A stretch of 64,000 nt of DNA from an uncultured Rhizobiaceae bacterium (GTDB taxonomy: Bacteria > Pseudomonadota > Alphaproteobacteria > UBA7879 > VGCX01). Under the pieces are notes generated by a model. The model ran no database searches, had not been told where the DNA came from, and was given only the letters and a program-made list of their open reading frames with translations. This document shows, piece by piece, positions 1 to 64,000 of the stretch. The DNA lies in NCBI GenBank assembly GCA_964350815.1, contig CAYGKW010000001.1, forward strand, positions 156,120 through 220,119, written 5' to 3'. Made by a program: the position numbers and the translations under genes. How positions within the stretch are numbered: position 1 is the stretch's first letter; every line of letters starts with the position of its first letter.

Positions 1-40
1 TTTTGAACACTTATGATTTCACACAAATGGAACCTTGGCC

Positions 41-1129
41 TTATACTTTGGTTGCCCTTTTCTTGGCCCCTAGAATTTGTGCAATCCCTGCCCGGAACTG
101 GTCCTTTTGACCTTTTTCCTTAACAATACCATGTTGAAATAAAAACCAAACCAAAGGGTCTGTTATGCGCCATCCTGAACCATATGATGCAATTTGATCA
201 TTTGGGTAAGTGAGGGAAAAAGTAAAAAACTGGTACTTAGGCAAATGACTTCTTATAAAATGCAATGTATTCGCACCATACCAAGCACCCGTGTAGGCCA
301 TTAACTCCCCGGAAATTTGTTGATTATTACTTTGATCAAATCCATTTTTATGTTCAGAATTTCTAAGCAAAATATTGGCATCTGGTAATAATGGGGCCAA
401 TTTTTCAAAGCTGTGGTATCCAATTGCAAATGGTTTTGAAATTTTCTTTTTCCCAGCCATAGGCGCCTTAAGAACTAACTGTAACAAATCTTCAAAAGCG
501 TTGTATTTCAGAGGTAACGTGGGGATAGGCAACCAATAAAAAAAGGAATCATATTTATCAAAATCAATATTGTTTTTTTCCTCACCAATGTTATGAAAAA
601 CAATTGTTTGAAAATCTGGTGTTGATTTAACCTTTCTTAAGGCTGAATTTGATTTTTCTAAATTTTCAAAACATATTTCCAGATCTTTATTTTCAGAGGG
701 ATTTATTTTTAAACCTAAATTATGGGCTTCATTATCCACAAACACTTGTCGGGCCATTGTAACATAATGCGCCAGTTGTGACGTCATGGCCCCAATAACA
801 CCTATATGAATATAATTCGTTGCAAAAAAATCTTTCGCCAAATTATGGTGGCATGTAGGGCACACCTTTTGCTCTGTCGTATGGGCACATAAATCACATT
901 TTTGACGATCACTATCATTTAACCTTTTCAGCAAGTCTTGATTTTGACCCTCAATCAGTCGCCCTTGTTTTTCTATACCCCCTTTGGGATGATAGTGGTT
1001 ATAAACCGCATCTTCTTCGTGGTCACAAATTTCTGGTATTGACTGACACCGCGCCAACGCTTGCTGCTTTGCAAGCTTTGTAAAACAATGGGGACAGGTA
1101 TATTTTCTTTTTATAGATTCTTTAATCAT
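41..1129 (-). CDS. Hypothetical protein with two N-terminal zinc-ribbon-like CxxC pairs (CPHC..C, CDLC..CPTCH). It is the fourth gene of the vWA/PP2C/kinase operon
   Basis: 362-aa ORF that abuts the kinase gene stop (1131) on the same strand. Cys pairs sit in the first 100 residues. No other recognisable motif. Confidence 0.5.
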   Translation of the reverse strand: MIKESIKRKYTCPHCFTKLAKQQALARCQSIPEICDHEEDAVYNHYHPKGGIEKQGRLIEGQNQDLLKRLNDSDRQKCDLCAHTTEQKVCPTCHHNLAKDFFATNYIHIGVIGAMTSQLAHYVTMARQVFVDNEAHNLGLKINPSENKDLEICFENLEKSNSALRKVKSTPDFQTIVFHNIGEEKNNIDFDKYDSFFYWLPIPTLPLKYNAFEDLLQLVLKAPMAGKKKISKPFAIGYHSFEKLAPLLPDANILLRNSEHKNGFDQSNNQQISGELMAYTGAWYGANTLHFIRSHLPKYQFFTFSLTYPNDQIASYGSGWRITDPLVWFLFQHGIVKEKGQKDQFRAGIAQILGAKKRATKV

Positions 1130-1130
1130 A

Positions 1131-3896
1131 TTAAACCTTAAATGGGTGTACTAACTGTAACTTATTTTGCCAAACTGGATCAATTATTTCTAAGCGATAT
1201 TGCCATTTTTTATTCAGTTTTTGGTTTATCAAAACTTCCATCCTATTCGACCTTTTTGCCTCTATACTACATGGCGGAATTTCACCAATGATAATTGCTT
1301 CAGGATCTTGATGGGCTGGGAACCGATCTTCTACAGCAACTAAGCGCATACGCGGTAAATGATTTTCACTATTTGCGGCTATTTGTAAAATAATTTTATG
1401 AGTAAATCCTTTTCCAAACCCGCGCCATTTGGCCTTTTTTACACGAACGTCATAAGCCATACTTGATATGTTTTGGTCCTTTAATGTATAGGGGTCGCCC
1501 AATAATAAAGGCTGTCCACATATAATTGCTGCTGGCCAAACATGAACATTTACATTTTCAGAAGACAATTTTGGTATTCTGGCCTGGCCAACAGAGTCTG
1601 TTTTTTCAACCAAACAACGATACAAGCATTCAATATCATTATGCCTAACTGCAGAGTTTCCCAAGCTTGCCGTTACCAGGCAACAAGGAATACGGGCATT
1701 GGATTCAGGCCATAACCATCGCGCTGTTATAAAATCTTTTTCATTATGGATTTGCTGCCAGTTTGGTTGGGTGAAATTAATGTTTTTATAATAAGTTTGA
1801 AAAGCTTTGCGAACCTTTGCAGCCTTAAGATCATCTTCAATTAAAGGGGCAAATTTTTCTTCTTCCCAATTTTCAACGATAACAGTTGTCTGATCTTCTT
1901 GAATGGCTCTATATACTTTGCGCCATGTAGATGCCAAAGTTTCTGCAACTTTTACTTTTGGTAAAAATATTTCAAATTCAGGGCGTCCAGCGCATATCTT
2001 TGGATCCCATAAATTTGCTAGCGTTTGCAAATCTGATTTTTCATTGGCTTTTTGGAATTTTTTTAATAATTCATACCGTTTTTGTGATTGAAGAATATGG
2101 TCTTTAAGGGTTTCCCCTAAAAAATTTTCTTCTATAAAATCAGATTCATGCAGGGATGGGTGTTTTGTCCACCAGGCATCTACCATTGCATCACTTTTAT
2201 CAATCAATTCCTTTAGGGAATCGACTGCTGATTTATGTACCCGGGCATCTTGAATGAATTTTTTTTGAGGATCATTTAGCCCAAATTTTTGATATATATC
2301 CTTATTTGAATCCCATAATTTCAAAGCTGTTGCATGTTTTTGTTTTTCATAAGATTCTTTGAATGCACGCCAGGATTCAATGCGTTGACGGGCAATATCC
2401 ACCCGGTCAAAAATTTCTGATTCTGCTGATTTAATACTTTCTGGCCATTGATGCTGAAAATATACTTCCAGGATTTGTCGTTCAAAATCTTCGTCAATAA
2501 TTGGATCCCCAAAAGAATCTTTTTTATCTGCCTTCTGAACAGCCTCTTTTAACCTAGTTAGTGATTGGCGGCGTCGACGAATTTCTTCTAAAAATTCTTT
2601 TAAAGGCTTGCCATTCACACGTTCTGTTGGTGTTAAAGGGAAATAATTTAACTTGTCATCTGTACTCCACCAATCCAAAATTTCTTGATCACTTTTACTT
2701 TGCAAACAAAATTCCTTAAATTGGTCCAATACTTGGATATATTCACACGCTTTTTTTATTTGATCCCTGTGCGTTGTAAAACGACTTTCTTTGTGTAAAA
2801 CCGTATTGGTATTCCATAGCCGGGCGATTTCCCGCATATCCTCAGTTCTAATGGCTTGTTCCAGCTTAACCACATCTTCTGTACGGGCCTGGCCTGCCAC
2901 TTCAGGAAAAACATCTACGCCTGTTTTTTCCTTACGATCACACCAAAAACAGGTATCCCCATACATAAAATGTTGGGAATTATGACTGCACGTATGCAAA
3001 GTTTGAATAACTTCAGTTAAAATTGTTTTCCATTTGCTGGCTGTCAATCTTTCACGGGGATTTACAAAACCGTCATTAAAAGTTTTCAAAAAAGCGTCCC
3101 GAATTTTAGGATGGAGTATTTCTTGGGGTAACGCATACATCGGACTTTGCACCTTACTATTTGGTGCAAAAGGCCATTCTCCTTTTAAAATAGCTGCATC
3201 TCTACTTTCGGGTTCTTCGCCTTCTGGCCACTCTCCACTAAAAGGATGATATCCCAACAACAAAAGGTGAATAATGATAGCCAGCCCAAATCGATCATGG
3301 ACCTCAGTACGATCTGTCTTGGAAAGATTTTTCCCTATAAGTTCATGGGGGGTAAACCCTTCAGATCCGACGGGGCAACGATACACATCGCCTTCTTGCT
3401 GAATTTGGAAAGAATCGGCATCTGTAATGGCAACCAGCGCACGATCATTAATCATAAAATTATCAGTTTTAATATCCCCAACCACATACCCTTTTTTATG
3501 CAAGGCTTCCATAATTGAGGCAATGTTATAAGCCGTAACATGTAGGTAGTGCCAGTTAAAACCTGGGGCATTCCGCTTGCGCAGTTTTGCATTGTAAACG
3601 TGGTTTACCCTTAAAGACCCTGAAACACGCGGCATAATAAAACCACAAAACTGTCCTTGATCATCTTGAATTAACCCTTGGGGCCAAGCAATAGATATAT
3701 GATTTTGACTTTTTGTGGGGTCTTCAGGGGGGTTTTGCACCATCGAAAGGACTTTGCTTTCATAATCGTGACGCGGCGCATGATATATTTTTGCGACAAC
3801 TTCAGGAAGGTTTGTCAGCCAAATCGCGCCCTCGCCCCCACTGTCTAAGCGCTGTTTTAAATCAATTTTCTGGCCTTTATCTTTTATTGAATACAT
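1131..3896 (-). CDS. Hanks-type Ser/Thr protein kinase with a long C-terminal region of unknown function (about 650 aa)
   Basis: Gly-rich loop SGGEGAIW, beta3 lysine in VAKIY, catalytic-loop-like VGDIKTDNF and a DFG-equivalent ITDADS. A Cys cluster (CSHNSQH..CFWC) follows the kinase domain. No TM segments seen. Confidence 0.7.
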   Translation of the reverse strand: MYSIKDKGQKIDLKQRLDSGGEGAIWLTNLPEVVAKIYHAPRHDYESKVLSMVQNPPEDPTKSQNHISIAWPQGLIQDDQGQFCGFIMPRVSGSLRVNHVYNAKLRKRNAPGFNWHYLHVTAYNIASIMEALHKKGYVVGDIKTDNFMINDRALVAITDADSFQIQQEGDVYRCPVGSEGFTPHELIGKNLSKTDRTEVHDRFGLAIIIHLLLLGYHPFSGEWPEGEEPESRDAAILKGEWPFAPNSKVQSPMYALPQEILHPKIRDAFLKTFNDGFVNPRERLTASKWKTILTEVIQTLHTCSHNSQHFMYGDTCFWCDRKEKTGVDVFPEVAGQARTEDVVKLEQAIRTEDMREIARLWNTNTVLHKESRFTTHRDQIKKACEYIQVLDQFKEFCLQSKSDQEILDWWSTDDKLNYFPLTPTERVNGKPLKEFLEEIRRRRQSLTRLKEAVQKADKKDSFGDPIIDEDFERQILEVYFQHQWPESIKSAESEIFDRVDIARQRIESWRAFKESYEKQKHATALKLWDSNKDIYQKFGLNDPQKKFIQDARVHKSAVDSLKELIDKSDAMVDAWWTKHPSLHESDFIEENFLGETLKDHILQSQKRYELLKKFQKANEKSDLQTLANLWDPKICAGRPEFEIFLPKVKVAETLASTWRKVYRAIQEDQTTVIVENWEEEKFAPLIEDDLKAAKVRKAFQTYYKNINFTQPNWQQIHNEKDFITARWLWPESNARIPCCLVTASLGNSAVRHNDIECLYRCLVEKTDSVGQARIPKLSSENVNVHVWPAAIICGQPLLLGDPYTLKDQNISSMAYDVRVKKAKWRGFGKGFTHKIILQIAANSENHLPRMRLVAVEDRFPAHQDPEAIIIGEIPPCSIEAKRSNRMEVLINQKLNKKWQYRLEIIDPVWQNKLQLVHPFKV

Positions 3897-4682
3897 TTAT
3901 GGATTTCCTAAAAATTTTGCAATAATAAGTGTACGATCATCATTTGATCGCTGTTGTAGCCGTTCAGATTTTAAGAACTTTTCAAGCTCTGCATCAATCG
4001 TCTTTTTTGATGGCTTATCTTTTAAAAAAACATCAAACGGTTTGAAAAATCCTATATGTGCCTCATTTAATCGGTGATCAATGGCCACATGGTCCAACCC
4101 ATCTGTTGCCAACGCCACAAAATTAATGGGTTCGCGCTGTACAAATGTTTGAACATCTAAGGTTTCATCTGTAACAAAACTTGTTTCATTAACGTATTCC
4201 CCTTTTTTACCAGAAAACACCAAATCATATTCGTCTTCTATGCCGGAAACCAAAAAACCATCACCCACTTGCAAGCCTAACAAACGATCAGGCATAAAGA
4301 TTGCAGCCACTAATGTGCTTGCATAATCATGGGGGTTTTCTTTTTTCTTTTTTGCTTCTTTTCGAATGTCTTCTCTGATAAGCACAGGGATTTGATGCAG
4401 CTGTTGTAAGGTTTTCTCAGATATATCATTTAAATTCAATTCTTTCATATACTGCATTGCTTTTTTTACAGTAAGCTGCGCCCCTTCTTTTGCTTTTGCA
4501 ACAGAACCTGCCCCATCCGCAACAATGGCGATCACCTGATCGGGGCCTATTTTTTCAATTAAATAAGCATCTTGGCATTCGCTATCATGCTGTCTGATTT
4601 GTTTTGCAACGGCACAAGCGCCTGTAATCCATGTCATATCATGTTCCTGTTGCTGCCCAACCTGATACAGAAGGAAGTTCAA
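3897..4682 (-). CDS. PP2C-family Ser/Thr protein phosphatase
   Basis: 261 aa with PP2C metal-binding motifs (IAIVADGAGS, QVGDGFLV, ALATDGL). Directly adjacent to the kinase and overlaps the vWA gene by 44 nt. Confidence 0.65.
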   Translation of the reverse strand: MNFLLYQVGQQQEHDMTWITGACAVAKQIRQHDSECQDAYLIEKIGPDQVIAIVADGAGSVAKAKEGAQLTVKKAMQYMKELNLNDISEKTLQQLHQIPVLIREDIRKEAKKKKENPHDYASTLVAAIFMPDRLLGLQVGDGFLVSGIEDEYDLVFSGKKGEYVNETSFVTDETLDVQTFVQREPINFVALATDGLDHVAIDHRLNEAHIGFFKPFDVFLKDKPSKKTIDAELEKFLKSERLQQRSNDDRTLIIAKFLGNP

Positions 4683-5325
4683 TCATATCACCACCCACCC
4701 TGTTTGTAGAAATACGGCGTACAGAGGATGATAGCCAACGAAATAACTCTTTAAATTTCAGGTCTTGCAATTGGATGGGGGGGCGACTTGCTGGTGCCAC
4801 ACGTTCAAGAATTTCCATATCAGCACCTTCCACAGCAATTGTAAAAAAACTGATACGTTTGTTGGCTTCAAGATCGCTAACACGTGCGGCGGCTTCTTTC
4901 CATTTCTCCCCATCAGTTGGGGCCCCATCTGTAACAAGAAAAACCCAGGGGCGATAATATTGCACGCCATTTGCTCTGTACACTTGTTTACGTTCATCTA
5001 AAGCATCTAAACCCATATCAATCGCACTTCCTAATGGGGTTTTTCCAGCCGTATTTAATATAGGGGGCGTAAAATCATCAATTGTAACAAAAGGTTGTAG
5101 GATATTAACTTCTTTGCCAAAGCTGATAATACTTAACTCTACTCTTAATGCCGCTAATTCATCTTGCTCTACGTCAAATTTAAATTCAGCCAAACCTTGA
5201 TTTAATGATTCAATAGGCGCCCCCTCCATCGAAGCAGAGGTGTCTAGGATTAAAACAACCGGGCATCTATTTTCTGGATTATCCACAAATTCTGGCTTTA
5301 TTAATGACATCATTACCTCGTGCAA
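4639..5325 (-). CDS. von Willebrand factor A (vWA) domain protein, TerY-like
   Basis: MIDAS DxSxS motif in VVLILDTSASMEG, followed by LVTDGAPTDG. No signal peptide or TM, so it looks cytoplasmic. First gene of the operon. Confidence 0.75.
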   Translation of the reverse strand: MHEVMMSLIKPEFVDNPENRCPVVLILDTSASMEGAPIESLNQGLAEFKFDVEQDELAALRVELSIISFGKEVNILQPFVTIDDFTPPILNTAGKTPLGSAIDMGLDALDERKQVYRANGVQYYRPWVFLVTDGAPTDGEKWKEAAARVSDLEANKRISFFTIAVEGADMEILERVAPASRPPIQLQDLKFKELFRWLSSSVRRISTNRVGGDMIELPSVSGWAATGT

Positions 5326-5566
5326 TTATTGTTTTAAGTTTATACTCTACCATAAGGTATTTTATATGTTAATAAATAGTGTTATAGTTAGACTTAAGAG
5401 CACTGCAGATTTTATGTCACACTATAGTGGTAAAAATGCTACAAAACGAAAAAAATACAAAAAAATTAGTATTTTACGTTTACACTAAGACCTAAAAGTG
5501 GCAATCTGTGTTGTAGAAGTAACAAGTCTTATGACTTAAGAAACAATAAACTGGGAGAGTCTCGAT

Positions 5567-6124
5567 ATGGCTGAAAGTACTCAACATAAGTTAGACCGCG
5601 TACGCCCTCCGCGCGTACAAATTACATATGACGTAGAAGTCGGTGATGCAATTGAAATGAAAGAATTGCCTTTCGTTGTAGGTATCATGGCTGATCTTTC
5701 TGGGGACAGAGACCCCGAAAAGGCAATGAAAGCACTTAAAGAACGTAAATTCACAGAAATTGACCGTGATAACTTTAATGATATTATGGCTGACATTACA
5801 CCAAGAGCAGCAATGCGTGTTGAAAACCGCCTTGGTGGTGGTGAAGAAAATGAAGACAGTTCCTTAAGTGTTGCTCTTAACTTTAAAAACATGGAAGATT
5901 TTGATCCGGTAAACATTATTAAACAAGTTGAGCCTATGCGCAAACTATACGAAGCGCGCACTAAGCTTAGTGACCTTATGTCAAAGCTTGACGGTAATGA
6001 TGACTTGGAAGGCATGCTTCAAGATGTTCTTGAAAACACCGAAGTTCGCGAAGAAGTTAAAAAGAACTTAGGTGAAGTTAAGAAGGACGAAGGTGGCGAA
6101 GAAGACGCTAAGCCTAAAAAGTAG
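5567..6124 (+). CDS. tssB: T6SS contractile sheath small subunit TssB (VipA)
   Basis: 185 aa with the canonical N-terminus ...PPRVQITYDVEVGDAIEMKELPFVVGIMADLSGD. Followed directly by tssC. Confidence 0.88.
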   Translation: MAESTQHKLDRVRPPRVQITYDVEVGDAIEMKELPFVVGIMADLSGDRDPEKAMKALKERKFTEIDRDNFNDIMADITPRAAMRVENRLGGGEENEDSSLSVALNFKNMEDFDPVNIIKQVEPMRKLYEARTKLSDLMSKLDGNDDLEGMLQDVLENTEVREEVKKNLGEVKKDEGGEEDAKPKK

Positions 6125-6177
6125 GTTGAACAATAAATAAAAGTAACATACGCTAGTCTTAATATAGGGAGGGCAAA

Positions 6178-7659
6178 ATGGCTGATGAAAAAAAAGCACA
6201 AGGTCAGGCAGCTGAAGGCCAAGAAAACCTAACGGTTTTAGACCAGATTATTCAAAAAGGAAAACTGGCCCGCGACGAAGAACAACTTGTTTATGCACAA
6301 GATATGGTGGATGAATTTGTTGAACAGATTCTTCAAGCAGGGGATACAGTTAGCAACAACACAATTTCATTCATTAACAAGCGCATTCAAGAAGTTGACT
6401 TGCTATTAAGTCAACAGTTAGATGAAATCTTACACCATGAAAACTTTCAAAAAGTGGAAGCAACATGGCGCGGGATGAATTATCTTGTTATGAATTCAGA
6501 AACAAGTACGAAACTTAAACTACGTGTTTTCAACGTTTCCAAAAAAGAACTTCGCGATGATCTTGAAAAAGCAGTAGAATTTGATCAAAGCGTTCTTTTC
6601 AAGAAAATTTACGAGGAAGAATATGGAACATTCGGGGGGAACCCTTATTCATGTCTGGTTGCAGATTATGAATTTGGACCTATTGCCCCAGACATGTCAC
6701 TTCTAACAAAATTGTCAAACGTTGCAGCAGCGGCACATGCCCCTGTGATTTCAGCAGCATCACCTACTTTGTTTGACATGGATGACTTTACTGATTTAGG
6801 TAAGCCTCGTGATTTGGCCAAAATCTTTGAAGGAACAGACAAAATCAAATGGCGTTCATTCCGTGAAAGCGAAGATTCACGTTATGTTGTATTAACAATG
6901 CCACGTGTTTTGATGCGTCTTCCTTACGGGCCGAACACGAATCCTGTAGAAGGCTTGAACTATGAAGAAGTTGTTGATGGTACAACATTAAAAACTTTCA
7001 CATGGGGAAACCCATCTTACATGATGGCACAAAGAATTACTGATGCTTTCGCGAAATATGGCTGGACAGCGGCAATCCGCGGTGTTGAAGGTGGGGGTCT
7101 TGTTGAAGGCTTACCAAGTTACACTTTCAAAACAACTGATGGTGATTTGGCTTTGAAATGCCCAACACAAATTGCAATTACTGACCGTCGTGAAAAGGAA
7201 TTAAGTGATCTTGGCTTCATTTCATTATGTCACTGTAAAGGAACTGACAAAGCGGCTTTCTTTGGTGGGCAAACTGTTCAAAAACCAAAGAAATACAATA
7301 CGCCACAAGCGAATGCGAATGCTGCAACATCTGCACGCATCCCATATTTGCTGGCGGCGTCACGCTTTGCGCATTACATTAAGTCAATCATGCGGGATAA
7401 AATTGGGTCCTTTATGACTCGTGATCAAGTTCAACGCTATTTGCAAACTTGGATCTCTCAGTATGTATTGTTAAATGATGATGCATCACAATCAATGAAA
7501 GCTCGCTTCCCACTTCGTGAAGCCCGTATTGATGTATTTGATGTACCAGGCGAACCTGGAAAATTCCGTGCAACAGTATTCTTAAGGCCGCACTTCCAAT
7601 TGGAAGAATTGACAGCGTCCATCAGGCTTGTTGCTGAATTGCCTCCACCTGCAGGTTGA
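6178..7659 (+). CDS. tssC: T6SS contractile sheath large subunit TssC (VipB)
   Basis: 493 aa that matches the TssC family along its full length (LMRLPYGP, GWTAAIRGVEGGG...). Confidence 0.9.
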   Translation: MADEKKAQGQAAEGQENLTVLDQIIQKGKLARDEEQLVYAQDMVDEFVEQILQAGDTVSNNTISFINKRIQEVDLLLSQQLDEILHHENFQKVEATWRGMNYLVMNSETSTKLKLRVFNVSKKELRDDLEKAVEFDQSVLFKKIYEEEYGTFGGNPYSCLVADYEFGPIAPDMSLLTKLSNVAAAAHAPVISAASPTLFDMDDFTDLGKPRDLAKIFEGTDKIKWRSFRESEDSRYVVLTMPRVLMRLPYGPNTNPVEGLNYEEVVDGTTLKTFTWGNPSYMMAQRITDAFAKYGWTAAIRGVEGGGLVEGLPSYTFKTTDGDLALKCPTQIAITDRREKELSDLGFISLCHCKGTDKAAFFGGQTVQKPKKYNTPQANANAATSARIPYLLAASRFAHYIKSIMRDKIGSFMTRDQVQRYLQTWISQYVLLNDDASQSMKARFPLREARIDVFDVPGEPGKFRATVFLRPHFQLEELTASIRLVAELPPPAG

Positions 7660-7716
7660 TCCTAGATCAGCCCAGGTTGGCGATTATGTGGAATAGAATA
7701 AGAACATAGGTGTAAG

Positions 7717-8247
7717 ATGAAGAACGATATAGTTGTAATGATGGTTGAAAATGTTGACGCAATGTGTGGAAGCGTCAAGTACGAAGGATATGCAAGAGGA
7801 ATTCGTCTTCTTGAATTTCCTGAAGTCCAAACCATTAACTCTGCAGAAGCATCCCACAGTATCGGAATTCGTCCAAACAACGGGGAATGTTTACCCATTA
7901 CTGTACGCACACACTATGACAAAAGTGTTCCTAAAGGCCTTGAAGCCATGGTTAAAGGTACAAACCTAACGAAGATTAGTATTTTCCACCTTGTATCAAC
8001 TGGCGGAGACACACTTACCTTAAATAGGTATATTGAAATGTCAGATGTTTATTTAATTAAATACAGCCTGCACTATTTTGATGCATTTAACCACGAATCA
8101 CCGCAAGGTGGGGTTGCCACATACACATTTAAATTTGATGAGTTTTCATCTGTTGCCAATGTGTTTGATGATCAAATGCAAGAACAAGGTAAAACTGGTT
8201 ACATGACCAACAATACAAAACGCTTAACAGGTAACACAGGCGGATAA
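7717..8247 (+). CDS. hcp: Hcp (T6SS inner tube protein)
   Basis: 176 aa, the right size for Hcp. N-terminus MKNDIVVMMVENVDAMCGSVKYEGYARGIRLLEF.. follows the Hcp pattern. Sits between tssC and tssE. Confidence 0.6.
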   Translation: MKNDIVVMMVENVDAMCGSVKYEGYARGIRLLEFPEVQTINSAEASHSIGIRPNNGECLPITVRTHYDKSVPKGLEAMVKGTNLTKISIFHLVSTGGDTLTLNRYIEMSDVYLIKYSLHYFDAFNHESPQGGVATYTFKFDEFSSVANVFDDQMQEQGKTGYMTNNTKRLTGNTGG

Positions 8248-8271
8248 TTTTTTTAAAAAGCGGAGTAAGCC

Positions 8272-8928
8272 ATGGTAGAAAGACCATACAATTCATTAGA
8301 AAGCAGTCAAGTTAACGATGGGCAGATTGTTGCCTCTCCTACGTGTTTACTAACTTCAACAGTTCATGAAGGTGGGGTTAGCGTTGGAACTATTGAAAAT
8401 GCACATGAAGTATTTTATTACTTTATTTCTGCTTCCCGTGCATCATTACCTGGGTATCATGGACTTCATGAATCCACAGCAAAGATTCGTTTTAGTGCTT
8501 TGAACATTGCATTACACAACAACAGCTATACAGAACCTTTCATGAAGGCTGTATACAGTGGGGCAAGTATTGGGGATATTGAAATCACAAGTCTTCAACA
8601 CTCTGGTGAAGAATCTTTACCAAGCTTCACAATGCAATACAAAAATTGTCGCCCAGTAAGCGGTAAAGTTTCCAGATTAAACGTTGGCGGTCGCTTAGGT
8701 GAAAATGTCATGAGTCGTGGGCATTATGAAGATCGCCTTGATATTGTCAATCGTTCTGTTGATGCAGATGATCCGTATAATCGCACAGCAGAAGTTACAG
8801 CATGTTGCCTTAAAATTCTTTTTGATCAGGTATCCATTGTTTATCATGCATTAACTGAAACTGGTGAAGTTGACGGTCAAATTGCAGGTGGATTTAACTT
8901 GGTTAAAAACACAACAGAGCTTGAATAA
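8272..8928 (+). CDS. Hypothetical protein, possibly a divergent second Hcp-like paralog
   Basis: 218 aa. The central and C-terminal segments (PFMKAVYSGASIGDIEITSLQHSGEE...; TAEVTACCLKILFDQ) resemble Hcp beta-strand patterns. Embedded in the T6SS operon. Confidence 0.3.
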   Translation: MVERPYNSLESSQVNDGQIVASPTCLLTSTVHEGGVSVGTIENAHEVFYYFISASRASLPGYHGLHESTAKIRFSALNIALHNNSYTEPFMKAVYSGASIGDIEITSLQHSGEESLPSFTMQYKNCRPVSGKVSRLNVGGRLGENVMSRGHYEDRLDIVNRSVDADDPYNRTAEVTACCLKILFDQVSIVYHALTETGEVDGQIAGGFNLVKNTTELE

Positions 8929-8935
8929 ATAGGTC

Positions 8936-9493
8936 GTGGCAAGAAAGTGGACAGACAAAGGGGCAGATGCCCCCTTATTCGACAAGCTTCGTGATGAAAA
9001 TCCACAAACCAAAGAAGAACATCCTATCTTTAAAAAATATGATCGCAAGGAACTTTTAGTATCTGTACAACAAGAAGTTTCAAACATCTTAAACACCCGT
9101 TGTAAAATGCCATACGAAGAGTACAAAAATTTGGATCCTTCTGATCTAGAGTATGGATTTCCTGAACTATTTGGCCTGCCTGACCAATCTTATGCTGACC
9201 CACGATCCCCAGAAGGGGCAGATAAAATGGCAGATTTAATTGCCAATGCCATTGAAATATTTGAACCTAGGTTAGCAAATATTTCTATCGAAATACAAGA
9301 TTTCCACAAACAAAATCAATCTTTATCTGTTGGTGTCAGTGGAGATTTAGTGATAGGGGAAATACGCGAACCAATTTCATTCCCTGTTTCTGTTCAAGAC
9401 TATGGATCTGTCGCAACGCAAGAAAAAGTTGGGTATGACACAACTGCCAAAATAGAGTATAATAAAAATGATTCTGAGGGGGCAGATGAATGA
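8936..9493 (+). CDS. tssE: T6SS baseplate protein TssE (gp25-like)
   Basis: Carries the LFDKLRDE, ILNTR, FGLPD and FEPRL motifs typical of TssE. Apparent GTG start. Its 3' end overlaps tssF. Confidence 0.8.
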   Translation: MARKWTDKGADAPLFDKLRDENPQTKEEHPIFKKYDRKELLVSVQQEVSNILNTRCKMPYEEYKNLDPSDLEYGFPELFGLPDQSYADPRSPEGADKMADLIANAIEIFEPRLANISIEIQDFHKQNQSLSVGVSGDLVIGEIREPISFPVSVQDYGSVATQEKVGYDTTAKIEYNKNDSEGADE

Positions 9494-11298
9494 ATGACTT
9501 TCACGAAAAACATTTACAGTATTATCAGCGTGAAATGTCCTTCCTACGTAAAATGGGGGGCATCTTTTCTGCCAAATACCCTAAAATTGCCAAACGTCTT
9601 GGCCTTAGTGATACAACTGCGTCAGACCCGCATGTTGAACGACTCATTGAATCTTTTGCCTATCTAACTTCCTATTTACAAAAAGATATAGACAACCAAT
9701 TTCCACGCATTTCATCCGCGTTATTAAATACATTATACCCCCAGCAAGTAAGCTTGATTCCGCCCATGAGTATTTGCCAATTTGAACCGGACCCAGAGGC
9801 TGGATTAACAACTGCCTACGATATTCCACGAAACTTTTCCATGTATGTTGAAGGCGATACAGGGGATGTCAGCCGATTTAAAACAGCCTACCCTGTTGAA
9901 ATGTGGCCTATTAAAGTAACTGATATTGCCATGGTAAAATCAAATCTTTATGATCTTGGGGAAGAGCTGACAAAGCATACTTATGTTTTACGCATTAAAT
10001 TAAAATCTTTATCCGAAGATTTAAGTATCTTAAATTTAAAAAAACTTCGGTTTTTTATTAACATGCCGCGTGCACAAGCGAATGTTTTGTATCAACTTTT
10101 GTTTGAAGAATCTATGAAAATTGGTGTGGTTGGGGCAGATGATAAACCAGCCTATATCACCCCAAAGGATAGTATTTCACAAGTTGGGTTCTCGCCTGAT
10201 GAATCTGTTTTACATGTTCCCAAAAATGGACACCCGGCCTATGCCCTTTTACAGGAATACTTCTTATTTCAAAAAAAGTTTATGTTTTTTGATATTGATA
10301 ACCTAAATTTCAACAACGCCGGACAAACAGCAGAAATTTTAATTCCTTTGTGTCATTCACAAGATGCCAAAAGTTTGGTTTTTGGGGAACGATCCCTTCT
10401 TTTAAATTGCAGCCCTATTGTTAATTTATTTTATAAAACATCTGAACCCATTCGCCTGGATCACCAACGTGTTGAATATCGTTTAATTGCTGACCATCGG
10501 CGTGAAATGACAACAGAAATTCACAGCATTGACCGTGTCTTTTGTTCAGGGGAAGAGGAAAAAGACACAATTGAAATTGATCCTTATTTTTCATACAACC
10601 ATCATTCTTTAAGCGAAGATAAAATGGGGTTTTGGCATGCACGACGGGTCCCTGCAGCAAATAAAAACATACCCGGAACAGATATGCAAATTTCTTTTGT
10701 AAACTTAAATTTTTCACCAAATAGTCCCCCTGTTGATGTGGCTTATGCCCGGGTTTTGTGTACAAACCGACAACTTGCGCCGACTGTCCCTGCGAATGCA
10801 ATTTTAAATGAAGATGAGGGAACCCCAACCAAGTCTATACGTTGTTTATATCAACCTACTGATACAACATATCCTTCCGAAGAAGGGGCAACCCAATGGC
10901 AATTGATATCCCAACTTGCTTTGAATTATTTATCTTTGTCTAACAATGAAAAAAGCTTGGACGCCTTAAAGGAAATGTTACGCTTGTATTCCGGTGGCGG
11001 GAAAAAAATTAATGATGTTGAAATTAACAGCATGATAAAAATGGATTGCGAACCAATTGTTCGCCGATTTGGAAAAGATGCTTGGCGCGGTTTTACAAAA
11101 GGAACATCTGTCACCCTTACAGTTGATGAAGGTGCCTCTGCAAGCTTAGGATCTTTCTTATTTTCATCTGTGCTTGCCCATTTTTTTGGTTTATATACAA
11201 CCATAAATTCTTTTGTAGAGGTATCTATTAAAAGCACACGACGGGAAGGAGTATGGAAAAAATGGCCACCGATCGCCGGCGCACAAGAACTTCTGTAG
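9490..11298 (+). CDS. tssF: T6SS baseplate protein TssF
   Basis: 602 aa with an N-terminus YYQREMSFLRKMGGIFSAKYPKIAKRL typical of TssF. Lies between tssE and tssG. Confidence 0.8.
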   Translation: MNDFHEKHLQYYQREMSFLRKMGGIFSAKYPKIAKRLGLSDTTASDPHVERLIESFAYLTSYLQKDIDNQFPRISSALLNTLYPQQVSLIPPMSICQFEPDPEAGLTTAYDIPRNFSMYVEGDTGDVSRFKTAYPVEMWPIKVTDIAMVKSNLYDLGEELTKHTYVLRIKLKSLSEDLSILNLKKLRFFINMPRAQANVLYQLLFEESMKIGVVGADDKPAYITPKDSISQVGFSPDESVLHVPKNGHPAYALLQEYFLFQKKFMFFDIDNLNFNNAGQTAEILIPLCHSQDAKSLVFGERSLLLNCSPIVNLFYKTSEPIRLDHQRVEYRLIADHRREMTTEIHSIDRVFCSGEEEKDTIEIDPYFSYNHHSLSEDKMGFWHARRVPAANKNIPGTDMQISFVNLNFSPNSPPVDVAYARVLCTNRQLAPTVPANAILNEDEGTPTKSIRCLYQPTDTTYPSEEGATQWQLISQLALNYLSLSNNEKSLDALKEMLRLYSGGGKKINDVEINSMIKMDCEPIVRRFGKDAWRGFTKGTSVTLTVDEGASASLGSFLFSSVLAHFFGLYTTINSFVEVSIKSTRREGVWKKWPPIAGAQELL

Positions 11299-12311
11299 TA
11301 GAGCGTGCTTATAAAGACGCAGATAAATTTGAATTTCATGCAATGGTCAAATTGTTGGAAAGCATGGAGAAAGACTGTACCCCTTTAGGCGAAGGCCCAG
11401 ATCCAACAAAAGAAGCATTACGCCTGCAAGCGCGTGTTGCCGAAGGGTTTCCAAACACAGATATTTTTAAACTTATTGACCCCAAAACAAAAGAAATTCC
11501 ACCTTTATTGATAACTAATTTCTTGGGCATTGCTGGGGCACATGGCCCCTTGCCTTCCCCTTATACCCAGCAGATAATAGAACGTACATCAAGACGTGAT
11601 ACAGGGTTCAGAGATTTTATTGATATCTTTAATCATCGGTTAATATCTTTATTACATCGCATACGAAAAAAACATTGGATTGGCATTTCCAACCAGCCTT
11701 CAGAAGAATCCTTAATGGGAAAATGTTTGAAGGCTTTACTTGGAATCTTTAACCCTTATTTAGAAGACCGCTTAGGTGTTCCTGACCAAAGCTTAACACA
11801 TTATGCCGGTTTATTATGGCAACGCCCTAGATCTGCATTTGGACTACGTCAACTTCTTGAAGGTTTTTTTCGAATGCCTGTTGAAGTTCAAGAATTGAAA
11901 GGCAAATGGAATTTTGTACCCCACGACCAACTTACAAGTATTGGAAGTCAGGGAAAATTTAATGTGCTTGGGCAATCTGCCGTTATTGGCTCAAGGTTTT
12001 GGGATCAACAAGCCCTATTCACTGTAAAAATTGGCCCAATGGATTTAGATCAGTATGTTGACTTCTTGAAACCTGGAAAATCATGGCGTACAATCTGTAG
12101 TATAATTCGATATTATGTAGGTAATGATCAAGATTTCATGATAAACTTAGTTTTAAAAAAAGAACAGGTTCCAAAGCCCAGGCTGGGTTATGGTGTTGCT
12201 ATTGGATGGACAAACTGGTTGAATCGCACAAAAACTGAATCCTATATAGATGATAATCAATGCCAATTAACAACACGTTCTTTTAAAGTTTCAGCAGGAG
12301 GCCATAATTAA
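11253..12311 (+). CDS. tssG: T6SS baseplate protein TssG
   Basis: N-terminal FEFHAMVKLLE motif, equivalent to FDFFQAVRLLE in TssG. Overlaps the tssF 3' end, so the start may be at 11262 instead. Confidence 0.75.
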   Translation: MEKMATDRRRTRTSVVERAYKDADKFEFHAMVKLLESMEKDCTPLGEGPDPTKEALRLQARVAEGFPNTDIFKLIDPKTKEIPPLLITNFLGIAGAHGPLPSPYTQQIIERTSRRDTGFRDFIDIFNHRLISLLHRIRKKHWIGISNQPSEESLMGKCLKALLGIFNPYLEDRLGVPDQSLTHYAGLLWQRPRSAFGLRQLLEGFFRMPVEVQELKGKWNFVPHDQLTSIGSQGKFNVLGQSAVIGSRFWDQQALFTVKIGPMDLDQYVDFLKPGKSWRTICSIIRYYVGNDQDFMINLVLKKEQVPKPRLGYGVAIGWTNWLNRTKTESYIDDNQCQLTTRSFKVSAGGHN

Positions 12312-14974
12312 TGCAAAATTTACAATCTTTAATTGGAAACTTAAACACAACTTGCAAAAGATGTTTGGAAGAATCTGCACAATTATGTATTACCAATACA
12401 AATGCAACTGTTGATATTGAACATTTACTATTTCAAATTCTGGAAAAGCCTGCAACGGATCTTTCTGTTATTGCAAAATACTATGAAATTGATTTAAAGC
12501 GTGCAAAGCAACAGCTTCAAAATGCAATAAATGATTTCAAACGTGGCAACAATAAAACACCTTCCATGTCTGCTCAGTTAGTTAAATTATTGGAAAGGGC
12601 GTGGGTTATCACTTCCTTGAATCTGAAACAAACTCAGGTACGCTCAGCCGCGATATTAATGGCGATTTTAAAAACTGAAGAATTATTAGGCGTAATTGTA
12701 AATAGCTGCCAAGAATTATTAAAAATTCCACGTAATAAACTGGAAGAAGATATTCTAGAATTAATTAAATCCAGCCCAGAAGATGTAGGGGAAGGAAATT
12801 TAAGCAGCAATACAGGGGGCAGCAAAAGCAGTTCTTCTGATGGAAAATCCCCGACGCAAGCCTTGGATAAATTTACAATTGATCTTACACGCCAAGCCCG
12901 TGAAGGGAAAATTGATCCCATTGAAGGGCGTGATTCAGAAATCCGCCAGATGCTGGATGTTTTGGGACGCCGGCGTCAAAACAACCCCATTTTAACAGGG
13001 GATGCAGGTGTTGGGAAAACAGCAGTTGTTGAAGGCCTTGCCTTGCGCATTGCAAATGGGGATGTTCCTGATAGTTTGAAAAAAGTAAGCATTCGCACTT
13101 TGGATCTTGGTTTACTTGAAGCCGGGGCTGGTATGAAAGGTGAATTTGAAAACAGGCTGAAATCCGTTATTCAAGAAGTACAAAGTTCTTTAACCCCAGT
13201 TATTTTGTTTATTGATGAAGCCCATACATTAATCGGCGCCCAACAAAATGCCCAAAATGATGCAGCCAACCTTTTAAAGCCTGCTTTGGCCAGGGGTGAA
13301 TTGCGAACGATTGCTGCAACCACTTGGGATGAATATAAAAAATTCTTTGAAAAAGACGCAGCCCTTACCCGTCGTTTCCAAGTTATAAAAGTTGAAGAGC
13401 CTGACGAAGAAACAGCTGTGAAAATGTTGCGCTGTTTAACAGAAAAGTTAGAACACCATCACAAAGTTTTGATACTGGATTCTGCCATTAAAGATGCTGT
13501 TCGTTTGTCCACTCGATATATTGGGGGCCGCAAATTACCAGACAAGGCAGTCAGTGTTTTAGATACTGCCTGCGCACGCGTACACTTAGCACAAAACGCA
13601 ACCCCTGAAGCCGTTGAAACATTAACCCGTGATTTGGAACTTTTAGAAATTGAAAAATCACGCTTACAAAAAGAAGAATTAAGTGGCCATGTTCACCAAG
13701 ATCGATTGGCCCAAATTTCTGTCGATGCGCAAACAAAACAAAAAGAATTGGATGAGGTAAAAAAAACTTGGGAAGAAGAATTAAACCTTGTAAAAGAAAT
13801 TAACCAACTTCACAACAACATCTTAGAAATAAATGAAAAAAATGGCCCTGACCATCACGACCTAAAAGATTTAAAAATAAAAATCAGTAAACTTAAAAAA
13901 GATTTGGAAACCAAACAAGGGGAAAAAGGGTTGGTCCCTGCATGTGTTGATGGCAATGTTGTTGCCCAAGTTGTTGCAGGGTGGACGGGCATTCCTTTAG
14001 GTAAAATGTTGCGCGATGAAATCAATACCGTGTTAACCTTAAAAGATATTATGGCCAATCGCTTGATCGGGCAAAAACAAGCTGTGGATACCATTGCAAA
14101 ACATATTGTGACATACCGTGCAAACTTAGATGAGCCTGGAAAACCAGTAGGCGTCTTTTTATTAGTTGGACCCAGCGGTATTGGGAAAACAGAAACAGCC
14201 TTGGCTTTGGCTGACACACTATATGGCGGGGAACGAAATCTTGTCACCATTAACATGTCTGAATACCAAGAATCTTATACTGTTTCTTCTTTGAAAGGGT
14301 CGCCTCCCGGATATGTAGGATATGGTGAAGGGGGTGTTCTGACCGAAGCCGTCAGACGCAACCCATACAGCGTTGTTCTTTTAGATGAAATTGAAAAAGC
14401 CCACCCGGACGTAATGGAATTATTCTATCAAGTTTTTGATAAAGGAATCTTGGAAGATGCAGAAGGTATTGAAATTGATTTTAAAAATACCGTTATTTTA
14501 ATGACAACCAATTTGGCATCTGAAACCATTATGAAGGAATGCAAAAATCCGAAAAAAATGCCGGATGCCAAGAAGGTTTCAGATACCATTCGTCCTGAAT
14601 TGGCTGCCCATTTTAAACCTGCTTTGCTTGGGCGCATGACAATTGTTCCGTATTATCCTTTAACAAGTGAAGAAATATCTGAAATTGTAAAACTTAAATT
14701 GGATCGCATCAAAAGTCGATTTGAAGGAAATCATGGGGCTGACTTTTCTTACAGCAAAGATGTCATTAAATTCATCACAGATCGATGTGATGATCCTGAT
14801 TCCGGGGCACGTAATATTGATTACGTTATTAACCAAAACTTACTTCCCCTTTTATCTGCAGAAGTTTTAAAACATATTGCTGATGAAACACCCTTTGGCA
14901 GTATAAAAGTTTCCATCAAACGGGATGAATTTATATGTGATTTTGAGGCATCAAAAATTGCAAACAAAGCTTAA
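12311..14974 (+). CDS. clpV: T6SS AAA+ ATPase ClpV (TssH)
   Basis: 887 aa with two Walker A motifs (GDAGVGKTAV and GPSGIGKTE) and ClpB-like architecture. Its ATG overlaps the tssG stop. Confidence 0.9.
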   Translation: MQNLQSLIGNLNTTCKRCLEESAQLCITNTNATVDIEHLLFQILEKPATDLSVIAKYYEIDLKRAKQQLQNAINDFKRGNNKTPSMSAQLVKLLERAWVITSLNLKQTQVRSAAILMAILKTEELLGVIVNSCQELLKIPRNKLEEDILELIKSSPEDVGEGNLSSNTGGSKSSSSDGKSPTQALDKFTIDLTRQAREGKIDPIEGRDSEIRQMLDVLGRRRQNNPILTGDAGVGKTAVVEGLALRIANGDVPDSLKKVSIRTLDLGLLEAGAGMKGEFENRLKSVIQEVQSSLTPVILFIDEAHTLIGAQQNAQNDAANLLKPALARGELRTIAATTWDEYKKFFEKDAALTRRFQVIKVEEPDEETAVKMLRCLTEKLEHHHKVLILDSAIKDAVRLSTRYIGGRKLPDKAVSVLDTACARVHLAQNATPEAVETLTRDLELLEIEKSRLQKEELSGHVHQDRLAQISVDAQTKQKELDEVKKTWEEELNLVKEINQLHNNILEINEKNGPDHHDLKDLKIKISKLKKDLETKQGEKGLVPACVDGNVVAQVVAGWTGIPLGKMLRDEINTVLTLKDIMANRLIGQKQAVDTIAKHIVTYRANLDEPGKPVGVFLLVGPSGIGKTETALALADTLYGGERNLVTINMSEYQESYTVSSLKGSPPGYVGYGEGGVLTEAVRRNPYSVVLLDEIEKAHPDVMELFYQVFDKGILEDAEGIEIDFKNTVILMTTNLASETIMKECKNPKKMPDAKKVSDTIRPELAAHFKPALLGRMTIVPYYPLTSEEISEIVKLKLDRIKSRFEGNHGADFSYSKDVIKFITDRCDDPDSGARNIDYVINQNLLPLLSAEVLKHIADETPFGSIKVSIKRDEFICDFEASKIANKA

Positions 14975-14984
14975 AAGTTAACAA

Positions 14985-17552
14985 ATGGCTGGACTTATTT
15001 CCCAAGAAAATACCTATCTGACCATCACAACAAAATTGGGTGCAGATAAAATTATCCTTAATCATTTTAAGGCTGAAGAAAAATTAAATGGGCTTTTTGA
15101 ATTTAATTTAGAACTTTATATCCCATATGCCACGGATGCCAAAAATTATGACTTAGACTTTACAAAACTTATTGAAACTGAAGTTACCATTACCCTGACT
15201 TTAGGAAAAAAAATACGTTACTTTCATGGATTAATTACTGAATTAATACAAGGTCCGACAGTTGCAACTGGGATGGAAAAAATGCAACGCACCCATGAAC
15301 GGACTTATTTTTATGCCAAAGTACATCCCACGGCCTGGTTAATGCAATTAACTGAAAACTGTGAAATTCATCAAAATAAATCGGCGATGGATATTATTAA
15401 AGAATTGTTAGGCAAACATAAAATTACTTTTAAAGACCTAACATCCAAGCGCGGAAAATTAAAACGCGAATACTGTGTTCAATATAACGAAAGTGATTTT
15501 GCCTTTATTTCAAGATTAATGGAAAATGAAGGCATTTATTATTTTTTCAAACATGAAAAAGCCAAACACACGATGTATCTTGCTGACGGCGGGAAACCTT
15601 GGGAGAAGCATACGGACAAAGATTTAGCAACTGTTACAGTTTATAACACCCAACACCCAACACCTGTACAATTCAGTCTGTACGATATGCGTGTATCAAA
15701 ACAAATTGTTCCTTCAAGCTTTACTTATAATGATTATGATTTTGAAAAACCGACCACTAAATTAAAGGCAGAATCAAAAGGCGAAGGAAAAGGTCGGGAT
15801 TATTATCACTATCCAGGGAAATATATTGTACAAAAAAATGGGATGGCTCTGACGGATATGCGTTTAGAATCCCTTGAATACCCATCTGATGCCATCCATT
15901 CAAAATCAGATATTCCTATGTTTGAAATTGGCCATTCTTTTAAATTGGATAATGCCTTAAGAAAAGATATTAACAAAAAAGAATTTGTTATTTTTTCTAT
16001 TCACCATGAAGCCAAAATTCAAGCAGAACCTGATGAAAATAATGAAGGGGAAAAGCTTGTAAAAACAGAATATGATGGCGAAGTTGTTTATGAAAACAAG
16101 GTTTGCTTTTTCAGCAAAGACCTTCCTTACCGTCCCGCACTAAAAACTCCGTGCCCAAAAATTCACGGCACCCAAACGGCAACCGTTTCTGGTAAAGCCG
16201 GTGAAGAAATTTGGACAGATAAGTATGGTCGTGTTCTTCTTAAGTTTCATTGGGATCTAAGCCCCACAAAAGATGATAAAGTTTCGTGCTTTGTCCGTGT
16301 TTCCCAGGCCTGGACAGGCAAACAATGGGGGGTTTTGTTTACCCCACGTGTCGGCCAAGAAGTTGTTGTCACATACCTAAATGGGAACCCTGACAAACCC
16401 CTGGTGACTGGGTGTGTTTATAATGGGGATAACCTTCCCCCCTATTTACCGGCTGAAAAAACGAAAAGCACCATTAAAACAAATACAAGCCCTAAAGGTG
16501 GTGGTTTTAACGAATTACGATTTGAAGATAAAAAAGACGCTGAGGAAGTTTTTATCCATGCCCAAAAAGATTACAACACAACTGTTTTAAATGGGGAACG
16601 TACTGTTACAATTGAAGGTGCTGAAGATTGTGGCCATGATAAATTAACCATTCGCAAAGGGGATCGTACCTTTTTAATTGAGGAAGGCAGTCAATCCGAT
16701 ACCTTAAAAAAAGGGGACAAGTCCACCCTTCTTGAAAAAGGTAATGATACAGAAACATTAAAAGATGGAAATCAAACCATTACCCTTGAAAAAGGGAACC
16801 AAGCAACAACCCTGAAAAAAGGAAATCAATCTGTTACCTTAAAAGGGGGCAATCAAGAAATTGATATCAAAGGAAATCAAACTGAAACCATTTCTGGAAA
16901 TCAAACCGTCACAATAAAGGGGAATAGAAAAGTTTCAGTTACTGGCAATGATACTTTATCCGTTAAAGGAAATATGACCGTTGATGTTATGGGAAATATT
17001 ACAGCCAAAGCAAAAGGTAATGTTACAATTGAGGCCATGGGCATGATCAATATTAAAACACCAACTGGTATGATAACAGTTGAAGGAGGCATGATCACTG
17101 CAAAGTCCAAGATGCTTACGACAGACACACAAGGTCCTGCAACACACAGTGCCATGATGATGACGATAGAATCAAAAGGACCTTTGGCAATGAAAGGATC
17201 CCCTATTGCAATTGGCGCACCAATGATGACAATGGCAGCCGGCGGATCTGCCGCAATGACAACGGATACTGGCGGTGGTCTTGAAATGGGTGGCGGTGGA
17301 GATGTTGGCTTAAGTTCAACAGGCCCCATGAAAATGAGCAGTACCGCGCCCGCAAAAATGGATAGTCCCGCTGGTGTAAAAATTTCTTCTGGTGCAAGTT
17401 CTATTGACTTAAAGGCAGCAATGGGCACAATTAAATCTGCTATGTTAACGGTTGAAGGTTCTGGAATGATGGCAGTAAAAAGTGGTGGGATGTTAAATGT
17501 TCAAAGTGGTGGATTGGTTAATATTAAAGGCTCAATGGTAATGATAGGATAA
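14985..17552 (+). CDS. vgrG: VgrG spike protein with a C-terminal gp5-like beta-helix
   Basis: 855 aa. N-terminal gp27/gp5 region, then reiterated (T/S)xKGNQ/GNxT octapeptide-like repeats at aa 560-700 that form a beta-helix, then a Gly/Met-rich tail. Confidence 0.85.
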   Translation: MAGLISQENTYLTITTKLGADKIILNHFKAEEKLNGLFEFNLELYIPYATDAKNYDLDFTKLIETEVTITLTLGKKIRYFHGLITELIQGPTVATGMEKMQRTHERTYFYAKVHPTAWLMQLTENCEIHQNKSAMDIIKELLGKHKITFKDLTSKRGKLKREYCVQYNESDFAFISRLMENEGIYYFFKHEKAKHTMYLADGGKPWEKHTDKDLATVTVYNTQHPTPVQFSLYDMRVSKQIVPSSFTYNDYDFEKPTTKLKAESKGEGKGRDYYHYPGKYIVQKNGMALTDMRLESLEYPSDAIHSKSDIPMFEIGHSFKLDNALRKDINKKEFVIFSIHHEAKIQAEPDENNEGEKLVKTEYDGEVVYENKVCFFSKDLPYRPALKTPCPKIHGTQTATVSGKAGEEIWTDKYGRVLLKFHWDLSPTKDDKVSCFVRVSQAWTGKQWGVLFTPRVGQEVVVTYLNGNPDKPLVTGCVYNGDNLPPYLPAEKTKSTIKTNTSPKGGGFNELRFEDKKDAEEVFIHAQKDYNTTVLNGERTVTIEGAEDCGHDKLTIRKGDRTFLIEEGSQSDTLKKGDKSTLLEKGNDTETLKDGNQTITLEKGNQATTLKKGNQSVTLKGGNQEIDIKGNQTETISGNQTVTIKGNRKVSVTGNDTLSVKGNMTVDVMGNITAKAKGNVTIEAMGMINIKTPTGMITVEGGMITAKSKMLTTDTQGPATHSAMMMTIESKGPLAMKGSPIAIGAPMMTMAAGGSAAMTTDTGGGLEMGGGGDVGLSSTGPMKMSSTAPAKMDSPAGVKISSGASSIDLKAAMGTIKSAMLTVEGSGMMAVKSGGMLNVQSGGLVNIKGSMVMIG

Positions 17553-17556
17553 AATT

Positions 17557-18525
17557 ATGACAAAAAATATTTCCCCAGAATTTTTAGAAAAACTTCGTCT
17601 GATACGTAAAAAAAACGAAGTTGATAAAACCAATGAAAATGACATCAATAGTGTTGAATCTTATAATGCTTATGATGTCGTTGATAAAGTTGATCTTCCC
17701 GAAGGGTTTGACCCTGGTGAAGCAGAAGAAAATGCACAAGAAGAAAGTCTTGAGGGTCCTTTCCCACCTGACATGACCCAGGCCCCAAAGAACCCTGCTG
17801 CTGAAAAGAAAGAGGAGGATATAGATCCAAATGCCTTGGATTCAGGGTATCAAGAAATCAAAGATGCTGATGACAATATCATTCAAAAAATTCCCTATGA
17901 GAATAAAAAAATCCATGGAGATGTCGAAATTTTTGATAGCCAAGGAAATCTTATTCAAACCATACCCTACAATCAGGGAATAATTGAAGGTGTTTCAAAA
18001 GCATACAACAGTGATGGTAATATAATGCAAGAAGTTACCTTCAAGGCTGGTCAAAAAAATGGTCGGGGGATTTTTTATAATAATGGTGTCAAAGCAGCGG
18101 AGATGGTTTATGAAAATGATGAAATTAATGGGCCTTCTGTTTTTTATACACCAAGCGGTGGAATAAGCACCATTTGTTATTATAAAGATAGTTTAATGCA
18201 TGGCGAAATGACAGCTTATGATGATAAAAAAGCGATTGTAAAAAAAACCATGTATGAAGAAGGAAAAATGCATGGCCCTTCGTATGTCTATTATCCCAGC
18301 GGTCAAATTTTTGAAGAAGCTTATTATGAAAAGGATCAACTATCTGGCAAAGTTCTTAATTATTATGAAAATGGAGAAGTTCTTTCAGAAAAAAAATATG
18401 AAGAAGGTAAATTAATTTCAGAATTAAGATACGACACAAATGGCAAACGGACAGATGATAATGAATATGAAGGGGACTATCCCAAATCAGCCCGCAATGC
18501 CTTAAAAGATATTGAAGGATCATAA
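17557..18525 (+). CDS. MORN-variant / YwqK-family repeat protein; VgrG-linked cargo, adaptor or immunity candidate
   Basis: 322 aa with an acidic N-terminal region and then about 8 tandem Y..NG...E.-type repeats (YENGEVLSEKKYEEGKLISELRYDTNGK). Starts 4 nt after the vgrG stop. Confidence 0.5.
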   Translation: MTKNISPEFLEKLRLIRKKNEVDKTNENDINSVESYNAYDVVDKVDLPEGFDPGEAEENAQEESLEGPFPPDMTQAPKNPAAEKKEEDIDPNALDSGYQEIKDADDNIIQKIPYENKKIHGDVEIFDSQGNLIQTIPYNQGIIEGVSKAYNSDGNIMQEVTFKAGQKNGRGIFYNNGVKAAEMVYENDEINGPSVFYTPSGGISTICYYKDSLMHGEMTAYDDKKAIVKKTMYEEGKMHGPSYVYYPSGQIFEEAYYEKDQLSGKVLNYYENGEVLSEKKYEEGKLISELRYDTNGKRTDDNEYEGDYPKSARNALKDIEGS

Positions 18526-18912
18526 ATGCCACAACTTACATCTACAGGGGGTCTTGCAAAATGCATTTTTGGGGTGGCGCCAAGCCCCCTAAACTTTTTA
18601 CCTGTCTATAAGGTTATGGCAACAACACCTGTTGGAAATATTAATGATTTCAAACCATTTGCAAATATTATTCCTTTTGGAATGTGCATGAGCCCGGGAA
18701 ATCCTGCAGTTATTGCTGCCACGGCCGCTGCGTTGGGTGTGCTGACACCGATGCCCTGCACCCCTAATATTTCAACTCCCTGGATACCTATGGCCCCCAC
18801 AAAAATGGTTGGGAATATGCCGGTTGTACCGTCTACCAGCATGCAAATATGTAAATTTGGGGGACTAGTTACCATTACTTTTCCAGGACAAGTCACTGTA
18901 CAAGTAAGCTAG
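18526..18912 (+). CDS. PAAR-like DUF4280 family protein
   Basis: 128 aa with the conserved PFGMC, NPAV and PCTP pattern of DUF4280 (PAAR-like). Its ATG overlaps the stop of the preceding gene. Confidence 0.55.
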   Translation: MPQLTSTGGLAKCIFGVAPSPLNFLPVYKVMATTPVGNINDFKPFANIIPFGMCMSPGNPAVIAATAAALGVLTPMPCTPNISTPWIPMAPTKMVGNMPVVPSTSMQICKFGGLVTITFPGQVTVQVS

Positions 18913-18963
18913 CATTTCTTCAAAATTAATGATAATTTATTATGTATAGAAATATAATTCATT

Positions 18964-19947
18964 ATGAAAAGATTAACAAAAACATTATTTATCGGAACTG
19001 GTTTTTTAGCTGCAGGGTTATATCTTGCAAGCAACTTTAATGATCCTCAAAATCCTTCTGTCATGTCCACCCTTAAACACGTCAGTGTTGCTGTGCGTAA
19101 TGCACTTCAGCAGTATGTGAAATTTTCTGATGATGGGGTGTCTATTGGTAAGCAAGAAAAAAAACAAGAAAAATACAGCCCTACTGATATAAGAAGCGCC
19201 ACACATATGGATGATGATGAAGTAACAGATGCCCAAAAGTTTTTCAATCGTCTTGCCGGTTTAGATCCAGAGGAATTGGCTAAGCAAAAAGAAGATAAAA
19301 AGAAAGCAGAAGAAGAGGCCCTAAAAGCAGCGGAAGAGGCTGCAAAAAAAGAAGGGGAAACAGCCGAAGATAAAGATGCAGGAGAAGAACTTCCCGAATC
19401 ACTTTGGCCCATGAAGCGTAAACGTAAAGGTATTATTGAAATTACCGGACACAAAACTGGGGCAGTATATAATAAAGGAGCCCTTCCTTATGGCCCACCC
19501 CCTTTTGTTAAGTCTGAAATTTTTTCTGATGAAGCGCGCCTACAAATTTATAATGATCCAGAAGCAGAAACATCTAAAAAAATAAAAATAGAGGATCAAG
19601 ATGAAATTAACTATGGGCCAGATTCTATTATTAACATAACTGATCAAAAACCATTTCCTGATAAAATTAAGGCTCCACTTATGCAGCATGGAGATGCATA
19701 TACGGTTCAGCTTGGCGCTTATGAAACAAAAAATGATGCACGTAAAATGGCTGATAAATTGGTTACCAAAGGATTTAATGCAGGGGTTTACCAAGGCGAC
19801 ACATCCCATAACAACTGGTATTTTGTTAGATTAAATTCAAAAGAAACTGAACAAGAAGCAATGGATCACGCCCAAGAAATTATGGAACAACATGGTATTT
19901 TCCCCCTTGTTGTCCCCACTAAAAAAGAAGAACGTAGAATACAGTAG
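18964..19947 (+). CDS. Membrane-anchored SPOR-domain protein (FtsN/DedD-like architecture)
   Basis: N-terminal TM (LFIGTGFLAAGLYLA), a Glu/Lys-rich linker and a C-terminal SPOR-like segment (YTVQLGAYETKNDARKMADKLVTKGFNAGVY...WYFVRL). Confidence 0.5.
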   Translation: MKRLTKTLFIGTGFLAAGLYLASNFNDPQNPSVMSTLKHVSVAVRNALQQYVKFSDDGVSIGKQEKKQEKYSPTDIRSATHMDDDEVTDAQKFFNRLAGLDPEELAKQKEDKKKAEEEALKAAEEAAKKEGETAEDKDAGEELPESLWPMKRKRKGIIEITGHKTGAVYNKGALPYGPPPFVKSEIFSDEARLQIYNDPEAETSKKIKIEDQDEINYGPDSIINITDQKPFPDKIKAPLMQHGDAYTVQLGAYETKNDARKMADKLVTKGFNAGVYQGDTSHNNWYFVRLNSKETEQEAMDHAQEIMEQHGIFPLVVPTKKEERRIQ

Positions 19948-19957
19948 AGGTCTTAAA

Positions 19958-20485
19958 ATGAAAAAATTATGGATTTTATTATTTGTTTTAACAGCAGGAT
20001 GTGAAACCGTCACAAACTATGTCTTTGAAGATACAGACATTGAATTTATTGATGAATTAACATTGATAGGGTCTAAAAATATGAACAACAGAAAACCCCT
20101 TCGTGTTGATTTTGTCGTTGTGAAGCACCCTGTCGTTGCCCAACAAATAGGGCGCATTTCAGCTGATAACTATATGCGTAATCGCAAGCAGTTAAAACAA
20201 GACTATCCAAAACATATTAAGTTTAATTCTTATGAACTTGTCCCAGGCCAATCAATTGTTAAAGATTTAAGTTACCCTAAGAAAGATGTGGTTGCTGCCT
20301 TTATCTTTGCAGATTTTGACAATGAAAACGTAAACCGTTGGTCCATTTTTTCTGCTGATCATGTTGTTGTGAAATTTCTGGAAAACACCTTAAAAATCAC
20401 GTCCCGCAATCAAGGTGAAGAAGAAAAAATTAAACCTAGACAATTATCTGAGGATATTGTGATTATTGAAAGTAACCCCTTATAG
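19958..20485 (+). CDS. Lipoprotein, TssJ candidate
   Basis: Lipobox in MKKLWILLFVLTAGC, with the start reassigned to the internal ATG at 19958. About 175 aa. Segments RVDFVVVKHPVVAQQ and AAFIFADFDNEN resemble TssJ. Last gene of the T6SS block. Confidence 0.4.
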   Translation: MKKLWILLFVLTAGCETVTNYVFEDTDIEFIDELTLIGSKNMNNRKPLRVDFVVVKHPVVAQQIGRISADNYMRNRKQLKQDYPKHIKFNSYELVPGQSIVKDLSYPKKDVVAAFIFADFDNENVNRWSIFSADHVVVKFLENTLKITSRNQGEEEKIKPRQLSEDIVIIESNPL

Positions 20486-20487
20486 AT

Positions 20488-24221
<3,734 letters not shown>

Positions 24222-24247
<26 letters not shown>

Positions 24248-25031
24248 CCCACTGTTTTTTCAAATTTAGATCTAAGTCAGCTTTAGGAAGCATCCCCTTT
24301 GAATCAAGCAGTTTGTATGAACGCTTGTACCAAGCGTTATCACTATAGTTATGCCCTAAAACAATTGCTGTTGCCTGGGCTTCATAAACAATACCCAGCA
24401 TTAAATAAATTTCAACCAAACGATGTAATGCTTCGGGAACATGGCTGGTTCCTTCATATTCTTTAACAACTTGTTGAAAGCGGTTCAAAGCAGCAATTAA
24501 AAGTTTTTGTGAAAGATAAAAGCGCCCTATCTCCATATTTTTACCTGCCAAATGTTCATAAGCCAGATCCAATTTTAACTTGGCATCTTTTGAATATTTG
24601 CTGTTGGGAAAACGGCGAATTAGTTCTTCAAATGTTTGGCGCGCAAGTTCTGTCATTTCTTGGTCACGGTCAACTGTGGAAATTTGAACGTAATAAGACA
24701 TCCCTTTTAAAAAGTATGCATATGCAATATCTTGGCTACCTGGGTAAATTTGTATGTACGTATCTAAAGACGTAACAGCATCTTCAAAAGATTGGGCTTT
24801 GTAATAAGCATAAGCTGACATTAACTGAGCTTGTTTTGCCCATCCTGAATAAGGGTGCTGGCGAATGACTTCTTCAAATGCGATGCCTGCCTTTTTATTC
24901 TTACCTTCTTCTAAAAGCTTTTCTGCTCTTTTATACAATTCTTCAACGGGCTTTTCTTCATACTTTTCTTTATCACTACTGCAACTGCATAGGAATAAAA
25001 CAAATACAAAAAGACTTAAATTTTTCAACAT
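24222..25031 (-). CDS. bamD: Outer membrane assembly lipoprotein BamD (TPR)
   Basis: Lipobox LFLCSCSS followed by TPR repeats. The 269-aa size is typical for BamD/YfiO. Confidence 0.7.
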
Positions 25032-25083
25032 TGTTAACCTTTTCTTTATGACTCCCTATGTTATAGCATATCAGTTGAATTTT

Positions 25084-25118
25084 AAAATAAAAAAAGCTGC
25101 CTTATATTTAGGCAGCTT
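25084..25118 (-). terminator. Rho-independent terminator downstream of the small secreted-protein gene
   Basis: Stem AAGCTGCC / GGCAGCTT with a 9-nt loop, followed on the minus strand by TTTTTATTTT. Confidence 0.45.
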
Positions 25119-25143
25119 TTAAAAAACATAAGCTTGTAATAAT

Positions 25144-25312
25144 TAAGCTTCGTCTGCAGGCTTGTTGGCAACCCATGCACCGTTTACAACGGAACCATCC
25201 CCAGCAGCCGGGGAATAAAGTGTGTAGTTTGCTGTTGGGCACATATCTGCATTTGCAGAAACTGCGAATGTTACTCCCAAGACACATAATAGTATTTTAA
25301 ATTTATTCATGT
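25144..25312 (-). CDS. Small secreted protein (55 aa) missing from the ORF track
   Basis: ATG at 25312, translating to MNKFKILLCVLGVTFAVSANADMCPTANYTLYSPAAGDGSVVNGAWVANKPADEA. It has a clear signal peptide and is followed by a hairpin and T-run terminator. Confidence 0.4.
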
Positions 25313-25433
25313 TTTTCCTCCACCAAAATTTTGTTAATTATCTCCTAAGTATCAGTTTATTGTCAAGGGGATTGATCATGAAAACAGATCGGAGTACCAT
25401 CAACGCAGTAAAAATGGAAAAAGGAGCGATCTT

Positions 25434-26033
25434 ATGAGTTTTACATTACCAAAACTTCCTTATGATAAAACGGCATTAGAACCGCATATATCTAGGGATA
25501 CCCTTAATTTTCACCATGAAAAGCATCACCAAACATATGTCACAAAATTAAATGAATTGATTGAAGGCACAAATCTAGAAAAGCTTGAACTGGAAGACAT
25601 CATTAAAGAAACCGCTGATAACAAAGATTTTACAGGCGTTTTTAATAATGCAGCCCAAGTTTGGAACCATACATTTTATTGGCATTGCATGTCTCCAGAT
25701 GGGGGTGGGAAACCCAGTGGTTCAATTGACGAAGCAATTGACAAAGCCTTCGGTAGTTATGATGAATTTAAAGAAGCCTTTAAGCAAGCAGCATTAACCC
25801 AATTTGGAAGCGGCTGGGCCTGGCTTGTAACAGATGATAACGGCCTGCGTATCATGAAAACTGGTAATGCCGACACACCCGTTGCCCACGGAGTTCGCCC
25901 CTTGTTAACGTGTGACGTTTGGGAACATGCCTATTATCTTGATTATCAAAATCGCCGGCCTGATTATGTGGATACATTTTTAAACCATTTGATTAATTGG
26001 GATTTTGTTAATAAGAATTTTACGTCTCCTTAA
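25434..26033 (+). CDS. sodB: Fe/Mn superoxide dismutase
   Basis: 199 aa with HHxKHH at the N-terminus and the DVWEHAYY signature. Confidence 0.92.
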   Translation: MSFTLPKLPYDKTALEPHISRDTLNFHHEKHHQTYVTKLNELIEGTNLEKLELEDIIKETADNKDFTGVFNNAAQVWNHTFYWHCMSPDGGGKPSGSIDEAIDKAFGSYDEFKEAFKQAALTQFGSGWAWLVTDDNGLRIMKTGNADTPVAHGVRPLLTCDVWEHAYYLDYQNRRPDYVDTFLNHLINWDFVNKNFTSP

Positions 26034-26036
26034 CCT

Positions 26037-27266
26037 ATGGAAAAAGTAACTGCACAAGTTGTTATCGTTGGGGGTGGTCCTGTCGGGGCCACTTTCGCTT
26101 GTGCACTTGCCTCTGCCAACATTAAGTCAGTAATAATTGATCAACTTGATATTAAAGATATCAAAAAACCCCAGCCTGATGGACGTGCCATCGCCATCAA
26201 TAGTGCCAGTCGTAATTTATTCAAAACACTGAACATTTGGGAAAATATTCCTGAAAACGAAATCCAGCCAATCCATACAATAAAAACGTTAAATGGGTAT
26301 GAAAAAAAAGGGTTACTGTTCCAAGATCTTAAAGATACAGGTCAAGGGCTTGGTTCAATTATCGAAATGCCTATCCTTAGATCAGCCATTTTAAAAAAAG
26401 TTGAAAAATATATAAAAAAAGACTTAGTTCAATGGGTTGGCAATACAAAAGTCGAAAGTATAAAATTTCAAGATCCGTATGCAACGGTTTCTACAGAATC
26501 AGGAAGTTCTTATGTAACCCCCTGCGTTGTGGGGGCAGATGGAAAAAATTCCATCACACGCAAACTTGCGGGCATTAATGCCAAGACAAAATCCTATAAA
26601 CAAAAAGCAATTGTTTGTGCATTCGAACATACAAATTCCCATGATAATATTGCGTATGAAATTTTCCTACCAAATGGCCCATTTGCAATACTTCCCATGA
26701 CCAAAAATCGATCCTCAATTGTATGGAGTTTAGATGAGGAAATTGCAGACGCATTGTTAAGTGGACCAGAATCTGAATTAGACAAACAAATAATAACAAT
26801 GATGTCTGACTACCTATCTGATTTAAAAAGGGTTGGAAAAATTTGGACGTACCCACTTAGTTTATCTTATGTTAACCAATATTCTGCAAATAGATGTGCC
26901 TTAATTGGTGATTCTGCACATGCCATTCATCCACTTGCTGGGCAAGGGGTTAATTTAGGCTTAAAAGATGCAGCAATTTTGGCCGAAATTATTACAGATT
27001 CTATAAGTTTAGGCATAGATTACGGGATGGCATCCTCTTTAAACAAATATGATCAATGGCGAAAATTTGAAGTTCCAAGTTTATTGGTTATGACAGACTC
27101 TTTGAACCATCTTTTTTCAAACAATTCTAAAACGCTTAATTTTGTACGGAGTAAGGGTATTAAACTTGTTAATCGCCTTCCTATCTTAAAAAGGTCTTTA
27201 GAAAATCAAGCTAAGGGACTGGGTGGGAAACTTCCTAAGTTAATTAAAGGGGAAAGCTTAAAATGA
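26037..27266 (+). CDS. FAD-dependent monooxygenase of the UbiH/UbiF/Coq6 family
   Basis: GxGxxG FAD-binding site (VIVGGGPVGAT) and GDSAHAIHPLAGQGVNLGLKDA near the C-terminus. Confidence 0.75.
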   Translation: MEKVTAQVVIVGGGPVGATFACALASANIKSVIIDQLDIKDIKKPQPDGRAIAINSASRNLFKTLNIWENIPENEIQPIHTIKTLNGYEKKGLLFQDLKDTGQGLGSIIEMPILRSAILKKVEKYIKKDLVQWVGNTKVESIKFQDPYATVSTESGSSYVTPCVVGADGKNSITRKLAGINAKTKSYKQKAIVCAFEHTNSHDNIAYEIFLPNGPFAILPMTKNRSSIVWSLDEEIADALLSGPESELDKQIITMMSDYLSDLKRVGKIWTYPLSLSYVNQYSANRCALIGDSAHAIHPLAGQGVNLGLKDAAILAEIITDSISLGIDYGMASSLNKYDQWRKFEVPSLLVMTDSLNHLFSNNSKTLNFVRSKGIKLVNRLPILKRSLENQAKGLGGKLPKLIKGESLK

Positions 27267-28303
27267 ACCTGTCTAGTAAAAACATACGATTTATCTTAGC
27301 AGTTATTATTGTCCCCATAATTATTTCAGTGATTTGGTTTCATGAAAGTAATAAAAAATTGATAATTGCGCACAGCCTTTATGATTCAAGTTTACAAACA
27401 AATATATTACGAATTTTTACTGACAATGTGGAGTTAGCCACAAACAATGAAATCAAGTTCGAACTATCCAAAACTGAAGAAATGTTATGGCCGGGATCTC
27501 GATTAAGTGAACTTGCCGAAACAGGAAAAGTTGATATTTCAAACTTTCTTTTATCTGCTTTTTCCCCTGACCTTACCCCTTTTTCAGCAAACAGTCTTCC
27601 TTATATTGCCCAGAATTTTGATCAGGCAAAGGCTTTATCAGAAGTTAGTCAACCTTATCTTGAAAAAACCCTTAGCAAAAATAATTTAATGCTGTTGTTT
27701 TTTATACCTTGGCCACCGCAGGGTTTGTTCTTAAAAAAGCCTTTAACAAATGATACAGATCTGAAAAAAATAAAAATTCGTGTATTCGATAAAATTGGGC
27801 ATGATTTTATTCAAAAAATAGGCTTCACGCCCGTACTTACTGAAAACCATGAAATCAGCAAAGCCCTGGACCAAGGCTCTATTGATGGGTCCCTTGGTTC
27901 AAAAACACATTTTTATGACTTTGGGTATACCCGCACCCTGCCCTATTTTTATGATCTAAAATTAATGCTACCCAAGTATGCTGTTGTTATGAATAAGGAA
28001 GTTTTTCAAAACCTGCCCGATGAAAAACAACAAGCAATTCTAGAAAATGCAAATTTTACAGATTCAATTTCATGGCGGCTAAGTGCTGCTGATGAATACA
28101 AAAAAACAATGATTATGAAAAAGGACTACCAAAAACCACCTCAATGGCTTTTAGAAAAAACAGGAGAAGCCTCAGTTGAAATTATTTCAGAATGGATGGC
28201 TGCTAATGAAGAAAACAAAGCTTTGCTAAGGGACTATAAACGCTATTTACAAGAAAATAATATTACTGCTCCACATATTTTAAGAAAAATACCCCTTAGG
28301 TGA
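27263..28303 (+). CDS. Periplasmic solute-binding protein, DctP/TRAP-like (orphan)
   Basis: N-terminal TM or signal sequence. The size and segment pattern resemble the DctP family. No DctQ/M genes are adjacent. Weak call. Confidence 0.35.
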   Translation: MNLSSKNIRFILAVIIVPIIISVIWFHESNKKLIIAHSLYDSSLQTNILRIFTDNVELATNNEIKFELSKTEEMLWPGSRLSELAETGKVDISNFLLSAFSPDLTPFSANSLPYIAQNFDQAKALSEVSQPYLEKTLSKNNLMLLFFIPWPPQGLFLKKPLTNDTDLKKIKIRVFDKIGHDFIQKIGFTPVLTENHEISKALDQGSIDGSLGSKTHFYDFGYTRTLPYFYDLKLMLPKYAVVMNKEVFQNLPDEKQQAILENANFTDSISWRLSAADEYKKTMIMKKDYQKPPQWLLEKTGEASVEIISEWMAANEENKALLRDYKRYLQENNITAPHILRKIPLR

Positions 28304-28374
28304 AATTCTTAACTTGTTTAAGTACATAAAATTTCATATCATGATCTTTCAAATAAATATTTTAAGGGGGACAT

Positions 28375-29145
28375 ATGTCTAATAAAACTTTATCAACTTT
28401 AGTTATAATAAGTTTAGTACTTTCAATTTATTCAGTTGTTAATATCCATCTACCACATCTAAGTCTTGCAAGTGGTGTTATGGATCATATGGATGCTGAA
28501 TCAGAACGCATGGCAAAAATGACAGTGAATGGCATGCAAAAAATTCAAAAGCGTATCGAAGAAGAAGCAAAAATGACAATGAAGAAAGTCATGAAAGACG
28601 TTGCCCAAAAAGCTGAAGACGATTCATCAACACCCTTTTCTGGCAACCCAAATGCCGATGTCAAAATGATTTACTTTTTTGATTACCGTTGTGGGTATTG
28701 CCGCAAAAACCATCCCACAATTAAAAAACTTTTGGAAGAAGATAAAAATCTAAAAGTTATTTTCAAAGAATATCCTATTTTTGGAGATACTACTTTGGCA
28801 CAAATTGCCCTTGCAGCCCATAATCAAGATAAATACGAAGCCTTCCACAGCAAACTTATGGAACAAAGTGGTCAAATTGACGAAGCAAAAGCTTTGTCTA
28901 TTGCAAAAGATTTGGGGATGGATTTGGAACAACTTAAAAAAGATATGAACAGTGACGGCATTAAAGATGCAATCACAGACAATATCAAGTTGGCACAATC
29001 CATGCAAATAAGTGGAACACCTACTTCAATCGTTGGGGATTCTATCATTCTTCCTGGCGCTTTATCTTTTGATGAATTTAAGGAAGCTGTCGACTCTGCC
29101 CGGTCAGGCGAAGGTACATCTGAAGATGAATCTGAAACTGAATAA
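28375..29145 (+). CDS. DsbA-like thiol:disulfide oxidoreductase
   Basis: Signal or TM sequence, a CGYC active site in FDYRCGYCRKNHP and a thioredoxin-fold length. Confidence 0.65.
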   Translation: MSNKTLSTLVIISLVLSIYSVVNIHLPHLSLASGVMDHMDAESERMAKMTVNGMQKIQKRIEEEAKMTMKKVMKDVAQKAEDDSSTPFSGNPNADVKMIYFFDYRCGYCRKNHPTIKKLLEEDKNLKVIFKEYPIFGDTTLAQIALAAHNQDKYEAFHSKLMEQSGQIDEAKALSIAKDLGMDLEQLKKDMNSDGIKDAITDNIKLAQSMQISGTPTSIVGDSIILPGALSFDEFKEAVDSARSGEGTSEDESETE

Positions 29146-29169
29146 TTTATTAATTATCTTATGACTATA

Positions 29170-29197
29170 GGGGAAGATTTTTCTTCCCCTTTTTTTT
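29170..29197 (+). terminator. Rho-independent terminator after the dsbA-like gene
   Basis: GGGGAAGA-tttt-TCTTCCCC hairpin followed by a T8 run. Confidence 0.55.
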
Positions 29198-29244
29198 ATC
29201 TTTTACAAACTTACCCCAAACCTAGTCTGGGTTTTAACCATGAT

Positions 29245-30003
29245 TTATACGTAAAATTGTTCTTTTATAACCCTTTTTTCAAGGTTATGTTCAGGGTCAA
29301 ATAATAAAGGCAGTTCTATTTCACTTGATTCTTGTATTTGAACTTTTTTAAGGTCACTAAATTCCAGGTAATCCGATACAGCCGCTGCTGGACGACGTTC
29401 TGCCTCAATAACTTCGATTTCAACTTTTGCATTATGGGGCAACAAAGCCCCTTTCCAACGCCGGGGTCTAAAAGCACAAATTGGGGTCAGGGCCATTATA
29501 TTACTGCCAATTGGAATAATTGGCCCATTTGCTGAAAGATTATAGGCTGTACTGCCCGCAGGGGTTGCGACCAAAACCCCGTCACAAACAAGTTCAGGTA
29601 AATGTTCTTGATCATCAACCTTTATTTTTAAATGCGCCGCTTGTGAACTTTGTCTGTATATGGATACTTCATTGATGGCATAAGATGTTTGCATTTTCCC
29701 ATGAATGTTTTCAGCGTTCATTTCCAGGGGTTTTAATATAACTTTTTCTGCTTTTTCAATTCTTTTCTCTAAATCATCAAGGTTAAATTCATTCAATAAA
29801 AACCCCACTTTTCCACAGTTCATTCCAAACATCGGAATTGGACGGTTAATTCTTTCATGTAAGGTACGTAACATAAAACCGTCACCGCCCAGAACAACCA
29901 AAACATCTGCATCTGACGGGGAAACCATCTTAAATTTATCTTTTATTTTTTTTAAAGCCTCTTGCGAAACAGGCTTATTACTTGCAACAACACTTAACTT
30001 CAT
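29245..30003 (-). CDS. nadK: NAD kinase
   Basis: GGDGFMLR motif and DGVLVATPAGSTAYNLSANGPI. Confidence 0.88.
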   Translation of the reverse strand: MKLSVVASNKPVSQEALKKIKDKFKMVSPSDADVLVVLGGDGFMLRTLHERINRPIPMFGMNCGKVGFLLNEFNLDDLEKRIEKAEKVILKPLEMNAENIHGKMQTSYAINEVSIYRQSSQAAHLKIKVDDQEHLPELVCDGVLVATPAGSTAYNLSANGPIIPIGSNIMALTPICAFRPRRWKGALLPHNAKVEIEVIEAERRPAAAVSDYLEFSDLKKVQIQESSEIELPLLFDPEHNLEKRVIKEQFYV

Positions 30004-30205
30004 ATATTTACCTATTGTTTTTTATATATTAGCAGAAATCTGATCTTGTACAAATTGAATACCTAAACTAAACCTTTTAATTTTATTACAGCTTTGCGTA
30101 ATAACTATCTTATGATCCACACAGAAAAATAGTTAATCTATATGCAAATCACCCTTTGCCAAACCCGGCTGTTTACGATATAAATATATAAGGCATAATT
30201 TATAA

Positions 30206-31255
<1,050 letters not shown>

Positions 31256-31269
31256 ACCGGAGAATATAA

Positions 31270-32157
31270 GTGTTTGGACGCTCCCCTAAACTAGGGCTTG
31301 GATTATACGGAAGAAGACCTTGGTTAAAGAGAGCCCGTGCCACCTTTCATTTATACAAAAAACTTTTTCTTGTTTTTGTCTTTATCCTTATTTCCATTTT
31401 TACCTTAGGCTTAAGCTATGCAAACATTCCTTTTGCCACGAAAGTGCGGGTGTTTTTAACAGATATGACAACGCCTATTATGTCTGTTGCGTCCATTCCT
31501 TATGATCTAACTATTTCCACAAAAAACAAAATTTATAAGTGGGTAAATACTTATTATATTTTAGACGAGTTGGAAGAAGAAAACACAAGTTTAAAAAGAC
31601 AACTTAATCGACTAAAAAGTCTTGAGGAAGAAAATAAAAAACTTCGCCAACTAACACATATGGTGCCAGACCGTTTCCGCACTTATATCACTGCGCGCAT
31701 TGTGGCTTATCCAGGCAGGCCTTTTGTAAAAAGCATTCTTTTGAATGCCGGTTCAAAAGATGGGGTTGAATTCCAACAACCTGTTGTTACCGATAATGGC
31801 CTTGTCGGCAGAACAATTGATGTAGGAATGCATTCAAGTCGCATTTTATTGATTACAGATCTTAACTCGCGGGTGCCTGTTATTATTGAAGGGTTAAATG
31901 AGCATGCCATCCTTGCAGGGGACAATACAGATTATCCGAAACTGAAGTACGTTAAAGAAATTTCAAAAGTTAAAATTGGGGATGTTATCAGAACCTCTGG
32001 CAGGGGTGGCGTTTTTTCTTCTTCCATTCCTGTAGGCATTGTTAGTAAAATAGAAAATGATGATATCAAGGTTCAACCATACGTTGATCTAGAATCTTTG
32101 ACTCATGTAACACTTGTTACTCCCCTGGTTGATCACAGGCTTATAAAAGCGGAGTAA
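31270..32157 (+). CDS. mreC: Rod-shape protein MreC
   Basis: Follows mreB. N-terminal TM, coiled-coil and a beta-rich C-terminus. GTG start. Confidence 0.8.
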   Translation: MFGRSPKLGLGLYGRRPWLKRARATFHLYKKLFLVFVFILISIFTLGLSYANIPFATKVRVFLTDMTTPIMSVASIPYDLTISTKNKIYKWVNTYYILDELEEENTSLKRQLNRLKSLEEENKKLRQLTHMVPDRFRTYITARIVAYPGRPFVKSILLNAGSKDGVEFQQPVVTDNGLVGRTIDVGMHSSRILLITDLNSRVPVIIEGLNEHAILAGDNTDYPKLKYVKEISKVKIGDVIRTSGRGGVFSSSIPVGIVSKIENDDIKVQPYVDLESLTHVTLVTPLVDHRLIKAE

Positions 32158-32162
32158 GCATC

Positions 32163-32654
32163 ATGTTGTATGATTTAATACTTCGATACAAATTATTTTT
32201 TAAAAGTATCTTTCCACTTTTTTCTATTTTCTTAGCTGTAATTCTTGATCGGTTTCATGTGTTTCGTGCCCTTCCTTTAGAACCAAACTTAACCTTTCCT
32301 ATTATTTATTACTGGACAATTCACCGGGCAGAATCTTTGCCAGTTATCGGCATTTTCTTAGCTGGTCTTTTAGATGATGCTTTAGGCGGCGCTTACCTGG
32401 GCCAAAATACTTTGGAATTTTTATTCTTATTTGGGGCTGTTTTGGGACAAAGGCAATATTTAATTAACTCTTCCTTCTTTATGGGGTGGCTGATTTTATT
32501 TTTCCTGTCTTTAGGGTTAATGGTTATTGAATGGGGCATTGCAAGTTTAGTGGCCCAAGAATGGATGGACGCAACTTCGTTATTCTTACAAAATACTTTA
32601 AGTGTTATTTTGTACCCGTGGCTAACGTATCTATTAAATAAAGTTAAAGATTAA
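32163..32654 (+). CDS. mreD: Rod-shape protein MreD
   Basis: 163-aa polytopic membrane protein in the mreBCD position. Confidence 0.6.
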   Translation: MLYDLILRYKLFFKSIFPLFSIFLAVILDRFHVFRALPLEPNLTFPIIYYWTIHRAESLPVIGIFLAGLLDDALGGAYLGQNTLEFLFLFGAVLGQRQYLINSSFFMGWLILFFLSLGLMVIEWGIASLVAQEWMDATSLFLQNTLSVILYPWLTYLLNKVKD

Positions 32655-32667
32655 GGATAATTAACCT

Positions 32668-34509
32668 GTGCAACATACAAACAAAAATGATTTTTTAAAA
32701 AGAATTGCAATCATTGCGTTGCTTCAGTTTATTTTGATTTTTATCATTGTTGTACGTTTGTATGTTTTACAGGTTTTGCATTCAGAACAATATAAAACCT
32801 TATCTGATGACAATAGAATTCGTGTGCGACTTACACTTCCAAATCGTGGCCATATCTATGATAGAAATGGAAAACCACTGGCAACAAATACGACAAGTTA
32901 TCGTGCCATTCTTATTCCTGAAGATTCTCCGGATCCTAAAAAAACTTTGCAGCAAGTTTCCAAATTATTAGATTTATCACCTGAAGAAATTGATAAAATT
33001 TTAAAACAGTTAAAACAAAAACCTAGGTTCCTTCCAACAGTTGTAAAAAACGAATTAACCTGGGATCAAGTTTCTGCAATCGAAATCAATATGCTTGAAA
33101 TTCCTGGCTTAACTGTAGAAGAAGGCCGTGGACGTAATTATTCTTTAGGACGCCATACATCCCATGTACTTGGCTATATTTCAGCCCCATCAGATGAAGA
33201 TGTTAAAGAAGATAAATCTTTGATGTTGCCTGGGGCGAAAGTTGGGAAAAATGGCGTAGAAAAATTTTATGAAAATACTTTAAAAGGAAAAGCGGGTCAA
33301 AAAGAAGTTGAAGTCAATGCGCACGGCCGTATCATCCGCGAATTAAATTACACCCCGTCTATACCTGGACAAGACTTGCAATTAACAATTCAGAAAGAAT
33401 TACAAGAATATACTGCAACACTTTTAGAACCCTATAACAGCGTTGGTGTTGTTGTCATAGATATTCATTCAGGCGAAGTTCTTTCTTTGGTTTCAGTGCC
33501 GGGATATAACCCTGAATTATTTTTTAATGGGATCGATCACAAAACTTGGAATGCCTTGATGGAAAATAAGTATACCCCCATGACAAACAAAGTTATTGCC
33601 GGACAATACAGCCCGGCATCAACCATGAAAGGTATCGTTGCATTGGCTGCCCTTGAATCTAATGTATCCCCAAAAGAAAGTTTTTATTGCCCTGGGTTTA
33701 TGATGATGGGCCGTCATAAGTTCCACTGCTGGAAAAAAGGGGGGCATGGTAATATGAATATGAAAAATGCCATTATAAAATCATGCGACGTTTATTTTTA
33801 TCAAATTGCAAAAAAAATAGACGAAGGCCCAATTATTGCAATGGCAAGAAAATTTGGTGTCGGGTCGAAAACAGGGATTGATGTTCCTTATGAACAAGAT
33901 GGGTTTATTGCAAGTCCAGAATGGAAAAAACGGGTAAGAAAACTTCCGTGGTATCCGGGGGATACAATTTTAACTTCAATTGGGCAAGGGTATGTTTTAA
34001 TGACGCCTATTCAGTTGGCCGTTATGATGGGTCAAACTGTAAATGGGGGGTATAAAATAACACCGCATATTGTTAAAAAGGAAACGGCTGTGGAACAGGA
34101 ATCTTTAAATGTATCAAAAGACCATCTTAAATTTATTCAAAATGCCCTAGCAGATGTGGTTAATAGTCCTGGTGGAACTGCCTATCATTCACGCATTCGT
34201 GAAAATAAATGGCGCATGGGGGGTAAAACAGGAACAGCCCAAGTACGTCGTATTACAATGTCTGAACGTGAAACAGGTGTCAGAAAAGGGGATCAATTAC
34301 CCTGGGAACTGCGCAACCATTCCTTGTTTGTTGGATTTGCCCCTATTGATGAACCACGTTATGCAATTGCAATTGTAGGTGCGCACGAAGGATTCGGAAG
34401 TTCTTTCGCGGCCCCTATGGCAAAAAAGATTTTGGAAAAAACACAAGAACTTATGGAAAAAGAAGATCCAAAACAACCTGAAAAAGTAAAGGTTCAAGAT
34501 CATGTATAG
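32668..34509 (+). CDS. mrdA: Penicillin-binding protein 2 (MrdA)
   Basis: 613 aa with transpeptidase motifs STMK (SxxK), SCD (SxN) and KTGTA. Confidence 0.9.
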   Translation: MQHTNKNDFLKRIAIIALLQFILIFIIVVRLYVLQVLHSEQYKTLSDDNRIRVRLTLPNRGHIYDRNGKPLATNTTSYRAILIPEDSPDPKKTLQQVSKLLDLSPEEIDKILKQLKQKPRFLPTVVKNELTWDQVSAIEINMLEIPGLTVEEGRGRNYSLGRHTSHVLGYISAPSDEDVKEDKSLMLPGAKVGKNGVEKFYENTLKGKAGQKEVEVNAHGRIIRELNYTPSIPGQDLQLTIQKELQEYTATLLEPYNSVGVVVIDIHSGEVLSLVSVPGYNPELFFNGIDHKTWNALMENKYTPMTNKVIAGQYSPASTMKGIVALAALESNVSPKESFYCPGFMMMGRHKFHCWKKGGHGNMNMKNAIIKSCDVYFYQIAKKIDEGPIIAMARKFGVGSKTGIDVPYEQDGFIASPEWKKRVRKLPWYPGDTILTSIGQGYVLMTPIQLAVMMGQTVNGGYKITPHIVKKETAVEQESLNVSKDHLKFIQNALADVVNSPGGTAYHSRIRENKWRMGGKTGTAQVRRITMSERETGVRKGDQLPWELRNHSLFVGFAPIDEPRYAIAIVGAHEGFGSSFAAPMAKKILEKTQELMEKEDPKQPEKVKVQDHV

Positions 34510-35620
34510 TGAAAATATTAAAATTATTGAAAAATTAAAGAATTTAAATTATTTCCTTATCATGATGATTTTTGGCCTAAGTCTTCTTGGTTTTTCCCTT
34601 CTTTACTCTGCTGGTGGGGGGTCTTTTCTTCCTTGGGCACAACCACAAATTATAAGATTTTTTGTTGGCTTTACCTTGATGATTTTTGTAGCCGTAATTA
34701 ACATCCGATTTATTTTAAATTATGCGTATGTTTTTTATGGATTTTCTTTCATTTTACTGGTGGCCGTTGAAATTTTCGGAATGGTTGGTATGGGTGCCCA
34801 ACGCTGGATTGACATTGGGTTTATTCGCATTCAACCTTCTGAACTTATGAAAATTGGTCTGGTCCTGGCTTTAGCTTGTTATTATCATCGACTTGGCACT
34901 GAAGAAGTAAGAAGTTTTAAATATTTATTTGTTCCGCTTATTTTAATTTTTGCACCTTCTGTTCTTGTTTTAAAACAACCTGACCTTGGAACAACTCTTT
35001 TATTAATTATGATTGGAATAAGTATTATTTTTGCAGCAGGGGCAAAAGCACGGTATTTTGTTATTGCTGGCTTAACATTTTTAGGGTCTATTCCTTTTGC
35101 CTGGAACTTTTTACATGAATATCAAAAAAATCGGGTACTAACATTCCTTAGCCCTGAAAGTGATCCTTTGGGTGCGGGCTATCACATTATGCAATCCAAA
35201 ATTGCCTTAGGATCCGGGGGATTAACTGGCAAAGGATTTTTAAAAGGAACCCAAAGTCACTTAAACTTTTTACCCGAAAAGCAAACTGACTTTATCTTCA
35301 CAATGTTTTGTGAAGAATTTGGATTAATAGGTGCCCTTGCCTTAATTACTGTTTATATGACTTTGATATTTTATTGTTTAATCATTGCCATCCGTTGTCG
35401 AAACCGCTTTGGTCAGCTTTTGGTTTTTGGAATCACCATGACATTGTTTATTTACGTCTTTATTAATATTGCCATGGTTATTGGCTTGGTACCTGTTGTT
35501 GGTGTTCCTCTGCCTTTGGTCTCTTATGGGGGAACATCTTTAATAACCCTTTTGCTTGGATTCGGTCTTTTGTTAAATGCTGATGTTCACCAAGAATTTA
35601 AATTGCCAAGATATGATTGA
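34502..35620 (+). CDS. rodA: SEDS-family peptidoglycan polymerase RodA
   Basis: 372-aa polytopic FtsW/RodA-family protein that overlaps the mrdA stop. Confidence 0.88.
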   Translation: MYSENIKIIEKLKNLNYFLIMMIFGLSLLGFSLLYSAGGGSFLPWAQPQIIRFFVGFTLMIFVAVINIRFILNYAYVFYGFSFILLVAVEIFGMVGMGAQRWIDIGFIRIQPSELMKIGLVLALACYYHRLGTEEVRSFKYLFVPLILIFAPSVLVLKQPDLGTTLLLIMIGISIIFAAGAKARYFVIAGLTFLGSIPFAWNFLHEYQKNRVLTFLSPESDPLGAGYHIMQSKIALGSGGLTGKGFLKGTQSHLNFLPEKQTDFIFTMFCEEFGLIGALALITVYMTLIFYCLIIAIRCRNRFGQLLVFGITMTLFIYVFINIAMVIGLVPVVGVPLPLVSYGGTSLITLLLGFGLLLNADVHQEFKLPRYD

Positions 35621-35697
35621 TTTTTATCGACATCGTGCTTAAGTTTTGGTAATAATCTAGTAATTTATAGTTAAAGTAAAAATGCTTTTGCTATGAA

Positions 35698-35773
<76 letters not shown>

Positions 35774-35822
35774 CTTAAAATCAAGGACTACAGACGTTCG
35801 TACTATTCTTATAAAACTCTTC

Positions 35823-35842
35823 GGTGCTACCCTGGTGCTACT
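35823..35842 (+). repeat. Inner 20-bp direct repeat GGTGCTACCCTGGTGCTACT (copy 1)
   Basis: Identical 20-mer at 49801..49820, just upstream of the integrase start codon. Each copy sits just inside the att repeats. Possible arm-type or secondary att site. Confidence 0.5.
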
Positions 35843-35889
35843 TTTGGAATATTAAAAAGCTATGCCCAAAAATAAAAGGGATCTTAATT

Positions 35890-36426
35890 ATGAAAAAAAA
35901 CTCAAATAAAATAATCCTTGGAATTCCAGATAATCCAGAAGTTAAGCAAGCTGTAGGAGAACTGGCTATTGCGCATGGAAATATGGAAATGATTTTTATT
36001 TACTGTCTAAAAACTATAGAAGACGTAAAGCCAATACAAGCTATGAAGCAATACAGGAACTCAAGTGGCGAGAAGAAAGGTAAGAAAATTAGTACTAGAG
36101 GAAGAATCACACGTATACTGGATAACAACGTGCCTGAAACTCCTCCTTATAGTGAAGCAAAAGAAAAAATAAATGACTATATAGAAGAATCCTGGAAACT
36201 AACTCATATTAGGGATAGATATCTTCATTGTTTTTGGGGGAAAAGAAATGACTCAGGAAACTGGGAAATAAGCACTGACCACAATATTTGGAAACCATTA
36301 CCTGCTGCCGATGAAATAACAAAACATGCTAAGGAAATTAGTAAATTTTCAGAAGAATTAAACAAAGAAAGACTGAATAAGAATGGAGCGTTCGAATTTA
36401 TAAGAGCGAAATTATCAAAAGCTTGA
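35890..36426 (+). CDS. Hypothetical protein (island cargo)
   Basis: Start reassigned to the ATG at 35890 (MKKNSNKIIL...); the upstream extension runs across the 20-bp repeat. No recognisable motifs. Confidence 0.5.
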   Translation: MKKNSNKIILGIPDNPEVKQAVGELAIAHGNMEMIFIYCLKTIEDVKPIQAMKQYRNSSGEKKGKKISTRGRITRILDNNVPETPPYSEAKEKINDYIEESWKLTHIRDRYLHCFWGKRNDSGNWEISTDHNIWKPLPAADEITKHAKEISKFSEELNKERLNKNGAFEFIRAKLSKA

Positions 36427-36445
36427 TAGTTAATCTTCATTTGTT

Positions 36446-36982
36446 TCAATACAAAAGAGACAACCTTTCAATTTCTTCTTCCATGTTTGATAATATGGAA
36501 GCTCTTAGCCAATCATATTTAGTTTCCCACCACTCAAAATCTTTTATTTTATCAAGTTTTTCGTTTAAACTTTTACTAAAATATTTATTAGAAAAAACTT
36601 TAATTTCATCAAATATTTGTAAACATACCGATTCAAAATTCTTATATTCTTCCTTGTTATGCAATTCAGAAGATAACAATAAAGCATCTATGCCATTTGA
36701 AGATAATCCGCTGCAAACATTAGAAGCAAATTCATTGATTTCAGCAATTCTTTTTTTATTTAAGCGAACCATCGCATTTTTTTGAATAAACAAATCTCTA
36801 GTTTTTTGGAAAACATTTAATTTAATTCTAAACAAGTCTTTTAATCTCTCTTCCTCTCTATATTGTTCTGTTTTAGAATCTGATTTATATCCTATATACA
36901 TAGCAATAATTCCCGTTAATGCAGAAATTATAGAAACTACTAATGTTGTTATTAATATAAAGTTTTTCTGTGAATTTTTCAT
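36446..36982 (-). CDS. Hypothetical membrane-anchored coiled-coil protein (island cargo)
   Basis: 178 aa with an N-terminal TM (FILITTLVVSIISALTGIIAMYIGY) and a charged helical remainder. Convergent with the 35890 gene. Confidence 0.5.
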   Translation of the reverse strand: MKNSQKNFILITTLVVSIISALTGIIAMYIGYKSDSKTEQYREEERLKDLFRIKLNVFQKTRDLFIQKNAMVRLNKKRIAEINEFASNVCSGLSSNGIDALLLSSELHNKEEYKNFESVCLQIFDEIKVFSNKYFSKSLNEKLDKIKDFEWWETKYDWLRASILSNMEEEIERLSLLY

Positions 36983-37075
36983 AAACCTACCTTTTTACTT
37001 TTTAGATTAAATTAATCCCCATTCACATAAATTCAAGTAGGCTAAATAAATTAGCATATTATATAGAAAACTTTT

Positions 37076-37432
37076 TTACCAAAAGTCATCAACAAACTCT
37101 CTATCTTCATAATCAAAGTCGGGGTCCACTTTTGCGTCCCAGCCTCTCTTACGGCCTTTTGCCTTTAGAAAATATAAAAGACTTTTAACACAACCATTTT
37201 CTATATGTTCCCATAGTTTGTTTTCTGCATAATCGACAAGTTTATATTCAACTTCCTTACAAGCCTTCTTAAATGCAAGGTCTCGTTTTTTCCATTGATA
37301 AAAAGTTTCTGCAGAAATATTTAATTCACGGCAAGTTTCATATATCCTGCCACGATTCTTTTCTAAAACCTTTGGGAATAGTTCTTTTTCTTTTTGTTTG
37401 TATGGCAATCTTGTAATTGTATCTGAACTCAT
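37076..37432 (-). CDS. HTH protein resembling a phage terminase small subunit (TerS-like)
   Basis: Start reassigned to MSSDTITRL at 37432. HTH in ETCRELNISAETFYQWKKR, with a C-terminal ...YFLKAKGRKRGWDAK tail like HTH-type TerS proteins. The longer ORF-track extension overlaps the orphan toxin fragment. Confidence 0.4.
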   Translation of the reverse strand: MSSDTITRLPYKQKEKELFPKVLEKNRGRIYETCRELNISAETFYQWKKRDLAFKKACKEVEYKLVDYAENKLWEHIENGCVKSLLYFLKAKGRKRGWDAKVDPDFDYEDREFVDDFW

Positions 37433-37481
37433 AGTCCCTCTCCTTTCTCTCTTTTTAATATTAAACAATAAACCAAGCCAT

Positions 37482-37745
37482 CTAAAAACGAAGAAATTTA
37501 TCAGATTTATCAGATTTCGGAGAAAAAGGGGGTATAAACATGGCCGCAGCAGCACCGCAGGCAGCCCCAACCCATGGATCATCCCAAGATAAAAGCGCCC
37601 CTGTCGCTGCCCCCAATCCTGCATGCAGAATTTTATGATTCCAATAGCCTATAGCTTCATCCCCATACAATCCACCTATGTTGCTGGCCCCATAACTGCC
37701 GGCCGTCGCAGCAACCATAGATAAGATGCCCTGGGGAAGAATGTC
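37482..37745 (-). pseudogene. Orphan fragment of a polymorphic-toxin gene, homologous to an internal Gly/Ala-rich segment of the 2109-aa toxin
   Basis: Peptide ATAGSYGASNIGG..HKILHAGLGAATGALLSWDDPWVGAACGAAAAM matches toxin residues in the ...ATAGSYGASTIGDAYWHGGVGYVGHKVLHAGLGAATGALSSWDNPWVGAASGAAAAM region. Nucleotide identity holds over about 240 bp (compare 39400..39640), then the frame diverges and stops 18 codons later. Confidence 0.6.
37499..37519 (+). repeat. 21-bp direct repeat TATCAGATTTATCAGATTTCG (copy 1, at the 3' end of the orphan fragment)
   Basis: Exact 21-mer also at 44878..44898 (290 bp upstream of the toxin start). Contains an internal 9-mer tandem (ATCAGATTT x2). Confidence 0.6.
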
Positions 37746-37779
37746 TAATTATCTTTTAAAGACTAAAAATAATGGACTG

Positions 37780-38271
37780 TTATTTTTTTCTTAATTCTTC
37801 CAGTTCTTTCATTGCTTCTTCTTCTGACTTCAAGTTATTCATTAATTCATCAAAGTCATTCGCAAGCAAAGAAATTCCATCCCCCTCAACGTGCCAAAAA
37901 ACAATAGGGGGATTATCTGTGTCTGGATTTTCCCTGTAATCAAAACAAAATAAATTTCCTCCACCATCAATACCAAAAGCCACTATGCCTTTGGGAAAAA
38001 ATTCTGGGGGAGCATTTAATATTTCTATAAATTTTTCATAGGGATATGATCGTCCAAACCCCAAAAAACCATCAAAATTGTATATAGAATGGTAGTTTAA
38101 GTTTTTATCGTAATAGCAGCCATAGCTATGTATATCTTCTAAAACTCCTCCATTACAATCTATTTGAGTGTTTATATATAATTCAGGAAAGCTATAGCCG
38201 CATAGTTTTAATTCTTTATTAATTTCTTCAGGATTACCAGAAAAACATTTAGAAAACTTATTTTTCAACAT
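37780..38271 (-). CDS. Immunity protein, SMI1/KNR4 (SUKH-1) family
   Basis: 163 aa. Its start overlaps the toxin stop by 14 nt. SUKH-1 pattern: ..LP/FPELYINTQIDCNGG.. then GIVAFGIDGGGNLFCFDY and PIVFWHVEGDG...LANDFDELMNNL. Confidence 0.6.
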   Translation of the reverse strand: MLKNKFSKCFSGNPEEINKELKLCGYSFPELYINTQIDCNGGVLEDIHSYGCYYDKNLNYHSIYNFDGFLGFGRSYPYEKFIEILNAPPEFFPKGIVAFGIDGGGNLFCFDYRENPDTDNPPIVFWHVEGDGISLLANDFDELMNNLKSEEEAMKELEELRKK

Positions 38272-41200
38272 TAACTTCCCCCCATGTATTCATTCCACCT
38301 TTGTGCCCAGTTTCTCTATGGGGCACTCTTTTCATTAATTGCATTCGGCCTGCTTCTTGATGATGATGCCAAGTATAATTTGGTATTCTAGCTTTACCTT
38401 GTAAAACTGCTTCTAGCTCTGCTACAGTAAATTTTTCACTATTAAACTTACCTTGGCGAATTAGTTGTCTCAAGTGTCTTGTCCCCTCTTTCATATGTGA
38501 AACTGAAATCCCGCTTCTTAAACTCTCCGTCACACGCGTTTCAAAGACCACATGTTCATCAAAAATGGGAAATCCTCTGGCATCAAAAGGCACACCCGTT
38601 GTTGGGTGTCGGCTTCCTGCCAAGTGCGCATTTCTTTCCCCAGCACGCAATAATGTATGTGGATGCACTTCCCTATAATGGCTTTCTAACATCCTTAACA
38701 TTGTACGTGGATTATACGGCCCTCTATCCAAATGGGCAAGGTGTCTTGCCCTTGAAAGTTTCCAAGTATTCCACCCCATATGACCTAATTTTCCAATGCC
38801 ATAAGTCCCATATCCAATTCCCATATCAAAGGCTAACTCTCCAAAAGTATGGGGTAACATTACATCAAGGGTTTGTCCCAAGCTGATATCTGGTACCCTC
38901 ATGGCTGCTTGATGCATGGCTATTCTTTCACTGTATGAAAACCCTGAGTCTCCAACACCACTATAGGCCAAAGCTGCTCTTAGGTTTCGTGTAACTAATG
39001 GAACCTTCTGGGTTAATTCTATTAGAGACCCAACGCCTGGTATAGAAGTTCTGCCAAGCCTTCCTAAAGCAATTCCGCCTGCTTCATATATATCATCAGC
39101 CACATCAACTACATGCATATCCCCCGATTCATCGGTGATCACCTCTTCCATACGAGAGAGCATACTCATTGTATTATTCCGAATCGCGCGGTCGGCTGTG
39201 GCATCAGAGATATAGGGGTTACCGCCGGCATAGGCAGTGCCTAGGACAATGCCCACACGCGTTACCCCTTGGACCCATTCAGCCCGTTGTCTTAATGTGC
39301 TGGAGGGTTCCCGTGCATCCCATAGCTTGACAGGTTTATCATTTCCATAAGCTTTACGGAGTTCTGCTGGACTGCCTATGGCGGCCTCCATCACCATTTC
39401 TGCCGTCATGGCCGCAGCAGCCCCACTAGCGGCACCTACCCAGGGATTATCCCAAGATGAAAGCGCCCCTGTCGCTGCCCCCAATCCTGCATGCAATACT
39501 TTATGGCCAACATATCCAACACCCCCATGCCAATAGGCGTCTCCTATAGTAGATGCCCCATAACTGCCCGCTGTGGCAGAAGCAATGGATAAACCAGCCT
39601 GGGTTAAAATGTCAGATCCACGCCCCCCATGCACTGCCCAATTCACCCCTGTCGATACACCTGTCTGTATCGCTGCCCGCCCTAAATGACCCCCAAAGGT
39701 GGTTGCCCTTGGGATAAAACGTATACCTTCCGCATTCACACTTCCATATGCAGAATGAAGGGCCCCTTGGGTTAATCCCTGAGTTACTGCCTGCAAAGCA
39801 ATGGTTTGTATTAAGTCACGTGTAAAAGGATCTTGGCCATTAATGGCTGAAGTTGCAAGATGACTGATCGCTGCTGCACTTGCCCCTTGGGCTGCACCGG
39901 CCAAGAAGGCACTGCTCCAGGTGGATCCGATACCCCCAGTGGCCAGGCCTGCCGCAATAGCTATACCTACTTGTAATCCAGCTCCTGCTGAGTATTGTGT
40001 GTCAGAATAAGAGTGATGCCTATCAGAGACCCACCTACGCACAATATTACCTGATGCCAGGTCAATACTATTCATATTCATTGGCCGCATACGGGGGTCT
40101 TCAACCAAAATGCCATCAGCAGCAAACCTGACAAAACCATCCGTTGTTACAGCGGGACCATAGGTTGTGGAATCATCTGTTCTGATTTTTGAAGTATTAA
40201 CGGCAAATCCTCTTTCAAAGGTTTGACTCATATGATATCGGCGATCTTGGGGCGCCCTTAAAAATATCTGCGGATATCGCCATTTATGGCGGCCTTCAAA
40301 ATGAACCCCTGTCAGATCTGCATCATCGCCCTCTTCATTTAATTCTCCTTCAAATGAATCACGTACATGTTTTTGTTCTGAATCAATTTCTTCTTTTCTT
40401 TTTCCAGAAAAACCAGATTCCCTAGAGACATGTTTTCTTGTAGTGGTTTGTACTGCTCCTATAGCTCTTAATCTATCTGAATGGAAGGTACCCCTTCCTC
40501 TGGCGCGTGCACCAGCCATTAGTGTTTCGTCGACTTTTATATCAAACTCACCAAGTTTTTTACCTTCTCCCGCAATAGCTGAAGCCCGAACGGGGACATG
40601 CCCCTCTTCATGGGTATCTTCATCTATTTGATACATAGTTGTATAGTACGCAGCCTGCATTGTTAGCCTGGGGGCCCTGGCTTTTAAAGCTTCCTTTCCT
40701 TGCACAGTTCCCCCAACCAGGTGGATTTTATTTCCATAAAATAATTGCAACCTTCTAGCTGAAGTATGTCCTGTGGGGGTTGTATCGATTCTACGGATAA
40801 AGGCCGGCATCATTGTTGGATAACCATCCATCATTTGAATACCCCATAAAATCATTGGTTTATCAACGTGGGAAGGATTAATCATTGACATCGTTGTCAT
40901 AGGATTCATAGGAACCATTCGGGTTTCTTTGACCTCTGCATCCATTAATAAGGACTGAGGTCTTGACATAGGTAACGCCAAATGTCCTTTTTCCATAAAC
41001 GTTTGCGTATTGTTTTCTAAATAGGCTAATAAAGCAGGGGGAGATAATTTACTCACCTCTATATCCGTTCCCACCTGCATCGCCAAAACATGGTCTAACG
41101 CTTCAGGGCTAAGGTACTGTCTTACGGGTCTATCACGTGGAAAGTAAACCCCTGGATGAACAAAAACCATTTGAGGGTTGATGGGTAAACCATACCTTAG

Positions 41201-44200
41201 ACGAATAGGGGCCCGAGGGATCATCACTGGACCTCTTGGATCTGGATTTCTTTTATACAGGACCGAATCTAGTTCAGGCCATGATAGGCGAATACCTCCT
41301 TGCCTACCCTCAGGATCAATATTTTCAGAATAAAAATCATGAGAACCTCTAAAAGTTGCCACCCCTCCTGCCCTAAAACGTCCTGTTTGAATCACCCCAT
41401 CTGCTGAAATTGCAGCATCGCGGCCAACTATTATATCGGCAATGGTAGCGGTTCTGGTTTTTCTATAACAACCATTCTTCCACCCCCCCTTTTGGTGATG
41501 TGAATCAGACTCTATCTCCCTAGTTTCATTTCTAAAAAATCCTGAAGGAGAAACGACTGTACCTGCAACAGCTATTTTTCCAATGATATTCACAATACTA
41601 GAAACATTGCGTACATTTGGCATACGATCTGCAATTAAATCTCTAGCTATTCTTATATGTGACGGCCTAGAGGTTTCGGCATCAAAATAAGCTTTCGTGT
41701 AGGCCCCCTCAAGACCATACTCTTTTCTAAAAATATCATAAATAGTATTTTCAATCTTTCTCACATGGGGATAAGCATTACCATCAACTCTTAAATGAGC
41801 AGCTATTAACTTAAAAAGTACTGATGGAGAAGTCCTATCAAAATGACCCAGCCTCATATTCCCAATGATGTGAACGCTTGCATTGTCAATCAGCATTTGA
41901 TTTCCAAAATAAAACCCTGCTGATCCACTTGTTTGAAGATACGCCCCATTAGGTAAGTAAAACTCAACTGGTCTTTCCCCATCTCTGTGGTGGGTTTTGC
42001 TGCTTAACTTCCCCGTCCCAAGAATAATATCTGTTTTAGACGTTAGAGCCATATCTTGTTCACTGAATAATCGTGCCCATCTTAGATCAAGTAAATGAGC
42101 AGATAGTTCTAGTGGACCTCTTAAGGTATAAACTTCAACCAAATGACCCCCTCGACCAACCCGAAGGGTTTTTGGGGTTGTTAACCTTAATCCATACTCT
42201 CCTTCAACTCTTAAAGGACGTTCGATGATGATATTGCCGTGCGTATCAACATGATATCCATTGGCTTTAAACCGTTCCGGAAGTCTAAAGTCCCCCGTGT
42301 TTTTATTGGTAATCGAAATTGCCCCAGAGGATTGTAATCTGGCACTTTCTAAATCCATCGTATCTGCTTCTAGAACTAATGAAGCTTTGGCTGCCCCTAA
42401 ATCACTTGTTGCTGTTACAAAAGGCATTAAAAAGTGTCTTTCTCTTTCCCATGCTGCATCTTCTCTTGCTTCAGCAATTTCTGCGGCTCTTGCTTCTCTT
42501 ATCAATCTATTTAAGGCATTTGAAAAATCCCTACGTTTTTGCCTCATTTTTTTGCCAGGGGAAAAACATTCTTTATATATTTTCCCAAGGTCAATTCTTT
42601 TAAACATCCCAAGAGTTACCCCTTTACGAGTTAGAGCTCTTTTTACAACCTCCCTCTCTGGGAAAGATAAGTTTGTTAATGGATCAGGGAAAAACACTCT
42701 TTTTAAGGGACGAAGGTCTTTCGTTAAACCAAACCTAAGGCTTGCTGAATTAAGCACTATTCTTGTCGCCTCTATATCACTCCTAATCTTTAAGGCCTCT
42801 TCAATCTCTGCTGTAAACCCTCCCTCTTTTGATAATACCCGACCTTTTAAATCTAATGATTTTGATTCAACCGAGATATCTTTTTCACTTTCAAAACTTG
42901 CGGCCTCACCAGCAAAAACAACACCAACACCAGGGGCCTTTAAATCCACCCCACCCTTGGCAAAAATTGGTTTTTCAAGCCCTAAAGTCCCTAATCCAGA
43001 ATTAACCCTAAGCTGTAAGGCTGAGCTTGTTCTTATCCCTTCTCTTAAATCTGGAAGGGCGTCAAACGTCATATCTAATAATCTTGCCGCACGCAAACGT
43101 TCTGGGTCATAGGCAAAGGCGCCACGGGATCTTATGATAAGGTCTGCCAACTGTAGAGCGGTTCCTTCTGAATCTTTTGAAAGACTAGAGTATTTCCCTT
43201 CCAAATTTCCCTCAGAAAAATCCAATTCGACTTTGCCATCAGAGGCCATAATACCTGTTTTGGCATGGTACAAGCGCCCTTGGGATTTCAATTGAACACC
43301 TAAACGGGCACTTACCAAACCTGCAACAGTTAGGCCTTCTGCCATAGTTGAAAATAATTGATCGCTACGACTAAAGAGTTTGGCTGATTCAGCAACAAGC
43401 AATGATCTCCCTGTTAAATCTAATCTATTTTCTGCCCTTAAATCACCTTCTATACTGAGTACATCGAAATCCATAGAACCGGTATCCGTATCAAGGACAC
43501 CCCCCTTATCGAGGGTTAAAGCTCCTCTCTCTAAAACAAAATGTTTTGCTTTAACAGAACCTGCTATATGTCCTTCACCTGATAATCCAAGCGTGTGATC
43601 AACAGAAGTCTCGACCTCTCCTCGTTGGGCATAAGCGCTTTCCACGGTTTCCGTTAATCTTTCTGCTGTGATTTTTCCATCATTCACATAATGGGCGGAT
43701 AAAATACTTAACCAATTATCAGCATCCATGGTGGATCGGGCATCAATAATACCTGTCTCTCTATTGATAAAATAATCGGTAGCGATTAAAGATTGATGGG
43801 CTTCACCCCCTCCATACACACTCAATTCGCCGGCACTATCAAACCGGCTGCCGTAGGCCATAAATCTTGAAAGGCCATGGACTTCATTTCCCTTGGCCAG
43901 TTTAAATCCAGTAGAAGTCGGCCCGCCTGTCATCACAGCTTCCAAAGCAACAGTCATAAAATCTTGTTCAACACTTAATCCTGGGGCCATAACTTTTAAA
44001 CCAGCTGCAACATAAGCATCTTTATAGCCGGAAAAGGTAACATCTTGGGATAACCTTATGGTAAACCGGGTTTGGCTTTCGTTCAGATTAATAACTTCAA
44101 CCTTACCATCTGGCATTAAAACAAAACTTAATGGAAATTCCGGAATTTTTTCGGTTGAAAGGCTGCATTCCATACCCCCTTTTTTAGGAACAGCCGCAAT

Positions 44201-44587
44201 CCGTGAAGCCCCCCTTTTTGATGCAGAGGCAACTGATGCTAAATCTCCAGAATCTGTTTTCCTAAATTGTTCTGAGGTTTCCCATTGGGGGGTTCCCGCC
44301 TTATCCAGCTGACGTATACGAACCTCAAACCCAGGCAAAGTTTTTGCAAACCCATCTGCGCCATCAGCATCAACAAGTTTTCCCTCCACACTTTTAAGTT
44401 TTTTTAAATTTGAAAATCTTCCTGGCAGATGTCGGACTTCAACTTCGATATCTTGCATCGCACAGGCACAAACGGCCAGCATGTTTTGAAAGATAAATGT
44501 AAACAGAACTGTATAAACCACAATCCTTTTGCTTGGTCTTAGCGCCTTAACCGCCCTGTTAAAGATGTTCTTTGTTCTATTGTTCAT
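38258..44587 (-). CDS. Giant polymorphic toxin (2109 aa): signal sequence, a long beta-helical or filamentous repeat region, a Gly/Ala-rich pre-toxin segment and a C-terminal WHH-family HNH-superfamily nuclease domain
   Basis: N-terminal hydrophobic signal or anchor (VVYTVLFTFIFQNMLAVCACA). More than 1000 aa of degenerate G/S/T-rich repeats. The C-terminus ...NYTWHHHQEAGRMQLMKRVPHRETGHKGGMNTWGE fits the WHH nuclease signature. An immunity gene follows immediately. Confidence 0.7.
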   Translation of the reverse strand: MNNRTKNIFNRAVKALRPSKRIVVYTVLFTFIFQNMLAVCACAMQDIEVEVRHLPGRFSNLKKLKSVEGKLVDADGADGFAKTLPGFEVRIRQLDKAGTPQWETSEQFRKTDSGDLASVASASKRGASRIAAVPKKGGMECSLSTEKIPEFPLSFVLMPDGKVEVINLNESQTRFTIRLSQDVTFSGYKDAYVAAGLKVMAPGLSVEQDFMTVALEAVMTGGPTSTGFKLAKGNEVHGLSRFMAYGSRFDSAGELSVYGGGEAHQSLIATDYFINRETGIIDARSTMDADNWLSILSAHYVNDGKITAERLTETVESAYAQRGEVETSVDHTLGLSGEGHIAGSVKAKHFVLERGALTLDKGGVLDTDTGSMDFDVLSIEGDLRAENRLDLTGRSLLVAESAKLFSRSDQLFSTMAEGLTVAGLVSARLGVQLKSQGRLYHAKTGIMASDGKVELDFSEGNLEGKYSSLSKDSEGTALQLADLIIRSRGAFAYDPERLRAARLLDMTFDALPDLREGIRTSSALQLRVNSGLGTLGLEKPIFAKGGVDLKAPGVGVVFAGEAASFESEKDISVESKSLDLKGRVLSKEGGFTAEIEEALKIRSDIEATRIVLNSASLRFGLTKDLRPLKRVFFPDPLTNLSFPEREVVKRALTRKGVTLGMFKRIDLGKIYKECFSPGKKMRQKRRDFSNALNRLIREARAAEIAEAREDAAWERERHFLMPFVTATSDLGAAKASLVLEADTMDLESARLQSSGAISITNKNTGDFRLPERFKANGYHVDTHGNIIIERPLRVEGEYGLRLTTPKTLRVGRGGHLVEVYTLRGPLELSAHLLDLRWARLFSEQDMALTSKTDIILGTGKLSSKTHHRDGERPVEFYLPNGAYLQTSGSAGFYFGNQMLIDNASVHIIGNMRLGHFDRTSPSVLFKLIAAHLRVDGNAYPHVRKIENTIYDIFRKEYGLEGAYTKAYFDAETSRPSHIRIARDLIADRMPNVRNVSSIVNIIGKIAVAGTVVSPSGFFRNETREIESDSHHQKGGWKNGCYRKTRTATIADIIVGRDAAISADGVIQTGRFRAGGVATFRGSHDFYSENIDPEGRQGGIRLSWPELDSVLYKRNPDPRGPVMIPRAPIRLRYGLPINPQMVFVHPGVYFPRDRPVRQYLSPEALDHVLAMQVGTDIEVSKLSPPALLAYLENNTQTFMEKGHLALPMSRPQSLLMDAEVKETRMVPMNPMTTMSMINPSHVDKPMILWGIQMMDGYPTMMPAFIRRIDTTPTGHTSARRLQLFYGNKIHLVGGTVQGKEALKARAPRLTMQAAYYTTMYQIDEDTHEEGHVPVRASAIAGEGKKLGEFDIKVDETLMAGARARGRGTFHSDRLRAIGAVQTTTRKHVSRESGFSGKRKEEIDSEQKHVRDSFEGELNEEGDDADLTGVHFEGRHKWRYPQIFLRAPQDRRYHMSQTFERGFAVNTSKIRTDDSTTYGPAVTTDGFVRFAADGILVEDPRMRPMNMNSIDLASGNIVRRWVSDRHHSYSDTQYSAGAGLQVGIAIAAGLATGGIGSTWSSAFLAGAAQGASAAAISHLATSAINGQDPFTRDLIQTIALQAVTQGLTQGALHSAYGSVNAEGIRFIPRATTFGGHLGRAAIQTGVSTGVNWAVHGGRGSDILTQAGLSIASATAGSYGASTIGDAYWHGGVGYVGHKVLHAGLGAATGALSSWDNPWVGAASGAAAAMTAEMVMEAAIGSPAELRKAYGNDKPVKLWDAREPSSTLRQRAEWVQGVTRVGIVLGTAYAGGNPYISDATADRAIRNNTMSMLSRMEEVITDESGDMHVVDVADDIYEAGGIALGRLGRTSIPGVGSLIELTQKVPLVTRNLRAALAYSGVGDSGFSYSERIAMHQAAMRVPDISLGQTLDVMLPHTFGELAFDMGIGYGTYGIGKLGHMGWNTWKLSRARHLAHLDRGPYNPRTMLRMLESHYREVHPHTLLRAGERNAHLAGSRHPTTGVPFDARGFPIFDEHVVFETRVTESLRSGISVSHMKEGTRHLRQLIRQGKFNSEKFTVAELEAVLQGKARIPNYTWHHHQEAGRMQLMKRVPHRETGHKGGMNTWGEVNVEK

Positions 44588-44877
44588 AATCCACCTGTAC
44601 TTGTCTTATTGTTTATAGAAATGTTCTTGTATGAAGTAGGATATTTATACGGACACCAGATCTGTGAGTAAAGACCAAAACAAAAACATTTCCCGTTATT
44701 TTTTTATTTGTTTTTTATTGAGAAGGATAAGGTCGTTTGAAAAACTGCCTCCTGTTATTTTTTACTTAGATTGGAATCTGTAACCTATTTTTCAAGTTTA
44801 AATATGAAATATAATAAAAGTTATGGTTATAAACCTTGATTGAATTTTAAAAAGACACTTAAAAAAAACCATAAAAA

Positions 44878-44898
44878 TATCAGATTTATCAGATTTCG
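44878..44898 (+). repeat. 21-bp direct repeat TATCAGATTTATCAGATTTCG (copy 2, upstream of the toxin gene)
   Basis: Exact match to 37499..37519. Together the two copies bracket the toxin, the immunity gene and the orphan fragment (about 7.4 kb). Confidence 0.6.
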
Positions 44899-44919
44899 TT
44901 AACCTATCTTAGCCTTTGT

Positions 44920-45090
44920 GAAACATCTCTGTTTCAGCATTTGTTTCCATGGTGTTTCAGATGAATCGCTGTACACAGGTCTTTTTCTATAGACGTTTCA
45001 TCTTTTGTTTCATAGGCGTCTCAATTTAATAACAAGTGTTTCACTGTTCCATTCCTATAGAGTGAAACAATGAAACAAACTTCATGTAAC
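44920..45090. repeat. Iteron-like array of GTTTCA/TGAAAC motifs; putative replication origin of the island
   Basis: At least nine copies of (T)GTTTCA(C/T) or its complement lie within 170 bp, immediately 3' of the primase-helicase gene. P4-type origins sit in the same position. Confidence 0.3.
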
Positions 45091-47037
45091 TTATTTGGCA
45101 ACCAATACTTCTGCCTCCATCTTCTTTATCACCCTATGCGCCTTGCTAGAACTAATATCAAGTTCCTTAGCAATTTCACGTCGGGACATTCCTTCTTGCT
45201 GAAGCTCCCATACTTTTTTCTCTAAAATATTTTCTATATCATTAACTTGCCATGCTAAAGCCTCATCTTCTTCTGTTATCAAAGTTAACTCAAAAGGTTT
45301 AGATGACTCTCCATAAAAACCCCTTGCCTTTTGGTAGTGAAGTTCAAAAGTTGCCCCATTATGCTCTTCTTTGTCATTGCTTTCTTTTAATTCAATAACA
45401 GTATCTAATGAATCTTCTTTTCTTGAAGTTCCCCTTTGCTTTCCATTTTTATTTGCATGATGGATAATAAGAACAGATATTCCACGACACCTTAACGATA
45501 AAAGCCATTCAAGAATCAATACCCAACTATCACTGTCATTTTCTTTATAAGAGCGGCACAAAGAAGAAAGATTATCGAGGATTAATAACTCTACACCTTC
45601 CAAATGCTCTTCAATATATGATTGCCCTTCTTGGGTTGATAAATCTGGCATCGAATGCTCTTGTTGATCGGGGGTAATAATATGAAGTTTTTTTAAATCC
45701 CTTTCCTTGCACCCATACCCTCTACTAATAGACCTTATTCTTTCTTGTAATGAAACCTGGGACATTTCTCCATCCAAAAACAAGACTTTCCTTGGAGATG
45801 GCGCTTTCCATCGACCATCAAACATTTCTTTTCCAGAAACAACAGCACATGCGATAGACAAACTTAAGAATGTTTTTCCAATACCAGGTTTTGCAAATAT
45901 CATCGCTAAACCCTGTTCTGGGATAATAGGGCCTAAAATCATTTCTCTTGGACGAAGGGGAATTGTTAAAAAATCCAAGGCATTATTACATCTTAATCTT
46001 CTTCTGTTTAAAGCATCCTCAATTTGCTTTTTAACTTCCTCTAACCCTTCTAAAACATGTAGATCATTAAAGTCTTTTGGATGCGTCTTTGTTTCCTTAA
46101 ACTGAGGCAATACCATTTTACACCCATATCGACTAGCAACTGATTGAGCAGCTTCTTTCCCTGTATTCTTTCCTTTCCACTGATCATTATCACCAGCTAT
46201 TAGAAAAGAATGGTATAGATACTGATCACGGAAAACCTTAACTACAGGATCAATATTCCCGGCATCAAAACAGATAATAACTGGATAGCCAGTTGCTTCA
46301 TGAATAGAGGCTGCTGTGGCATATCCCTCTGAAAAAATAATTGGCTTAGTTTTGTTAGCTTCAATCGTTCCTATTATATGAAAGCATCCTTGCTTACGCC
46401 CGCCAGTTTTAAACCATTTATCCCTGCCATTTTTATCTCTCTTCTCTGCTATTCTCTGATAACTCCATATCTTTCCATAAATATCCTGCAACGGTATAAC
46501 CAGATAGCTTTGATTGATACGAACGCCATAGGGATTAACATGCTTTATCTGTAAATAGGTGTGACAGTCTTTTGACTGAACTTCTCTAAAACTTTCCAAG
46601 TCTTTTACTGCTTGTTCAGCAATTTCTTTTTGGGATTTAAGGCGCCTTTCTTCTCTTTCTTTTTTTGCTGCAACAATTTTGGATTGAATTTCCTTCCACT
46701 GTTCTGGATTTAGGAGTTGTCTATCTTTTTTGAACCAGAGAACTTTAGGTAAATTACCACTCCAATCCCCAATTACTCCCCAAGTTAGGCCTGCAATATA
46801 CCAACACCTTTTTTTCTTGCCAAAGCGATGAACATTCTCATCATGCTGTATAGAAAGGGGAATGTCATATCCTGACAACCTAAAACAATCTTCAAATATT
46901 TCCGCTTCACATCTAAACTCATTTCCAAAATCAAAAGTCTTTGTTTGATGTTTAGAACCAAAATTGGTATTGTTACTATTGAAACTACTATCACGTCCGC
47001 CTCGACCAAAGGCGGGCTTTTTTATGCCATTACTCAT
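45091..47037 (-). CDS. Replication protein: TOPRIM primase domain fused to a P-loop (RepA/D5-like) helicase, with a C-terminal HTH
   Basis: TOPRIM-like segment VIICFDAGN...LIAGDNDQWKG. Walker A FAKPGIGKTFLSL and Walker B LLILDNLSS. C-terminal HTH MSRREIAKELDISSSKAHR. Likely start at M13 (47037), 2 nt after the alpA stop. Confidence 0.7.
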   Translation of the reverse strand: MSNGIKKPAFGRGGRDSSFNSNNTNFGSKHQTKTFDFGNEFRCEAEIFEDCFRLSGYDIPLSIQHDENVHRFGKKKRCWYIAGLTWGVIGDWSGNLPKVLWFKKDRQLLNPEQWKEIQSKIVAAKKEREERRLKSQKEIAEQAVKDLESFREVQSKDCHTYLQIKHVNPYGVRINQSYLVIPLQDIYGKIWSYQRIAEKRDKNGRDKWFKTGGRKQGCFHIIGTIEANKTKPIIFSEGYATAASIHEATGYPVIICFDAGNIDPVVKVFRDQYLYHSFLIAGDNDQWKGKNTGKEAAQSVASRYGCKMVLPQFKETKTHPKDFNDLHVLEGLEEVKKQIEDALNRRRLRCNNALDFLTIPLRPREMILGPIIPEQGLAMIFAKPGIGKTFLSLSIACAVVSGKEMFDGRWKAPSPRKVLFLDGEMSQVSLQERIRSISRGYGCKERDLKKLHIITPDQQEHSMPDLSTQEGQSYIEEHLEGVELLILDNLSSLCRSYKENDSDSWVLILEWLLSLRCRGISVLIIHHANKNGKQRGTSRKEDSLDTVIELKESNDKEEHNGATFELHYQKARGFYGESSKPFELTLITEEDEALAWQVNDIENILEKKVWELQQEGMSRREIAKELDISSSKAHRVIKKMEAEVLVAK

Positions 47038-47242
47038 GATCACCCCCCTCTTTAACAGTCGTATTATTTTCAATAAAATTCATTAAGTCCGACAATCGAT
47101 ACTTTGCTAATCGCCCCACCTTGACCATCGGCAACCCATAACGTTTGTTACAAGCCCATACGGCCAAAGTACCTTCTGTTGTTCCTAAAAGTTCAGCTGC
47201 TTCTTTCCGATTGAGAAGCTTATTAGTTTGTTCTATTTTCAT
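47030..47242 (-). CDS. alpA: AlpA-family transcriptional regulator / excisionase (Phage_AlpA HTH)
   Basis: 70 aa, LLNRKEAAELLGTTEGTLAVWACNKRYGLPMVKVGRLAKYRLSDL, the classic prophage CP4-57 AlpA fold. Confidence 0.75.
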   Translation of the reverse strand: MKIEQTNKLLNRKEAAELLGTTEGTLAVWACNKRYGLPMVKVGRLAKYRLSDLMNFIENNTTVKEGGDHE

Positions 47243-47310
47243 AGGCTTTATTCCTCTTAAAGTTAAAACTACCTATGTTAATAATCATTCTGAATTGTTG
47301 AAAAAAGACC

Positions 47311-47324
47311 GTTCGCTAGCGAAC
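47311..47324. promoter_or_regulatory. 14-bp perfect palindrome GTTCGCTAGCGAAC upstream of alpA (candidate operator)
   Basis: Perfect dyad about 70 bp upstream of the alpA start codon, in an AT-rich intergenic region. Confidence 0.25.
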
Positions 47325-47630
47325 CTACCTAAAAATTTTAGAGGTTGGACTAGATAAGTTACCTGGAGGTTGTTTGTATTGGCGAAATAAGCAGCAGAGG
47401 TAGCAAATATAAATAAGAAAAGTTATGGATTTTTGTGCTAAAGTAACAGGATGAGTAGTAGTAGAAGTTAGCATTAGCCATCTTCAGTGATTCTTAATTA
47501 TTAAAAAGTTCACAGACAGCAATTTTACCACTTCTTGAAAGAAGTGAATTCAGATTCACTTTTTGTTTTTCTAGTGACAATTGAAGCTTTTGAGGGAACT
47601 GTGTATTTTTGTTAACTCTTAGTTCCTTTA

Positions 47631-48626
47631 TCAAGGCCAACCAAAAAAATAACCTCTATTTTTGGTTAGCCAATTTTCAATTTCAATAAGCTTCTCAATA
47701 ATTTTTTTGGAGGGAATACCTATATGAATTTCTTTATCTTTCCCTTTCTCGTGTTCATTAATCCATTTTATAATGGTCTTGATGCCCTGCTCTTCTGAAA
47801 TTAAATGTTTATCCCCACTATCTTTCAATTTTTCATAAATTGCAGTTGCTGCTTCGGTTTTATTCTTATAGTTATTTTTATTTTCATCCCAATGCTTAAT
47901 TGCAAATTCATTTGATTTTTGAAATTTGTTATTCCATCGTTTTTGGAACCCTTTCTTTCTTGATTTTAGCTCCTTCCAAATCAGAGCAATTCTTTGATTA
48001 GACATAGTATTATAATCTTCAAAAAAAGTTTTAGGTTCAGAAAATTTTCCATGGCGCGTCCAGGAATTATATGAATTACAATGTTCTATCGGTGACCATG
48101 AAGTTTGATTATTAAACTCTTGATAGGCTTTTGAAGCAACTTTTATCCAACTCACTTGATGCATATTAATTTTTAACGAATATTCAGAATTATGCACGGT
48201 GTTTTTTTGGATAGATATATACTCCCCTAGGGATATAAGAAAGATGACAGGAAAGATATCCTTTAACATTAAATCAGTCCAACCTTCATCTTTTAGGTTT
48301 AAAAAAAATTCCTCTTTATTCCATTTATAATATAAATTAAATACATCGAAAAAATCAGGATTCTTAGTTTCTGTACATCTTTGAAAGTGAACTTCATTTC
48401 TAATATTTCTCAATTTAGAAAGTATTCCCTCTTGATTTGTATCAATTAGATTTTCCAAAAAATAAGCTAAGTTTAATATTTCTTCTGTAGAAAATCTTCT
48501 TTGCTTAAAATACTCATTAACATGCCAGAGTTCATGTTGAAAAGGTAGATTATAATCTTCTAATAATGATTTATAATTCTCACCTAGGAGTTCTGAAATA
48601 ACCTCTTGGTATGATTTAGTTTTCAT
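47631..48626 (-). CDS. Hypothetical protein (island cargo, unknown function)
   Basis: 331 aa, W/Y/K-rich, no recognisable motif. Its start overlaps the integrase stop (ATGA). Confidence 0.5.
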   Translation of the reverse strand: MKTKSYQEVISELLGENYKSLLEDYNLPFQHELWHVNEYFKQRRFSTEEILNLAYFLENLIDTNQEGILSKLRNIRNEVHFQRCTETKNPDFFDVFNLYYKWNKEEFFLNLKDEGWTDLMLKDIFPVIFLISLGEYISIQKNTVHNSEYSLKINMHQVSWIKVASKAYQEFNNQTSWSPIEHCNSYNSWTRHGKFSEPKTFFEDYNTMSNQRIALIWKELKSRKKGFQKRWNNKFQKSNEFAIKHWDENKNNYKNKTEAATAIYEKLKDSGDKHLISEEQGIKTIIKWINEHEKGKDKEIHIGIPSKKIIEKLIEIENWLTKNRGYFFGWP

Positions 48627-49798
48627 TTTGACCTACCTTCCTCAGTCACATTCATAAGCATTGCGCTGGTGGCACGGTTAACTGATTCCCTTACTGGATC
48701 AATATTTAATCGAGCATAAATGGCTGTTGCTTGTTGTGTTTTGTGTCCTAAAGATTTCCCAATGACATAGCTGTTGGCTCCAGTGGCCGCTTGCCAGCTC
48801 CCTAATGTTCTTCGTAAATCATGCAATCTTAAGTCTGTCAGATTTGCTTCTTCTAATATTCTTTTCCAGACACGCTTTGGTTCTTCTAAGTGTCCTGACT
48901 GGCTAGTTTTACTGGGAAATACCCAATCATTTTCTTTATAGATATGGCGTTGACGAAGAATTTTGATAATGTCAGACGATAATGGAATAAGATGCGATTC
49001 CCCATTCTTTGTTTCTGGTATGTTCCAAGTCTCCTTATTAAGGTCCACATCTTGCCAACGCATACTTAAGACATTTCCCTTGCGAGCCCCTGTTAAAAGA
49101 CACACCATAAAAAAGTCTGTAAATAATTTATTGGGTTCTTTTGCCAGAGCTTGAAAGAAACGTGATAGTTCTTCTCCTTGTAAAAATCTTTCGCGACTTT
49201 TTTCTTTAAACTTCTTAATACCTTCGACAGGTGATTTTCCATCCCATCCCCAATCCATGGCTTTATTAAACATAACCCCTAAAAGAGCCAACATACGATT
49301 TGCAGCATAAACTCCATTTACCTTTCCTACATTTGAATGGAGTGCTTCAAAGTCAGCTTTATGAAAACTAGAAATCTTTCTTTTCTTTAAATGAGATAAA
49401 TAAAGGCGATAAATATTTTCATCATTCTTCCAAGACTTTTTATGAAGCTTTGCATGTCCCTCTAGGTATCTTTCAAAAAGCTCCCCAAAAGTTAACTCTG
49501 CTTTTAATTTTGATTTCTCACGATTAGGATTTTTGCCTAGAGAAATTTGTGAATTTATACTTGAAGCTTGTCCACGTGCATTTTCAACAGACAGATCAGG
49601 ATAATACCCCAACATAATACGTTCAGGCCGACCTTTAACCTTTCGGTAGACATAAAAAGTTTTTGTTCCTTTGCTTGTAACGGAAATAATAAGAGCACGT
49701 ACTTTTGTATCATAATAATAAAATCTCTTCCCTTGTGGTGGTAAAGGAAGAACCTCCAAAGCTTTCTTAGTAAAGTTAATTTTGTTATCAGTCTTCAT
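48623..49798 (-). CDS. int: Tyrosine site-specific integrase (phage/P4-type)
   Basis: 391 aa. C-terminal catalytic box ...HDLRRTLGSWQAATGANSYVIGKSLGHKTQQATAIYARL (R..HxxR..Y). N-terminal arm-binding-like domain. Adjacent to attR. Confidence 0.9.
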   Translation of the reverse strand: MKTDNKINFTKKALEVLPLPPQGKRFYYYDTKVRALIISVTSKGTKTFYVYRKVKGRPERIMLGYYPDLSVENARGQASSINSQISLGKNPNREKSKLKAELTFGELFERYLEGHAKLHKKSWKNDENIYRLYLSHLKKRKISSFHKADFEALHSNVGKVNGVYAANRMLALLGVMFNKAMDWGWDGKSPVEGIKKFKEKSRERFLQGEELSRFFQALAKEPNKLFTDFFMVCLLTGARKGNVLSMRWQDVDLNKETWNIPETKNGESHLIPLSSDIIKILRQRHIYKENDWVFPSKTSQSGHLEEPKRVWKRILEEANLTDLRLHDLRRTLGSWQAATGANSYVIGKSLGHKTQQATAIYARLNIDPVRESVNRATSAMLMNVTEEGRSK

Positions 49799-49800
49799 TT

Positions 49801-49820
49801 GGTGCTACCCTGGTGCTACT
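49801..49820 (+). repeat. Inner 20-bp direct repeat GGTGCTACCCTGGTGCTACT (copy 2)
   Basis: Identical to 35823..35842. Begins 3 nt upstream of the integrase ATG (minus strand). Confidence 0.5.
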
Positions 49821-49938
49821 CTCTAGGTTAAATTTAGTTAATTTCAGTTGACTTTAGTAAAGAGTGGAATACCATAAAATATAAGGCTGGTAAAGAGAAA
49901 TTAAACTTTGTTAAATTTGAGAAAATGTATGACTTTAA

Positions 49939-49985
49939 GACTCTTAATCAGCGGGTCACAGGTTCGAATCCTGTAGTGCCCACCA
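49939..49985 (+). repeat. attR: 47-bp duplicate of the tRNA-Lys 3' half
   Basis: Exact copy of 35727..35773. Similarity to the tRNA stops abruptly 5' of the anticodon loop. Confidence 0.8.
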
Positions 49986-50168
49986 TTCAAATTAAAATTT
50001 GTCAGTCTATTCTAGAACTATTGGTAAAAGAGAGAGACATCAATGAAAAACCAATTTCTAAAATTTATATTTTTGATATTTTTCACCACTGGATTTTTCC
50101 ATAGCACAGATGCCAAAAACAACTGCAACAATAGCCTTCCAATAAACTTAGATAAAATAAGAGTATAA

Positions 50169-51203
50169 TATAATCTACAAGCCTTTGCCGTTGGTTTTGT
50201 TGACATTAAAAATATTAACACTTGGGTTATTAGTAATGATACTCCAAGGAGTAAACCCAGACTTAAAAGCAAATGGCTTTTTGCCTCTAACACAAAACCG
50301 ATGACAGCCCTACTTATTGCAAAATTGGTGGAACAAGGTAAACTTACTTGGTCATCAAAAATCAAAGATATCTTTCCTGAGCTTTCAAATCAATCTCTTG
50401 CAGAGTTCAATGAAATCACAGTTGAACAGCTTCTGTCACATTCAGCAGGGCTGGCTAAAGATAGCCCTGGTATATTTGAATCTCTCGAAAACTGGCCAGG
50501 ATATATTAAACATATTGATACAATGAACGCGCACATTTTAGAAAATAAAAACCGACCCCTTACAGATCAACGATTAGATGTTCTGGCAGATTTTGGAAAG
50601 AAAAAACTTAAACACCCCAAAAATGAATTTCATTATTCAAATGTTGGATATGTTATTTTGGGGGCAATTATAGAAAAGGTGACCGGCCTTAGTTATGAAA
50701 CAGCGATGACCAAGCTTTTATTTAAACCTTTAGGAATAGACTCAGCTGAATTCAAACTTTCTGATGACTCTGTCCCTCCTACTAAACTTAATGGGCATTA
50801 CTTTACAAATCAACCTAGGCAAAAAGTTATGCTACTTGCTTTATGAATCCAGCGGGTGGGGTTTATATTGCAATAAATGATTGGGCTTTTTTCATCCAAG
50901 AACTTATTAATGGGCTTGCAGGTAAAAGTACTTACTTGAAAAAAGAAACTTATAAAAAAGTTATTTACACCGGTTATTAATGACAGGACACTAACACACA
51001 AAATTATTGATGGAGAATTATCCCATCTTGGAACAGATCTTTTATCAACTTCTATTTCAAAAATAGACATCAAAAAGAAAACTGGGGTCTTGTTTGTCAT
51101 AAACAGAGGGTTTAATTATTCTCTTCCCCCCAGTCAGTATAAACAGACCCCAGTGTTTAAAGCTTTTAATGAGACAAAGTTACTGCCATTTCATGAATTA
51201 TAA
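50169..51203 (+). pseudogene. Beta-lactamase / PBP4*-family serine hydrolase pseudogene (frameshifted, no start codon)
   Basis: SxxK motif in FASNTKPMTA (about 50275..50300). Reading continues through frameshifts near 50846 and 50980 (NPAGGVYIAINDW..., then ...KKTGVLFVINRGFNYSL). No ATG upstream in frame after the stop at 50166. Confidence 0.5.
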
Positions 51204-51334
51204 AACATTATGCTTCTTAACTATCAATATCTGAGTCCATTTGTTGAAAATCCACCACCTTCGTTTACTAGAAAAAAACCGGGGCCACCGGCTTTTTATC
51301 TACATTGAACTTTAATGGAATCTCATGACAGTGT

Positions 51335-51703
51335 TTAAGGCACTTTCTTAAAGAACCACTTAGCTGACTTAACGTCTCTTTTGTGAGAAAGCATAAAGTC
51401 AATGGTATCCCCTTTTTTATCAATGGCCCTATAGAGATATTTCCACTGACCTTTAACTTTGATATACGTTTCATCGATTCTCCAGGAAAATCCTATAGGC
51501 TGACTATACCAACGAAGTTTTTTTCAAACTCAGGCGCATATCTCTGAATCCAACGGTAGATAGTTGTATGATCAACTTTAACACCCCATTCTGACATCAT
51601 TTCAGATAATTGACTAACTCAAAGGATATCTCAAATACCATCTCATACACTGCAAGATAACTTCTGGAACAAAATGTCGCCACTTAAAGGCCATTGGCTT
51701 CAT
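51335..51703 (-). pseudogene. IS6-family (IS26-like) transposase remnant: N-terminal half only, with an internal stop and a frameshift
   Basis: Minus-strand translation gives MKPMAFKWRHFVPEVILQCMRWYLRYPLS*, then ..MMSEWGVKVDHTTIYRWIQRYAPEFEK and IDETYIKVKGQWKYLYRAIDKKGDTIDFMLSHKRDVKSAK. These are collinear with the IS26 Tnp N-terminal half. No intact IRs were found. Confidence 0.6.
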
Positions 51704-52068
51704 AAACAAATCCCCTATTTATGATTAGATCCTTAGATCTTACCTCATTAATCTTTTTTTGCAACAGACCCATGAAACGGATAGATAGATAGATACATAA
51801 AAAAAGGATGCCATGCATAAGCAAACAAAAATAACTTTGGAAGACGCAATCGCGGAGAAGATATCTTTTACAGAATCAAGACTATTTTTGATAGAACCTT
51901 CATTTCTAGGATTTGGAAAAATCAAAAAATTGAAGCGAAGCTGATTGCTAATATACTGAATAAAATGACAAGCCTTAGTATATCAATAACGCAATAATAT
52001 CCCAAACCTTTGGAAATATTGTCCTTCAACCGTTTTTTGATTTACAACACAAAGCAAAGCCAAAAAAG

Positions 52069-52200
52069 ATGCTTTAGGATTCAGTAGCGTTTAATTTTAT
52101 AGTTGACATCTTAATAGCAAGGCATAGAATTAGCTATGATTTTTAAGGAGACAGGTGATGAGTAATTTATCAAAATTTAGGAAAGAACTAAAAAACTTTT
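52069..52200 (+). repeat. About 130-bp leader repeat (copy 1): the promoter plus the first codons of the GT-C gene, duplicated at 62050..62185
   Basis: About 85% identity between the two copies, including TTGACA-N16-TAGAAT and the ATGATGAGTAATTT(A/G)TCAAAATTTAGG start region. Confidence 0.6.
52103..52130 (+). promoter_or_regulatory. Sigma70-like promoter (TTGACA-16 nt-TAGAAT) upstream of the polysaccharide locus
   Basis: Near-consensus -35 and -10 hexamers, 25 bp before the ATG at 52155. A TTGATA/TAGAAT counterpart is conserved in the duplicate at 62090-62117. Confidence 0.4.
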
Positions 52201-53825
52201 TTGCGTTTATGATAACTAAGACGATTAAAAATGTGAAAACGTGGAATAGTTATGGGATTATAAACTCTCCCCTGTTTTGGATATTGGGTTTATACATTTT
52301 TATGTATCTTCCACAATGTTTTATCATGCTTGAAGACATGAACATTGTTAGAGCCTTTGAGGTAGATCCAGGCTCTATTCTTGACGCTATTAATAAGTTA
52401 TTTAAAGGACCTTATTATTACAGCATGTACAACGGCTACCACTCATATTACTATGGCTGGACATTCTTTAGTATAAATTTTTTCGTGATTTTGCCCATAA
52501 AGGTACTTTTTTCCATATTCAACATTACAAGTCCTGAAACCATAACATTTGTGGTCCGCTTTGTGTTATTTTTGATTGGCTTTGGATCGGTTTTTGCTTT
52601 TTATAATCTCGTTAAGAAAGCTACGGGAAAAACCTTTGTTGCCGCTTTTTTAAGCCTTTTTATAGTTGTGTCGACAGTAGCATCCAAAGGATATTATTTT
52701 ATACACCCTGAGACGACAGGTGTTCTATTTTCTATTACTGGCTGTTTTGCACTTTTAGAATTTATAAGTCAGAAAAAAAACCAAAACCAATGGTTTATAT
52801 TTGGTCTAACAGCTTTGGTTTTATCAGCATTGTCAAAACAGATATTTCTTATTATTTCTTTTCCCTTGTTAGCACTATTTTTATATTTTCGGGCGCAAAC
52901 CCAAAACAAGAGTGTTTTAGCCTTTCTAAAAACGAACCAGTTTAAAAATAATTTTTTCTTTACATGCACCTGGTCACTCTTACTTTTATTCATGGTACAT
53001 CCTTACGCATTTATTGCGCCATACAAATTTATAAAATCTCAGTTAGATACTATTATTTATCATACAAGTGTCGAACATACTTTTTCCTTAACAGAGACTA
53101 TGAAAATATGGTGGATAACTATAATTCATAGGATGCCTTTATATTCTTTTACCGTAATTTCAGCGCCCTTATGCTTATTTGTATGTTATAAAAGTCGCCA
53201 AATATATAAAAAATCCAAAATTTTGTATACGACTAATCTTTTAAGCATAATAGGCATATTATTTGTTGTTAGCTATATTGAAAGAGCTTTTCCAGGCCAA
53301 GTCTTTTATTTGTATCCTTTATTGCCATATGTATTATTAAACATTGGTGCAATCATATGGTATGTATTGATGGTTATCAGTAGGCCTGTGCGGTTTATAA
53401 TAACCTGTTTTATTTTTTGCATTGGTTTTCTGTTTTTAGCATTTAATTATATGTCTACAAATCAAATATTAAAAAAACGCTTAGATTATAAGGATTCAAT
53501 GGTTTATAAAGTATACAACTATATTCGTAGTGAATTGCCAAAAAATTCACGAATTGCACATGATCATGTTATCGCAGTGCCTTTAAGTGATGGATATAAA
53601 TCTTGTCACTATTGGAACTCCTGCGCTTCTTTAAATGCAATTAAAGATTATGATCCTGATTATATTATTTTCAATAAGGAGTTTAATATTAATGGTAAGG
53701 CACATAATAACACAGAAAATCTCAAGAAGTATATTTTACGACATGATTATAAAATTAGGAAAGTTTTAAATATGAAAGAAAACCCAACGGTCAGTATTTC
53801 AATTTATGAAAGGCCCAAAAATTAA
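52155..53825 (+). CDS. Polytopic membrane glycosyltransferase, GT-C fold (ArnT/PMT-like), putative
   Basis: 556 aa with 11 or more predicted TM helices, an acidic ED pair in the first loop (MLEDMN) and a soluble C-terminal domain. Confidence 0.45.
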   Translation: MMSNLSKFRKELKNFFAFMITKTIKNVKTWNSYGIINSPLFWILGLYIFMYLPQCFIMLEDMNIVRAFEVDPGSILDAINKLFKGPYYYSMYNGYHSYYYGWTFFSINFFVILPIKVLFSIFNITSPETITFVVRFVLFLIGFGSVFAFYNLVKKATGKTFVAAFLSLFIVVSTVASKGYYFIHPETTGVLFSITGCFALLEFISQKKNQNQWFIFGLTALVLSALSKQIFLIISFPLLALFLYFRAQTQNKSVLAFLKTNQFKNNFFFTCTWSLLLLFMVHPYAFIAPYKFIKSQLDTIIYHTSVEHTFSLTETMKIWWITIIHRMPLYSFTVISAPLCLFVCYKSRQIYKKSKILYTTNLLSIIGILFVVSYIERAFPGQVFYLYPLLPYVLLNIGAIIWYVLMVISRPVRFIITCFIFCIGFLFLAFNYMSTNQILKKRLDYKDSMVYKVYNYIRSELPKNSRIAHDHVIAVPLSDGYKSCHYWNSCASLNAIKDYDPDYIIFNKEFNINGKAHNNTENLKKYILRHDYKIRKVLNMKENPTVSISIYERPKN

Positions 53826-53828
53826 AGT

Positions 53829-54827
53829 TTAAAAATTAATTCGTTCCTCTTCTATTACTAAAGGTCTTTTCCTTACCTGAGCATGAATGCTAACCACATA
53901 CTCTCCCATTAGACCCAAAAAGAAAAGATTAATACCGCTTAAGAAGAACATTCCTACTATGAGGGTTGGAATACCTGCTACAGTAGCAGGATTAAAAAAG
54001 ACAGCTACAAACAATTGGTACAAGCCGTAAAGGAAACTAAGAAAAGAAATGAGGAGACCTCCAAACAGGCAAGCGCGGATAGGCATTTGACTATGACCAA
54101 CAAGTCCATTTAAACTAGTATTTATCATATCAAAAAAGCTTGTTTTTGACTCACCTTTTTCACGAACACCCCACCGATAGGAAACCCCGATTGTTTTAAA
54201 CCCACATTCTGCAATCATACCGCGTATATAAGGCTCACAATCATCAAATTGACGGAGGACTTCTACAACTTTTTTATCTATGAGCTGATACTCACCTGCA
54301 TCATGTGGGATATCATATCTAGCCATTCGATTTACTAGGCGATAATGAAGCTTGCGCAGTGTTTCAATGATGGCAGATTCCGAACGGTTTATCCGTTGGC
54401 CATAAACAATATCATATCCCTTTTCCCAATACTTAATAAATTGGGGTAGAACCTCTACAGGATCTTGTAAATCAACAGGAAGCATTGGGACCACAGCATC
54501 TCCTCTAGAGTTCAAAAGGCCATTGAACATAGACCTGAAAACTCCAAAATTACGTGAGTTTAAAATGACTTTTACATTTTTGTCTTTTTTCGCGATGGCA
54601 CGCAAAGCATCAACTGTATGATCTTTAGATCCATTATCGCAAAAAATATGTTCATAATCATAATCTAACAAGGTGTTTTCAAAAATTTGTTTAATTGCCA
54701 TATAGCATTTATTCACAGAATCTTCTTCATTATAAACAGGGGTTATAATGCTTATAAGAGTCCTTTTTATGGCCGTCCTTTTATTTTTTTTAAACTGGTT
54801 TTTTACAGTGTTTTTAGCGCTTGACAT
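53829..54827 (-). CDS. GT2 polyprenyl-phosphate glycosyltransferase (ArnC/GtrB/DPM1-like)
   Basis: N-terminal GT-A domain (ISIITPVYNEEDSV, DNGSKD, DLQD) plus two C-terminal TM helices; 332 aa. Confidence 0.7.
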   Translation of the reverse strand: MSSAKNTVKNQFKKNKRTAIKRTLISIITPVYNEEDSVNKCYMAIKQIFENTLLDYDYEHIFCDNGSKDHTVDALRAIAKKDKNVKVILNSRNFGVFRSMFNGLLNSRGDAVVPMLPVDLQDPVEVLPQFIKYWEKGYDIVYGQRINRSESAIIETLRKLHYRLVNRMARYDIPHDAGEYQLIDKKVVEVLRQFDDCEPYIRGMIAECGFKTIGVSYRWGVREKGESKTSFFDMINTSLNGLVGHSQMPIRACLFGGLLISFLSFLYGLYQLFVAVFFNPATVAGIPTLIVGMFFLSGINLFFLGLMGEYVVSIHAQVRKRPLVIEEERINF

Positions 54828-54982
54828 ATTTTAAGTACCTTAAATATAAAAATTCTAAAAAATTTGTAACATAAAAAGTATAAAAAATAAAGACTTGCTC
54901 TTCTAAAAAATTATTTGTCATTTTCCTTAGTTTTATGCTAGTAGATATGGTTATAGTTAAAATTTTACATACATAATATATT

Positions 54983-55378
54983 ATGACTGAAACAAATAAA
55001 TGGATTATTAGTACATTTTTGATATTACTTGCTGTAATACTAATTGCAGGAAGTCAGATAATTCTTAAGACACAAATGGAAAAAGTCCCCACTTTTCCCT
55101 CTTTATTGAACGAGCGGGCTTTGTGGGTATTAAGCCTATTCTTAAATCCTTCGGTTGTTCTTGTTTTTATATGTGTTTTTTTATCTGGTTTAATTTGGAT
55201 AATTGCTCTAACAAATGTACCGTTATCTTATGCCTACCCTTTTACAAGTTTAACATTGCCTCTGATATTATTATTAAGTTATGTATTTTTAGAAGAAACA
55301 CTGGGGTTATCTCAAGTGTTAGGAACGCTACTAATTGTTAGTGGTGTTATTATTACGTCAACAAAAATAGTAGGATAA
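54983..55378 (+). CDS. Small 4-TM membrane protein (ArnE/ArnF/GtrA-like flippase candidate, SMR/DMT-like)
   Basis: 131 aa with four hydrophobic helices, adjacent to the GT2 and GT-C genes. Confidence 0.45.
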   Translation: MTETNKWIISTFLILLAVILIAGSQIILKTQMEKVPTFPSLLNERALWVLSLFLNPSVVLVFICVFLSGLIWIIALTNVPLSYAYPFTSLTLPLILLLSYVFLEETLGLSQVLGTLLIVSGVIITSTKIVG

Positions 55379-55381
55379 GGT

Positions 55382-56170
55382 ATGAAAGCAGTTATTCTTG
55401 CAGGTGGCTTTGGGACAAGATTGGGAGATATAACAAGAGAAATCCCGAAACCAATGGTGAGAGTTGGGGGCAAGCCTATTCTATGGCATGTTATGAAAAC
55501 TTATGCGACTTATGGTATAAAAGACTTTATTGTATGTTTGGGTTATAAAGGGCACGTTATTAAACAATATTTTGCAAATTATTATTTGAATAATTCTGAT
55601 GTTGTTTTTAACCTTGGAACAAATGAGGTTAAATATTTACGGAATTCAGGCAATGACTGGCGAGTTTCTCTAATCGAAACTGGGCCTGACTCACAAACTG
55701 GTGGTCGATTGGGCCGTTTACGCAATATGCTGAAAAATGAGGAATATTTTTGCTTTACGTACGGAGATGCCGTAAGTGATTTAGATATTGGTGCGACATT
55801 AGAATTTCATAAAAAAAGGAATGCGATTGCTACCGTAACAGGTGTCCGTCCGCAAGGACGTTTTGGAGCGCTAAAAATCTCAGATACAGATCGTGTAGTA
55901 AGTTTTCAAGAAAAGTTGTTGGGTGACGGAAGCTATGTAAATGGTGGGTTTTTCGTACTATCAAATAAAGTCTTTAATTATATAAATGGAGATAATTGTA
56001 TTTGGGAGCGGGGACCTTTGCCACAGCTGGCTAAGGAAAATAATCTGCACGTTTACAAGCATGATGGCTTTTGGCAATGTATGGATACCTTGCGGGATAA
56101 AGAAGAGCTTGAAAAACTTTGGGATGAAGGAGATGTGCCATGGATTTCTGGCATAAAAAAAGGGTCTTAG
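55382..56170 (+). CDS. rfbF: Glucose-1-phosphate cytidylyltransferase
   Basis: Near-collinear match to Salmonella RfbF (MKAVILAGGFGTRL..., GGRLGRLRN, GFWQCMDTLRDK). 262 aa. Confidence 0.93.
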   Translation: MKAVILAGGFGTRLGDITREIPKPMVRVGGKPILWHVMKTYATYGIKDFIVCLGYKGHVIKQYFANYYLNNSDVVFNLGTNEVKYLRNSGNDWRVSLIETGPDSQTGGRLGRLRNMLKNEEYFCFTYGDAVSDLDIGATLEFHKKRNAIATVTGVRPQGRFGALKISDTDRVVSFQEKLLGDGSYVNGGFFVLSNKVFNYINGDNCIWERGPLPQLAKENNLHVYKHDGFWQCMDTLRDKEELEKLWDEGDVPWISGIKKGS

Positions 56171-57207
56171 TATTAGGCCACACAGGTTTTAAAGGTGGAT
56201 GGTTGAGTGAGTGGCTTATTAAGTCAGGAGCACAACTTTGTGGCTACTCTCTAGAGCCATATACCAATCAGTCTTTATTTGAAGACTTGGAATTAAAAGA
56301 AAAGATGGAAAGTCATATTTCTGATGTTCGTGATGCTAAAAAGATAGCCGAGGTTGTTCAAGAATTTCAACCTGAAATCATTTTTCATATGGCCTCTCAA
56401 CCTATTGTATCTATTGGTTTTAATGATCCTGTTGGAACATATGAAACAAATATCATGGGAACAGTAAATGTGCTGGAGTCAATCCGTCACCTTGAAAGTA
56501 TCCGTTCTGTTGTAGTGGTAACAAGTGATAAATGTTACGAAAATAAAGGAAATAACACGGCTTTTTCAGAGACAGATCGTCTAGGTGGATTGGACCCCTA
56601 TAGCAATAGTAAGGCTTGCCAAGAACTGGTTGTGCAATCTTACAGAGATTCGTTTTTTTTCAAGGAGAGAGGTGTACGCATTGCCACCGCACGAGCTGGT
56701 AATGTTATAGGTGGGGGAGATTGGGCATTAAACAGATTGATTCCAGACTTAGTACGCGCATTTAAAAATAACGAAAGTGCTGTAATTCGCAACCCTTCTT
56801 ATACACGTCCCTGGCAGCATGTCTTGGATCCATTAAATGGCTATATAATGTTAGCTAAAAAATTGTATGAAGAAGATGGTTTTGACTACGCGGATAGCTG
56901 GAACTTCGGCCCTGATGAGACACACTGTATTCCTGTATCAGAAGTTGTGAAAATCGCTACTGAAACATGGTCAAATGATGCAAAATGGCATCACGAAAAA
57001 GTTGAGTTAGGTAAAGAATGTTCTTTATTACGGTTAAACAGTTTGAAAGCCAAAAACAAATTAGGCTGGCATCCCTTATTTGACGTTTATACTGCAATTA
57101 AAATGAGTATGGACTGGTATAAAATTTCTTCACAAAAAGATAATATTAAGCTTTTAACAACGTATCAAATTAAAAAAATTGAAAATTTACTGTCAATTAA
57201 CATATAA
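56140..57207 (+). CDS. rfbG: CDP-glucose 4,6-dehydratase
   Basis: RfbG-like along its full length (KRVLVLGHTGFKGGWLSEWL, YSNSKAC, RPWQHVLDPL). 355 aa. Confidence 0.92.
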   Translation: MDFWHKKRVLVLGHTGFKGGWLSEWLIKSGAQLCGYSLEPYTNQSLFEDLELKEKMESHISDVRDAKKIAEVVQEFQPEIIFHMASQPIVSIGFNDPVGTYETNIMGTVNVLESIRHLESIRSVVVVTSDKCYENKGNNTAFSETDRLGGLDPYSNSKACQELVVQSYRDSFFFKERGVRIATARAGNVIGGGDWALNRLIPDLVRAFKNNESAVIRNPSYTRPWQHVLDPLNGYIMLAKKLYEEDGFDYADSWNFGPDETHCIPVSEVVKIATETWSNDAKWHHEKVELGKECSLLRLNSLKAKNKLGWHPLFDVYTAIKMSMDWYKISSQKDNIKLLTTYQIKKIENLLSINI

Positions 57208-57237
57208 TAAAATTGGTTTTTTATAAAGGATTAAATT

Positions 57238-58347
57238 ATGAAAGAAATTTCTTCTGCTGGTCCATGGATTGAACAAAAAGAATTAGATTATGTCTCTGAT
57301 GCTTGTCAAAACGGGTGGTATAACAACTGGCATGAATATCTAGATCGTTTTGAAGCAGCTTTGTGTAAAGCAACTAAAAATAAATATTGCCTTTTAACCT
57401 CCAGTTGTACTGGTGCACTTCATATTTCAATGTTGGCTTTGGGTGTAGGGCCTGGGGATGAGGTGATTGTACCAGAAGTTACTTGGGTTGCGACAGCAGC
57501 TTGTGTAAAGTATGTAGGGGCAACTCCTGTTTTTGTTGATGTAGAGAAAGATACTTGGTGTATGGATCCTGAAAAAGTAAAGGCGGCGATAACCGCTAAA
57601 ACCAAAGCAATTATTCCCGTCCATATGTATGGGCACCCAGCAGATATGGACGCAATTAATGAAATTGCAAAAGAACATGGTTTAATGGTGATCGAAGATG
57701 CGGCACCATCTATTGGCTCAAAATACAAAGGTCGACCTACTGGCAGTCTGGGGTTGGCAGGGGCTTTTAGTTTTCAAGGCGCAAAGCCAATCACAACAGG
57801 GGAAGGTGGAGCATTGCTTACTAATGATGATAATTTTTATGACCGTGCTTATTATTATTGGGACCATTGTCGTGATAAGGAAAAAGTTTTATTCAATACT
57901 GACATTGGCGTTAAATATAAAATGTCGAACATCCAGGCTGCTCTGGGTTTGGGACAAATTGAACGTTTGGACGAAATTATTGAAAAGCGTCGTCAGATTT
58001 TTTTCTGGTATCAAAAACGTTTGTGCGATATCCAAGGGTTGTGCTTAAATGTAGAACGGGAAGGTTGCTATAATAATTATTATGTTCCAACACTCATATT
58101 GGATGGTCAGTTTAATATTTCTACAGAAGAATTGATGTTGGGTATGAATAACAAAGGGGTTCGTAATCGTCCTTTTTTCCGTCCGATAAGTAAGTTTCCG
58201 ATGTTTGCTCCATCTGAAACTCCTGTTGCAGATTTTCTAAGTCAAAACGGTATAAATCTACCAGCTGCTGCGTCATTAATTGAAAGCGATGTTGAGTATT
58301 CTTGTAATGTTATACGAGAGCTTTTAGAACAAAACTATAAATCATAG
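57238..58347 (+). CDS. DegT/DnrJ/EryC1/StrS-family PLP-dependent sugar aminotransferase
   Basis: 369 aa. The active-site lysine is present in SFQGAKPITTGEGG. Confidence 0.8.
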   Translation: MKEISSAGPWIEQKELDYVSDACQNGWYNNWHEYLDRFEAALCKATKNKYCLLTSSCTGALHISMLALGVGPGDEVIVPEVTWVATAACVKYVGATPVFVDVEKDTWCMDPEKVKAAITAKTKAIIPVHMYGHPADMDAINEIAKEHGLMVIEDAAPSIGSKYKGRPTGSLGLAGAFSFQGAKPITTGEGGALLTNDDNFYDRAYYYWDHCRDKEKVLFNTDIGVKYKMSNIQAALGLGQIERLDEIIEKRRQIFFWYQKRLCDIQGLCLNVEREGCYNNYYVPTLILDGQFNISTEELMLGMNNKGVRNRPFFRPISKFPMFAPSETPVADFLSQNGINLPAAASLIESDVEYSCNVIRELLEQNYKS

Positions 58348-58357
58348 GTTATGTTAA

Positions 58358-59017
58358 ATGACTGAGTTTAAAGCCCAACTTATTCATACCTTCAAAGCTT
58401 TGAAATATGGAAAATCAGGCAAAGTTTTGATAAGGTCATGTACCTCACCTATTTGTCTACTTGTTCCTTTTGTTCAAGATGATATTTCTGATGCTAATAA
58501 AATAGCAATATTATCGAAATGGCGCCTTGATAACATTCACGGCTTTCCAAGTATATTTAATATAACTGATAAAGGTACTCGTAAATGGGCGCAGACAGAG
58601 CTTATTAATCGTGAGGACCGTATTCTCTTTTTTGTCACTGATGAAAAAGGGGAACCGCTTGGTCATGTAGGTCTTTCTTCTTTTGATTATGCAAATGAAA
58701 CTTGTGAAATTGATAACATCGTCCGCGGAGAAAAAGATGGGCCAAAAGGTATTATGCAACAAGCTGTTAATGTTATGTTAGATTGGTCCTATGAAACTTT
58801 AAAGCCAAAAAAAATTCACCTCAGAACTTTTAATGACAATCCACGCGCCTTGGCTTTGTATTACCGTCTTAAATTTAAGCCAGTGGAGCTCATTCCCTTA
58901 ACAAGGACGGAGGCACCCGGTGTTATAGAATGGAAAAAATCTAATGAAAATGATATTATTGATCGCTTTTATATTGTAATGTGCCATAAAAATAATACTT
59001 ATAAATTAAGGAGATAA
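58358..59017 (+). CDS. GNAT-family N-acyltransferase (probable amino-sugar N-acylase)
   Basis: 219 aa. Acetyl-CoA-binding-like segment IVRGEKDGPKGIMQQAVNVMLDWSYETL and a GNAT fold pattern. Confidence 0.45.
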   Translation: MTEFKAQLIHTFKALKYGKSGKVLIRSCTSPICLLVPFVQDDISDANKIAILSKWRLDNIHGFPSIFNITDKGTRKWAQTELINREDRILFFVTDEKGEPLGHVGLSSFDYANETCEIDNIVRGEKDGPKGIMQQAVNVMLDWSYETLKPKKIHLRTFNDNPRALALYYRLKFKPVELIPLTRTEAPGVIEWKKSNENDIIDRFYIVMCHKNNTYKLRR

Positions 59018-59019
59018 TA

Positions 59020-60246
59020 ATGAAAAATGATTTAGTCTATAAAAAAGAAGATTTTATACATGTACCCTATGGTATGACAGTTCATGGTGATGAAGAAGAA
59101 CGTGCTGTGGTTGAAGTTATACGTACATCAACTCAGATGGGTAAAAATGTGTGCGAAATGGAAAGTCGGATAGCCAAAATGTTTAATAAAAAACATGGGA
59201 TTATGGTGAATTCTGGATCTTCCGCACTGTACCTTGCTATTGAAGGATTGAATCTCCCTAAAAAAAGTGAAGTTATTACTCCAGCATTGACTTTTTCAAC
59301 GACTGTAGGCTGTATAGTAAAAAACGATTTAATCCCGTCTTTTATTGATTGTGAAACAGATACATACTGTATTGATGTTAATAAGATTGAGGATGCTATT
59401 ACAGAAAAAACTAGTGCAATGCTAGTTCCAAATCTATTGGGCAACATGCCTGAATGGGATAAGCTGGCTGCAATTGCAAAAAAATATAACCTAAAAGTAA
59501 TTGAAGATTCAGCCGATACGGTAGGTGGAGAATTTAAAGAAGGATCCAGTGGTGCTTATTCTGATATTTCAATTACTAGTTTTTATGGGTCACACGTGAT
59601 TAATTGTGCAGGAAATGGGGGCATGCTTTGTATAAATGATGATGATCTTAAAGACCGTATAAAACTTCTTCGTTCTTGGGGTCGAAGTTCGTCACTTTAC
59701 GTTGAATCTGAAGCAATTGAGAATCGATTTGATATCAATATTGACGGTGTAGATTACGATAAGAAATTTGTTTTTGAAGCAATAGGTTATAATCTTGAGC
59801 CTAATGAAATGGGTGCGGCATTTGGTTTGGTCCAACTGAATAAATTGCAAAAAAATATTGATCTACGTATTAAGTACTTTAATGCGCAATATGAATTTTT
59901 TAAAAAATACGAAGAGTATTTTATATTGCCACGTCAGTGTAAAAACACACGCACTGGTTGGCTTGCTTTTCCATTGATTGTTAAAGAAAATTCTCCATTC
60001 ACACGTCAAGAAATGCAAATCTTTTTAGAAAGACGCAATATCCAAACTCGTGTTGTTTTTACAGGAAATATTTTGCGTCAACCTGGTTTCAAAAACATTG
60101 AATGCCGCGGTGTTGCTTCTGACTTTACAGGAGCGGACCGTATCATGAATGGAGGAATTCTTCTTGCCTGCCATCATGGTTTAACAGATAAAATGTTAGA
60201 GCATGTGCATGAAAGTTTTAATTCATTCATAAACCAATTAAAATAA
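59020..60246 (+). CDS. DegT-family sugar 3-dehydratase (RfbH/E1/ColD-like; His replaces the Schiff-base Lys)
   Basis: C-terminus TRVVFTGNILRQPGFKNIECR...TGADRIMNGG is collinear with the Salmonella RfbH tail. The active site reads SFYGSHVINCAGNGG (His, no Lys). The Cys-rich 2Fe-2S insertion of RfbH (CYCAPGCDNTC) is absent. Confidence 0.65.
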   Translation: MKNDLVYKKEDFIHVPYGMTVHGDEEERAVVEVIRTSTQMGKNVCEMESRIAKMFNKKHGIMVNSGSSALYLAIEGLNLPKKSEVITPALTFSTTVGCIVKNDLIPSFIDCETDTYCIDVNKIEDAITEKTSAMLVPNLLGNMPEWDKLAAIAKKYNLKVIEDSADTVGGEFKEGSSGAYSDISITSFYGSHVINCAGNGGMLCINDDDLKDRIKLLRSWGRSSSLYVESEAIENRFDINIDGVDYDKKFVFEAIGYNLEPNEMGAAFGLVQLNKLQKNIDLRIKYFNAQYEFFKKYEEYFILPRQCKNTRTGWLAFPLIVKENSPFTRQEMQIFLERRNIQTRVVFTGNILRQPGFKNIECRGVASDFTGADRIMNGGILLACHHGLTDKMLEHVHESFNSFINQLK

Positions 60247-60257
60247 AAAACAGTTCT

Positions 60258-61055
60258 ATGTTCAAATCTTCTGATATTAGAAAAACAATTTTGAAAATGG
60301 GCTATTCTGGTGCGACTGCACATTTGGGTTGTGCGTTATCAATTGTAGAAATATTAGCCGTACTCTACCGCAACTATCTAAATTTAAATGATAAAACCCC
60401 GAATTCACCTGATCGTAATTATTTAATTTTAAGCAAAGGACATGGTGTTATGGCTTTATATGCATGTCTTTTCGAACTTGGGTGGGTATCAGAGCAACAT
60501 ATTGCAGATTATTTTAAAAATGGTACATCTTTAAAAGGCTTAGGTGATGCGCATGTTCCAGGAGTAGAGGTGACTGCGGGCTCTCTGGGACATGGTTTGT
60601 CGGTAGGTGTTGGCATGGCTATGGCAGCTAAACGTAGTAAAACAGGACAAAAAGCTTTTGCTATTGTGGGTGATGGGGAGATGAATGAAGGTACCATGTG
60701 GGAGGCACTTTTATTTGCCTCCCACCATAAGCTTGATAATCTTTGTATAATTGTGGATGAAAATAAATATCAGGCAATGGGTATGACAGATGATGTTTTA
60801 GACCTGAAGAATTTAGCCGATAAGTTTTCAGCTTTTGGGTGCGAAACTTTAAAATGTGATGGCCATAATGAACAAGCTCTAAACACTGTTATTAATAAAT
60901 TGATATCGGTTGAGGATGGAAAACCTAAAGCCATTATTGCTAGGACAGTAAAAGGTAAAGGCATAAGTTTTATGGAAAACAATAATATCTGGCATTACAA
61001 AAAATTGAATAAAGGCACGTATGAAAAAGCATTAGAGGAGGTTACAAAAGAATGA
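60258..61055 (+). CDS. Transketolase, N-terminal (ThDP-binding) subunit
   Basis: 265 aa with GHGxxAL (SKGHGVMALYA) and the ThDP motif GDGEMNEG. Confidence 0.85.
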   Translation: MFKSSDIRKTILKMGYSGATAHLGCALSIVEILAVLYRNYLNLNDKTPNSPDRNYLILSKGHGVMALYACLFELGWVSEQHIADYFKNGTSLKGLGDAHVPGVEVTAGSLGHGLSVGVGMAMAAKRSKTGQKAFAIVGDGEMNEGTMWEALLFASHHKLDNLCIIVDENKYQAMGMTDDVLDLKNLADKFSAFGCETLKCDGHNEQALNTVINKLISVEDGKPKAIIARTVKGKGISFMENNNIWHYKKLNKGTYEKALEEVTKE

Positions 61056-61963
61056 GAGAACGCTTTTCAAATCTTTTAACCAAAGCCGCAAAGGAAGATG
61101 AACGCATCTTGTTATTAACAGGGGATCACGGCTATGCTTTGTTTGATGAATTTCGAAGCGCTTACCCAGATCGTTTTATAAATTGTGGGATTGCAGAACA
61201 AAATATGCTTGGTGTAGCTGCCGGTCTAGCAAAATCGGGCTTTCGGCCAATCGTTTATGGTTTAGCTGCCTTTGTTCCTATACGTGTTTTAGAACAGATA
61301 AAAATTGATATTTGCTATGAAAAATTGCCTATAATAATTATTGGGGATGGTGCAGGGGTCGTCTATGGACACTTAGGAACTAGTCACCAATGCAATGAAG
61401 ATGTTGCAGCCCTAAGGGCTGTTCCAAATATAAATATTTATACTCCGAGTGACCGTGCTGAATTGAACTATTGCTTTCACCATATGCTTGAATCGGCCAC
61501 CCCCTCTTATCTTCGTTTTGGTAAATCTGATCTTGGGGATGTTCACCAAGAAATTCCTAATGCACCTCAAGGTGATCCTATTGAGGTTATAAATAATAAA
61601 TCTGAAAATGCAATTATTGCTTCTGGATCTATGGTAAAACCATCCTTATCAGTATCAGAAAAAATAGGTAATATTGACGTTTGGAGTATGCCTATTATTA
61701 CACCAACTAATAAAGAAAAAATAATGGGAATTCTAACTCGTTATCAAAATGTTTATACTATGGAAGAGCATTCTATTCATGGAGGCATTGGGAGCCTTAT
61801 TTCTGAAATATCTGCGCAAATGGAAAACCCCGTACGTGTAATTTCATTTGGTATTGAAAATAAGTTTTCAGATTATTGTGGAGATTATTACTATCTAATG
61901 CAAACACATGGCTTGGATGTTAAAAGTCTAATCGATAAAATTCAAAGTCTTTCTTTAAAATAA
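61052..61963 (+). CDS. Transketolase, C-terminal (pyrimidine-binding) subunit
   Basis: 303 aa. GIAEQNMLGVAAGLA and GxxGxSHQ match the transketolase Pyr domain and C-terminus. Overlaps the upstream subunit by 4 nt. Confidence 0.85.
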   Translation: MRERFSNLLTKAAKEDERILLLTGDHGYALFDEFRSAYPDRFINCGIAEQNMLGVAAGLAKSGFRPIVYGLAAFVPIRVLEQIKIDICYEKLPIIIIGDGAGVVYGHLGTSHQCNEDVAALRAVPNINIYTPSDRAELNYCFHHMLESATPSYLRFGKSDLGDVHQEIPNAPQGDPIEVINNKSENAIIASGSMVKPSLSVSEKIGNIDVWSMPIITPTNKEKIMGILTRYQNVYTMEEHSIHGGIGSLISEISAQMENPVRVISFGIENKFSDYCGDYYYLMQTHGLDVKSLIDKIQSLSLK

Positions 61964-62049
61964 AGTATAGAGAAATTTTATATAAATATTTTTTATTACA
62001 CCTAACTTTATAATCTTTACTTTACAGAAAATACATGTACGGGAAAAAA

Positions 62050-62185
62050 GGTGCTTTAGGGTTCAGGAGCGTTTAATTTTTATGTTGATATTTTAATAGA
62101 AAAGCATAGAATAGGCTATGCTATTAAGAAAATAGATGATGAGTAATTTGTCAAAATTTAGGGAAGACTATAAAAATTTAAATAA
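62050..62185 (+). repeat. Leader repeat (copy 2): diverged duplicate of the promoter and 5' stub of the 52155 gene
   Basis: Encodes MMSNLSKFREDYKNL..., then diverges and terminates after about 32 codons. Confidence 0.6.
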
Positions 62186-62271
62186 TAAATGTGAGAATAC
62201 TTATATCTCTAATCTATGAGAAATAAGTAAACTCAATTTAAATTAGTTATCTGGTACAGCCCCAAACTTAA

Positions 62272-62850
62272 TTATATCAGCCCAAGTTCGTATTCGATGG
62301 CATTGCAAAGCATTTGCCCAATCATAATATGCATTTCTTGAATTCGTGCTGTTGTATTTGAGGGAACGATCAATAGAGGGCCTTTAATATCTTTGATATC
62401 TCCACCATCTTTACCACTTAAGGCACCATATTTAATACCCATTTTATCGGCTTGTTCAAAAGCCTTGATAACATTTGGGCTTTTGCCAGATGTGGTTATT
62501 CCAATAATAAAATCTTCGGGTTTTGCAAGGGCCTCGATTTGTCTTGAAAATAAAAATTCAAAACCAAAATCATTTCCAATTGCTGTTAAAGCAGACGTAT
62601 CTGTACTTAAAGAAATTGCTGCAATAGCCACACGGTTTTCTTTATAGCGAACAGTTAATTCTGTTGCTAGGTGCTGTGCGTCTGATGCAGATCCGCCATT
62701 CCCCATAAGAATTATTTTTCCGCCTTTTTTAAGAGCAGATACACAAGTGTTAACCAATGAATAAAAACTATCTTCGACAGCTTTTTCAGTATCATTTAAA
62801 ACTTTCTGGTGTTCTAAAAATTCTGATTTGTAAAATTCTTTAAGATTCAT
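62272..62850 (-). CDS. gmhA: Phosphoheptose isomerase (SIS domain)
   Basis: 192 aa, GKIILMGNGGSASDAQHLATEL... typical of GmhA. Confidence 0.85.
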   Translation of the reverse strand: MNLKEFYKSEFLEHQKVLNDTEKAVEDSFYSLVNTCVSALKKGGKIILMGNGGSASDAQHLATELTVRYKENRVAIAAISLSTDTSALTAIGNDFGFEFLFSRQIEALAKPEDFIIGITTSGKSPNVIKAFEQADKMGIKYGALSGKDGGDIKDIKGPLLIVPSNTTARIQEMHIMIGQMLCNAIEYELGLI

Positions 62851-63608
62851 TTTTCACCTATTTTATTTTTAGTTGCGTTAAAATATTTAGGGCCAAGAGT
62901 TTTAATGTCACCAAATTCTTTAACCTTGCCTTTTTCCAAAATAAGTATTTTATTACACATTTCATAAACAAGTTCTTTGCTGTGGGAAACAAAAAGGAGA
63001 ATACTGGAATTTTCCACAAGTTCCATCATTTTTTTTCTGGCTTTTTCAATAAATTTTTTATCCCCAGCCCCAAAAAACTCATCAATCAACAAAATGTCAG
63101 AACTCATAAAGCTAATGACAGAAAAAGCCAAACGTACGCGCATTCCAGAAGAATAGGTGCGAACAGGTATATTTACAAAATTTCCCAACTCTGAAAATTC
63201 TATGATTTTATCCATGCGGGTTTCTATTTGTTTTTTCGTAGCCCCCAAGACATAGGACATACAAAATATATTTTGAATGCCTGTTAATTCATCATTCATT
63301 CCCAAGGTAATATCCAATAATGTTGAGATTTTTCCTTCCACCTTTATTTGGCCTGAAGACGGTTCATAAATACCTGCAACTGTCCTTAGGAATGTTGACT
63401 TTCCTGCACCATTTCCGCCCACGATTGCCACACGGTCACCATGGTTAAACTCTAGAGTAATATCATTCAAAGCATGGATTGAAACATCTTTTCCAGATTC
63501 AATCCTACCGCCTGTTGCAGCTTTAAGTAATTTCAAACGAAAATCGTTTGCACTTACATCATAAAGTGGATAGTGGAGGTTGACCTTATCTAGAATAATT
63601 TTTGACAT
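62847..63608 (-). CDS. Polysaccharide-export ABC transporter ATP-binding protein (KpsT/Wzt-like)
   Basis: Walker A GGNGAGKST, signature YSSGMRVRLAF and Walker B ILLIDE. 253 aa, with no extra C-terminal domain. Confidence 0.8.
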   Translation of the reverse strand: MSKIILDKVNLHYPLYDVSANDFRLKLLKAATGGRIESGKDVSIHALNDITLEFNHGDRVAIVGGNGAGKSTFLRTVAGIYEPSSGQIKVEGKISTLLDITLGMNDELTGIQNIFCMSYVLGATKKQIETRMDKIIEFSELGNFVNIPVRTYSSGMRVRLAFSVISFMSSDILLIDEFFGAGDKKFIEKARKKMMELVENSSILLFVSHSKELVYEMCNKILILEKGKVKEFGDIKTLGPKYFNATKNKIGEK

Positions 63609-63612
63609 TTAA

Positions 63613-64000
63613 TTATATCCAATAAATAACTCTGTGCCTAAACCTAGAAAACACCATAAAAGCAAAAAGTGAAATTATAAAGGTTAAAGCAGCAGCTAAA
63701 GATAGTTCAATAATTCCTATTGGTTGGCCTAACAAAGGCTTTCTAAGAAGATCAAGAAAAATGGCAAAGGGGTTTAAGTAAACTAAATAATATTTACTTC
63801 CAAACTGAGAGGCATCCCATAAAACCGGAGTAACCAGCATTCCTACTGACATTAAAGATTTTACTAAAGGTCCAAAGTCTCTGAACCTTGCAACAACAAA
63901 ACTTAAAATCAAACTTACGCCTATTGCTGCCACCAAAGTAAGTATCAACGCTGGAAGAAAAAAAAGGGTATAAAAATTTGGCCAGTTGCCCACAAGAATC
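63613..64000 (-). CDS. ABC-2 type polysaccharide-export permease (KpsM/Wzm-like), partial; continues beyond the window end
   Basis: Hydrophobic ABC-2 C-terminal region immediately upstream of the ATPase gene. The ORF is open to the window edge. Confidence 0.6.
   Translation of the reverse strand, partial: ILVGNWPNFYTLFFLPALILTLVAAIGVSLILSFVVARFRDFGPLVKSLMSVGMLVTPVLWDASQFGSKYYLVYLNPFAIFLDLLRKPLLGQPIGIIELSLAAALTFIISLFAFMVFSRFRHRVIYWI

Follow-up and report, generated by a model that had tools for sequence, protein, structure and literature searches.

Positions 37482-44898 of the window (the whole 64-kb stretch of DNA that we analysed) are the cargo module of an integrative island of 14,212 bp (~14.2 kb; 35774-49985) located inside a tRNA-Lys gene. 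The island ends are marked by an exact repeat of the 3' part of the tRNA gene, and the tRNA-Lys site is empty in close relatives, whose RodA proteins are 99%, 95% and 91% identical. On the minus strand, the island reads integrase, hypothetical gene, AlpA-like gene, primase-helicase, iteron cluster, one copy of a 21-mer repeat (copy A), toxin, immunity gene, orphan stub, the other 21-mer (copy B), a terS-like gene and two hypothetical genes (Table 1). Related islands share the order integrase - hypothetical - AlpA - primase, while the cargo downstream of it varies. The GC content is 0.44 in the cargo, 0.54 in the stub and 0.30-0.37 in the island backbone. The first-pass annotation of this DNA had missed the mobile island, with its tRNA-Lys, 47-bp att repeats, integrase and primase.

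Table 1. Features of the tRNA-Lys island and its cargo, in window coordinates.
Feature	Position	Strand	Basis or remark
tRNA-Lys(CTT) gene	35698..35773	+	ARAGORN; Rfam tRNA, 76.9 bits
Left att core (3' 47 nt of tRNA-Lys)	35727-35773	+	Exact 47-nt repeat with 49939-49985
20-mer GGTGCTACCCTGGTGCTACT	35823..35842, again 49801-49820	+	Exact 20-nt direct repeat, one near each island end
Hypothetical 178-aa gene, tRNA-proximal island end	35890..36426	+	Gene call in Logan contig L002
Hypothetical 178-aa gene	36446..36982	-	ORF list and gene call
TerS-like 118-aa HTH protein	37076..37432	-	phrog_4044 terminase small subunit, E = 2.6e-6
21-mer copy B (CGAAATCTGATAAATCTGATA on - strand)	37499..37519	-	67-87 nt upstream of terS-like ATG
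Orphan stub (208 bp, 69 codons)	37540..37747	-	Homologous to toxin aa ~1658-1727
SUKH-1 (SMI1/KNR4) immunity gene	37780..38271	-	PF09346, E = 3.7e-17, 63.5 bits
2109-aa polymorphic toxin	38258..44587	-	ATG at 44587; Pfam tip domains
Toxin segment paralogous to stub	39407..39616	-	Nucleotide and amino acid alignment
21-mer copy A	44878..44898	-	20 nt past last iteron, 290 nt upstream of toxin ATG
Iteron cluster	44919..45077		7 of the window's 27 TGAAACA heptamers within 159 bp, both strands
Primase-helicase (Toprim_3 + AAA_25, C-terminal HTH)	45091..47037	-	Pfam, PHROG
70-aa AlpA/excisionase-type HTH_17 protein	47030..47242	-	Pfam; excisionase-regulator PHROGs
Hypothetical 331-aa gene, between integrase and AlpA-like gene	47631..48626	-	Position kept in related islands
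Tyrosine integrase (Arm-DNA-bind_3 + Phage_integrase)	48623..49798	-	Pfam
Right att core (47-nt copy of tRNA-Lys 3' part)	49939..49985	+	Exact repeat

The two 20-mers are probably arm-type sites for the integrase, and in a distant island (L017) the equivalent position is occupied by TGTGCCACCAGTGTGCCAT. With the AlpA-position gene of another island (L004), the AlpA-like protein shares 68% identity; its Pfam assignment was taken from precomputed annotation. From its place directly 3' of the primase-helicase gene, the iteron cluster is a probable replication origin. Family searches gave no significant match for the 178-aa gene at 36446..36982, and its tRNA-proximal neighbour matched nothing in Pfam, PHROG or PADLOC; a 43% amino acid homologue of the latter gene adjoins tRNA-Lys in island-free relatives. 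The TerS-like protein is the only recognised candidate for a packaging module; the hypothetical proteins have no assignment, and no structural genes are present. In phages, its homologues lie directly upstream of terL; its AF2 model is poor (pLDDT 60), and the best fold matches, 2ao9 and Sf6 TerS, fall short of significance. Because it combines an integrase, an AlpA-like protein, a primase-helicase with iterons and a small-terminase-like gene, the island resembles a P4/PICI-type phage satellite, a likeness known here from gene content.

In the toxin, a signal-like segment at the N-terminus is followed by ~1500 aa matching no known domain (aa 1-1600 gave no Pfam match even at E <= 5); since no delivery domain is recognisable there, this part could hold a trafficking module of a kind not yet described. 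At the other end, aa 2001-2103 form a Colicin-DNase/WHH HNH nuclease domain (PF12639 Colicin-DNase, E = 2.9e-13, 50.9 bits against a cut-off of 25; PF14414 WHH, E = 2.3e-10, 40.5 bits against 25.1). A DUF637-like pre-toxin region at aa 1565-1713 scores 20.2 bits, below its cut-off of 26.6. The immunity gene lies directly downstream and overlaps the toxin stop by 14 nt; pairing of Tox-WHH with Imm-SUKH is documented in polymorphic toxin systems (PMC3482391). We would expect a large exported protein ending in a WHH/colicin-type HNH DNase, with the producer protected by the overlapping SUKH-1 protein; toxin activity is here a prediction from sequence.

The protein is neither a CdiA nor an Rhs toxin. 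Pfam and motif scans found no TPS (Haemagg_act) domain, no FHA repeats and no NPNL or NPNG motif; RHS/YD repeats were absent by Pfam, as were the DPxGL and YDxxG motifs; PT-VENN gave no match (the nearest is an AIRNN motif at aa 1802-1806); and no CdiB neighbour, that is, no Omp85/ShlB-type domain, was found among the island ORFs scanned. Comparison of its members shows the toxin family to be polymorphic. Its nuclease tip (aa ~1950-2105) recurs in well over 100 proteins of 140-2950 aa with other N-termini and is shuffled among 1544 matches. One relative (P0130) matches toxin aa 1760-1941 at 50% identity and then continues into a different 186-aa tip, placing the family's tip junction near aa 1945.

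The stub begins 33 nt after the immunity stop, with a stop codon just upstream of it. As the first-pass annotation had noted, it is homologous to a pre-toxin segment of the toxin: positions 37539-37745 and 39407-39613 are 74% identical over 207 nt (154/210, ~73%, by our own count), and the stub peptide is 68% identical to toxin residues 1659-1718 over 60 aa. With composition correction this match has E = 3e-25, which excludes the low-complexity artefact considered earlier. The extent had been drawn too long, however, as the homology stops at 37540, and the long exact run is real with a length of 36 nt (37592-37627 = 39460-39495), not 35. At 73% nucleotide identity, the stub is a diverged allele and no recent self-duplication.

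We found no start signal or Shine-Dalgarno sequence for the stub and no toxin domain in it, its sole Pfam match being a weak Gly-zipper; no immunity gene follows, the next gene being that of the TerS-like HTH protein. Lacking both toxin domain and immunity gene, it is a truncated remnant that could not work as an orphan module. After AAAAM, where the homology ends, 18 backbone codons lead to a stop, whereas homologues run on past AAAAM with ...AEMVMEA, so that the break falls at an arbitrary, non-modular point. Another truncated copy of this segment is found elsewhere (L018). We read the stub as a remnant, no longer functional, of another, diverged allele of the toxin family, cut within the pre-toxin segment. 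Toxin, immunity gene and dead stub together are an ordinary type of island cargo, sharply bounded.

These bounds coincide with the 21-mer TATCAGATTTATCAGATTTCG. It occurs exactly twice in the window, as had been reported, in direct orientation and 7379 bp apart, and the two copies sit exactly on the borders between cargo and backbone; the earlier statements that the repeat brackets the cassette and that one copy lies 290 bp upstream of the toxin start (ATG at 44587) both hold. On the coding (-) strand it consists of CGA followed by a tandem 9-mer, AATCTGATAAATCTGATA, and the exact 9-mer is absent from the rest of the 64 kb. The copies match perfectly over exactly these 21 nt, and to either side the identity falls off abruptly. 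Copy B had been placed at the very end of the orphan fragment; in fact 20 nt separate it from the point where the toxin homology stops (37540), so the 21-mer is not derived from the toxin, and the apparent tail KSDKSDKFLRF, which is the 21-mer and its flank translated in frame, is read-through into backbone DNA.

Could the 21-mer be a random match in low-complexity AT-rich DNA, or the stub an assembly error at a repeat, or both? The 21-mer is internally repetitive, and public collections contain five occurrences of it in unrelated contexts. The Logan contigs of run ERR3534985 also break exactly at the 36-nt repeat common to toxin and stub. However, the window contains no additional match even with 3 mismatches, and none of 100 shuffles gave a single one, in line with the earlier view that a chance origin is very improbable. 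Exact repeats of at least 18 nt are likewise scarce, with just four in 64 kb, all within the island. As for the stub, both its flanks run on into unique sequence in two independent contigs (L001 and L002), and 26% of its positions differ from the main gene, so the reads hold two distinct copies. We regard chance or artefact as scarcely credible.

The first-pass annotation explained the stub by C-terminal displacement, as in CdiA/Rhs: an incoming tip with its immunity gene would have recombined into the conserved region of an older toxin, pushing the old C-terminal part downstream, with the 21-mers as recombination boundaries. The stub, a diverged homologue (73% nt) right after the immunity gene, does have the canonical position and form of such orphans, which have been described as displaced fragments with part of the conserved region and without start signals (PMC3967940), but neither the old tip nor the old immunity gene follows it, and its end is non-modular. 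Tip replacement is also seen in this polymorphic family, although its junction lies near aa 1945 (P0130) and not at aa 1659-1727. Moreover, the 21-mer has no toxin homology and encloses the whole gene with its 290-nt upstream region, which tip displacement would not yield. The check for homologous loci with alternative tips found none; relatives have the empty tRNA-Lys site, and nothing places a displacement in this locus rather than before the arrival of the cargo. Displacement in situ is, on this evidence, improbable.

A clue to the 21-mer comes from L017, which has no toxin cassette and carries a similar tandem motif at a single site, upstream of its own terS-like gene. When the copy-B region was compared with 2.66 Mb of other loci, this site was the best match (score 33, followed by 29 and 28), and none of 500 shuffles reached its score. 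A relaxed tandem pattern, designed after seeing L017, matched L017 alone in 1.24 Mb; the support thus comes from one sequence. Going by this comparison, the 21-mer is a cis-element of the island backbone, and it is probably a protein-binding site of the terS-like module.

If so, both copies may simply be functional sites. The tandem 9-mer would then be an operator, activator or pac-type site placed before the toxin operon and the terS-like gene, subject to one common signal (e.g. satellite induction) and bound by the TerS-like protein, the AlpA-like protein or the C-terminal HTH of the primase; its border position would follow from operon structure. Each copy does precede a gene of the same orientation (copy A the toxin gene by 290 nt, copy B the terS-like gene by 67 nt), the motif is kept upstream of the terS-like gene in L017, a T-run follows it there as it follows both copies here, and the island encodes three HTH proteins. 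L017 has only the single site, however, and the surroundings of both copies yielded no sigma-70-like promoter. A third site, the single unit AAACTTGAAAAAT, is found at 44787-44799, yet other loci match 44787-44821 by chance as well as L017 does. A degenerate version of the unit, defined post hoc, has four matches in the window against 0.45 expected, all four in the two 21-mer regions. Finally, a perfect 21 nt with abrupt edges suggests copying more than it suggests two sites under selection. We give this explanation a lower but appreciable probability.

Most likely, the cargo was inserted at or beside the 21-mer backbone element, which now stands on both flanks. A segment of toxin, immunity gene and stub would have entered the island at or next to the 21-mer, either by recombination via a short common sequence or by an insertion that duplicated the 21-mer. 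This would leave one 21-mer on the origin side and the other before the terS-like gene, and the right-hand junction of the insertion would have truncated the stub. Taken as a whole, the reading of this locus as toxin cargo of a tRNA-Lys satellite-like island, inserted at a backbone 21-mer, seems to us moderately probable. What we see directly are the anatomy, the homologies, the borders of the island, the vacant tRNA-Lys site of relatives and the L017 motif; the history of insertion or duplication, binding of a protein to the motif, behaviour as a satellite and toxin activity are inferred from them. Our searches turned up no relative of the island, with or without the toxin cassette, the closest primase match being 49% identical, and the insertion is therefore a reconstruction and not something seen directly.

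The cargo contains no transposase domain and no recombinase, and no inverted repeat pairs its two inner ends; it thus lacks the transposase and terminal inverted repeats expected of a transposon insertion with target-site duplication. A flanking duplication of 21 bp matches no standard transposition mechanism, and identical copies could equally be two functional sites that selection or gene conversion keeps the same. Four outside matches to the 21-mer, in unrelated contexts, have up to 27-29 nt in common with copy B, for which our reading offers no full explanation. One could also imagine the tandem 9-mer as both a pac-type or activator site for the TerS-like or AlpA-like protein and a junction at which short-homology recombination exchanges cargo cassettes across this satellite family. 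On this view the giant DNase toxin could be taken out as a module; its expression would be tied to satellite induction, and helper-phage lysis would release it as colicins are released. We give this idea little credence.

These findings do not overturn current understanding. They locate a predicted interbacterial nuclease toxin (contact- or release-type), together with its immunity gene, within a small phage-satellite-like island, with cargo borders given at the base-pair level, and the exact 21-bp repeats allow the product of a precise cassette loss to be predicted. Satellites are known for defence and virulence genes, a list that polymorphic toxin cargo would lengthen.

Among known systems, the toxin is closest to polymorphic toxin systems (Zhang, Iyer and Aravind 2011, PMC3113570; Zhang et al. 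2012, PMC3482391). It shares with them a C-terminal WHH/colicin-DNase on a very large exported protein, an overlapping SUKH-1 gene immediately downstream, a tip found on many unrelated N-terminal architectures (with a relative that keeps the pre-tip region and has another tip) and a pre-toxin region resembling DUF637, here below threshold. Unlike in those systems, the N-terminal ~1500 aa match no trafficking domain (TPS, PAAR, VgrG, RHS, LXG or others), and the carrier is a satellite-like island, not a chromosomal toxin locus.

The stub invites a second comparison. Orphan cdiA-CT/cdiI and rhs-CT/rhsI modules were reportedly treated by Poole et al. in 2011. Like the orphans of Koskiniemi et al. 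(2014, PMC3967940), the stub comes immediately after the main toxin-immunity pair, shows homology to the conserved stretch before the variable part and has no start signals. Unlike them, it has neither a toxin-coding tip nor an immunity gene; it comprises 69 codons at 73% nucleotide identity, whereas in the working Salmonella orphan the shared stretch measures 522 bp at 95%. If the stub recombined with the main gene, the outcome would be a truncation without toxin or immunity, and no new toxin.

The island as a whole compares with P4-like satellites and PICI, including Type C PICI with integrase, AlpA and primase (de Sousa et al. 2023, PMC10085698; Fillol-Salom et al. 2018, PMC6092414). Its ~14 kb, tRNA gene and att repeats agree with the size of ~7-20 kb, integrase and att repeats used to delimit these elements, as do the order integrase - AlpA-like - primase/helicase, the iterons after the replication gene, the small-terminase-like gene without large terminase or structural genes, and the accessory cargo. 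Unlike them, the island has no recognised Psu, Delta or Sid (P4) and no recognised capsid-morphogenesis or Ppi-type genes, and its nearest primase homologues are below 50% identity. The same papers list defence systems, virulence factors and resistance genes as cargo, and not polymorphic toxins.

The last comparison is with Campbell-type integration and moron acquisition. The segment differs from these in having no recombinase, transposase or terminal inverted repeats inside it, and a repeat of 21 bp exceeds the usual target-site duplication but falls short of a typical att core. The likeness lies in the arrangement: a foreign segment with its own upstream region stands between two backbone modules with an exact short direct repeat at its ends, and recombination between the repeats could remove the cargo precisely.

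A census of every exact repeat of at least 16 nt in the window returned four of at least 18 nt in the 64 kb (a 47-mer, a 36-mer, a 21-mer and a 20-mer), all within one element. The 47-mer forms the end of a tRNA-Lys(CTT) gene and is repeated exactly on the far side of 14,212 bp whose genes lie nearly all on the - strand (Table). In metagenomic relatives with RodA 99%, 95% and 91% identical, rodA and tRNA-Lys are followed by SIS/ABC genes within 0.3-2 kb, while in the window, where the RodA gene is the one just before the tRNA, these genes are found at 62.3 kb. The island is absent at tRNA-Lys from these relatives with 91-99% identical RodA, which confirms the element as an insertion. The same relatives also lack a second strain-specific block, 3' of the island, which includes a truncated beta-lactamase-family ORF, a glycosyltransferase, a nucleotidyl transferase, a dehydratase, two DegT-type aminotransferases, a GNAT protein and a transketolase, and which resembles a cluster for surface polysaccharides or for the modification of sugars. 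One 178-aa gene of the island has a homologue (43% aa, 78% nt) right after tRNA-Lys in two relatives (L024 11297-11725, L026 1940-2368) with neither an island nor a second att copy; this homologue may be the remnant of an older element at the hotspot.

Table. Features of the island, its toxin and neighbouring blocks (window positions; aa, toxin residues)
Feature	Position	Strand	Remarks
T6SS gene cluster	5567-20485		
Gene for a protein of an ImpC/TssC-named cluster	6178-7659		within T6SS cluster
tRNA-Lys(CTT) gene	35698-35773		final 47 nt repeated
Island 20-mer, tRNA side	35823-35842		
178-aa gene	35890-36426		tRNA-proximal; one of the two hypothetical genes below; homologue at L024, L026
Two hypothetical genes			178 aa each; last in order
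118-aa HTH protein (terS-like)	37432-37076	-	
21-mer, copy B	37499-37519		
Orphan stub (homology to toxin)	37539-37745		between primase-helicase and terS-like gene
Immunity gene	37780-38271	-	between primase-helicase and terS-like gene
Toxin gene	38258-44587	-	2109 aa; between primase-helicase and terS-like gene
Toxin, N-terminal part			signal-like segment
Toxin, ~1500 residues			no Pfam, NCBIfam or PDB match
Toxin, pre-toxin region	aa 1565-1713		DUF637 match, sub-threshold
Toxin, tip	aa 2001-2103		Colicin-DNase/WHH HNH-nuclease
Single motif unit	44787-44799		
21-mer, copy A	44878-44898		
Iteron cluster	44919-45077		159 bp
Primase-helicase	47037-45091	-	Toprim_3 + AAA_25, C-terminal HTH
HTH_17/AlpA-type protein	47242-47030	-	70 aa
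Hypothetical gene			331 aa; after integrase
Tyrosine integrase	49798-48623	-	
Island 20-mer, integrase side	49801-49820		
Second 47-nt repeat	49939-49985		
Second strain-specific block	49986-62268		
Truncated beta-lactamase-family ORF	50301-50846		within second block

Straight after the primase stop, an iteron cluster carries 7 of the 27 TGAAACA heptamers in the window, on both strands (TGAAACA/TGTTTCA), together with two near-variants. Satellite and plasmid origins usually sit where these iterons stand, beside a replication gene, and by this analogy the cluster probably serves as the island's replication origin. The 118-aa HTH protein matches small-terminase PHROGs (phrog_4044, E = 2.6e-6), and two phage homologues are detectable, each encoded immediately 5' of a large-terminase gene; its AF2 model was poor (pLDDT 60), and a fold search with it gave no significant match. 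The origin-like iterons, the TerS-like protein and a further repeat point to a replicating mobile element. This repeat, the exact 20-mer GGTGCTACCCTGGTGCTACT, which is GGTGCTAC twice, 11 nt apart, lies once ~50 nt inside the tRNA-side att and once abutting the integrase start codon; L017, a fetched locus with another island, which has an integrase and a PrimPol and lacks a toxin cassette, shows TGTGCCACCAGTGTGCCAT at the equivalent place. Both 20-mer copies are probably arm-type sites of the integrase. No primase closer than 49% identity was found, and in distantly related islands, whose primases are 47-49% identical, the genes again run integrase - hypothetical - AlpA - primase, with different downstream cargo. 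Neither the toxin cassette nor the motif was found in 80 viral loci with distant primases. SatelliteFinder assigns integrase + AlpA + primase to 'Type C PICI' (PMC10085698), and the predicted gene content makes the island P4/PICI-type satellite-like.

The 21-mer TATCAGATTTATCAGATTTCG occurs exactly twice in the window, on the same strand, as the first-pass annotation had stated. No extra window match appeared at up to 3 mismatches, and none of 100 dinucleotide-preserving shuffles gave one, bearing out the claim that a chance match is improbable. Read on the gene-bearing (-) strand it is CGA-AATCTGATA-AATCTGATA, a tandem 9-mer whose exact unit AATCTGATA has no occurrence in the window outside the two 21-mers. 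Copy A is 20 nt beyond the last iteron and, as annotated, 290 nt ahead of the toxin ATG, and copy B follows the last toxin-homologous base by 20 nt and precedes the terS-like ATG by 67 nt, so both stand exactly on the borders between cargo and backbone. The motif recurs a third time as a single unit, AAACTTGAAAAAT, 200 nt 5' of the toxin start and oriented like the 21-mers. Promoter and terminator scans around both copies gave nothing useful, and by eye the 21-mer did not fit the IHF, DnaA, CtrA, Fur box, Pho box or GANTC consensus.

Outside the source genome, scans of genome, metagenome and viral collections gave only 5 matches to the 21-mer, each single-copy and in contexts unrelated to each other and to the island. 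They are in a Variovorax genome (L009 141-167, intergenic, 5' of a response-regulator gene, 27 nt in common with copy B), an Algibacter MAG in which the match codes for KSDKSDK, a 3.8-kb metagenome contig (L011 2358-2386, 29 nt in common with copy B) and a 326-kb contig with one 21-mer, present in two collections. At L009 and L011 the identity beyond 21 nt is accounted for in part, but not wholly, by the repeat unit running on.

Relatives of the terS-like protein are rare, with only 2 among 5.8 billion proteins. One locus, L016, encodes an 80% relative and is uninformative on the motif because its contig breaks off in a Nextera adapter only 29 nt 5' of the gene, cutting away the upstream DNA of the one sister locus that could have been informative. 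This end (L016 1-19, public ENA contig k119_28859) is the mosaic-end adapter AGATGTGTATAAGAGACAG, a contamination in the deposited assembly. At L017, the sequence AAACCTGAAAAATCTGAATAATTTAGTTTGTTTTT ~85-105 nt 5' of the terS-like gene aligns with copy B and its T-rich flank, and the motif occurs at this one site only. When the copy-B region was compared with 2.66 Mb of unrelated fetched loci, the L017 site scored highest (33, followed by 29 and 28), and it was the sole match to a relaxed tandem pattern in 1.24 Mb, a pattern defined after seeing L017. As this is a single sequence and the pattern was drawn up afterwards, the match gives moderate support to a putative backbone element. Given this match and its controls, we take the 21-mer to be a cis-element that belongs to the island backbone and goes with the terS-like module, and not to be part of the toxin or stub. 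The proposal that the repeats mark the cassette boundaries holds for their position on the borders. A similarity between 44787-44821 and the L017 terS upstream region (score 36, 0/500 shuffles) was dropped, since an unrelated L024 coding region scores 40; around 44787-44799 the similarity to L017 is no better than chance matches at other loci.

Why, then, are there two identical copies? The cargo may have been inserted at the 21-mer element, either by short-homology (Campbell-type) recombination or by an insertion that duplicated the element. The razor-sharp 21-nt identity between the copies, the single motif site in cassette-free L017, the GC content of the cargo (0.44, above the 0.30-0.37 of the backbone) and a stub cut short at the right-hand junction fit such an insertion. 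The cargo has no transposase, recombinase or terminal inverted repeats, and a transposon or integron-like event was rejected on this ground. In a second reading both 21-mers may be working sites (operator, activator or pac-type) before two transcription units, which fits the orientation they share, the T-run that follows each copy and the third single unit. The two readings are compatible, and insertion at a functional element is only moderately preferred over the alternatives. Cassette loss through recombination between the 21-mers would leave the predicted junction AGATAGGTTAA-CGAAATCTGATAAATCTGATA-AATTTCTTCGTTTTTAG.

The cargo itself carries a toxin gene whose stop overlaps a SUKH-1 immunity gene by 14 nt; the Tox-WHH + Imm-SUKH pairing is documented (PMC3482391). 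When toxin aa 1450-2109 were searched exhaustively with HMMER, 1544 matches came back, of which the best 150 nearly all cover the last ~150 residues only, in proteins of 140-2950 aa. Among the few relatives that reach into the pre-tip part are P0129 (2682 aa) and P0130, in which a region 50% identical to aa 1760-1941 is followed by a different tip of 186 aa. Because the tip occurs on varied proteins and P0130 joins the same pre-tip to another tip, the 2109-aa protein is, as judged from sequence comparison, a polymorphic toxin. A CdiA or Rhs identity was rejected, as there is no TPS domain, FHA/RHS repeat, VENN/DPxGL motif or CdiB neighbour. Nothing was found for the toxin and the hypothetical proteins in PADLOC, NCBIfam or the PDB, and no toxin relatives were found among viral contigs. 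The window also has a T6SS gene cluster; PAAR, VgrG and Rhs domains are all missing from the toxin.

Downstream, the stub aligns without gaps to 39407-39613 of the toxin gene at 74%; a direct count gave 154/210 identical nt, with a longest exact run of 36 nt (37592-37627 = 39460-39495). Its translation (DILPQGILSMVAATAGSYGAS...LHAGLGAATGALLSWDDPWVGAACGAAAAM) matches toxin residues 1659-1718 at 68% identity and a composition-corrected E = 3e-25, upholding the annotated homology at both levels and disposing of a low-complexity artefact. The homology starts 33 nt past the stop of the immunity gene and runs as far as 37540, so the 21-mer is not at the very end of the orphan as had been described; the intervening 20 nt match nothing. 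The tail FIPPFSPKSDKSDKFLRF, given in the first-pass annotation as a short tail (KSDKSDKFLRF) into which the fragment diverges, is therefore no diverged toxin tail but the in-frame reading of non-toxin DNA that includes the 21-mer. Toxin homologues continue as ...AEMVMEA... beyond AAAAM, where the stub stops, making its end arbitrary, and the stub is a truncated relic. At 73% nt identity it comes from another allele and is not a recent copy of the resident gene. Logan contigs from ERR3534985 reproduce the sequence, with breaks at the 36-nt and 47-nt repeats as expected of a k = 31 assembly, and the reads show the two toxin-like copies to be distinct. Recombination between the 36-nt repeats would give a 1868-bp deletion junction; with the tip and immunity gene lost, nothing useful would be gained. 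A second independent toxin-family ORF (P0149, the tail of a larger ORF at L018 17-388, on a contig that also bears ParA/ParB, Fic and LRR genes) ends ~25 residues after the same HAxLGAATGA...PWVGAASGA segment that is duplicated in the stub, which suggests that breaks or recombination recur at this segment within the toxin family.

Overall, the original observation is confirmed and its first interpretation finds partial support. The toxin-immunity cassette is of an ordinary polymorphic kind and has a dead orphan stub beside it, and its interest lies in its carriage by a satellite-like tRNA island and in borders marked by a duplicated backbone motif. No locus homologous to the toxin-immunity-stub cassette was found in searchable data; the displacement may have taken place in this island, or at a donor locus before the cargo was captured. 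For the suggested CdiA/Rhs-type displacement, the stub differs in having an arbitrary end, no distinct tip and no cognate immunity gene, the latter two being the defining parts of such orphans. In position and form, however, it resembles CdiA/Rhs orphans (PMC3967940), being a fragment of the conserved region, without start signals, right after the main immunity gene.

Follow-up and report, generated by a model that had tools for sequence, protein, structure and literature searches.

RESULTS

Within the 64-kb window, the whole stretch of DNA that was analysed, the minus strand carries a toxin gene (38258..44587) encoding 2109 aa plus a stop codon, and a 163-aa SUKH-1 (SMI1/KNR4) immunity gene (37780..38271) that overlaps it by 14 nt (38258-38271). 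Both frames and the overlap were recovered from the ORF list and translation as the initial annotation had given them. The toxin protein has a mass of 220 kDa. Its intact 2109-codon frame is preceded by a good Shine-Dalgarno sequence (AGGTGG), and its gene has a GC content of 43.6%, versus 30-35% in the island backbone and 36.6% in the host flank. Because a 6.3-kb frame stays open in a genome of about 37% GC, we argue that the toxin gene is functional.

The toxin gene resides on an integrated island of about 14 kb (35774-49985), half of which is toxin cargo. The 3' 47 nt of a tRNA-Lys(CTT) gene (35698-35773 by ARAGORN) form attL (35727..35773, plus strand), and the limits of the island follow from attR (49939..49985, plus strand), an exact 47-nt copy of the same tRNA 3' end (repeat family D2). 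A sister strain has a single att copy and no island, with flanks that are 94% identical. The island encodes a tyrosine integrase with an arm-binding domain (48623..49798, minus strand; Phage_integrase, 3.1e-29, and Arm-DNA-bind_3, 5.3e-11, in Pfam; PHROG 1, 1.6e-62). Candidate integrase arm sites GGTGCTACCCTGGTGCTAC (repeat family D7) are found at 35823-35841 and 49801-49819, and GGTGCTAC occurs at only four positions in the window, all of them at these candidate sites. A replication module consists of a primase-helicase gene (45091..47073, minus strand; Toprim, AAA_25 and winged HTH in Pfam; PHROG DNA primase, 2.3e-66), an AlpA-like gene (47030-47242; PHROG excisionase-like HTH, about 1e-6) and, adjoining the primase gene, a TGAAAC iteron cluster at 44900-45100, where 8 of the 63 TGAAAC sites of the window are packed within 200 nt. 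A TerS-like HTH gene (37076..37432, minus strand; 118 aa counted from M65 of the listed ORF) matched PHROG 4044, terminase small subunit, at E 2.6e-6 and gave weak HTH hits in Pfam; beyond it, no capsid-remodelling or other packaging gene was recognised on the island by Pfam or PHROG. Thus, these att repeats and genes confirm the satellite-like mobile island proposed earlier.

Two copies of a 21-nt repeat, CGAAATCTGATAAATCTGATA (family D3, minus strand), bracket a 7.4-kb module made up of the toxin gene, the immunity gene and the relic described below. One copy (37499..37519) lies where the relic is cut short and precedes the TerS-like gene by about 65 nt; the other (44878..44898) precedes the start codon of the toxin by about 290 nt. 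The tandem pair ATCTGATA is found only at these two places in the window.

The toxin ends in a WHH/colicin-DNase His-Me-finger nuclease domain (aa 1945-2109; 38261..38755, minus strand). Pfam matched both Colicin-DNase (PF12639; aa 2001-2097, E 2.9e-13, 50.9 bits against a cut-off of 25, profile positions 3-96 of 96) and WHH (PF14414; aa 2065-2103, E 2.3e-10, 40.5 bits against 25.1), each above its curated cut-off. The domain is 40-52% identical to the C termini of 11 WHH toxins, and the motif residues (W2073-H2074-H2075-H2076, H2090, H2095 and G2097-G2098) sit in nearly invariant columns of a 13-sequence alignment with 11 homologous nuclease domains. In the AF2 model, the nuclease core reached pLDDT 84-98 over aa 1985-2099 and formed two strands and then a helix at the motif (beta-beta-alpha). 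Moreover, a Foldseek search with the confident part of the model returned 8bd1_A (RhsP-WHH) as the top and sole meaningful PDB match (probability 1.00, E 6.9e-3, target TM-score 0.48). As modelled, the toxin C terminus has the beta-beta-alpha-metal fold, and the HNH-type fold with catalytic histidines on which the initial annotation had staked its nuclease call is found at the motif. We infer that the enzyme is a nuclease of the WHH/colicin-DNase type and that its predicted activity is most likely directed at DNA.

The 163-aa protein matched SMI1_KNR4/SUKH-1 (PF09346; E 3.7e-17, 63.5 bits against a cut-off of 25.4) and SUKH_6 (39.6 bits against 27) in Pfam, and a sequence search found no PDB relative of it at E <= 1. 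On B. cereus pCER270 (NC_010924.1), a nuclease 43.5% identical to that of the toxin is followed by an SMI1/KNR4 protein 35% identical to the immunity protein (E 3e-11). Because the homologous nuclease and SUKH-1 genes adjoin on pCER270, we conclude that the toxin/SUKH-1 pairing is cognate, and the SUKH-1 protein is predicted to neutralise the nuclease in the producer. The Pfam matches, the gene overlap, the structural model and the recurrent pair uphold the earlier reading of a polymorphic toxin with a WHH (HNH-superfamily) nuclease tip and a SUKH-1 immunity gene.

The same annotation was right about the nuclease tip and missed what precedes it. A Gly/Ala-rich, DUF637-type pre-toxin region (aa 1541-1805; 39173..39967, minus strand) ends in A1801-I-R-N-N1805, the equivalent of a VENN motif. 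The DUF637 match (aa 1565-1713) falls below the Pfam cut-off of 26.6 bits (20.2-23.3 bits; E 5.4e-4 with the whole protein and 6e-5 with a fragment), and the region aligns (E 4.2e-9 database-wide, 2e-16 pairwise) to P0002, a bona fide DUF637 protein that exceeds the cut-off at 50.6 bits. PT-VENN (PF04829) had no Pfam match on the toxin. Both DUF637 and PT-VENN are listed as pre-toxin domains of T5SS toxins (Zhang et al. 2012, PMC3482391). In the alignment with P0003, a full-length homologue, AIRNN falls opposite AVENN; it recurs in P0010, and the similarity of the toxin to P0003 and P0010 breaks off at this motif. Between AIRNN and the nuclease lies a separable entry-like module (aa 1849-1941; 38765..39043, minus strand) that is 65% identical to aa 69-161 of P0010 and is modelled with low confidence by AF2. 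P0010 has the same ...GGNP...AIRNN junction and the entry-like module, yet it ends in a different C-terminal toxin domain; the C-terminal end is modular, and the module, by analogy to CdiA-CT, may serve cell entry.

Downstream of the immunity gene, recombination has left a relic of another DUF637 toxin gene (37539..37745, minus strand; in frame AGSYGASNIGGLYGDEAIGYWNHKILHAGLGAATGALLSWDDPWVGAACGAAAAMF). At the DNA level, the relic (207 nt) matches 39407-39613 of the toxin gene with 74% identity; it has a GC content of 54.6% and is truncated ahead of any VENN motif or CT region. The P0003 locus also has an immunity-sized gene, followed by orphan DUF637 fragments. We therefore refine the domain account: the C-terminal end of the toxin body appears, from sequence, to have a CdiA-like pre-toxin organisation of DUF637, AIRNN, bipartite CT region and orphan relic.

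The toxin N terminus (aa 1-43; 44459..44587, minus strand) is a probable Sec signal peptide with a basic n-region, a 12-aa h-region (IVVYTVLFTFIF), a polar pair QN and a c-region MLAVCACA that includes an AXA site at A41-C42-A43. A hydropathy scan found a single N-terminal hydrophobic segment (aa 21-45), and the pattern Y..VL..F..Q..L..CA.A is conserved in P0003. The hydrophobic segment had been annotated as a signal or anchor; a segment is indeed there, and its layout points to a cleavable signal, with cleavage probably at the AXA site, and not to an anchor. The N-terminal region that follows (aa 44-720; 42428..44458, minus strand) is beta-rich to about aa 640 and then has a helical insert rich in K, R and E (about aa 640-720), absent from P0003. 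The region showed no TPS domain, and Pfam at E <= 10 returned nothing but bactofilin (E 0.061). Its AF2 model was beta-rich and of low confidence (pLDDT 51.5), too poor to argue against a cryptic TPS-like beta-helix, and Foldseek gave no significant match with it; the top nonsignificant matches included the TPS structures HxuA (E 0.22), HMW1 and HpmA.

The conserved core of the body (aa 721-1540; 39968..42427, minus strand), delimited by phmmer, BLASTP and alignments, is common to only four other proteins, P0003 to P0006, in an exhaustive phmmer search, and a set of 1.84 billion representative proteins yielded just four relatives of residues 1-1200. Against a canonical CdiA, the core gave weak similarity in the FHA region (hhalign, E 8.7e-4, probability 23%), and Fil_haemagg matched sub-fragments of the toxin at E 0.049, below the Pfam cut-off. 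The long central part had been described as degenerate beta-helix-like repeats, and this description was not supported: self-BLAST found no internal repeats at E <= 10, the beta-rich model is of low confidence and the matches are weak.

The export route was called unclear, and the description holds. Pfam searches of sub-fragments, even at E <= 10, found no TPS, Rhs, PAAR, LXG or autotransporter domain in the toxin, in agreement with the initial annotation, and the sequence of aa 44-330 contains no NPNL or NPNGI motif. Profile-profile comparison to a genuine TPS region gave a probability of 0.2% (hhalign). Moreover, no cdiB/tpsB gene (POTRA plus ShlB Omp85) was found among the Pfam-scanned window ORFs, which are those before position 58358; the gene upstream of the toxin is that of the primase-helicase, not cdiB, and no ShlB signal was seen upstream of P0002. 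The canonical TpsA class was considered on the basis of a TPS domain and an adjacent cdiB, and by Pfam, motifs, hhalign and window ORFs the toxin has neither. Because a recognisable TPS domain and a linked TpsB/CdiB are both absent, the family probably crosses the outer membrane by an unlinked or novel route.

That no TpsB, T1SS or T6SS-adaptor gene lies within the island was correctly noted before; what was overlooked is a complete T6SS cluster in the same window (about 5567-18912), 17 kb upstream of the toxin, with genes for TssB, TssC, Hcp, TssE, TssF, TssG, ClpV, VgrG, a DUF4280 PAAR-like protein, PpkA and PppA. Membership of the T6SS effector class was also considered: Pfam found none of the PAAR, VgrG, Hcp, Rhs or MIX domains in the toxin and no adaptor gene beside it, and the toxin carries a Sec-type signal. 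The T6SS cluster is an unlikely exporter because the toxin has a Sec signal and lacks T6SS markers.

DISCUSSION

We consider it likely that a P4/PICI-like integrative island at tRNA-Lys here carries, as its cargo, an interbacterial polymorphic toxin/immunity module. The nuclease tip and its antidote gene are standard, and the long delivery body is nearly unique in public databases. The body also departs from the norm in having neither the usual export domain nor the usual export partner. In the mechanism that we propose, Sec would carry the 2109-aa protein across the inner membrane, and the signal peptide would be cut at the AXA site, residues 41-43. A beta-rich stalk of about 1,500 residues, from an almost orphan family, would then be displayed at the surface and would bear the CdiA-type pre-toxin region, in which DUF637 ends in AIRNN as the VENN equivalent. 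The bipartite C-terminal region would combine an exchangeable entry-like module with the His-Me-finger nuclease, and contact-dependent delivery to a neighbour cell lacking immunity would lead to degradation of nucleic acid, most likely DNA. The producer, finally, would be protected by the translationally coupled SUKH-1 protein, which may bind and block the nuclease.

Among the known systems that the toxin resembles in layout are the CdiA effectors of contact-dependent growth inhibition (T5b two-partner secretion), for example CdiA of the Pannonibacter phragmitetus cdiB-cdiA-cdiI locus (L039). That protein has 2100 aa, a Sec signal, a DUF637 pre-toxin region ending in a VENN-type motif and a bipartite C-terminal region, in which the toxin follows an entry-like module; its immunity gene lies directly downstream. 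The Pannonibacter locus also has orphan or relic toxin fragments downstream, including an orphan module of the same WHH nuclease subfamily (40% identity). The toxin here differs in lacking a TPS domain, a cdiB gene and Fil_haemagg repeats above threshold, in having AIRNN in place of VENN and in belonging over its first 1,500 aa to a near-orphan family. The CdiA-style pre-toxin organisation, the DUF637 relic, the probable Sec signal and the near-orphan body are new findings.

Could the toxin nonetheless be a canonical two-partner-secretion CdiA, with a highly diverged TPS beta-helix at its N terminus and an unlinked TpsB/CdiB as exporter? A Sec signal followed by a beta-rich region, the DUF637 and VENN-like features that are typical of T5SS toxins (PMC3482391), the weak FHA-like similarity and the presence of HxuA, HMW1 and HpmA among the nonsignificant structural matches would all fit. 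Pfam, motif and hhalign searches for TPS, however, came back negative, and no cdiB or ShlB signal precedes the toxin or P0002, whereas canonical loci such as that of Pannonibacter run cdiB-cdiA-cdiI. Moreover, reliance on an unlinked, compatible exporter would be awkward for a self-mobile island. On balance we find this explanation unlikely. Absence of TPS is also not without precedent: StbD of Citrobacter rodentium DBS100, a polymorphic toxin of the CdiA-like kind, has neither a TPS domain nor cdiB, and is the only such protein described (bioRxiv 10.64898/2026.05.07.723447). In StbD, the TPS domain has given way to a fimbrial tip adhesin in a chaperone-usher operon, and the toxin, a C39 peptidase, is inactive until fused to cdiBA (bioRxiv 10.64898/2026.05.07.723447). 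The toxin here is likewise CdiA-like without TPS or cdiB; in contrast to StbD, it has a nuclease tip and nothing like a fimbrial adhesin or chaperone-usher operon. Because of StbD, the case is less singular than the initial annotation implied, although the lack of a linked secretion partner stands.

Quite unlikely, in our judgement, is release in place of display, in which a T2SS or lysis, for example upon helper-phage induction, would free a diffusible bacteriocin-like toxin after Sec transport. Polymorphic toxins that depend on Sec alone form a recognised class (T2SS/Sec-dependent row of Table 1, PMC3482391), the toxin has no linked exporter, and the integrase, AlpA-like, primase-helicase and TerS-like genes recall phage-inducible satellites. 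P4-like elements and Gram-negative PICIs share with the island the integration at a tRNA gene, the size, the P4-type integrase, the AlpA-like gene, the primase-helicase followed by iterons and the TerS-like gene; the island differs in that packaging genes are unrecognised, no helper phage is known and toxin cargo makes up half of it. Against release, the window encodes neither a T2SS nor a lysis gene, a protein of this mass would be a poor diffusible agent, and the pre-toxin architecture is like that of contact-dependent toxins. Neisseria MafB offers a parallel in its signal peptide, C-terminal polymorphic toxin, downstream immunity gene and island location, and its outer-membrane export route is not known, as for the toxin here. 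The toxin is about four times larger than MafB and has a DUF637 pre-toxin region, and Pfam found no MafB-N/DUF1020 domain in it, which places it outside the MafB type.

Improbable, too, is a stranded protein, either a nonfunctional recombination product that, like StbD, lost its export domain or an effector that a protist-associated bacterium directs at a eukaryotic host. Native StbD is inactive, P0002 has no adjacent immunity gene, and the host is apparently an alphaproteobacterium, uncultured and low in GC. Signal peptides are missing from two distant relatives of the core, and the neighbours of distant core relatives are an eIF4E gene (eukaryotic type, beside at least one of the two) or ankyrin-repeat genes; the body, therefore, may have a role other than bacterial surface display, a point that also counts against the reading we prefer. 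The intact frame with its good Shine-Dalgarno sequence, however, speaks against a stranded product. Moreover, the signal pattern and the N-terminal region are common to P0003, which argues for an ancestral lack of TPS in the family and against a local accident, and a translationally coupled immunity gene implies a toxin active against bacteria.

Finally, it is very improbable that the T6SS encoded 17 kb upstream has the toxin among its effectors: the cluster is complete, WHH nucleases are known T6SS Rhs cargo and RhsP-WHH is the top PDB match, but the toxin has a Sec-type signal peptide and no T6SS domain, no DUF4123, DUF1795 or DUF2169 adaptor gene lies nearby, and the T6SS is part of the core genome and has VgrG-linked genes of its own, in contrast to the toxin, which comes with an island specific to the strain.

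RhsP-WHH/RhsPI (PDB 8bd1) and the WHH toxins of Zhang et al. 2011 and 2012 share the nuclease fold and the WHH motif with the toxin here. The RhsP-WHH scaffold is, however, an Rhs with T6SS and not a CdiA-like stalk, identity is only 24%, and the immunity protein here lacks a PDB relative by sequence. The WXG100/T7SS toxin of pCER270 shares a homologous nuclease and SUKH-1 protein in the same gene order but belongs to a Gram-positive T7SS, is about 410 aa long and has an unrelated N-terminal trafficking part.

We note, as counter-evidence on immunity, that WHH nucleases closely related to the one here pair, in canonical CDI arrays, with a different, non-SUKH immunity family of 126-131 aa, whereas the immunity protein here is of the SUKH-1 type.

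Nuclease tip and immunity gene

The evidence supports reading the 2109-aa protein encoded at 38258-44587 (-) as a polymorphic toxin, in which an ordinary WHH/SUKH-1 module and a CdiA-type junction sit on a near-orphan body lacking a TPS domain, with a satellite-like island as the carrier. As initially annotated, its gene overlaps by 14 nt that of a 163-aa protein, 37780-38271 (-). From its N terminus, the toxin consists of a probable signal peptide (aa 1-43; hydropathy and comparison with the full-length homologue P0003), a beta-rich region and then a helical insert (aa 44-720; P0003 alignment and a low-confidence model), a conserved core (aa 721-1540; phmmer, BLASTP, and alignment), a DUF637-type pre-toxin region with AIRNN at its end (aa 1541-1805; Pfam and the link to the DUF637-bearing relative P0002), a linker and entry-like module (aa 1806-1944, the module being aa 1849-1941; match to the relative P0010), and a WHH nuclease (aa 1945-2109; Pfam, alignment, AF2, and Foldseek).

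That the toxin ends in a WHH nuclease had been claimed from the sequence, and Pfam bears the claim out with two profiles above their curated cut-offs, Colicin-DNase (PF12639; aa 2001-2097, E 2.9e-13, whole profile covered) and WHH (PF14414; aa 2065-2103, E 2.3e-10). The signature itself lies at W2073-H-H-H2076, H2090, H2095, and G2097-G2098. With aa 1806-2109 as the query, a database search returned 12 relatives, 11 of which are 36-52% identical to the nuclease domain (aa ~1945-2104); the remaining one, P0010, matches the entry-like module only. Relatives of the nuclease domain include PT-VENN-bearing CdiA fragments (P0009, from Rodentibacter, and P0012), a protein named "filamentous hemagglutinin" by its source (P0018), and a 172-aa orphan module from Pannonibacter (P0016), the locus of which has the textbook CDI layout of cdiB, cdiA (with TPS, FilH, and DUF637 domains), cdiI, and orphan modules, in that order. 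The nearly invariant columns of the family alignment, GFPIFD, IP.YTWHHHQ..GRMQL, and H....GH.GG, are all kept in the toxin. Moreover, an AF2 model of aa 1985-2099 based on the family alignment (pLDDT 84-98) forms two strands and then a helix at the WHH motif, and its sole meaningful PDB match is 8bd1, the RhsP-WHH toxin (Foldseek probability 1.00, E 6.9e-3, 24% identity), which is also the top match by sequence, though a weak one. Thus, the modeled WHH core and the match to 8bd1 answer the concern, raised in the initial annotation, that an HNH-type fold or catalytic His pairs might be absent. Neither NCBIfam nor PADLOC returned a match for the toxin or the immunity protein, and scanning for consensus sites revealed no convincing promoter or terminator of the toxin operon, with fewer sites than in shuffled sequence.

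The 163-aa protein belongs to SMI1_KNR4/SUKH-1, as proposed (Pfam, E 3.7e-17), and had no match in the PDB. Adjacency alone is insufficient to call it cognate, because related nucleases in canonical CDI arrays precede a family that is not SUKH. On the Pannonibacter phragmitetus cdiB-cdiA-cdiI contig L039 (10519-10914) and on a second canonical orphan-array contig, L035 (5316-5696), nucleases 40-45% identical to that of the toxin are followed by members of a conserved 126-131-aa family, 38% identical to each other and without a Pfam match. Therefore, one nuclease subfamily pairs with at least two unrelated immunity families. The cognate pairing claimed here is instead upheld by a homologous pair on the Bacillus cereus plasmid pCER270 (tblastn against plasmids), where the terminal nuclease of a T7SS WXG100 toxin is 43.5% identical to that of the island toxin, and the SMI1/KNR4 gene directly 3' of it encodes a product 35% identical (E 3e-11) to the 163-aa immunity protein. 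Thus, tip and immunity gene move jointly as a module across unrelated delivery systems. We conclude that the WHH nuclease tip and its SUKH-1 immunity gene are ordinary, one more member of well-known families.

Pre-toxin junction and orphan relic

The DUF637 region is Gly/Ala-rich and scores 20.2-23.3 bits, under the Pfam cut-off of 26.6; it aligns to P0002 with a database-wide E of 4.2e-9, and the DUF637 match of P0002 is itself well above the cut-off. The region is closed by A1801-I-R-N-N1805, which aligns with the AVENN of P0003. P0010 has the same "...GGNP...AIRNN" junction, a module 65% identical to aa 1849-1941, and a different terminal domain, and therefore the toxin past AIRNN is bipartite and modular, as CT regions of CdiA are. 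DUF637 and AIRNN together probably constitute a CdiA-type pre-toxin junction. The body of P0002 matches canonical CdiA with an E of 1e-19, so P0002 bridges the toxin family to ordinary CdiA proteins. P0002 (L001 353-5755) is an 1800-aa protein with a signal peptide, DUF637, and no TPS domain, on a contig of 36% GC. Its C terminus contains "VLHHNGQ", which resembles an LHH-type HNH motif, and no immunity gene comes after it, the next gene being a convergent NB-ARC/TPR/GerE regulator.

Directly 3' of the immunity gene, a second DUF637 toxin gene has left a 207-nt relic, 37539-37745 (-), which is 74% identical in DNA to 39407-39613 within the DUF637 region of the toxin gene. The relic is open in frame and is cut off before any VENN motif or CT/toxin domain; stretches of homology like this are what orphan cassettes keep for recombination. 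At the P0003 locus the pattern is complete, with the toxin gene followed by an immunity-sized gene and then by orphan DUF637 genes. A 182-aa ORF at 37076-37624 was considered as an orphan toxin and rejected, as its 5' part reads through the relic out of frame, and the true gene inside the ORF encodes a 118-aa TerS-like HTH protein.

Body and its relatives

The N terminus had been described as a hydrophobic signal or anchor. A single hydrophobic segment is indeed present (aa 21-45), and of the two readings the signal is the likelier. A basic n-region leads into an h-region of 12 residues, after which come the polar pair Q34-N35 and a c-region with A41-C42-A43 at its end. The pattern Y..VL..F..Q..L..CA.A is common to the toxin and P0003, and its conservation makes the N terminus resemble a cleavable Sec signal rather than an anchor. 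By its sequence, the segment is probably a Sec signal peptide that would be cleaved. The -1 residues (V, L, and I) misfit a lipobox, so the conserved C40 is an unlikely site of lipoprotein processing.

The long central part was initially annotated as degenerate beta-helix-like repeats, a description that is not supported, as self-BLAST at E <= 10 detected no repeats. In a low-confidence model, aa 44-720 are beta-rich to about aa 640 and then continue into a K/R/E-rich insert. This segment of ~90 residues (window 42428-42700, aa ~630-720; ...KKMRQKRRDFSNALNRLIREARAAEIAEAREDAAWERERHF...) is predicted to be helical, breaks the beta-rich region, and is lacking from P0003. The model of aa 46-720 has a pLDDT of 51.5, and its best Foldseek matches, all with E > 0.1, include generic beta-helices and three TPS domains. 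Fil_haemagg matches the toxin body weakly (Pfam, E 0.049), P0003 and P0004 match CdiA at about 4e-4, and the core profile matches CdiA with an E of 8.7e-4 (hhalign). These weak sequence similarities suggest a very distant relationship between the stalk and proteins of the filamentous haemagglutinin type.

Relatives of the body are few. An exhaustive phmmer search of 1.84 billion representative proteins with aa 1-1200 returned only four other proteins: P0003, 25% identical over aa 721-1828, and P0004, P0005, and P0006, which have only the core in common with the toxin. A word-indexed search with the full toxin found only the toxin itself and P0002, and the core alignment, used as a profile query, found no match. 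Likewise, alignment A3 found no relative in genome and metagenome contigs, and alignment A5 (P0004-P0006) found none in viral contigs. The distant core homologues P0004 (L036 2050-5370) and P0005 (L037 1740-5201; L038 1522-4983) have neither signal peptide nor toxin tip. P0004 neighbors genes for eukaryotic-type eIF4E (E 6.4e-25), a WLM protease, and DnaJ, a context that looks like a giant virus; P0005 lies on 27%-GC contigs with ankyrin-repeat, GIY-YIG, and type I R-M specificity (S)-like genes, surroundings that are ambiguous.

Export route

How polymorphic toxins are classed depends on their N-terminal trafficking domain. DUF637 and PT-VENN are pre-toxin signatures of T5SS toxins, and a TPS domain with FhaB/CdiB is their defining feature (Zhang et al. 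2012, PMC3482391). The initial annotation found no TPS-domain motif and, in the island, no partner gene, and the searches agree. Pfam gave no TPS match on fragments of the toxin even at E <= 10, the toxin sequence contains no NPNL or NPNGI motif, and hhalign gave a probability of 0.2% for an alignment of the N terminus with the genuine TPS region of Pannonibacter CdiA. Moreover, the window ORFs scanned with Pfam, up to 58358, include no POTRA/ShlB gene. Upstream of the toxin gene stands the island primase-helicase, and the partial gene upstream of P0002 gave no ShlB signal. The toxin, putatively CdiA-like in its working, lacks the features that define T5b membership. Its body is nearly orphan, has no recognizable TPS domain, and is predicted to be exported by Sec. 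The signal peptide and N-terminal region are common to the toxin and P0003, and therefore the TPS-less design goes back to the ancestor of the family rather than being a local accident. One precedent has been described for a CdiA-like protein without TPS domain or cdiB, StbD of Citrobacter rodentium (bioRxiv 10.64898/2026.05.07.723447); StbD has a fimbrial adhesin in place of the TPS domain, and native StbD was inactive.

The toxin joins DUF637 and a VENN-like motif, pre-toxin parts of the T5SS type, to a probable Sec signal and a body with hardly any relatives, and it has neither TPS domain nor cdiB. We entertain, as a rather doubtful possibility, that the first 1500 residues represent a new trafficking-and-stalk architecture by which CdiA-like toxins would reach the surface without TPS/TpsB, a distinct delivery class and not merely a divergent T5b system, swapped between giant-virus-like genomes and uncultured bacteria that probably live with protists, and carried here as cargo of a phage-satellite-like island. 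If the toxin is functional, another outer-membrane route can give CdiA-style presentation, and phage-satellite-like islands could carry complete interbacterial weapons from strain to strain.

Export by a type VI secretion system is unlikely. The initial annotation saw no T6SS adaptor gene in the island. A T6SS is lacking from the island only, as elsewhere in the window a complete cluster (about 5567-18912) encodes TssB, TssC, Hcp, TssE, TssF, TssG, ClpV, VgrG, a MORN-repeat protein, and a DUF4280 PAAR-like protein. Genes for the PpkA kinase, the PppA phosphatase, and a VWA-domain protein lie just upstream, the whole stretch being 1131-18912, and the cluster is 17 kb from the island. The toxin has no PAAR, VgrG, Rhs, or MIX-type domain (Pfam), and no adaptor gene lies nearby. 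The T6SS is conserved core genome and the toxin is strain specific. It is this difference, together with the Sec signal and the lack of a loading domain and an adaptor, that argues against the T6SS as exporter. The genes after VgrG encode the MORN-repeat protein, the DUF4280 PAAR-like protein, and a SPOR-domain protein, which may be the effector set of the T6SS itself. TssC and VgrG have cluster mates at least 90% identical on a 418-kb contig of the sister strain.

Island and sister strain

The carrier was annotated as a satellite-like mobile island, and its att repeats, integrase, and replication genes, together with its absence from the sister strain, are in keeping with that. The 3' 47 nt of tRNA-Lys(CTT), 35727-35773, recur without mismatch at 49939-49985. 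The DNA enclosed by the two copies carries the gene for an integrase that has an arm-binding domain, a 331-aa gene, an AlpA-like gene, the primase-helicase, the toxin module, the TerS-like HTH gene, and two unassigned genes. GGTGCTACCCTGGTGCTAC, a candidate arm-type site, is confined to the two ends of the island; tandem GGTGCTAC pairs at 35820-35842 and 49798-49820, likewise confined to the ends, are candidates for arm sites of the integrase. Just after the primase-helicase gene, a cluster of eight TGAAAC iterons (44900-45100) is a candidate origin. Neither the 331-aa protein (47631-48626, -), between the integrase and AlpA-like genes, nor a 178-aa protein (36446-36982, -) has a family assignment; the 178-aa protein has an N-terminal TM helix and faint SLATT/2TM-effector matches (E 0.0086 and 6e-4).

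The 21-nt CGAAATCTGATAAATCTGATA has only two copies, 37499-37519 and 44878-44898, and these flank the 7.4-kb module of toxin, immunity gene, and relic. CGAAATCTGATAAATCTGATA is a tandem ATCTGATA pair; the toxin gene is preceded by one copy and the TerS-like gene by the other, and the copies may be either cargo-cassette insertion junctions or shared operator sites. The GC content of the module is 43.6%, that of the island backbone 30-35%. The module resembles cargo acquired on its own or a commonly regulated unit.

In the sister strain, the flanks of which are 94% identical in nucleotide sequence, tRNA-Lys almost directly adjoins the SIS/ABC genes that lie here at 62.3 kb. A pcm-tolC-DUF2497-valS gene neighborhood on the sister contig suggests an uncultured, alphaproteobacterium-like source, and the relatives returned by a LigA scan are no more than 52% identical. 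About 26.5 kb is missing from the sister strain (window 35781-62272 versus 13094-13684 of the sister contig L040), comprising the island and a second variable segment of ~12 kb (49986-62272). By the tRNA gene, all that it retains is a homologue, 78% identical, of the first ORF of the island (35824-36426), a leftover that suggests a decayed related island. The variable segment contains a disrupted beta-lactamase-family gene (about 50044-50846) as well as glycosyltransferase and sugar-nucleotide genes.

Follow-up and report, generated by a model that had tools for sequence, protein, structure and literature searches.

GT136 three-component periplasmic glycosylation systems have been described (PMC11127046), and Salmonella gtr operons are found next to phage integration sites and tRNA genes (PMC3688519). 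A glycan locus in the window, the whole 64-kb stretch of DNA analyzed here, likewise combines a GT2 synthase, a small flippase candidate, and a GT-C-fold transferase (Table 1), as do the Gtr systems of Shigella and Salmonella (GtrA/GtrB/GtrC), the Arn system (ArnC/ArnE-F/ArnT), and GT136. Similar to Gtr, the locus was acquired horizontally and has a tRNA gene and DNA with an integrase as neighbors. However, its GT-C protein comes from an uncharacterized family, it brings its own CDP-hexose pathway of eight genes, a split transketolase-like enzyme among them, instead of relying on a housekeeping UDP-sugar, the three component genes do not form one operon, and the glycan segment contains no phage genes. 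Judged from gene families, the locus is Gtr/Arn-like, and it is predicted to use a lipid-linked donor outside the cytoplasm for modification of a finished glycan.

O-antigen and capsule clusters carry gene remnants and IS debris at their edges. The present locus resembles these edges in that the boundary carries a promoter and the truncated start of its gene, next to a decayed IS. In contrast, the remnant has its homologue within the locus itself and is not the relic of an unrelated earlier cassette; thus, a direct repeat surrounds the locus. The adjacent DNA (35774-49985) is a textbook tRNA-linked island: it has tRNA-Lys, a P4-type integrase, and an att repeat of 58 nt. The 138-bp repeat has no relation to this tRNA-derived att sequence.

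Table 1. Features from tRNA-Lys to gmhA, in order of position.
Feature	Position	Strand	Basis or remark
tRNA-Lys	35698-35773		
Integrase, P4-type	48623-49798		
attR, 58-nt copy of tRNA-Lys 3' end and flank	49939..49996	+	93% identical
Serine-hydrolase (Beta-lactamase family) fragment	50301..50846	+	PF00144 E 1.3e-26, profile 59-191 of 329
IS6/IS240-family transposase pseudogene	51341..51770	-	stops, frameshifts, truncated after about residue 122
Terminal inverted-repeat-like sequence of IS6 remnant, GGTCTGTTGCAAAA	51770-51757		
Repeat copy A	52062..52199	+	41-nt upstream block, promoter, Shine-Dalgarno, ATG, first 14 GT-C codons
Copy A -35, TTGACA	52103-52108	+	
Copy A -10, TAGAAT	52125-52130	+	
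Copy A Shine-Dalgarno, AAGGAG	52145-52150	+	
GT-C-fold membrane glycosyltransferase, 555 aa	52158..53825	+	homologues, AlphaFold model, Foldseek
GT2 polyprenyl-phosphate sugar synthase, GtrB/ArnC/PgfS-like, 332 aa	53829..54827	-	Pfam, NCBIfam
Small EamA-type membrane protein, ArnE/ArnF-like, 131 aa	54983..55378	+	Pfam EamA
RfbF, glucose-1-P cytidylyltransferase	55382-56170	+	366 bits vs cut-off 300, passes equivalog
RfbG, CDP-glucose 4,6-dehydratase	56140-57207	+	456 vs cut-off 278, passes equivalog
DegT-type aminotransferase	57238-58347	+	family level only
GNAT acetyltransferase	58358-59017	+	family level only
RfbH-like PLP/PMP enzyme	59020-60246	+	family level only
Split transketolase-like TPP enzyme	60258-61055 and 61052-61963	+	family level only
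Repeat copy B	62044..62179	+	same upstream block, altered -35, -10, degenerate Shine-Dalgarno, ATGATG
Copy B -35, TTGATA	62085-62090	+	
Terminator-like hairpin, 7-bp stem, then T-rich run	62103..62122	-	within copy B, overlaps -10
Copy B -10, TAGAAT	62107-62112	+	
Copy B degenerate Shine-Dalgarno, AAGAAA	62126-62131	+	AAGGAG in copy A
Copy B ATGATG	62136-62141	+	
Stub ORF, 27 codons, MMSNLSKFREDYKNLNNKCENTYISNL and stop	62136..62219	+	first 14-15 codons homologous to GT-C N-terminus
Unique spacer, copy B to gmhA stop, 92 bp	62180..62271		
gmhA, sedoheptulose-7-phosphate isomerase	62272..62850	-	first conserved core gene on right

The start of the GT-C gene (ATG at 52158) agrees with the Logan gene call and with the N-terminal sequences of 15 homologues (consensus MxN...). 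Its product has no Pfam or NCBIfam match, no PDB sequence match, and no phage match by tblastn; a few of its 33 homologues carry PMT_2 or PMT domains, and the nearest relatives beyond the source genome are at most 36% identical. One homologue, in L026, has GT2, GtrA-like, and nucleotide-sugar genes as neighbors. The AlphaFold model (pLDDT 83.8, pTM 0.84) was compared with the PDB by Foldseek, and the seven matches at E <= 1e-3 are all GT-C enzymes at a TM of about 0.45-0.5, with ALG12, STT3, ALG9, DPY19, and AglB at E 5e-8 to 6e-4. Based on this predicted structure, the protein is a GT-C-fold glycosyltransferase of an uncharacterized family. The GT2 product matches Pfam Glycos_transf_2 (E 6.5e-25) and, over its full length, NCBIfam PgfS (3e-62) and ArnC (1e-36), both under the equivalog cut-offs; it is a predicted polyprenyl-phosphate sugar synthase at the family level only. 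Similarly, the 131-aa EamA-type protein passes the Pfam EamA cut-off (33.9 bits vs 28.2), matches ArnF (6.9e-13) and ArnE (4.6e-7) of NCBIfam under their cut-offs, and is a candidate flippase for a lipid-linked sugar. For the transketolase subunit, the best homologue is 63% identical.

The GT2 gene lies on the minus strand and converges on the GT-C gene; the bracketed genes form three transcription units. The bracketed segment had been taken for a single unit, which this gene splits. Because of this orientation, the repeated promoter can serve the GT-C gene only, and the biosynthetic operon (54983-61963) needs a separate promoter. Collectively, the bracketed genes are a Gtr/Arn-like three-component glycan-decoration module with a CDP-hexose pathway. 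This pathway would supply a modified sugar, probably a 6-deoxy or dideoxy amino or branched sugar, which the GT2 enzyme would place on polyprenyl phosphate. The small EamA protein would then flip the lipid-linked sugar across the membrane, and the GT-C enzyme would transfer it onto a periplasmic glycan. The glycan locus plausibly alters a surface glycan.

Copies A and B are direct repeats on the plus strand, separated by 9982 bp from start to start, and the repeat occurs twice within the window. When the two regions were aligned, 114 of the 138 columns were identical (82.6%), 24 columns differed, and two 1-base gaps were required. The local alignment score of 86 compares with at most 23 in shuffles (40 shuffles of copy A against both window strands), which bears out the original prediction that a promoter and gene start recur after the last gene of the locus; the identity, given there as about 85% over about 130 bp, is that measured above. 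Additionally, a 28-nt core pattern has two exact matches in the window, where none is expected. Identical runs between the copies reach at most 13 nt. The promoter had been described as near consensus in both copies. This holds for copy A (TTGACA-N16-TAGAAT, 52103-52130, 11 of 12 consensus positions) and for the -10 of copy B, but the -35 of copy B is changed at one base (TTGATA-N16-TAGAAT, 62085-62112, 10 of 12). The upstream block is 85% identical and the coding block 88%, while divergence is highest in the 5'UTR with the Shine-Dalgarno site (18/27 identical). With the -10 intact and both blocks better kept than the leader, copy B is possibly under some constraint.

The repeat is no widespread intergenic element: besides its two copies in the window, the 138-bp sequence had no match in collections of genomes, metagenomes, and viruses. 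Among the 41 fetched loci it occurs only in the window's own Logan contig (L002), which carries the two known copies. The JUMPStart/ops element GGCGGTAG was not found in either copy with one mismatch allowed.

Copy A has full expression signals and runs on into the 555-aa ORF, whereas copy B has no Shine-Dalgarno and opens an ORF of 27 codons. In an ungapped, in-frame comparison with the GT-C N-terminus, 10 of 14 residues are identical and two changes are synonymous, and the similarity is lost after about codon 14. The 15-codon stub of the original prediction therefore stands as to the homologous part (about 14-15 codons), although not as to the length of the ORF. Copy B ends 92 bp beyond the stop codon of gmhA, in convergent orientation, and points into the gmhA 3' end. 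Since gmhA is on the minus strand, copy B is at its 3' end and not upstream of it, as had been proposed. The 92-bp spacer has no likeness elsewhere in the window or in relatives (best score 18, shuffle range 15-20).

The interval between gmhA and tRNA-Lys was compared in seven related lineages (L037, L038, L028, L035, L033, L032, and L003). The site is empty in L037 and L038, where 22-29 bp separate gmhA from tRNA-Lys, and the other five lineages carry short inserts with small ORFs or an S9 peptidase gene. The glycan genes and the repeat are absent from the site in all seven. Relative to these lineages, the entire 26.5 kb from tRNA-Lys to gmhA is extra and consists, in order, of the integrase island, the IS6 and hydrolase pseudogenes, and the glycan segment. 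The points where similarity to the relatives stops are tRNA-Lys on one side and precisely the gmhA stop codon (62272) on the other; neither repeat coincides with such a point. The tRNA-Lys/gmhA gap is a hotspot for insertions in this clade, and the empty sites together with the differing small contents elsewhere show the glycan segment to be an insertion specific to this lineage.

On its left, the segment adjoins decayed mobile DNA, namely, the IS6 pseudogene, the hydrolase fragment, which is probably a pseudogene, and the attR of the integrase island. The att pair (35727-35784 / 49939-49996) closes the island at 35774-49985, and the glycan segment lies beyond it. The IS6-family remnant ends 290 bp left of copy A; it was detected by tblastn (E 1.7e-16, with an IS26 transposase as the query), and its translation matches Pfam DDE_Tnp_IS240 (E 1.6e-22). 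An IS6/IS26 composite transposon or translocatable unit was considered for the glycan segment and rejected, as there are no intact flanking IS copies; one truncated remnant is present, with no second copy near the right end. A tRNA-integrated island was likewise rejected for the segment, which has neither its own integrase nor an att site at the right end (no tRNA-Lys-like att copy near 62271, where the score of 9 matches the mean of the shuffles).

The reading that we favor, and regard as probable, takes copy B for an old remnant, now decaying, of the 5' end of a second copy of the GT-C gene in the acquired segment. The remnant would retain the promoter, the leader, and about the first 14 codons of this second copy, and it would mark where the segment (about 49986-62271), an old horizontal acquisition, ends on the right. 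The second copy may have arisen by tandem duplication of a stretch slightly longer than one unit or by capture from a tandem or circular form; on another route, an adjacent paralogue or orthologue may formerly have occupied the position of copy B. By either route, the body of the second copy would have been deleted later, leaving a stub, presumably without function, 92 bp from the gmhA stop. The divergence between copies A and B is 17%, compared with 21% at 4-fold degenerate sites (931 sites) between the source genome and L028, the closest sampled relative, and indicates that the duplication is old. No genome was found that carries the complete gene from which copy B derives or a locus closely related to this one; hence, the history is not reconstructable, and tandem duplication with deletion, a lost paralogue, and single-crossover insertion with deletion are indistinguishable. 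So understood, the glycan locus and its remnant are an ordinary case.

Rather unlikely, in our estimate, is a mobile element of ~10 kb whose ends, att-like or a terminal duplication, are the two copies and which entered the start of a resident GT-C gene by site-specific or single-crossover (Campbell-type) integration. Direct repeats around accessory genes are a mark of circular-molecule integration, and mobile debris and an integrase island adjoin the segment, but no recombinase gene lies between the repeats or elsewhere in 49986-62271, and the copies share no identical core longer than 13 nt. The neighboring integrase has its own att pair at tRNA-Lys, which leaves out the glycan segment, and there is no third att copy near 62271. 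Moreover, the resident gene body expected 3' of copy B is missing, with 92 bp of unrelated DNA followed by gmhA in its place, and the relatives have no GT-C gene at the site as a target.

The original prediction took the repeats for the footprint of homologous cassette replacement, in which they would also serve as the substrate for exchange of alternative glycan gene sets. That the repeat includes a gene start, that the locus is strain-specific within a variable region, and that the in-frame conservation of the stub fits a once-functional homologous gene would agree with such exchange. However, the seven related lineages share neither the repeats nor alternative gene sets between them, and the collections hold no other copy; the breaks in similarity lie away from the repeats. 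A double crossover with the promoter and 5' end as one arm would leave one copy rather than two direct copies; direct repeats are the usual trace of partial duplication or single-crossover insertion. The copies are also poor flanking homology, and a 13-nt identical run is too short for efficient RecA-dependent exchange at present. Furthermore, the repeated promoter drives only the GT-C gene and not the whole locus. We consider cassette exchange unlikely; of the proposed surface-antigen variation, a horizontally acquired, lineage-specific locus in a variable spot remains, without swapping between the repeats.

A functional role of copy B as a regulatory duplicate is similarly improbable. Copy B might be a live promoter, co-regulated with the GT-C gene, whose product is a small peptide or an RNA antisense to the convergent gmhA-ABC transporter operon, or its palindrome might now provide a gmhA terminator. 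The -10 is intact, five of six bases of the -35 are kept, the upstream block is conserved although the translation signals are lost, and no plus-strand terminator-like site was found from copy B to the window end. These features are tempered by the fact that only two sequences exist, so that conservation is inseparable from chance, and promoter-like sites in the region show no excess (70, compared with 58 +/- 9 in shuffles). As for termination, the hairpin is located some 150 nt past the gmhA stop, precedes a T-run on the gmhA strand, and is stronger than the 5-bp version in copy A (minus-strand folding of -8.5 kcal/mol, z -3.75, vs -4.9 kcal/mol, z -0.55), yet it contains only three G-C pairs, matches no Rfam family, and gmhA works in the relatives without this element. 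The specific combination of a living promoter that shares the control of the GT-C gene and fires into the operon with a palindrome that terminates gmhA is very unlikely; if it held, switching on the GT-C gene would dampen heptose synthesis or glycan export by antisense. Finally, an assembly artefact or chance similarity is hardly credible: the region is AT-rich (about 33% G+C) and has many short two-copy matches attributable to chance, but the alignment score far exceeds the shuffles, the 24 differing columns show that the copies are not one sequence collapsed or duplicated in assembly, and both copies stand together on L002, a contig from a second assembly that matches 51649-62265 at 100% identity.

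Based on direct reading and alignment, the promoter and first codons of the GT-C gene (copy A) recur as a direct repeat beyond the last glycan gene (copy B), as the original prediction held. Both copies lie on the plus strand with their starts 9982 bp apart, and 114 of 138 aligned columns are identical (82.6%), with two single-base gaps and a longest identical run of 13 nt. Similarity begins abruptly on the left and tapers off on the right at about 52199/62179. Local alignment of the copies scores 86, against a maximum of 23 in 40 shuffles of copy A compared with both window strands, and a 28-nt core pattern of the repeat occurs exactly twice in the window versus zero expected. Moreover, a Logan contig from run ERR3534985, a separate assembly, is identical to window positions 51649-62265 and includes both copies. 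The score relative to shuffles, this second assembly, and the 24 mismatched columns exclude an assembly artefact or chance as the source of the repeat. The 28-nt core had no match in genome contigs, and neither a two-block promoter pattern nor the start-codon block had one in metagenome or viral contig collections. Found nowhere else searched, the repeat is not a common intergenic element of many loci.

The identity between the copies is 85% in the upstream block, 5/6 in the -35 hexamer, 6/6 in the -10 hexamer, 18/27 (67%) in the leader with the Shine-Dalgarno site, and 88% in the coding part; this unevenness, a post hoc comparison over few sites, is suggestive. Within the 14-kb region, the copy A promoter (11/12) outranks every other promoter-like site. 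Its predicted retention in copy B stands for the -10 hexamer, but the -35 hexamer has become TTGATA, and AAGAAA occupies the position of the Shine-Dalgarno site of copy A. Similarly, the 15-codon stub described for copy B matches the GT-C N-terminus up to codon 14-15, where similarity is lost, but the open reading frame from ATGATG has 27 codons (MMSNLSKFREDYKNLNNKCENTYISNL and a stop). No ops/JUMPStart element was found. Public annotations are split on the GT-C start codon, giving either 555 aa or, from a start 17 codons further in, 538 aa (P0001). We favour the longer form, with the N-terminus MSNLSKFRKELKNF..., by the N-termini of homologues, 15 of which share an MxN start and reach their first conserved block after a comparable number of residues.

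Coordinates of features between tRNA-Lys and gmhA (window positions)
Feature	Position	Strand	Remark
tRNA-Lys plus island	35698-49996
att repeat of island	35727-35784; 49939-49996		58 nt, 93% identical
All extra DNA versus empty site	35774-62271		26.5 kb
Classic tRNA-Lys island	35774-49985
23-nt motif TTyGGTGCTACCCTGGTGCTACT	35820-35842; 49798-49820		with tandem GGTGCTAC; near both island ends
Polymorphic toxin, then SUKH-1 (SMI1/KNR4) immunity-type gene	37780-44587	-	toxin of 2109 aa, DUF637 region and C-terminal Colicin-DNase/WHH nuclease domain
Toprim/AAA_25 primase-helicase-like gene	45091-47073	-	in island
P4-type integrase	48623-49798	-	in island
Serine-hydrolase (Beta-lactamase family) fragment	50301-50846	+	profile positions 59-191 of 329 only; right of attR
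IS6/IS240-family transposase pseudogene	51341-51770	-	stops and frameshifts; truncated after about residue 122
IS26-like terminal inverted-repeat-like end GGTCTGTTGCAAAA	51770-51757
Copy A	52062-52199	+
Copy A promoter TTGACA-N16-TAGAAT	52103-52130
Copy A Shine-Dalgarno AAGGAG	52145-52150	+
GT-C start ATG, favoured	52158	+
GT-C start ATG, alternative	52209
GT2 gene	53829-54827	-
Operon	54983-61963
Split transketolase-like TPP enzyme	60258-61963	+	two overlapping genes
Copy B	62044-62179	+
Copy B promoter TTGATA-N16-TAGAAT	62085-62112
Copy B open reading frame	62136-62219
gmhA	62272-62850	-	SIS_2 domain

We compared the site with relatives picked via the closest public GmhA proteins (86-95% identical), which represent seven uncultured lineages of marine Alphaproteobacteria. 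In all seven, RodA, tRNA-Lys, gmhA, and the ABC transporter follow one another as the core, and similarity to the window ends exactly at tRNA-Lys on the left and at the gmhA stop codon on the right. In two related loci, L037 (1962-1990) and L038 (10583-10604), the gmhA stop lies 22-29 bp from the tRNA-Lys 3' end with nothing between; this is the empty ancestral site. In L028-L031, the relatives with 91-94% nucleotide identity to the window, two small ORFs occupy a gap of about 590 bp. The gap measures about 370 bp in L035; it holds an S9 peptidase gene in L032, L033, and L034, and in L003 this gene followed by a tRNA-Lys fragment and an integrase. The gap is thus an insertion hotspot, because at least four different contents occur across the other lineages. 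Glycan genes between tRNA-Lys and gmhA are absent from all seven, and sensitive blastn (word size 7) with both copies against 34 related loci, covering also the spacer and the left debris, returned nothing meaningful. The L032 locus is a 74-kb contig (GCA_905221625.1, CAJNDU010012703.1) of an assembly labelled Symbiodinium sp. KB8; with its gmhA, tRNA-Lys, RodA, and MreBCD region, it evidently derives from an associated alphaproteobacterium and not from the dinoflagellate.

Relative to the empty site, the extra DNA of the window begins with a classic tRNA-Lys island. The 23-nt motif near both island ends also adjoins tRNA-Lys in L035, L033, L032, and L003, relatives without the island, and its occurrences probably represent arm-type sites for integrase binding and traces that islands of this family left when they visited before. 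To the right of the island, positions 49997-52061 look like decayed DNA overall, with a serine-hydrolase fragment that is probably a pseudogene and an IS6/IS240 pseudogene; after a further 290 bp comes copy A, and the glycan genes lead from there to copy B and a 92-bp spacer. The idea that the glycan segment ends on the right in another, third att copy of tRNA-Lys was rejected, as the score equalled the shuffle mean, and an Rfam scan of 49900-64000 returned only the tRNA fragment at attR.

Collectively, the repeat is best read as an ordinary leftover of a gene start, bordering a glycan segment that was acquired horizontally long ago in a tRNA-linked hotspot. In the simplest reading, a second GT-C gene copy lost its body by deletion, and copy B is what remains of its 5' end. 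Such a copy could have come from partial tandem duplication, from capture of slightly more than one unit of a tandem or circular form, or alternatively from a neighbouring paralogue, and deletion of its body would then have left the gene start over. No relic of the GT-C body or other match was found in the 92-bp spacer or in the 80 bp that separate copy B from the last gene. The copies differ by 17% and the four-fold degenerate sites between the window and L028 by 21% (931 sites, seven shared core genes); because of this, and taking the distances uncorrected, the copies probably split at about the time the two lineages parted, or still earlier if constraint has acted on copy A, in which case the duplication may precede arrival at the present site. 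This reading draws on collections that contain only distant homologues of the locus and, from the source genome, on a 64-kb stretch.

A second reading, in which the copies are att sites or the product of Campbell integration, is weakened by the lack of a recombinase gene in the glycan segment, by the missing resident gene body expected after copy B, and by relatives without a GT-C target at the site. The original prediction, homologous replacement of a glycan cassette between the repeats, fits poorly. A double crossover would leave no direct repeat, the copies are now too diverged for efficient recombination, and the related lineages offer neither alternative glycan gene sets at the site nor a shared repeat; instead, their variation is bounded by tRNA-Lys and gmhA. 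Furthermore, the repeated promoter is that of a single gene rather than of the whole locus: it can serve the GT-C gene only, because the minus-strand GT2 gene has its end 3 nt from the GT-C stop. The bracketed segment, described as a single unit, is accordingly not one transcription unit, and from the gene layout the downstream operon would have to be transcribed from a separate promoter within the 155-bp divergent gap. Nor does copy B lie upstream of gmhA, as had been stated; it stands 92 bp past the stop codon of this minus-strand gene and is aimed into it. A residual or co-opted function of copy B, as an antisense promoter into gmhA (which would be a neat regulatory co-option of a gene remnant if active convergently) or as a gmhA terminator, draws on its intact -10 hexamer, its well-conserved upstream block, and a gmhA-strand hairpin with T-run stronger than that of copy A (-8.5 vs -4.9 kcal/mol), but is judged from two sequences only and seems unlikely. 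Of little weight in itself, the gene-start remnant is a caution not to take every direct repeat that brackets a glycan locus for a swapping device.

The GT-C protein has no sequence match in Pfam, NCBIfam, or the PDB (profile search). Because the PDB sequence search was empty, its placement needed a fold search: with its AlphaFold model (pLDDT 83.8, pTM 0.84), only GT-C enzymes were recovered at E <= 1e-3 (ALG12, STT3, ALG9, DPY19, and AglB). Its neighbours are a GT2 enzyme like PgfS/ArnC and a 131-aa EamA protein like ArnF/ArnE, the candidate flippase; RfbF and RfbG pass NCBIfam equivalog cut-offs, and the remaining sugar-pathway genes encode a DegT aminotransferase, a GNAT protein, an RfbH-like enzyme, and the split transketolase-like enzyme. 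Three-component periplasmic glycosylation systems combine a lipid-phosphate sugar synthase, a flippase, and a GT-C transferase (PMC11127046). By gene content, the locus matches the gene set of such a system with its own CDP-hexose supply, a new case of a known type. A search for a donor or near relative gave distant homologues only (GT-C protein at most 36% identity), and no phage-encoded relative of this protein was found. One distant GT-C homologue, in locus L026, is placed comparably, with GT2, GtrA-like, and sugar-nucleotide genes around it, and no similar bracketing repeats surround the homologues in L026 or L027. The value of the locus is modest: it is a self-contained, putative three-component decoration module centred on a GT-C family that is uncharacterised, with a CDP-sugar pathway of unusual make-up. 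The module is carried by a marine alphaproteobacterial lineage, itself uncultured, and its tRNA-Lys hotspot has clearly been struck repeatedly in the clade. The N- and C-terminal subunits of the split transketolase-like enzyme, last in the CDP-hexose pathway, are separate overlapping genes with nearest homologues only about 60% identical (last gene, at most 63%), and the enzyme may attach two carbons to the sugar as a branch.

Follow-up and report, generated by a model that had tools for sequence, protein, structure and literature searches.

We found that a ten-gene operon of an uncultured low-GC alphaproteobacterium, at positions 52155-61963 of the window (the whole 64-kb stretch of DNA analysed), forms one functional unit, predicted from its sequence to make a CDP-linked 3,6-dideoxyhexose whose two-carbon branch carries an acylated amino group. 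A specialised split transketolase (TK) and an iron-sulfur-free dehydratase are predicted to stand in for the enzymes of the yersiniose pathway. The unit is wider than the span of 55382-61963 proposed in the original prediction, since it starts at 52155 and adds a GT-C-like membrane protein, a GT2 and a small EamA protein. All seven genes named earlier are present on the plus strand as listed below, and what had been claimed of their sequences, gene by gene, held. The gene assignments have E-values of 1e-25 to 1e-137, which excludes chance.

52155-53825, plus strand: polytopic membrane protein, 556 aa, probable GT-C (PMT/ArnT-like), by transitive homology
53829-54827, minus strand: GT2 of the polyprenyl-phosphate sugar synthase type (PgfS/ArnC/GtrB-like); Pfam Glycos_transf_2, 88.4 bits
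54983-55378, plus strand: small EamA/DMT protein, 131 aa, candidate flippase (ArnE/ArnF-like); Pfam EamA, 33.9 bits against a cut-off of 28.2
55382-56170, plus strand: RfbF, the glucose-1-phosphate cytidylyltransferase that forms CDP-glucose; 366.4 bits to equivalog TIGR02623 (cut-off 300.25)
56140-57207, plus strand: RfbG, CDP-glucose 4,6-dehydratase, makes CDP-4-keto-6-deoxyglucose; TIGR02622 equivalog, 455.9 bits against 278.45
57238-58347, plus strand: PLP aminotransferase, DegT family, 369 aa, with Lys183; Pfam DegT, 366 bits
58358-59017, plus strand: GNAT acyltransferase, 219 aa, proposed N-acylation; Pfam Acetyltransf_3, 43.7 bits against 25.4
59020-60246, plus strand: predicted PMP/PLP-dependent CDP-4-keto-6-deoxyglucose 3-dehydratase, DegT, 408 aa; E1/RfbH homology, His192
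60258-61055, plus strand: split TK, N-terminal (PP, diphosphate-binding) subunit (TK-N); Pfam Transketolase_N, 118.9 bits
61052-61963, plus strand: split TK, C-terminal (Pyr and C domain) subunit (TK-C); Pfam Transket_pyr and Transketolase_C

Wzm/Wzt-like and GmhA-like genes lie directly downstream of the cassette.

RfbF and RfbG both exceed their curated equivalog cut-offs, as expected from the identities first given to them, and at this level of homology they would supply CDP-glucose (step 1) and CDP-4-keto-6-deoxyglucose (step 2). In the biosynthesis of yersiniose, CDP-glucose is converted through CDP-4-keto-6-deoxyglucose into CDP-4-keto-3,6-dideoxyglucose, a two-carbon branch is added at C-4 with ThDP, and the branch carbonyl is then tailored (PMC9306805). 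The window shares the precursor and the logic of C-4 branching with the yersiniose A pathway of Yersinia pseudotuberculosis (DdhA-D, YerE, YerF), but its 3-dehydratase lacks the [2Fe-2S] cluster and an E3 (DdhD) partner, its carboligase belongs to the two-subunit TK superfamily rather than to the decarboxylase/AHAS superfamily of YerE, an aminotransferase and a GNAT replace the YerF reductase, and delivery falls to a polyprenyl-phosphate GT2, a flippase and a GT-C set. A true YerE-like gene is carried instead by sister loci of the cassette.

The last two genes had been read as the halves of a transketolase, and its Pfam domains are indeed divided between them. The two genes overlap by 4 bp (ATGA), indicating translational coupling, and are embedded in the operon with a gap of 11 bp upstream. 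The best solved relative of TK-N is the N chain of the split TK of C. hydrogenoformans (6yak, 179.8 bits), and TK-C matches 6yaj (143.9 bits) and DXS (2o1s, 103.3 bits), with the split TK remaining below equivalog cut-offs. Canonical transketolases (E. coli TktA; 6yak/6yaj) share with the window proteins the fold families, the ThDP/Mg2+ motif, the activating Glu411 and H26, H66 and H473; in all, TK-N keeps the equivalents of H26, H66, G114, D155 and N185, and TK-C those of R358, E411 and H473. In contrast to the canonical enzymes, the window subfamily has lost the H100 equivalent by deletion and replaces H461, D469, R520 and usually S385, which in the window are G, L, K and A, respectively. 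Across the 120 closest TK-C homologs, position 461 is G in 120/120, position 469 is L or W in 120/120 and position 520 is K in 120/120. H461, D469 and R520 are conserved in both E. coli TktA and the C. hydrogenoformans split TK; DXS shares D469 and R520, with Arg at position 461. Judged by these alignments, the signature of the subfamily removes the canonical phosphosugar and acceptor contacts, and the ThDP catalytic and cofactor residues are kept despite the changed substrate-binding residues.

Relatives of the TK (52-63% identity) lie within operons of NTP-transferase, 4,6-dehydratase and DegT genes in 7/7 sampled contexts, of which Pandoraea, Pseudanabaena and a Spirochaetia MAG are the named hosts and the others metagenomic contigs. 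A second TK subfamily is also found in operons of the CDP-deoxyhexose type (L008, L011, L014, L042), the L008 example being plasmid-borne. We tabulated 81 loci, the window's own contig (L001) and 80 related ones, and 29 of these 80 contain a YerE-like gene, whose best solved match is 5ahk (440 bits, compared with 315 bits for true AHAS). In the sister loci this YerE-like ThDP carboligase takes the place of the TK in otherwise equivalent cassettes. On the strength of context, interchangeability with YerE-like genes and the residue changes, TK-C is proposed to be a carboligase that forms the C-C branch on a CDP-keto-sugar. The heteromeric split TK, with ThDP, would join an acyl unit of two carbons to the ketone at C-4 (step 4), paralleling the role of YerE in yersiniose; a ketol donor may provide this unit as hydroxyacetyl, or pyruvate may provide it as acetyl. 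The suggestion that the TK supplies the two-carbon branch is thus supported by the 7/7 contexts, the residue signature and the exchange with YerE.

A 2025 review lists split-gene TKs as putative keto-sugar branching enzymes, proposed for hydroxyacetyl branching in miharamycin and amipurimycin biosynthesis in Streptomyces; its 13 split-TK sequences are all from Streptomycetes (PMC12247030). Likened by description, these TKs have the two-gene architecture, the sugar-modifying neighbours and the proposed keto-sugar acceptor of the window enzyme, but they belong to actinomycete antibiotic clusters, whereas the window type occurs in CDP-sugar cell-envelope operons. Its named hosts are Pandoraea (a Burkholderiales isolate), Pseudanabaena (a cyanobacterium), a Spirochaetia MAG and Gammaproteobacteria (Enterovibrio, Pseudomonadales).

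Upon examining what accompanies the ThDP enzyme across the loci, we observe either an extra YerF-like SDR or an aminotransferase and a GNAT, never both. The aminotransferase-GNAT pair, or its fusion, occurs with a TK in the window, L042, L091-L099, L104 and L108, and with a YerE-like gene in L016, L043, L089 and L101, the fused form being found in L016, L043, L092, L101 and L108. Loci L008, L011, L082-L084, L107, L109 and L110 have a TK with an adjacent SDR and no such pair, and none of the loci carrying the pair has an operon-adjacent extra SDR. Wherever a locus has sufficient flanking sequence, the pair is accompanied by a ThDP enzyme, which sharpens the "amino and/or C-branched" sugar first suggested to one that would be both amino and C-branched. 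The 369-aa protein retains Lys183, as had been noted for a Lys-type aminotransferase, within SFQGAKPITTGEGG, which aligns to the catalytic Lys region of the sugar aminotransferase 7b0m. Its orthologs (45-54% identity) always adjoin or are fused with a GNAT, together with a ThDP enzyme. The presence of a GNAT in the window is likewise upheld by its Pfam match, with only weak similarities to SpeG and PseH.

The 369-aa enzyme is proposed to act on the side branch at C-4: it would convert the branch carbonyl into an amine in place of a YerF-type reductase (step 5), and the GNAT would then N-acylate the amine (step 6). Acetyl branches are known to be further modified by reductases, transaminases or oxygenases (PMC9306805), and amination of the branch is favoured because a YerE-type enzyme consumes the C-4 ketone and so leaves a carbonyl only in the branch. 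We found no description of a natural sugar with an acylamino-ethyl branch in open-access text. The aminotransferase might instead aminate the ring itself at the C-4 ketone, in either CDP-4-keto-3,6-dideoxyglucose or CDP-4-keto-6-deoxyglucose, since it is most similar to ring C-4 aminotransferases: 7b0m (281 bits) is its best solved relative, the ring C-4 enzyme GDP-perosamine synthase (3bn1, 259 bits) comes second, ArnB (198 bits), also a ring C-4 enzyme, is close, and every NCBIfam equivalog cut-off lies above it. Alternation of a reductase and an aminotransferase at C-4 is a classical deoxysugar-pathway pattern, and the "SDR or aminotransferase" choice seen here is thus also met at ring C-4 of ordinary pathways. 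After acylation by the GNAT, the product would be an unbranched CDP-4-acylamino-3,4,6-trideoxy- (or 4,6-dideoxy-) hexose, and the TK would do other work for the same glycan, such as supplying a precursor or modifying another substrate. We consider this unlikely, as no acceptor carbonyl would then remain for the ThDP enzyme, although the pair occurs with a TK or YerE-like gene in every informative locus; the C-4 ketone is the very group on which YerE-type enzymes are known to act (PMC9306805), and the TK subfamily lacks the phosphosugar-binding residues that ordinary precursor supply needs.

Two sugars could also arise from one precursor: the TK would turn part of the CDP-4-keto-3,6-dideoxyglucose into a C-branched sugar (keto or hydroxy), and the aminotransferase and GNAT would turn the rest into a 4-acylamino sugar. 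Loci for polysaccharides commonly specify more than one sugar, and a shared precursor is plausible in a cluster with a single nucleotidyltransferase and a single dehydratase. Nevertheless, this division seems less likely still: the window operon has no reductase that could complete a sugar of the yersiniose type, it offers just one GT-C-like gene and one polyprenyl-phosphate GT2 for delivery, and a single linear pathway better explains why TK or YerE-like genes are so tightly inherited with the aminotransferase-GNAT pair and no SDR.

The collinearity with RfbH originally described for the C-terminus of the 408-aa DegT protein holds for RfbH/E1 over residues 14-406 in the RfbH profile and 40-404 in the E1 alignment; the protein scores 302.6 bits against the RfbH equivalog, under the cut-off of 423. 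Among solved structures it is nearer to E1 (3bcx, 201.6 bits) than to ColD (2gms, 148.9 bits). The predicted His at the Schiff-base position is His192 ("SFYGSH"), which aligns with E1 His220, the residue altered in the 3bb8 H220K variant. The Fe-S ligand motif of E1 is missing, also as claimed: the E1 motif RDCYCAPGCDNTCKKRF corresponds to "RSSSLYVE-SEAIENRF", and there is no Cys between residues 204 and 307. Neither His192 nor the absence of Cys from this stretch varies among 16 diverse homologs. A Lys retained in a shifted alignment was excluded by the E1 alignment and this invariance. The search for an E3-type reductase, suggested at the outset, detected no plant-type ferredoxin motif in any ORF of the 64-kb window and flagged none in the 80 related loci. 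The family is no rarity, with relatives in 560 species genomes; it usually stands directly after rfbF-rfbG (60 and 58 of the 81 tabulated loci) and is also found together with the RmlC-like and SDR genes that characterise plain 3,6-dideoxyhexose pathways.

As an E1/RfbH homolog without [2Fe-2S] ligands, the enzyme would be ColD-like in mechanism. With ColD, the GDP-4-keto-6-deoxymannose 3-dehydratase of colitose biosynthesis, it has in common the His for Lys, the missing Fe-S cluster and the lack of a dedicated reductase, a combination for which only a hydrolytic mechanism with regeneration by glutamate is known (PMC8987622); it differs in its CDP-glucose context, ColD acting in a GDP-mannose one. 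The His192 enzyme would therefore remove the C-3 hydroxyl by the ColD route (step 3), through a PMP Schiff base, elimination, enamine hydrolysis and regeneration of PMP from glutamate, to give CDP-4-keto-3,6-dideoxyglucose without an E3 reductase. That the protein is instead a second aminotransferase or an inactive paralog, so that the sugar would retain its 3-OH, appears very improbable. It does fall under the RfbH cut-off, and SpnQ can transaminate without its reductase, but all three characterised 3-dehydratases have His replacing the Schiff-base Lys, E1 and ColD show no reported aminotransferase activity under conditions where SpnQ does (PMC8987622), and its conservation across phyla (63-76% identity) points to an active enzyme.

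That the TK genes are an ordinary pentose-phosphate transketolase merely beside a sugar operon is hardly credible: the window has no other TK or DXS homolog and functional split TKs such as that of C. hydrogenoformans (6yak/6yaj) exist, but the genes are embedded in the operon with their short gap and mutual overlap, homologs from unrelated phyla lie in CDP-deoxyhexose operons, one of them on a plasmid, and H461, D469 and R520 are replaced throughout.

The upstream genes would deliver the sugar. The 556-aa membrane protein has no Pfam match of its own, and its single-sequence AF2 model (pLDDT 42.8) is too low for use. It aligns over its full length with a 559-aa protein of L082 (31% identity, E 1e-92) that passes Pfam PMT (24.9 bits against 22.7), and is also similar to a 539-aa protein of L008 (32% identity in the A3 alignment, 33% by tblastn) that passes PMT_2 (33.1 against 26.1); homologs occur in similar clusters. 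It would probably move the sugar from a lipid carrier to a periplasmic acceptor. The GT2 aligns over its full length with NCBIfam PgfS (210.5 bits) and ArnC (126.5 bits), both under equivalog cut-offs; among the 81 loci, which include L001, its orthologs (39-44% identity) come after the dehydratase gene in 31. The EamA protein has weak, below-cut-off matches to ArnF and ArnE, and in sister loci a GtrA-family protein has the equivalent role. The parts list of GT2, small flippase and large GT-C matches ArnC/ArnE-ArnF/ArnT and GtrA/GtrB/GtrC, but the window encodes one small EamA protein where the Arn system has an ArnE/ArnF pair, none of the three proteins reaches the curated Arn cut-offs, and the donor would be a CDP-sugar. 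GT2 enzymes of this type normally take UDP- rather than CDP-sugars. By analogy with the Arn and Gtr systems, the GT2 would load the sugar on polyprenyl phosphate, the EamA protein would flip the linked sugar and the GT-C-like protein would place it on an acceptor in the periplasm, for example O-polysaccharide, core or lipid A (step 7).

Overall, the branched amino-sugar reading is supported by evidence that is comparative throughout, and it is, on balance, probable that through steps 1-7 this organism makes a CDP-activated, C-4-branched, amino-acylated 3,6-dideoxyhexose and delivers it to its cell surface.

We found that the gene list of the original prediction is matched exactly by ORF calling together with Pfam and NCBIfam scans. 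RfbF and RfbG are followed, in this order, by a 369-aa DegT-family aminotransferase, a 219-aa GNAT, a 408-aa DegT-family protein and the two subunits of a split transketolase (TK), a Transketolase_N protein (TK-N, 60258-61055) and a Transket_pyr/Transketolase_C protein (TK-C, 61052-61963). The remaining genes of the cluster and its flank are:

52155-53825, 556-aa polytopic membrane protein, no Pfam match
53829-54827, divergently oriented, GT2 with a Pfam GT2 domain; full-length alignment with PgfS and ArnC, at scores under the cut-offs
just 5' of rfbF, 131-aa protein with an EamA domain, resembling ArnE/ArnF at scores under the cut-offs
55382-56170, RfbF, glucose-1-phosphate cytidylyltransferase (equivalog TIGR02623, 366.4 bits against a cut-off of 300.25, residues 1-254 of 262)
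56140-57207, RfbG, CDP-glucose 4,6-dehydratase (equivalog TIGR02622, 455.9 bits against a cut-off of 278.45, residues 3-347 of 355)
62272-63993, minus strand, GmhA-like sedoheptulose-7-phosphate isomerase gene, then Wzt-like and Wzm-like ABC exporter genes

The genes from rfbF to TK-C form one transcription unit, as judged from their short or overlapping intergenic distances (-31, 30, 10, 2, 11 and -4 bp), and the unit reaches further 5' than originally predicted, with the small EamA gene stopping 3 bp before rfbF. A promoter and terminator scan gave a result no better than shuffled sequence. By its LigA relatives the host belongs to the uncultured low-GC Alphaproteobacteria, sharing only 54-58% identity with the closest named ones. 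We assign the RfbF and RfbG steps, to CDP-glucose and then to CDP-4-keto-6-deoxyglucose, with high confidence.

Next, we investigated the 408-aa DegT protein, for which the top match among solved structures was the Yersinia 3-dehydratase E1 (3bcx, 201.6 bits), followed by ColD (148.9 bits). We observed His at the position of the Schiff-base Lys, with His192 of 'SFYGSH' aligning with E1 His220, the residue altered in the H220K structure entry 3bb8. The cluster-cysteine segment of E1, RDCYCAPGCDNTC (longer form RDCYCAPGCDNTCKKRF), reads 'RSSSLYVE-SEAIENRF' in the 408-aa protein, which has no Cys from residue 204 to 307 and none in the 27 residues before His192, so that the [2Fe-2S] ligands, which in E1 we take to be Cys193, Cys251, Cys253 and Cys261, are absent. 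The Fe-S motif of the 3-dehydrases consists of four cysteines (PMC8987622). Neither His192 nor the Cys-free stretch varies among 16 homologs drawn from different phyla. The predicted His-type, Fe-S-free DegT protein is therefore borne out, and the idea that a Lys in a shifted alignment takes over was dropped, as no Lys near His192 could serve and His192 does not vary. The score against the RfbH equivalog NF011936 is 302.6 bits, below the cut-off of 423. Additionally, crude regular-expression motif scans for an E3-like reductase, of the ferredoxin-NADP-reductase type and bearing a [2Fe-2S] domain, flagged no ORF in the window and none within approximately 8 kb in 80 related loci.

According to a 2022 review, only three nucleotide-sugar 3-dehydratases have been characterised, namely E1 (CDP, Fe-S, requiring E3), ColD (GDP, no Fe-S, hydrolytic) and SpnQ (dTDP, Fe-S) (PMC8987622). 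Because it combines His192 with the absence of the Fe-S motif, the 408-aa protein is an E1 homolog that would be able to work only in the manner of ColD. It is like ColD in having His for Lys and no iron-sulfur motif, but ColD acts on GDP-4-keto-6-deoxymannose, whereas the neighbours of the 408-aa protein are the CDP-glucose enzymes RfbF and RfbG, and neither gmd nor manC is present in the sugar cluster of the window. Upon tabulating 81 loci, the 80 best relatives and the window's own contig, we find that the dehydratase gene usually lies directly after rfbF-rfbG (60 and 58 of the 81 loci). The family is not rare: when a single genome was scanned for each species, relatives turned up in 560 species. 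Overall, the sequence features make a 3-dehydratase probable, with a ColD-like mechanism that would involve glutamate-dependent turnover and the release of ammonia.

Other dehydratase arrangements were seen among the related loci, which are designated here by L numbers. Many cassettes with a TK or a YerE-like enzyme carry an E1-type 3-dehydratase (L083 at 6810-8135, L084 at 6282-7634, L091, L097, L099, L101 and L104) with the motif 'DWGRDCWCxxGxDNTCxKRF', in which three of the four clustered E1 Cys of this stretch are retained and the non-ligand Cys257 position is variable; no E3-like gene is visible beside these seven. Separately, the gene for the Fe-S-free dehydratase lies beside an RmlD-like reductase gene in loci of Flavobacteriales and Salibacteraceae that have neither rfbF nor rfbG within 6-8 kb (L010, L020, L022, L030, L036, L037, L048, L055, L056, L077 and L080).

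We subsequently examined the genomic setting of the TK. The closest TK-C homologs (52-63% identity) were sampled on seven contigs, from Pandoraea, Pseudanabaena, a Spirochaetia MAG and four metagenomic or assembly contigs, and in all seven their operon also encodes a sugar nucleotidyltransferase, a 4,6-dehydratase and an E1-like DegT protein, so that, as in the window, the split TK is part of a sugar-tailoring cluster. The same operon setting is shared by another TK subfamily, more distantly related at 32-45% identity (L008, L011, L014 and L042). Furthermore, in 29 of the 80 related loci the position of the TK is taken by a TPP_enzyme_N/M/C protein. This protein is YerE-like, its top solved match being 5ahk, presumably Pseudomonas protegens YerE, at 440 bits versus 315 bits for a genuine acetolactate synthase. 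YerE has been shown to add an acetyl branch onto CDP-4-keto-3,6-dideoxyglucose (PMC9306805). It is a single-chain TPP_enzyme_N/M/C protein, whereas the window TK consists of Transketolase_N and Transket_pyr/Transketolase_C subunits and is thus not a member of that family, yet the YerE-like carboligases and the window TK share their location in a CDP-4-keto-3,6-dideoxyglucose operon. The window TK may therefore work like YerE though it stands outside its family.

The residues of the TK were compared in an alignment that included E. coli TktA, E. coli DXS and the split TK of C. hydrogenoformans (E. coli numbering). We observe that the ThDP/Mg2+ and catalytic residues H26, H66, G114, D155, N185, E411 and H473 are kept, whereas H461 is replaced by G, R520 by K, S385 by A and D469 by L, and H100 is deleted, the last being a feature of the window's TK subfamily. 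In canonical TK, H461, R520, S385 and D469 contact the phosphosugar and the acceptor, with positions 461, 469 and 520 holding the substrate phosphate and the acceptor C-2 hydroxyl, and H100 contacts the donor. Among eight sugar-cluster TKs, position 461 is Gly and position 469 Leu or His in all eight, position 520 is Lys in six, and the S385 position is Ala, Gly or Ser. Similarly, the 120 closest TK-C homologs have Gly at 461 and Lys at 520 without exception, and Leu (117) or Trp (3) at 469. Such joint loss of substrate contacts fits a different acceptor, for instance a CDP-linked ketone.

The context, the interchangeability with YerE-like enzymes and the altered substrate residues argue for a pathway enzyme rather than a pentose-phosphate one, and a housekeeping role of the window TK was rejected on these grounds. 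The same evidence supports the predicted role of the TK as supplier of a two-carbon branch, and we consider TK-catalysed branching likely. [quoted passage not shown] These TKs resemble the window TK in being split and located within a sugar-tailoring cluster, with keto-sugar carboligation only proposed for them (PMC12247030). Our literature search found no paper on a TK encoded within a gene cluster for an O-antigen or a CDP-sugar.

Two further cassettes were noted among the related loci. The first is a recurrent rfbF-rfbG-dehydratase-SDR-YerE-like-short-chain dehydrogenase-3-dehydroquinate-synthase-like cassette, located approximately +1 to +7 kb relative to the dehydratase gene in gammaproteobacterial MAGs, Legionella and Coxiellaceae among them (L007, L025, L026, L027, L039, L041, L054 and L058); a 3-dehydroquinate-synthase-like cyclase beside a YerE-like enzyme could be a sign of a carbocyclic or longer-branched sugar. 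The second is a complete rfbF-rfbG-dehydratase-SDR-GT2-TKN-TKC cassette with a PMT_2-type membrane protein on the 42.9-kb plasmid pMJ1 of Candidatus Enterovibrio escicola (L008, NZ_CM008325.1), which indicates that the sugar module is mobile. A tblastn search of TK-C against a plasmid collection from which this Enterovibrio record is absent returned only generic split TKs at ≤35% identity.

When examining the finishing enzymes, we found that the 369-aa aminotransferase (Pfam DegT, 366.4 bits) retains the Schiff-base Lys183 and falls under the equivalog cut-offs of LegC, PseC, ArnB and WecE. The GNAT exceeds the gathering scores of Acetyltransf_3 (43.7 against 25.4) and Acetyltransf_1 (32.2 against 20.7) and is weakly similar to SpeG and PseH, without reaching the PseH equivalog (20.9 bits, cut-off 93.1). 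We traced orthologs of both in genomes and by scanning metagenomes with the GNAT as the starting sequence. Wherever the flanking sequence was long enough, the two genes are adjacent or fused, and the pair is always accompanied by a ThDP enzyme, either a TK (the window, L042, L091, L092, L093/94, L095, L096, L097/98, L099, L104 and L108) or a YerE-like protein (L016, L043, L089 and L101). The fusions, of approximately 600 aa, are arranged either as GNAT-AT or as AT-GNAT (L016 at 11220-13025, L043 at 11215-13014, L092, L101 and L108 at 5291-7075). The pair is absent where the TK adjoins an extended SDR of approximately 350 aa (L008, L011, L082, L083, L084, L107, L109 and L110), and none of the sampled loci has both the pair and an operon-adjacent extra SDR. 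L082, to which the window cluster is most closely related (76% identity in the dehydratase and 63% in TK-C), belongs to the SDR type. The SDR version is also represented by Pandoraea aquatica and Pseudanabaena biceps.

YerF, the reductase of yersiniose biosynthesis, targets the branch carbonyl, which is the sole carbonyl remaining because a YerE-type enzyme turns C-4 into a tertiary alcohol. The simplest reading of this distribution is that the SDR and the aminotransferase with the GNAT are alternative ways of finishing one branched intermediate. We place the amination at the side-branch carbonyl with moderate to low confidence. The aminotransferase may instead act on ring C-4, the TK having another role. 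Among solved structures the aminotransferase is closest to 7b0m, an uncharacterised 'sugar aminotransferase', and to GDP-perosamine synthase, and the activity of its solved relatives on ring C-4 is the weak point of amination at the branch.

Regarding the delivery of the sugar, the 556-aa membrane protein shares 31% identity over its full length with a protein passing Pfam PMT and 32% identity with one passing PMT_2, and on the basis of these homologs only it is a probable GT-C transferase. Its AlphaFold2 single-sequence model had a pLDDT of 42.8, and a profile search of its family against PDB sequences gave no match. In sister loci, GtrA proteins replace the EamA protein. In Arn/Gtr systems a lipid carrier is loaded and flipped and the sugar is transferred in the periplasm, a pattern that the GT2, EamA and 556-aa proteins may match; by analogy, the GT2 would load a lipid carrier with the sugar, the EamA protein would flip it and the 556-aa protein would carry out the periplasmic transfer. 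The GmhA-like, Wzt-like and Wzm-like genes downstream on the opposite strand place the neighbourhood in an LPS or polysaccharide region and suggest an ABC-transporter-dependent O-polysaccharide locus adjoining the cluster, the GmhA-like protein scoring 183.7 bits, just under its cut-off of 209.45.

Elsewhere in the window, an integrated element of approximately 14.2 kb (35698-49985) lies at tRNA-Lys(CTT) (35698-35773), the 3' part of which, from approximately 35731, is directly repeated at approximately 49943-49985. A tyrosine integrase gene (48623-49798, minus strand) adjoins the second att copy, and the element encodes a primase/AAA_25 protein (45091-47073) and a 2109-aa ORF (38258-44587) of raised GC (0.42-0.46). 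The sugar cluster is not part of this island, since the att repeat ends at approximately 49985, 2.2 kb before the cluster. In the gene debris that occupies the interval from 50000 to 52100, a beta-lactamase-family ORF (50301-50846) is truncated and transposase-like remnants (approximately 51300-51700) are frameshifted. Additionally, a type VI secretion cluster occupies 5500-20000, with TssC (6178-7659), TssF (9490-11298), ClpV/TssH (12311-14974) and VgrG (14985-17552) all exceeding their NCBIfam cut-offs.

Taken as a whole, we lean towards a yersiniose-type pathway with an Fe-S-free E1 homolog, a split TK and an ending in amination and N-acylation, as read from the encoded proteins. It would differ from the yersiniose pathway in the non-orthologous replacement of E1/E3 and YerE by the Fe-S-free E1 homolog and the specialised split TK, and in ending in amination and N-acylation, whereas the yersiniose pathway ends in reduction. 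More tentatively, the cassette could make an undescribed surface 3,6-dideoxyhexose with a two-carbon N-acylated-amino branch at C-4, through a dedicated TK-family carboligase acting on a nucleotide-linked ketone. The branch would be 1-acylaminoethyl or 1-acylamino-2-hydroxyethyl; we found no described 'acetamidoethyl' branched sugar in the open-access literature.

If this holds, the TK would be the first branching TK of this kind in cell-envelope glycan biosynthesis, and the 408-aa protein the first CDP-specific 3-dehydratase to dispense with both an iron-sulfur cluster and an E3 reductase. As an E1 homolog working in the ColD way, it would represent a third solution to the C-3 deoxygenation of CDP-sugars and would explain 3,6-dideoxyhexose synthesis without E3 in hundreds of genomes. 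The two enzymes occur widely among the genomes of environmental bacteria, of which some are host-associated. Ketone-accepting transketolases are wanted in biocatalysis as a means of making chiral tertiary alcohols; the TK would reveal a physiological substrate for such enzymes and represent a family that is well defined and easy to clone. The alternation after the ThDP step, of a reductase or an aminotransferase with a GNAT, would be a directly testable rule. Surface sugar decorations affect antigenicity and recognition by phages and hosts, and a new branched amino sugar would be predicted on the surfaces of several lineages, some of them host-associated or intracellular, among them Legionellales, Coxiellaceae, Rickettsiales-like MAGs and Endozoicomonas.
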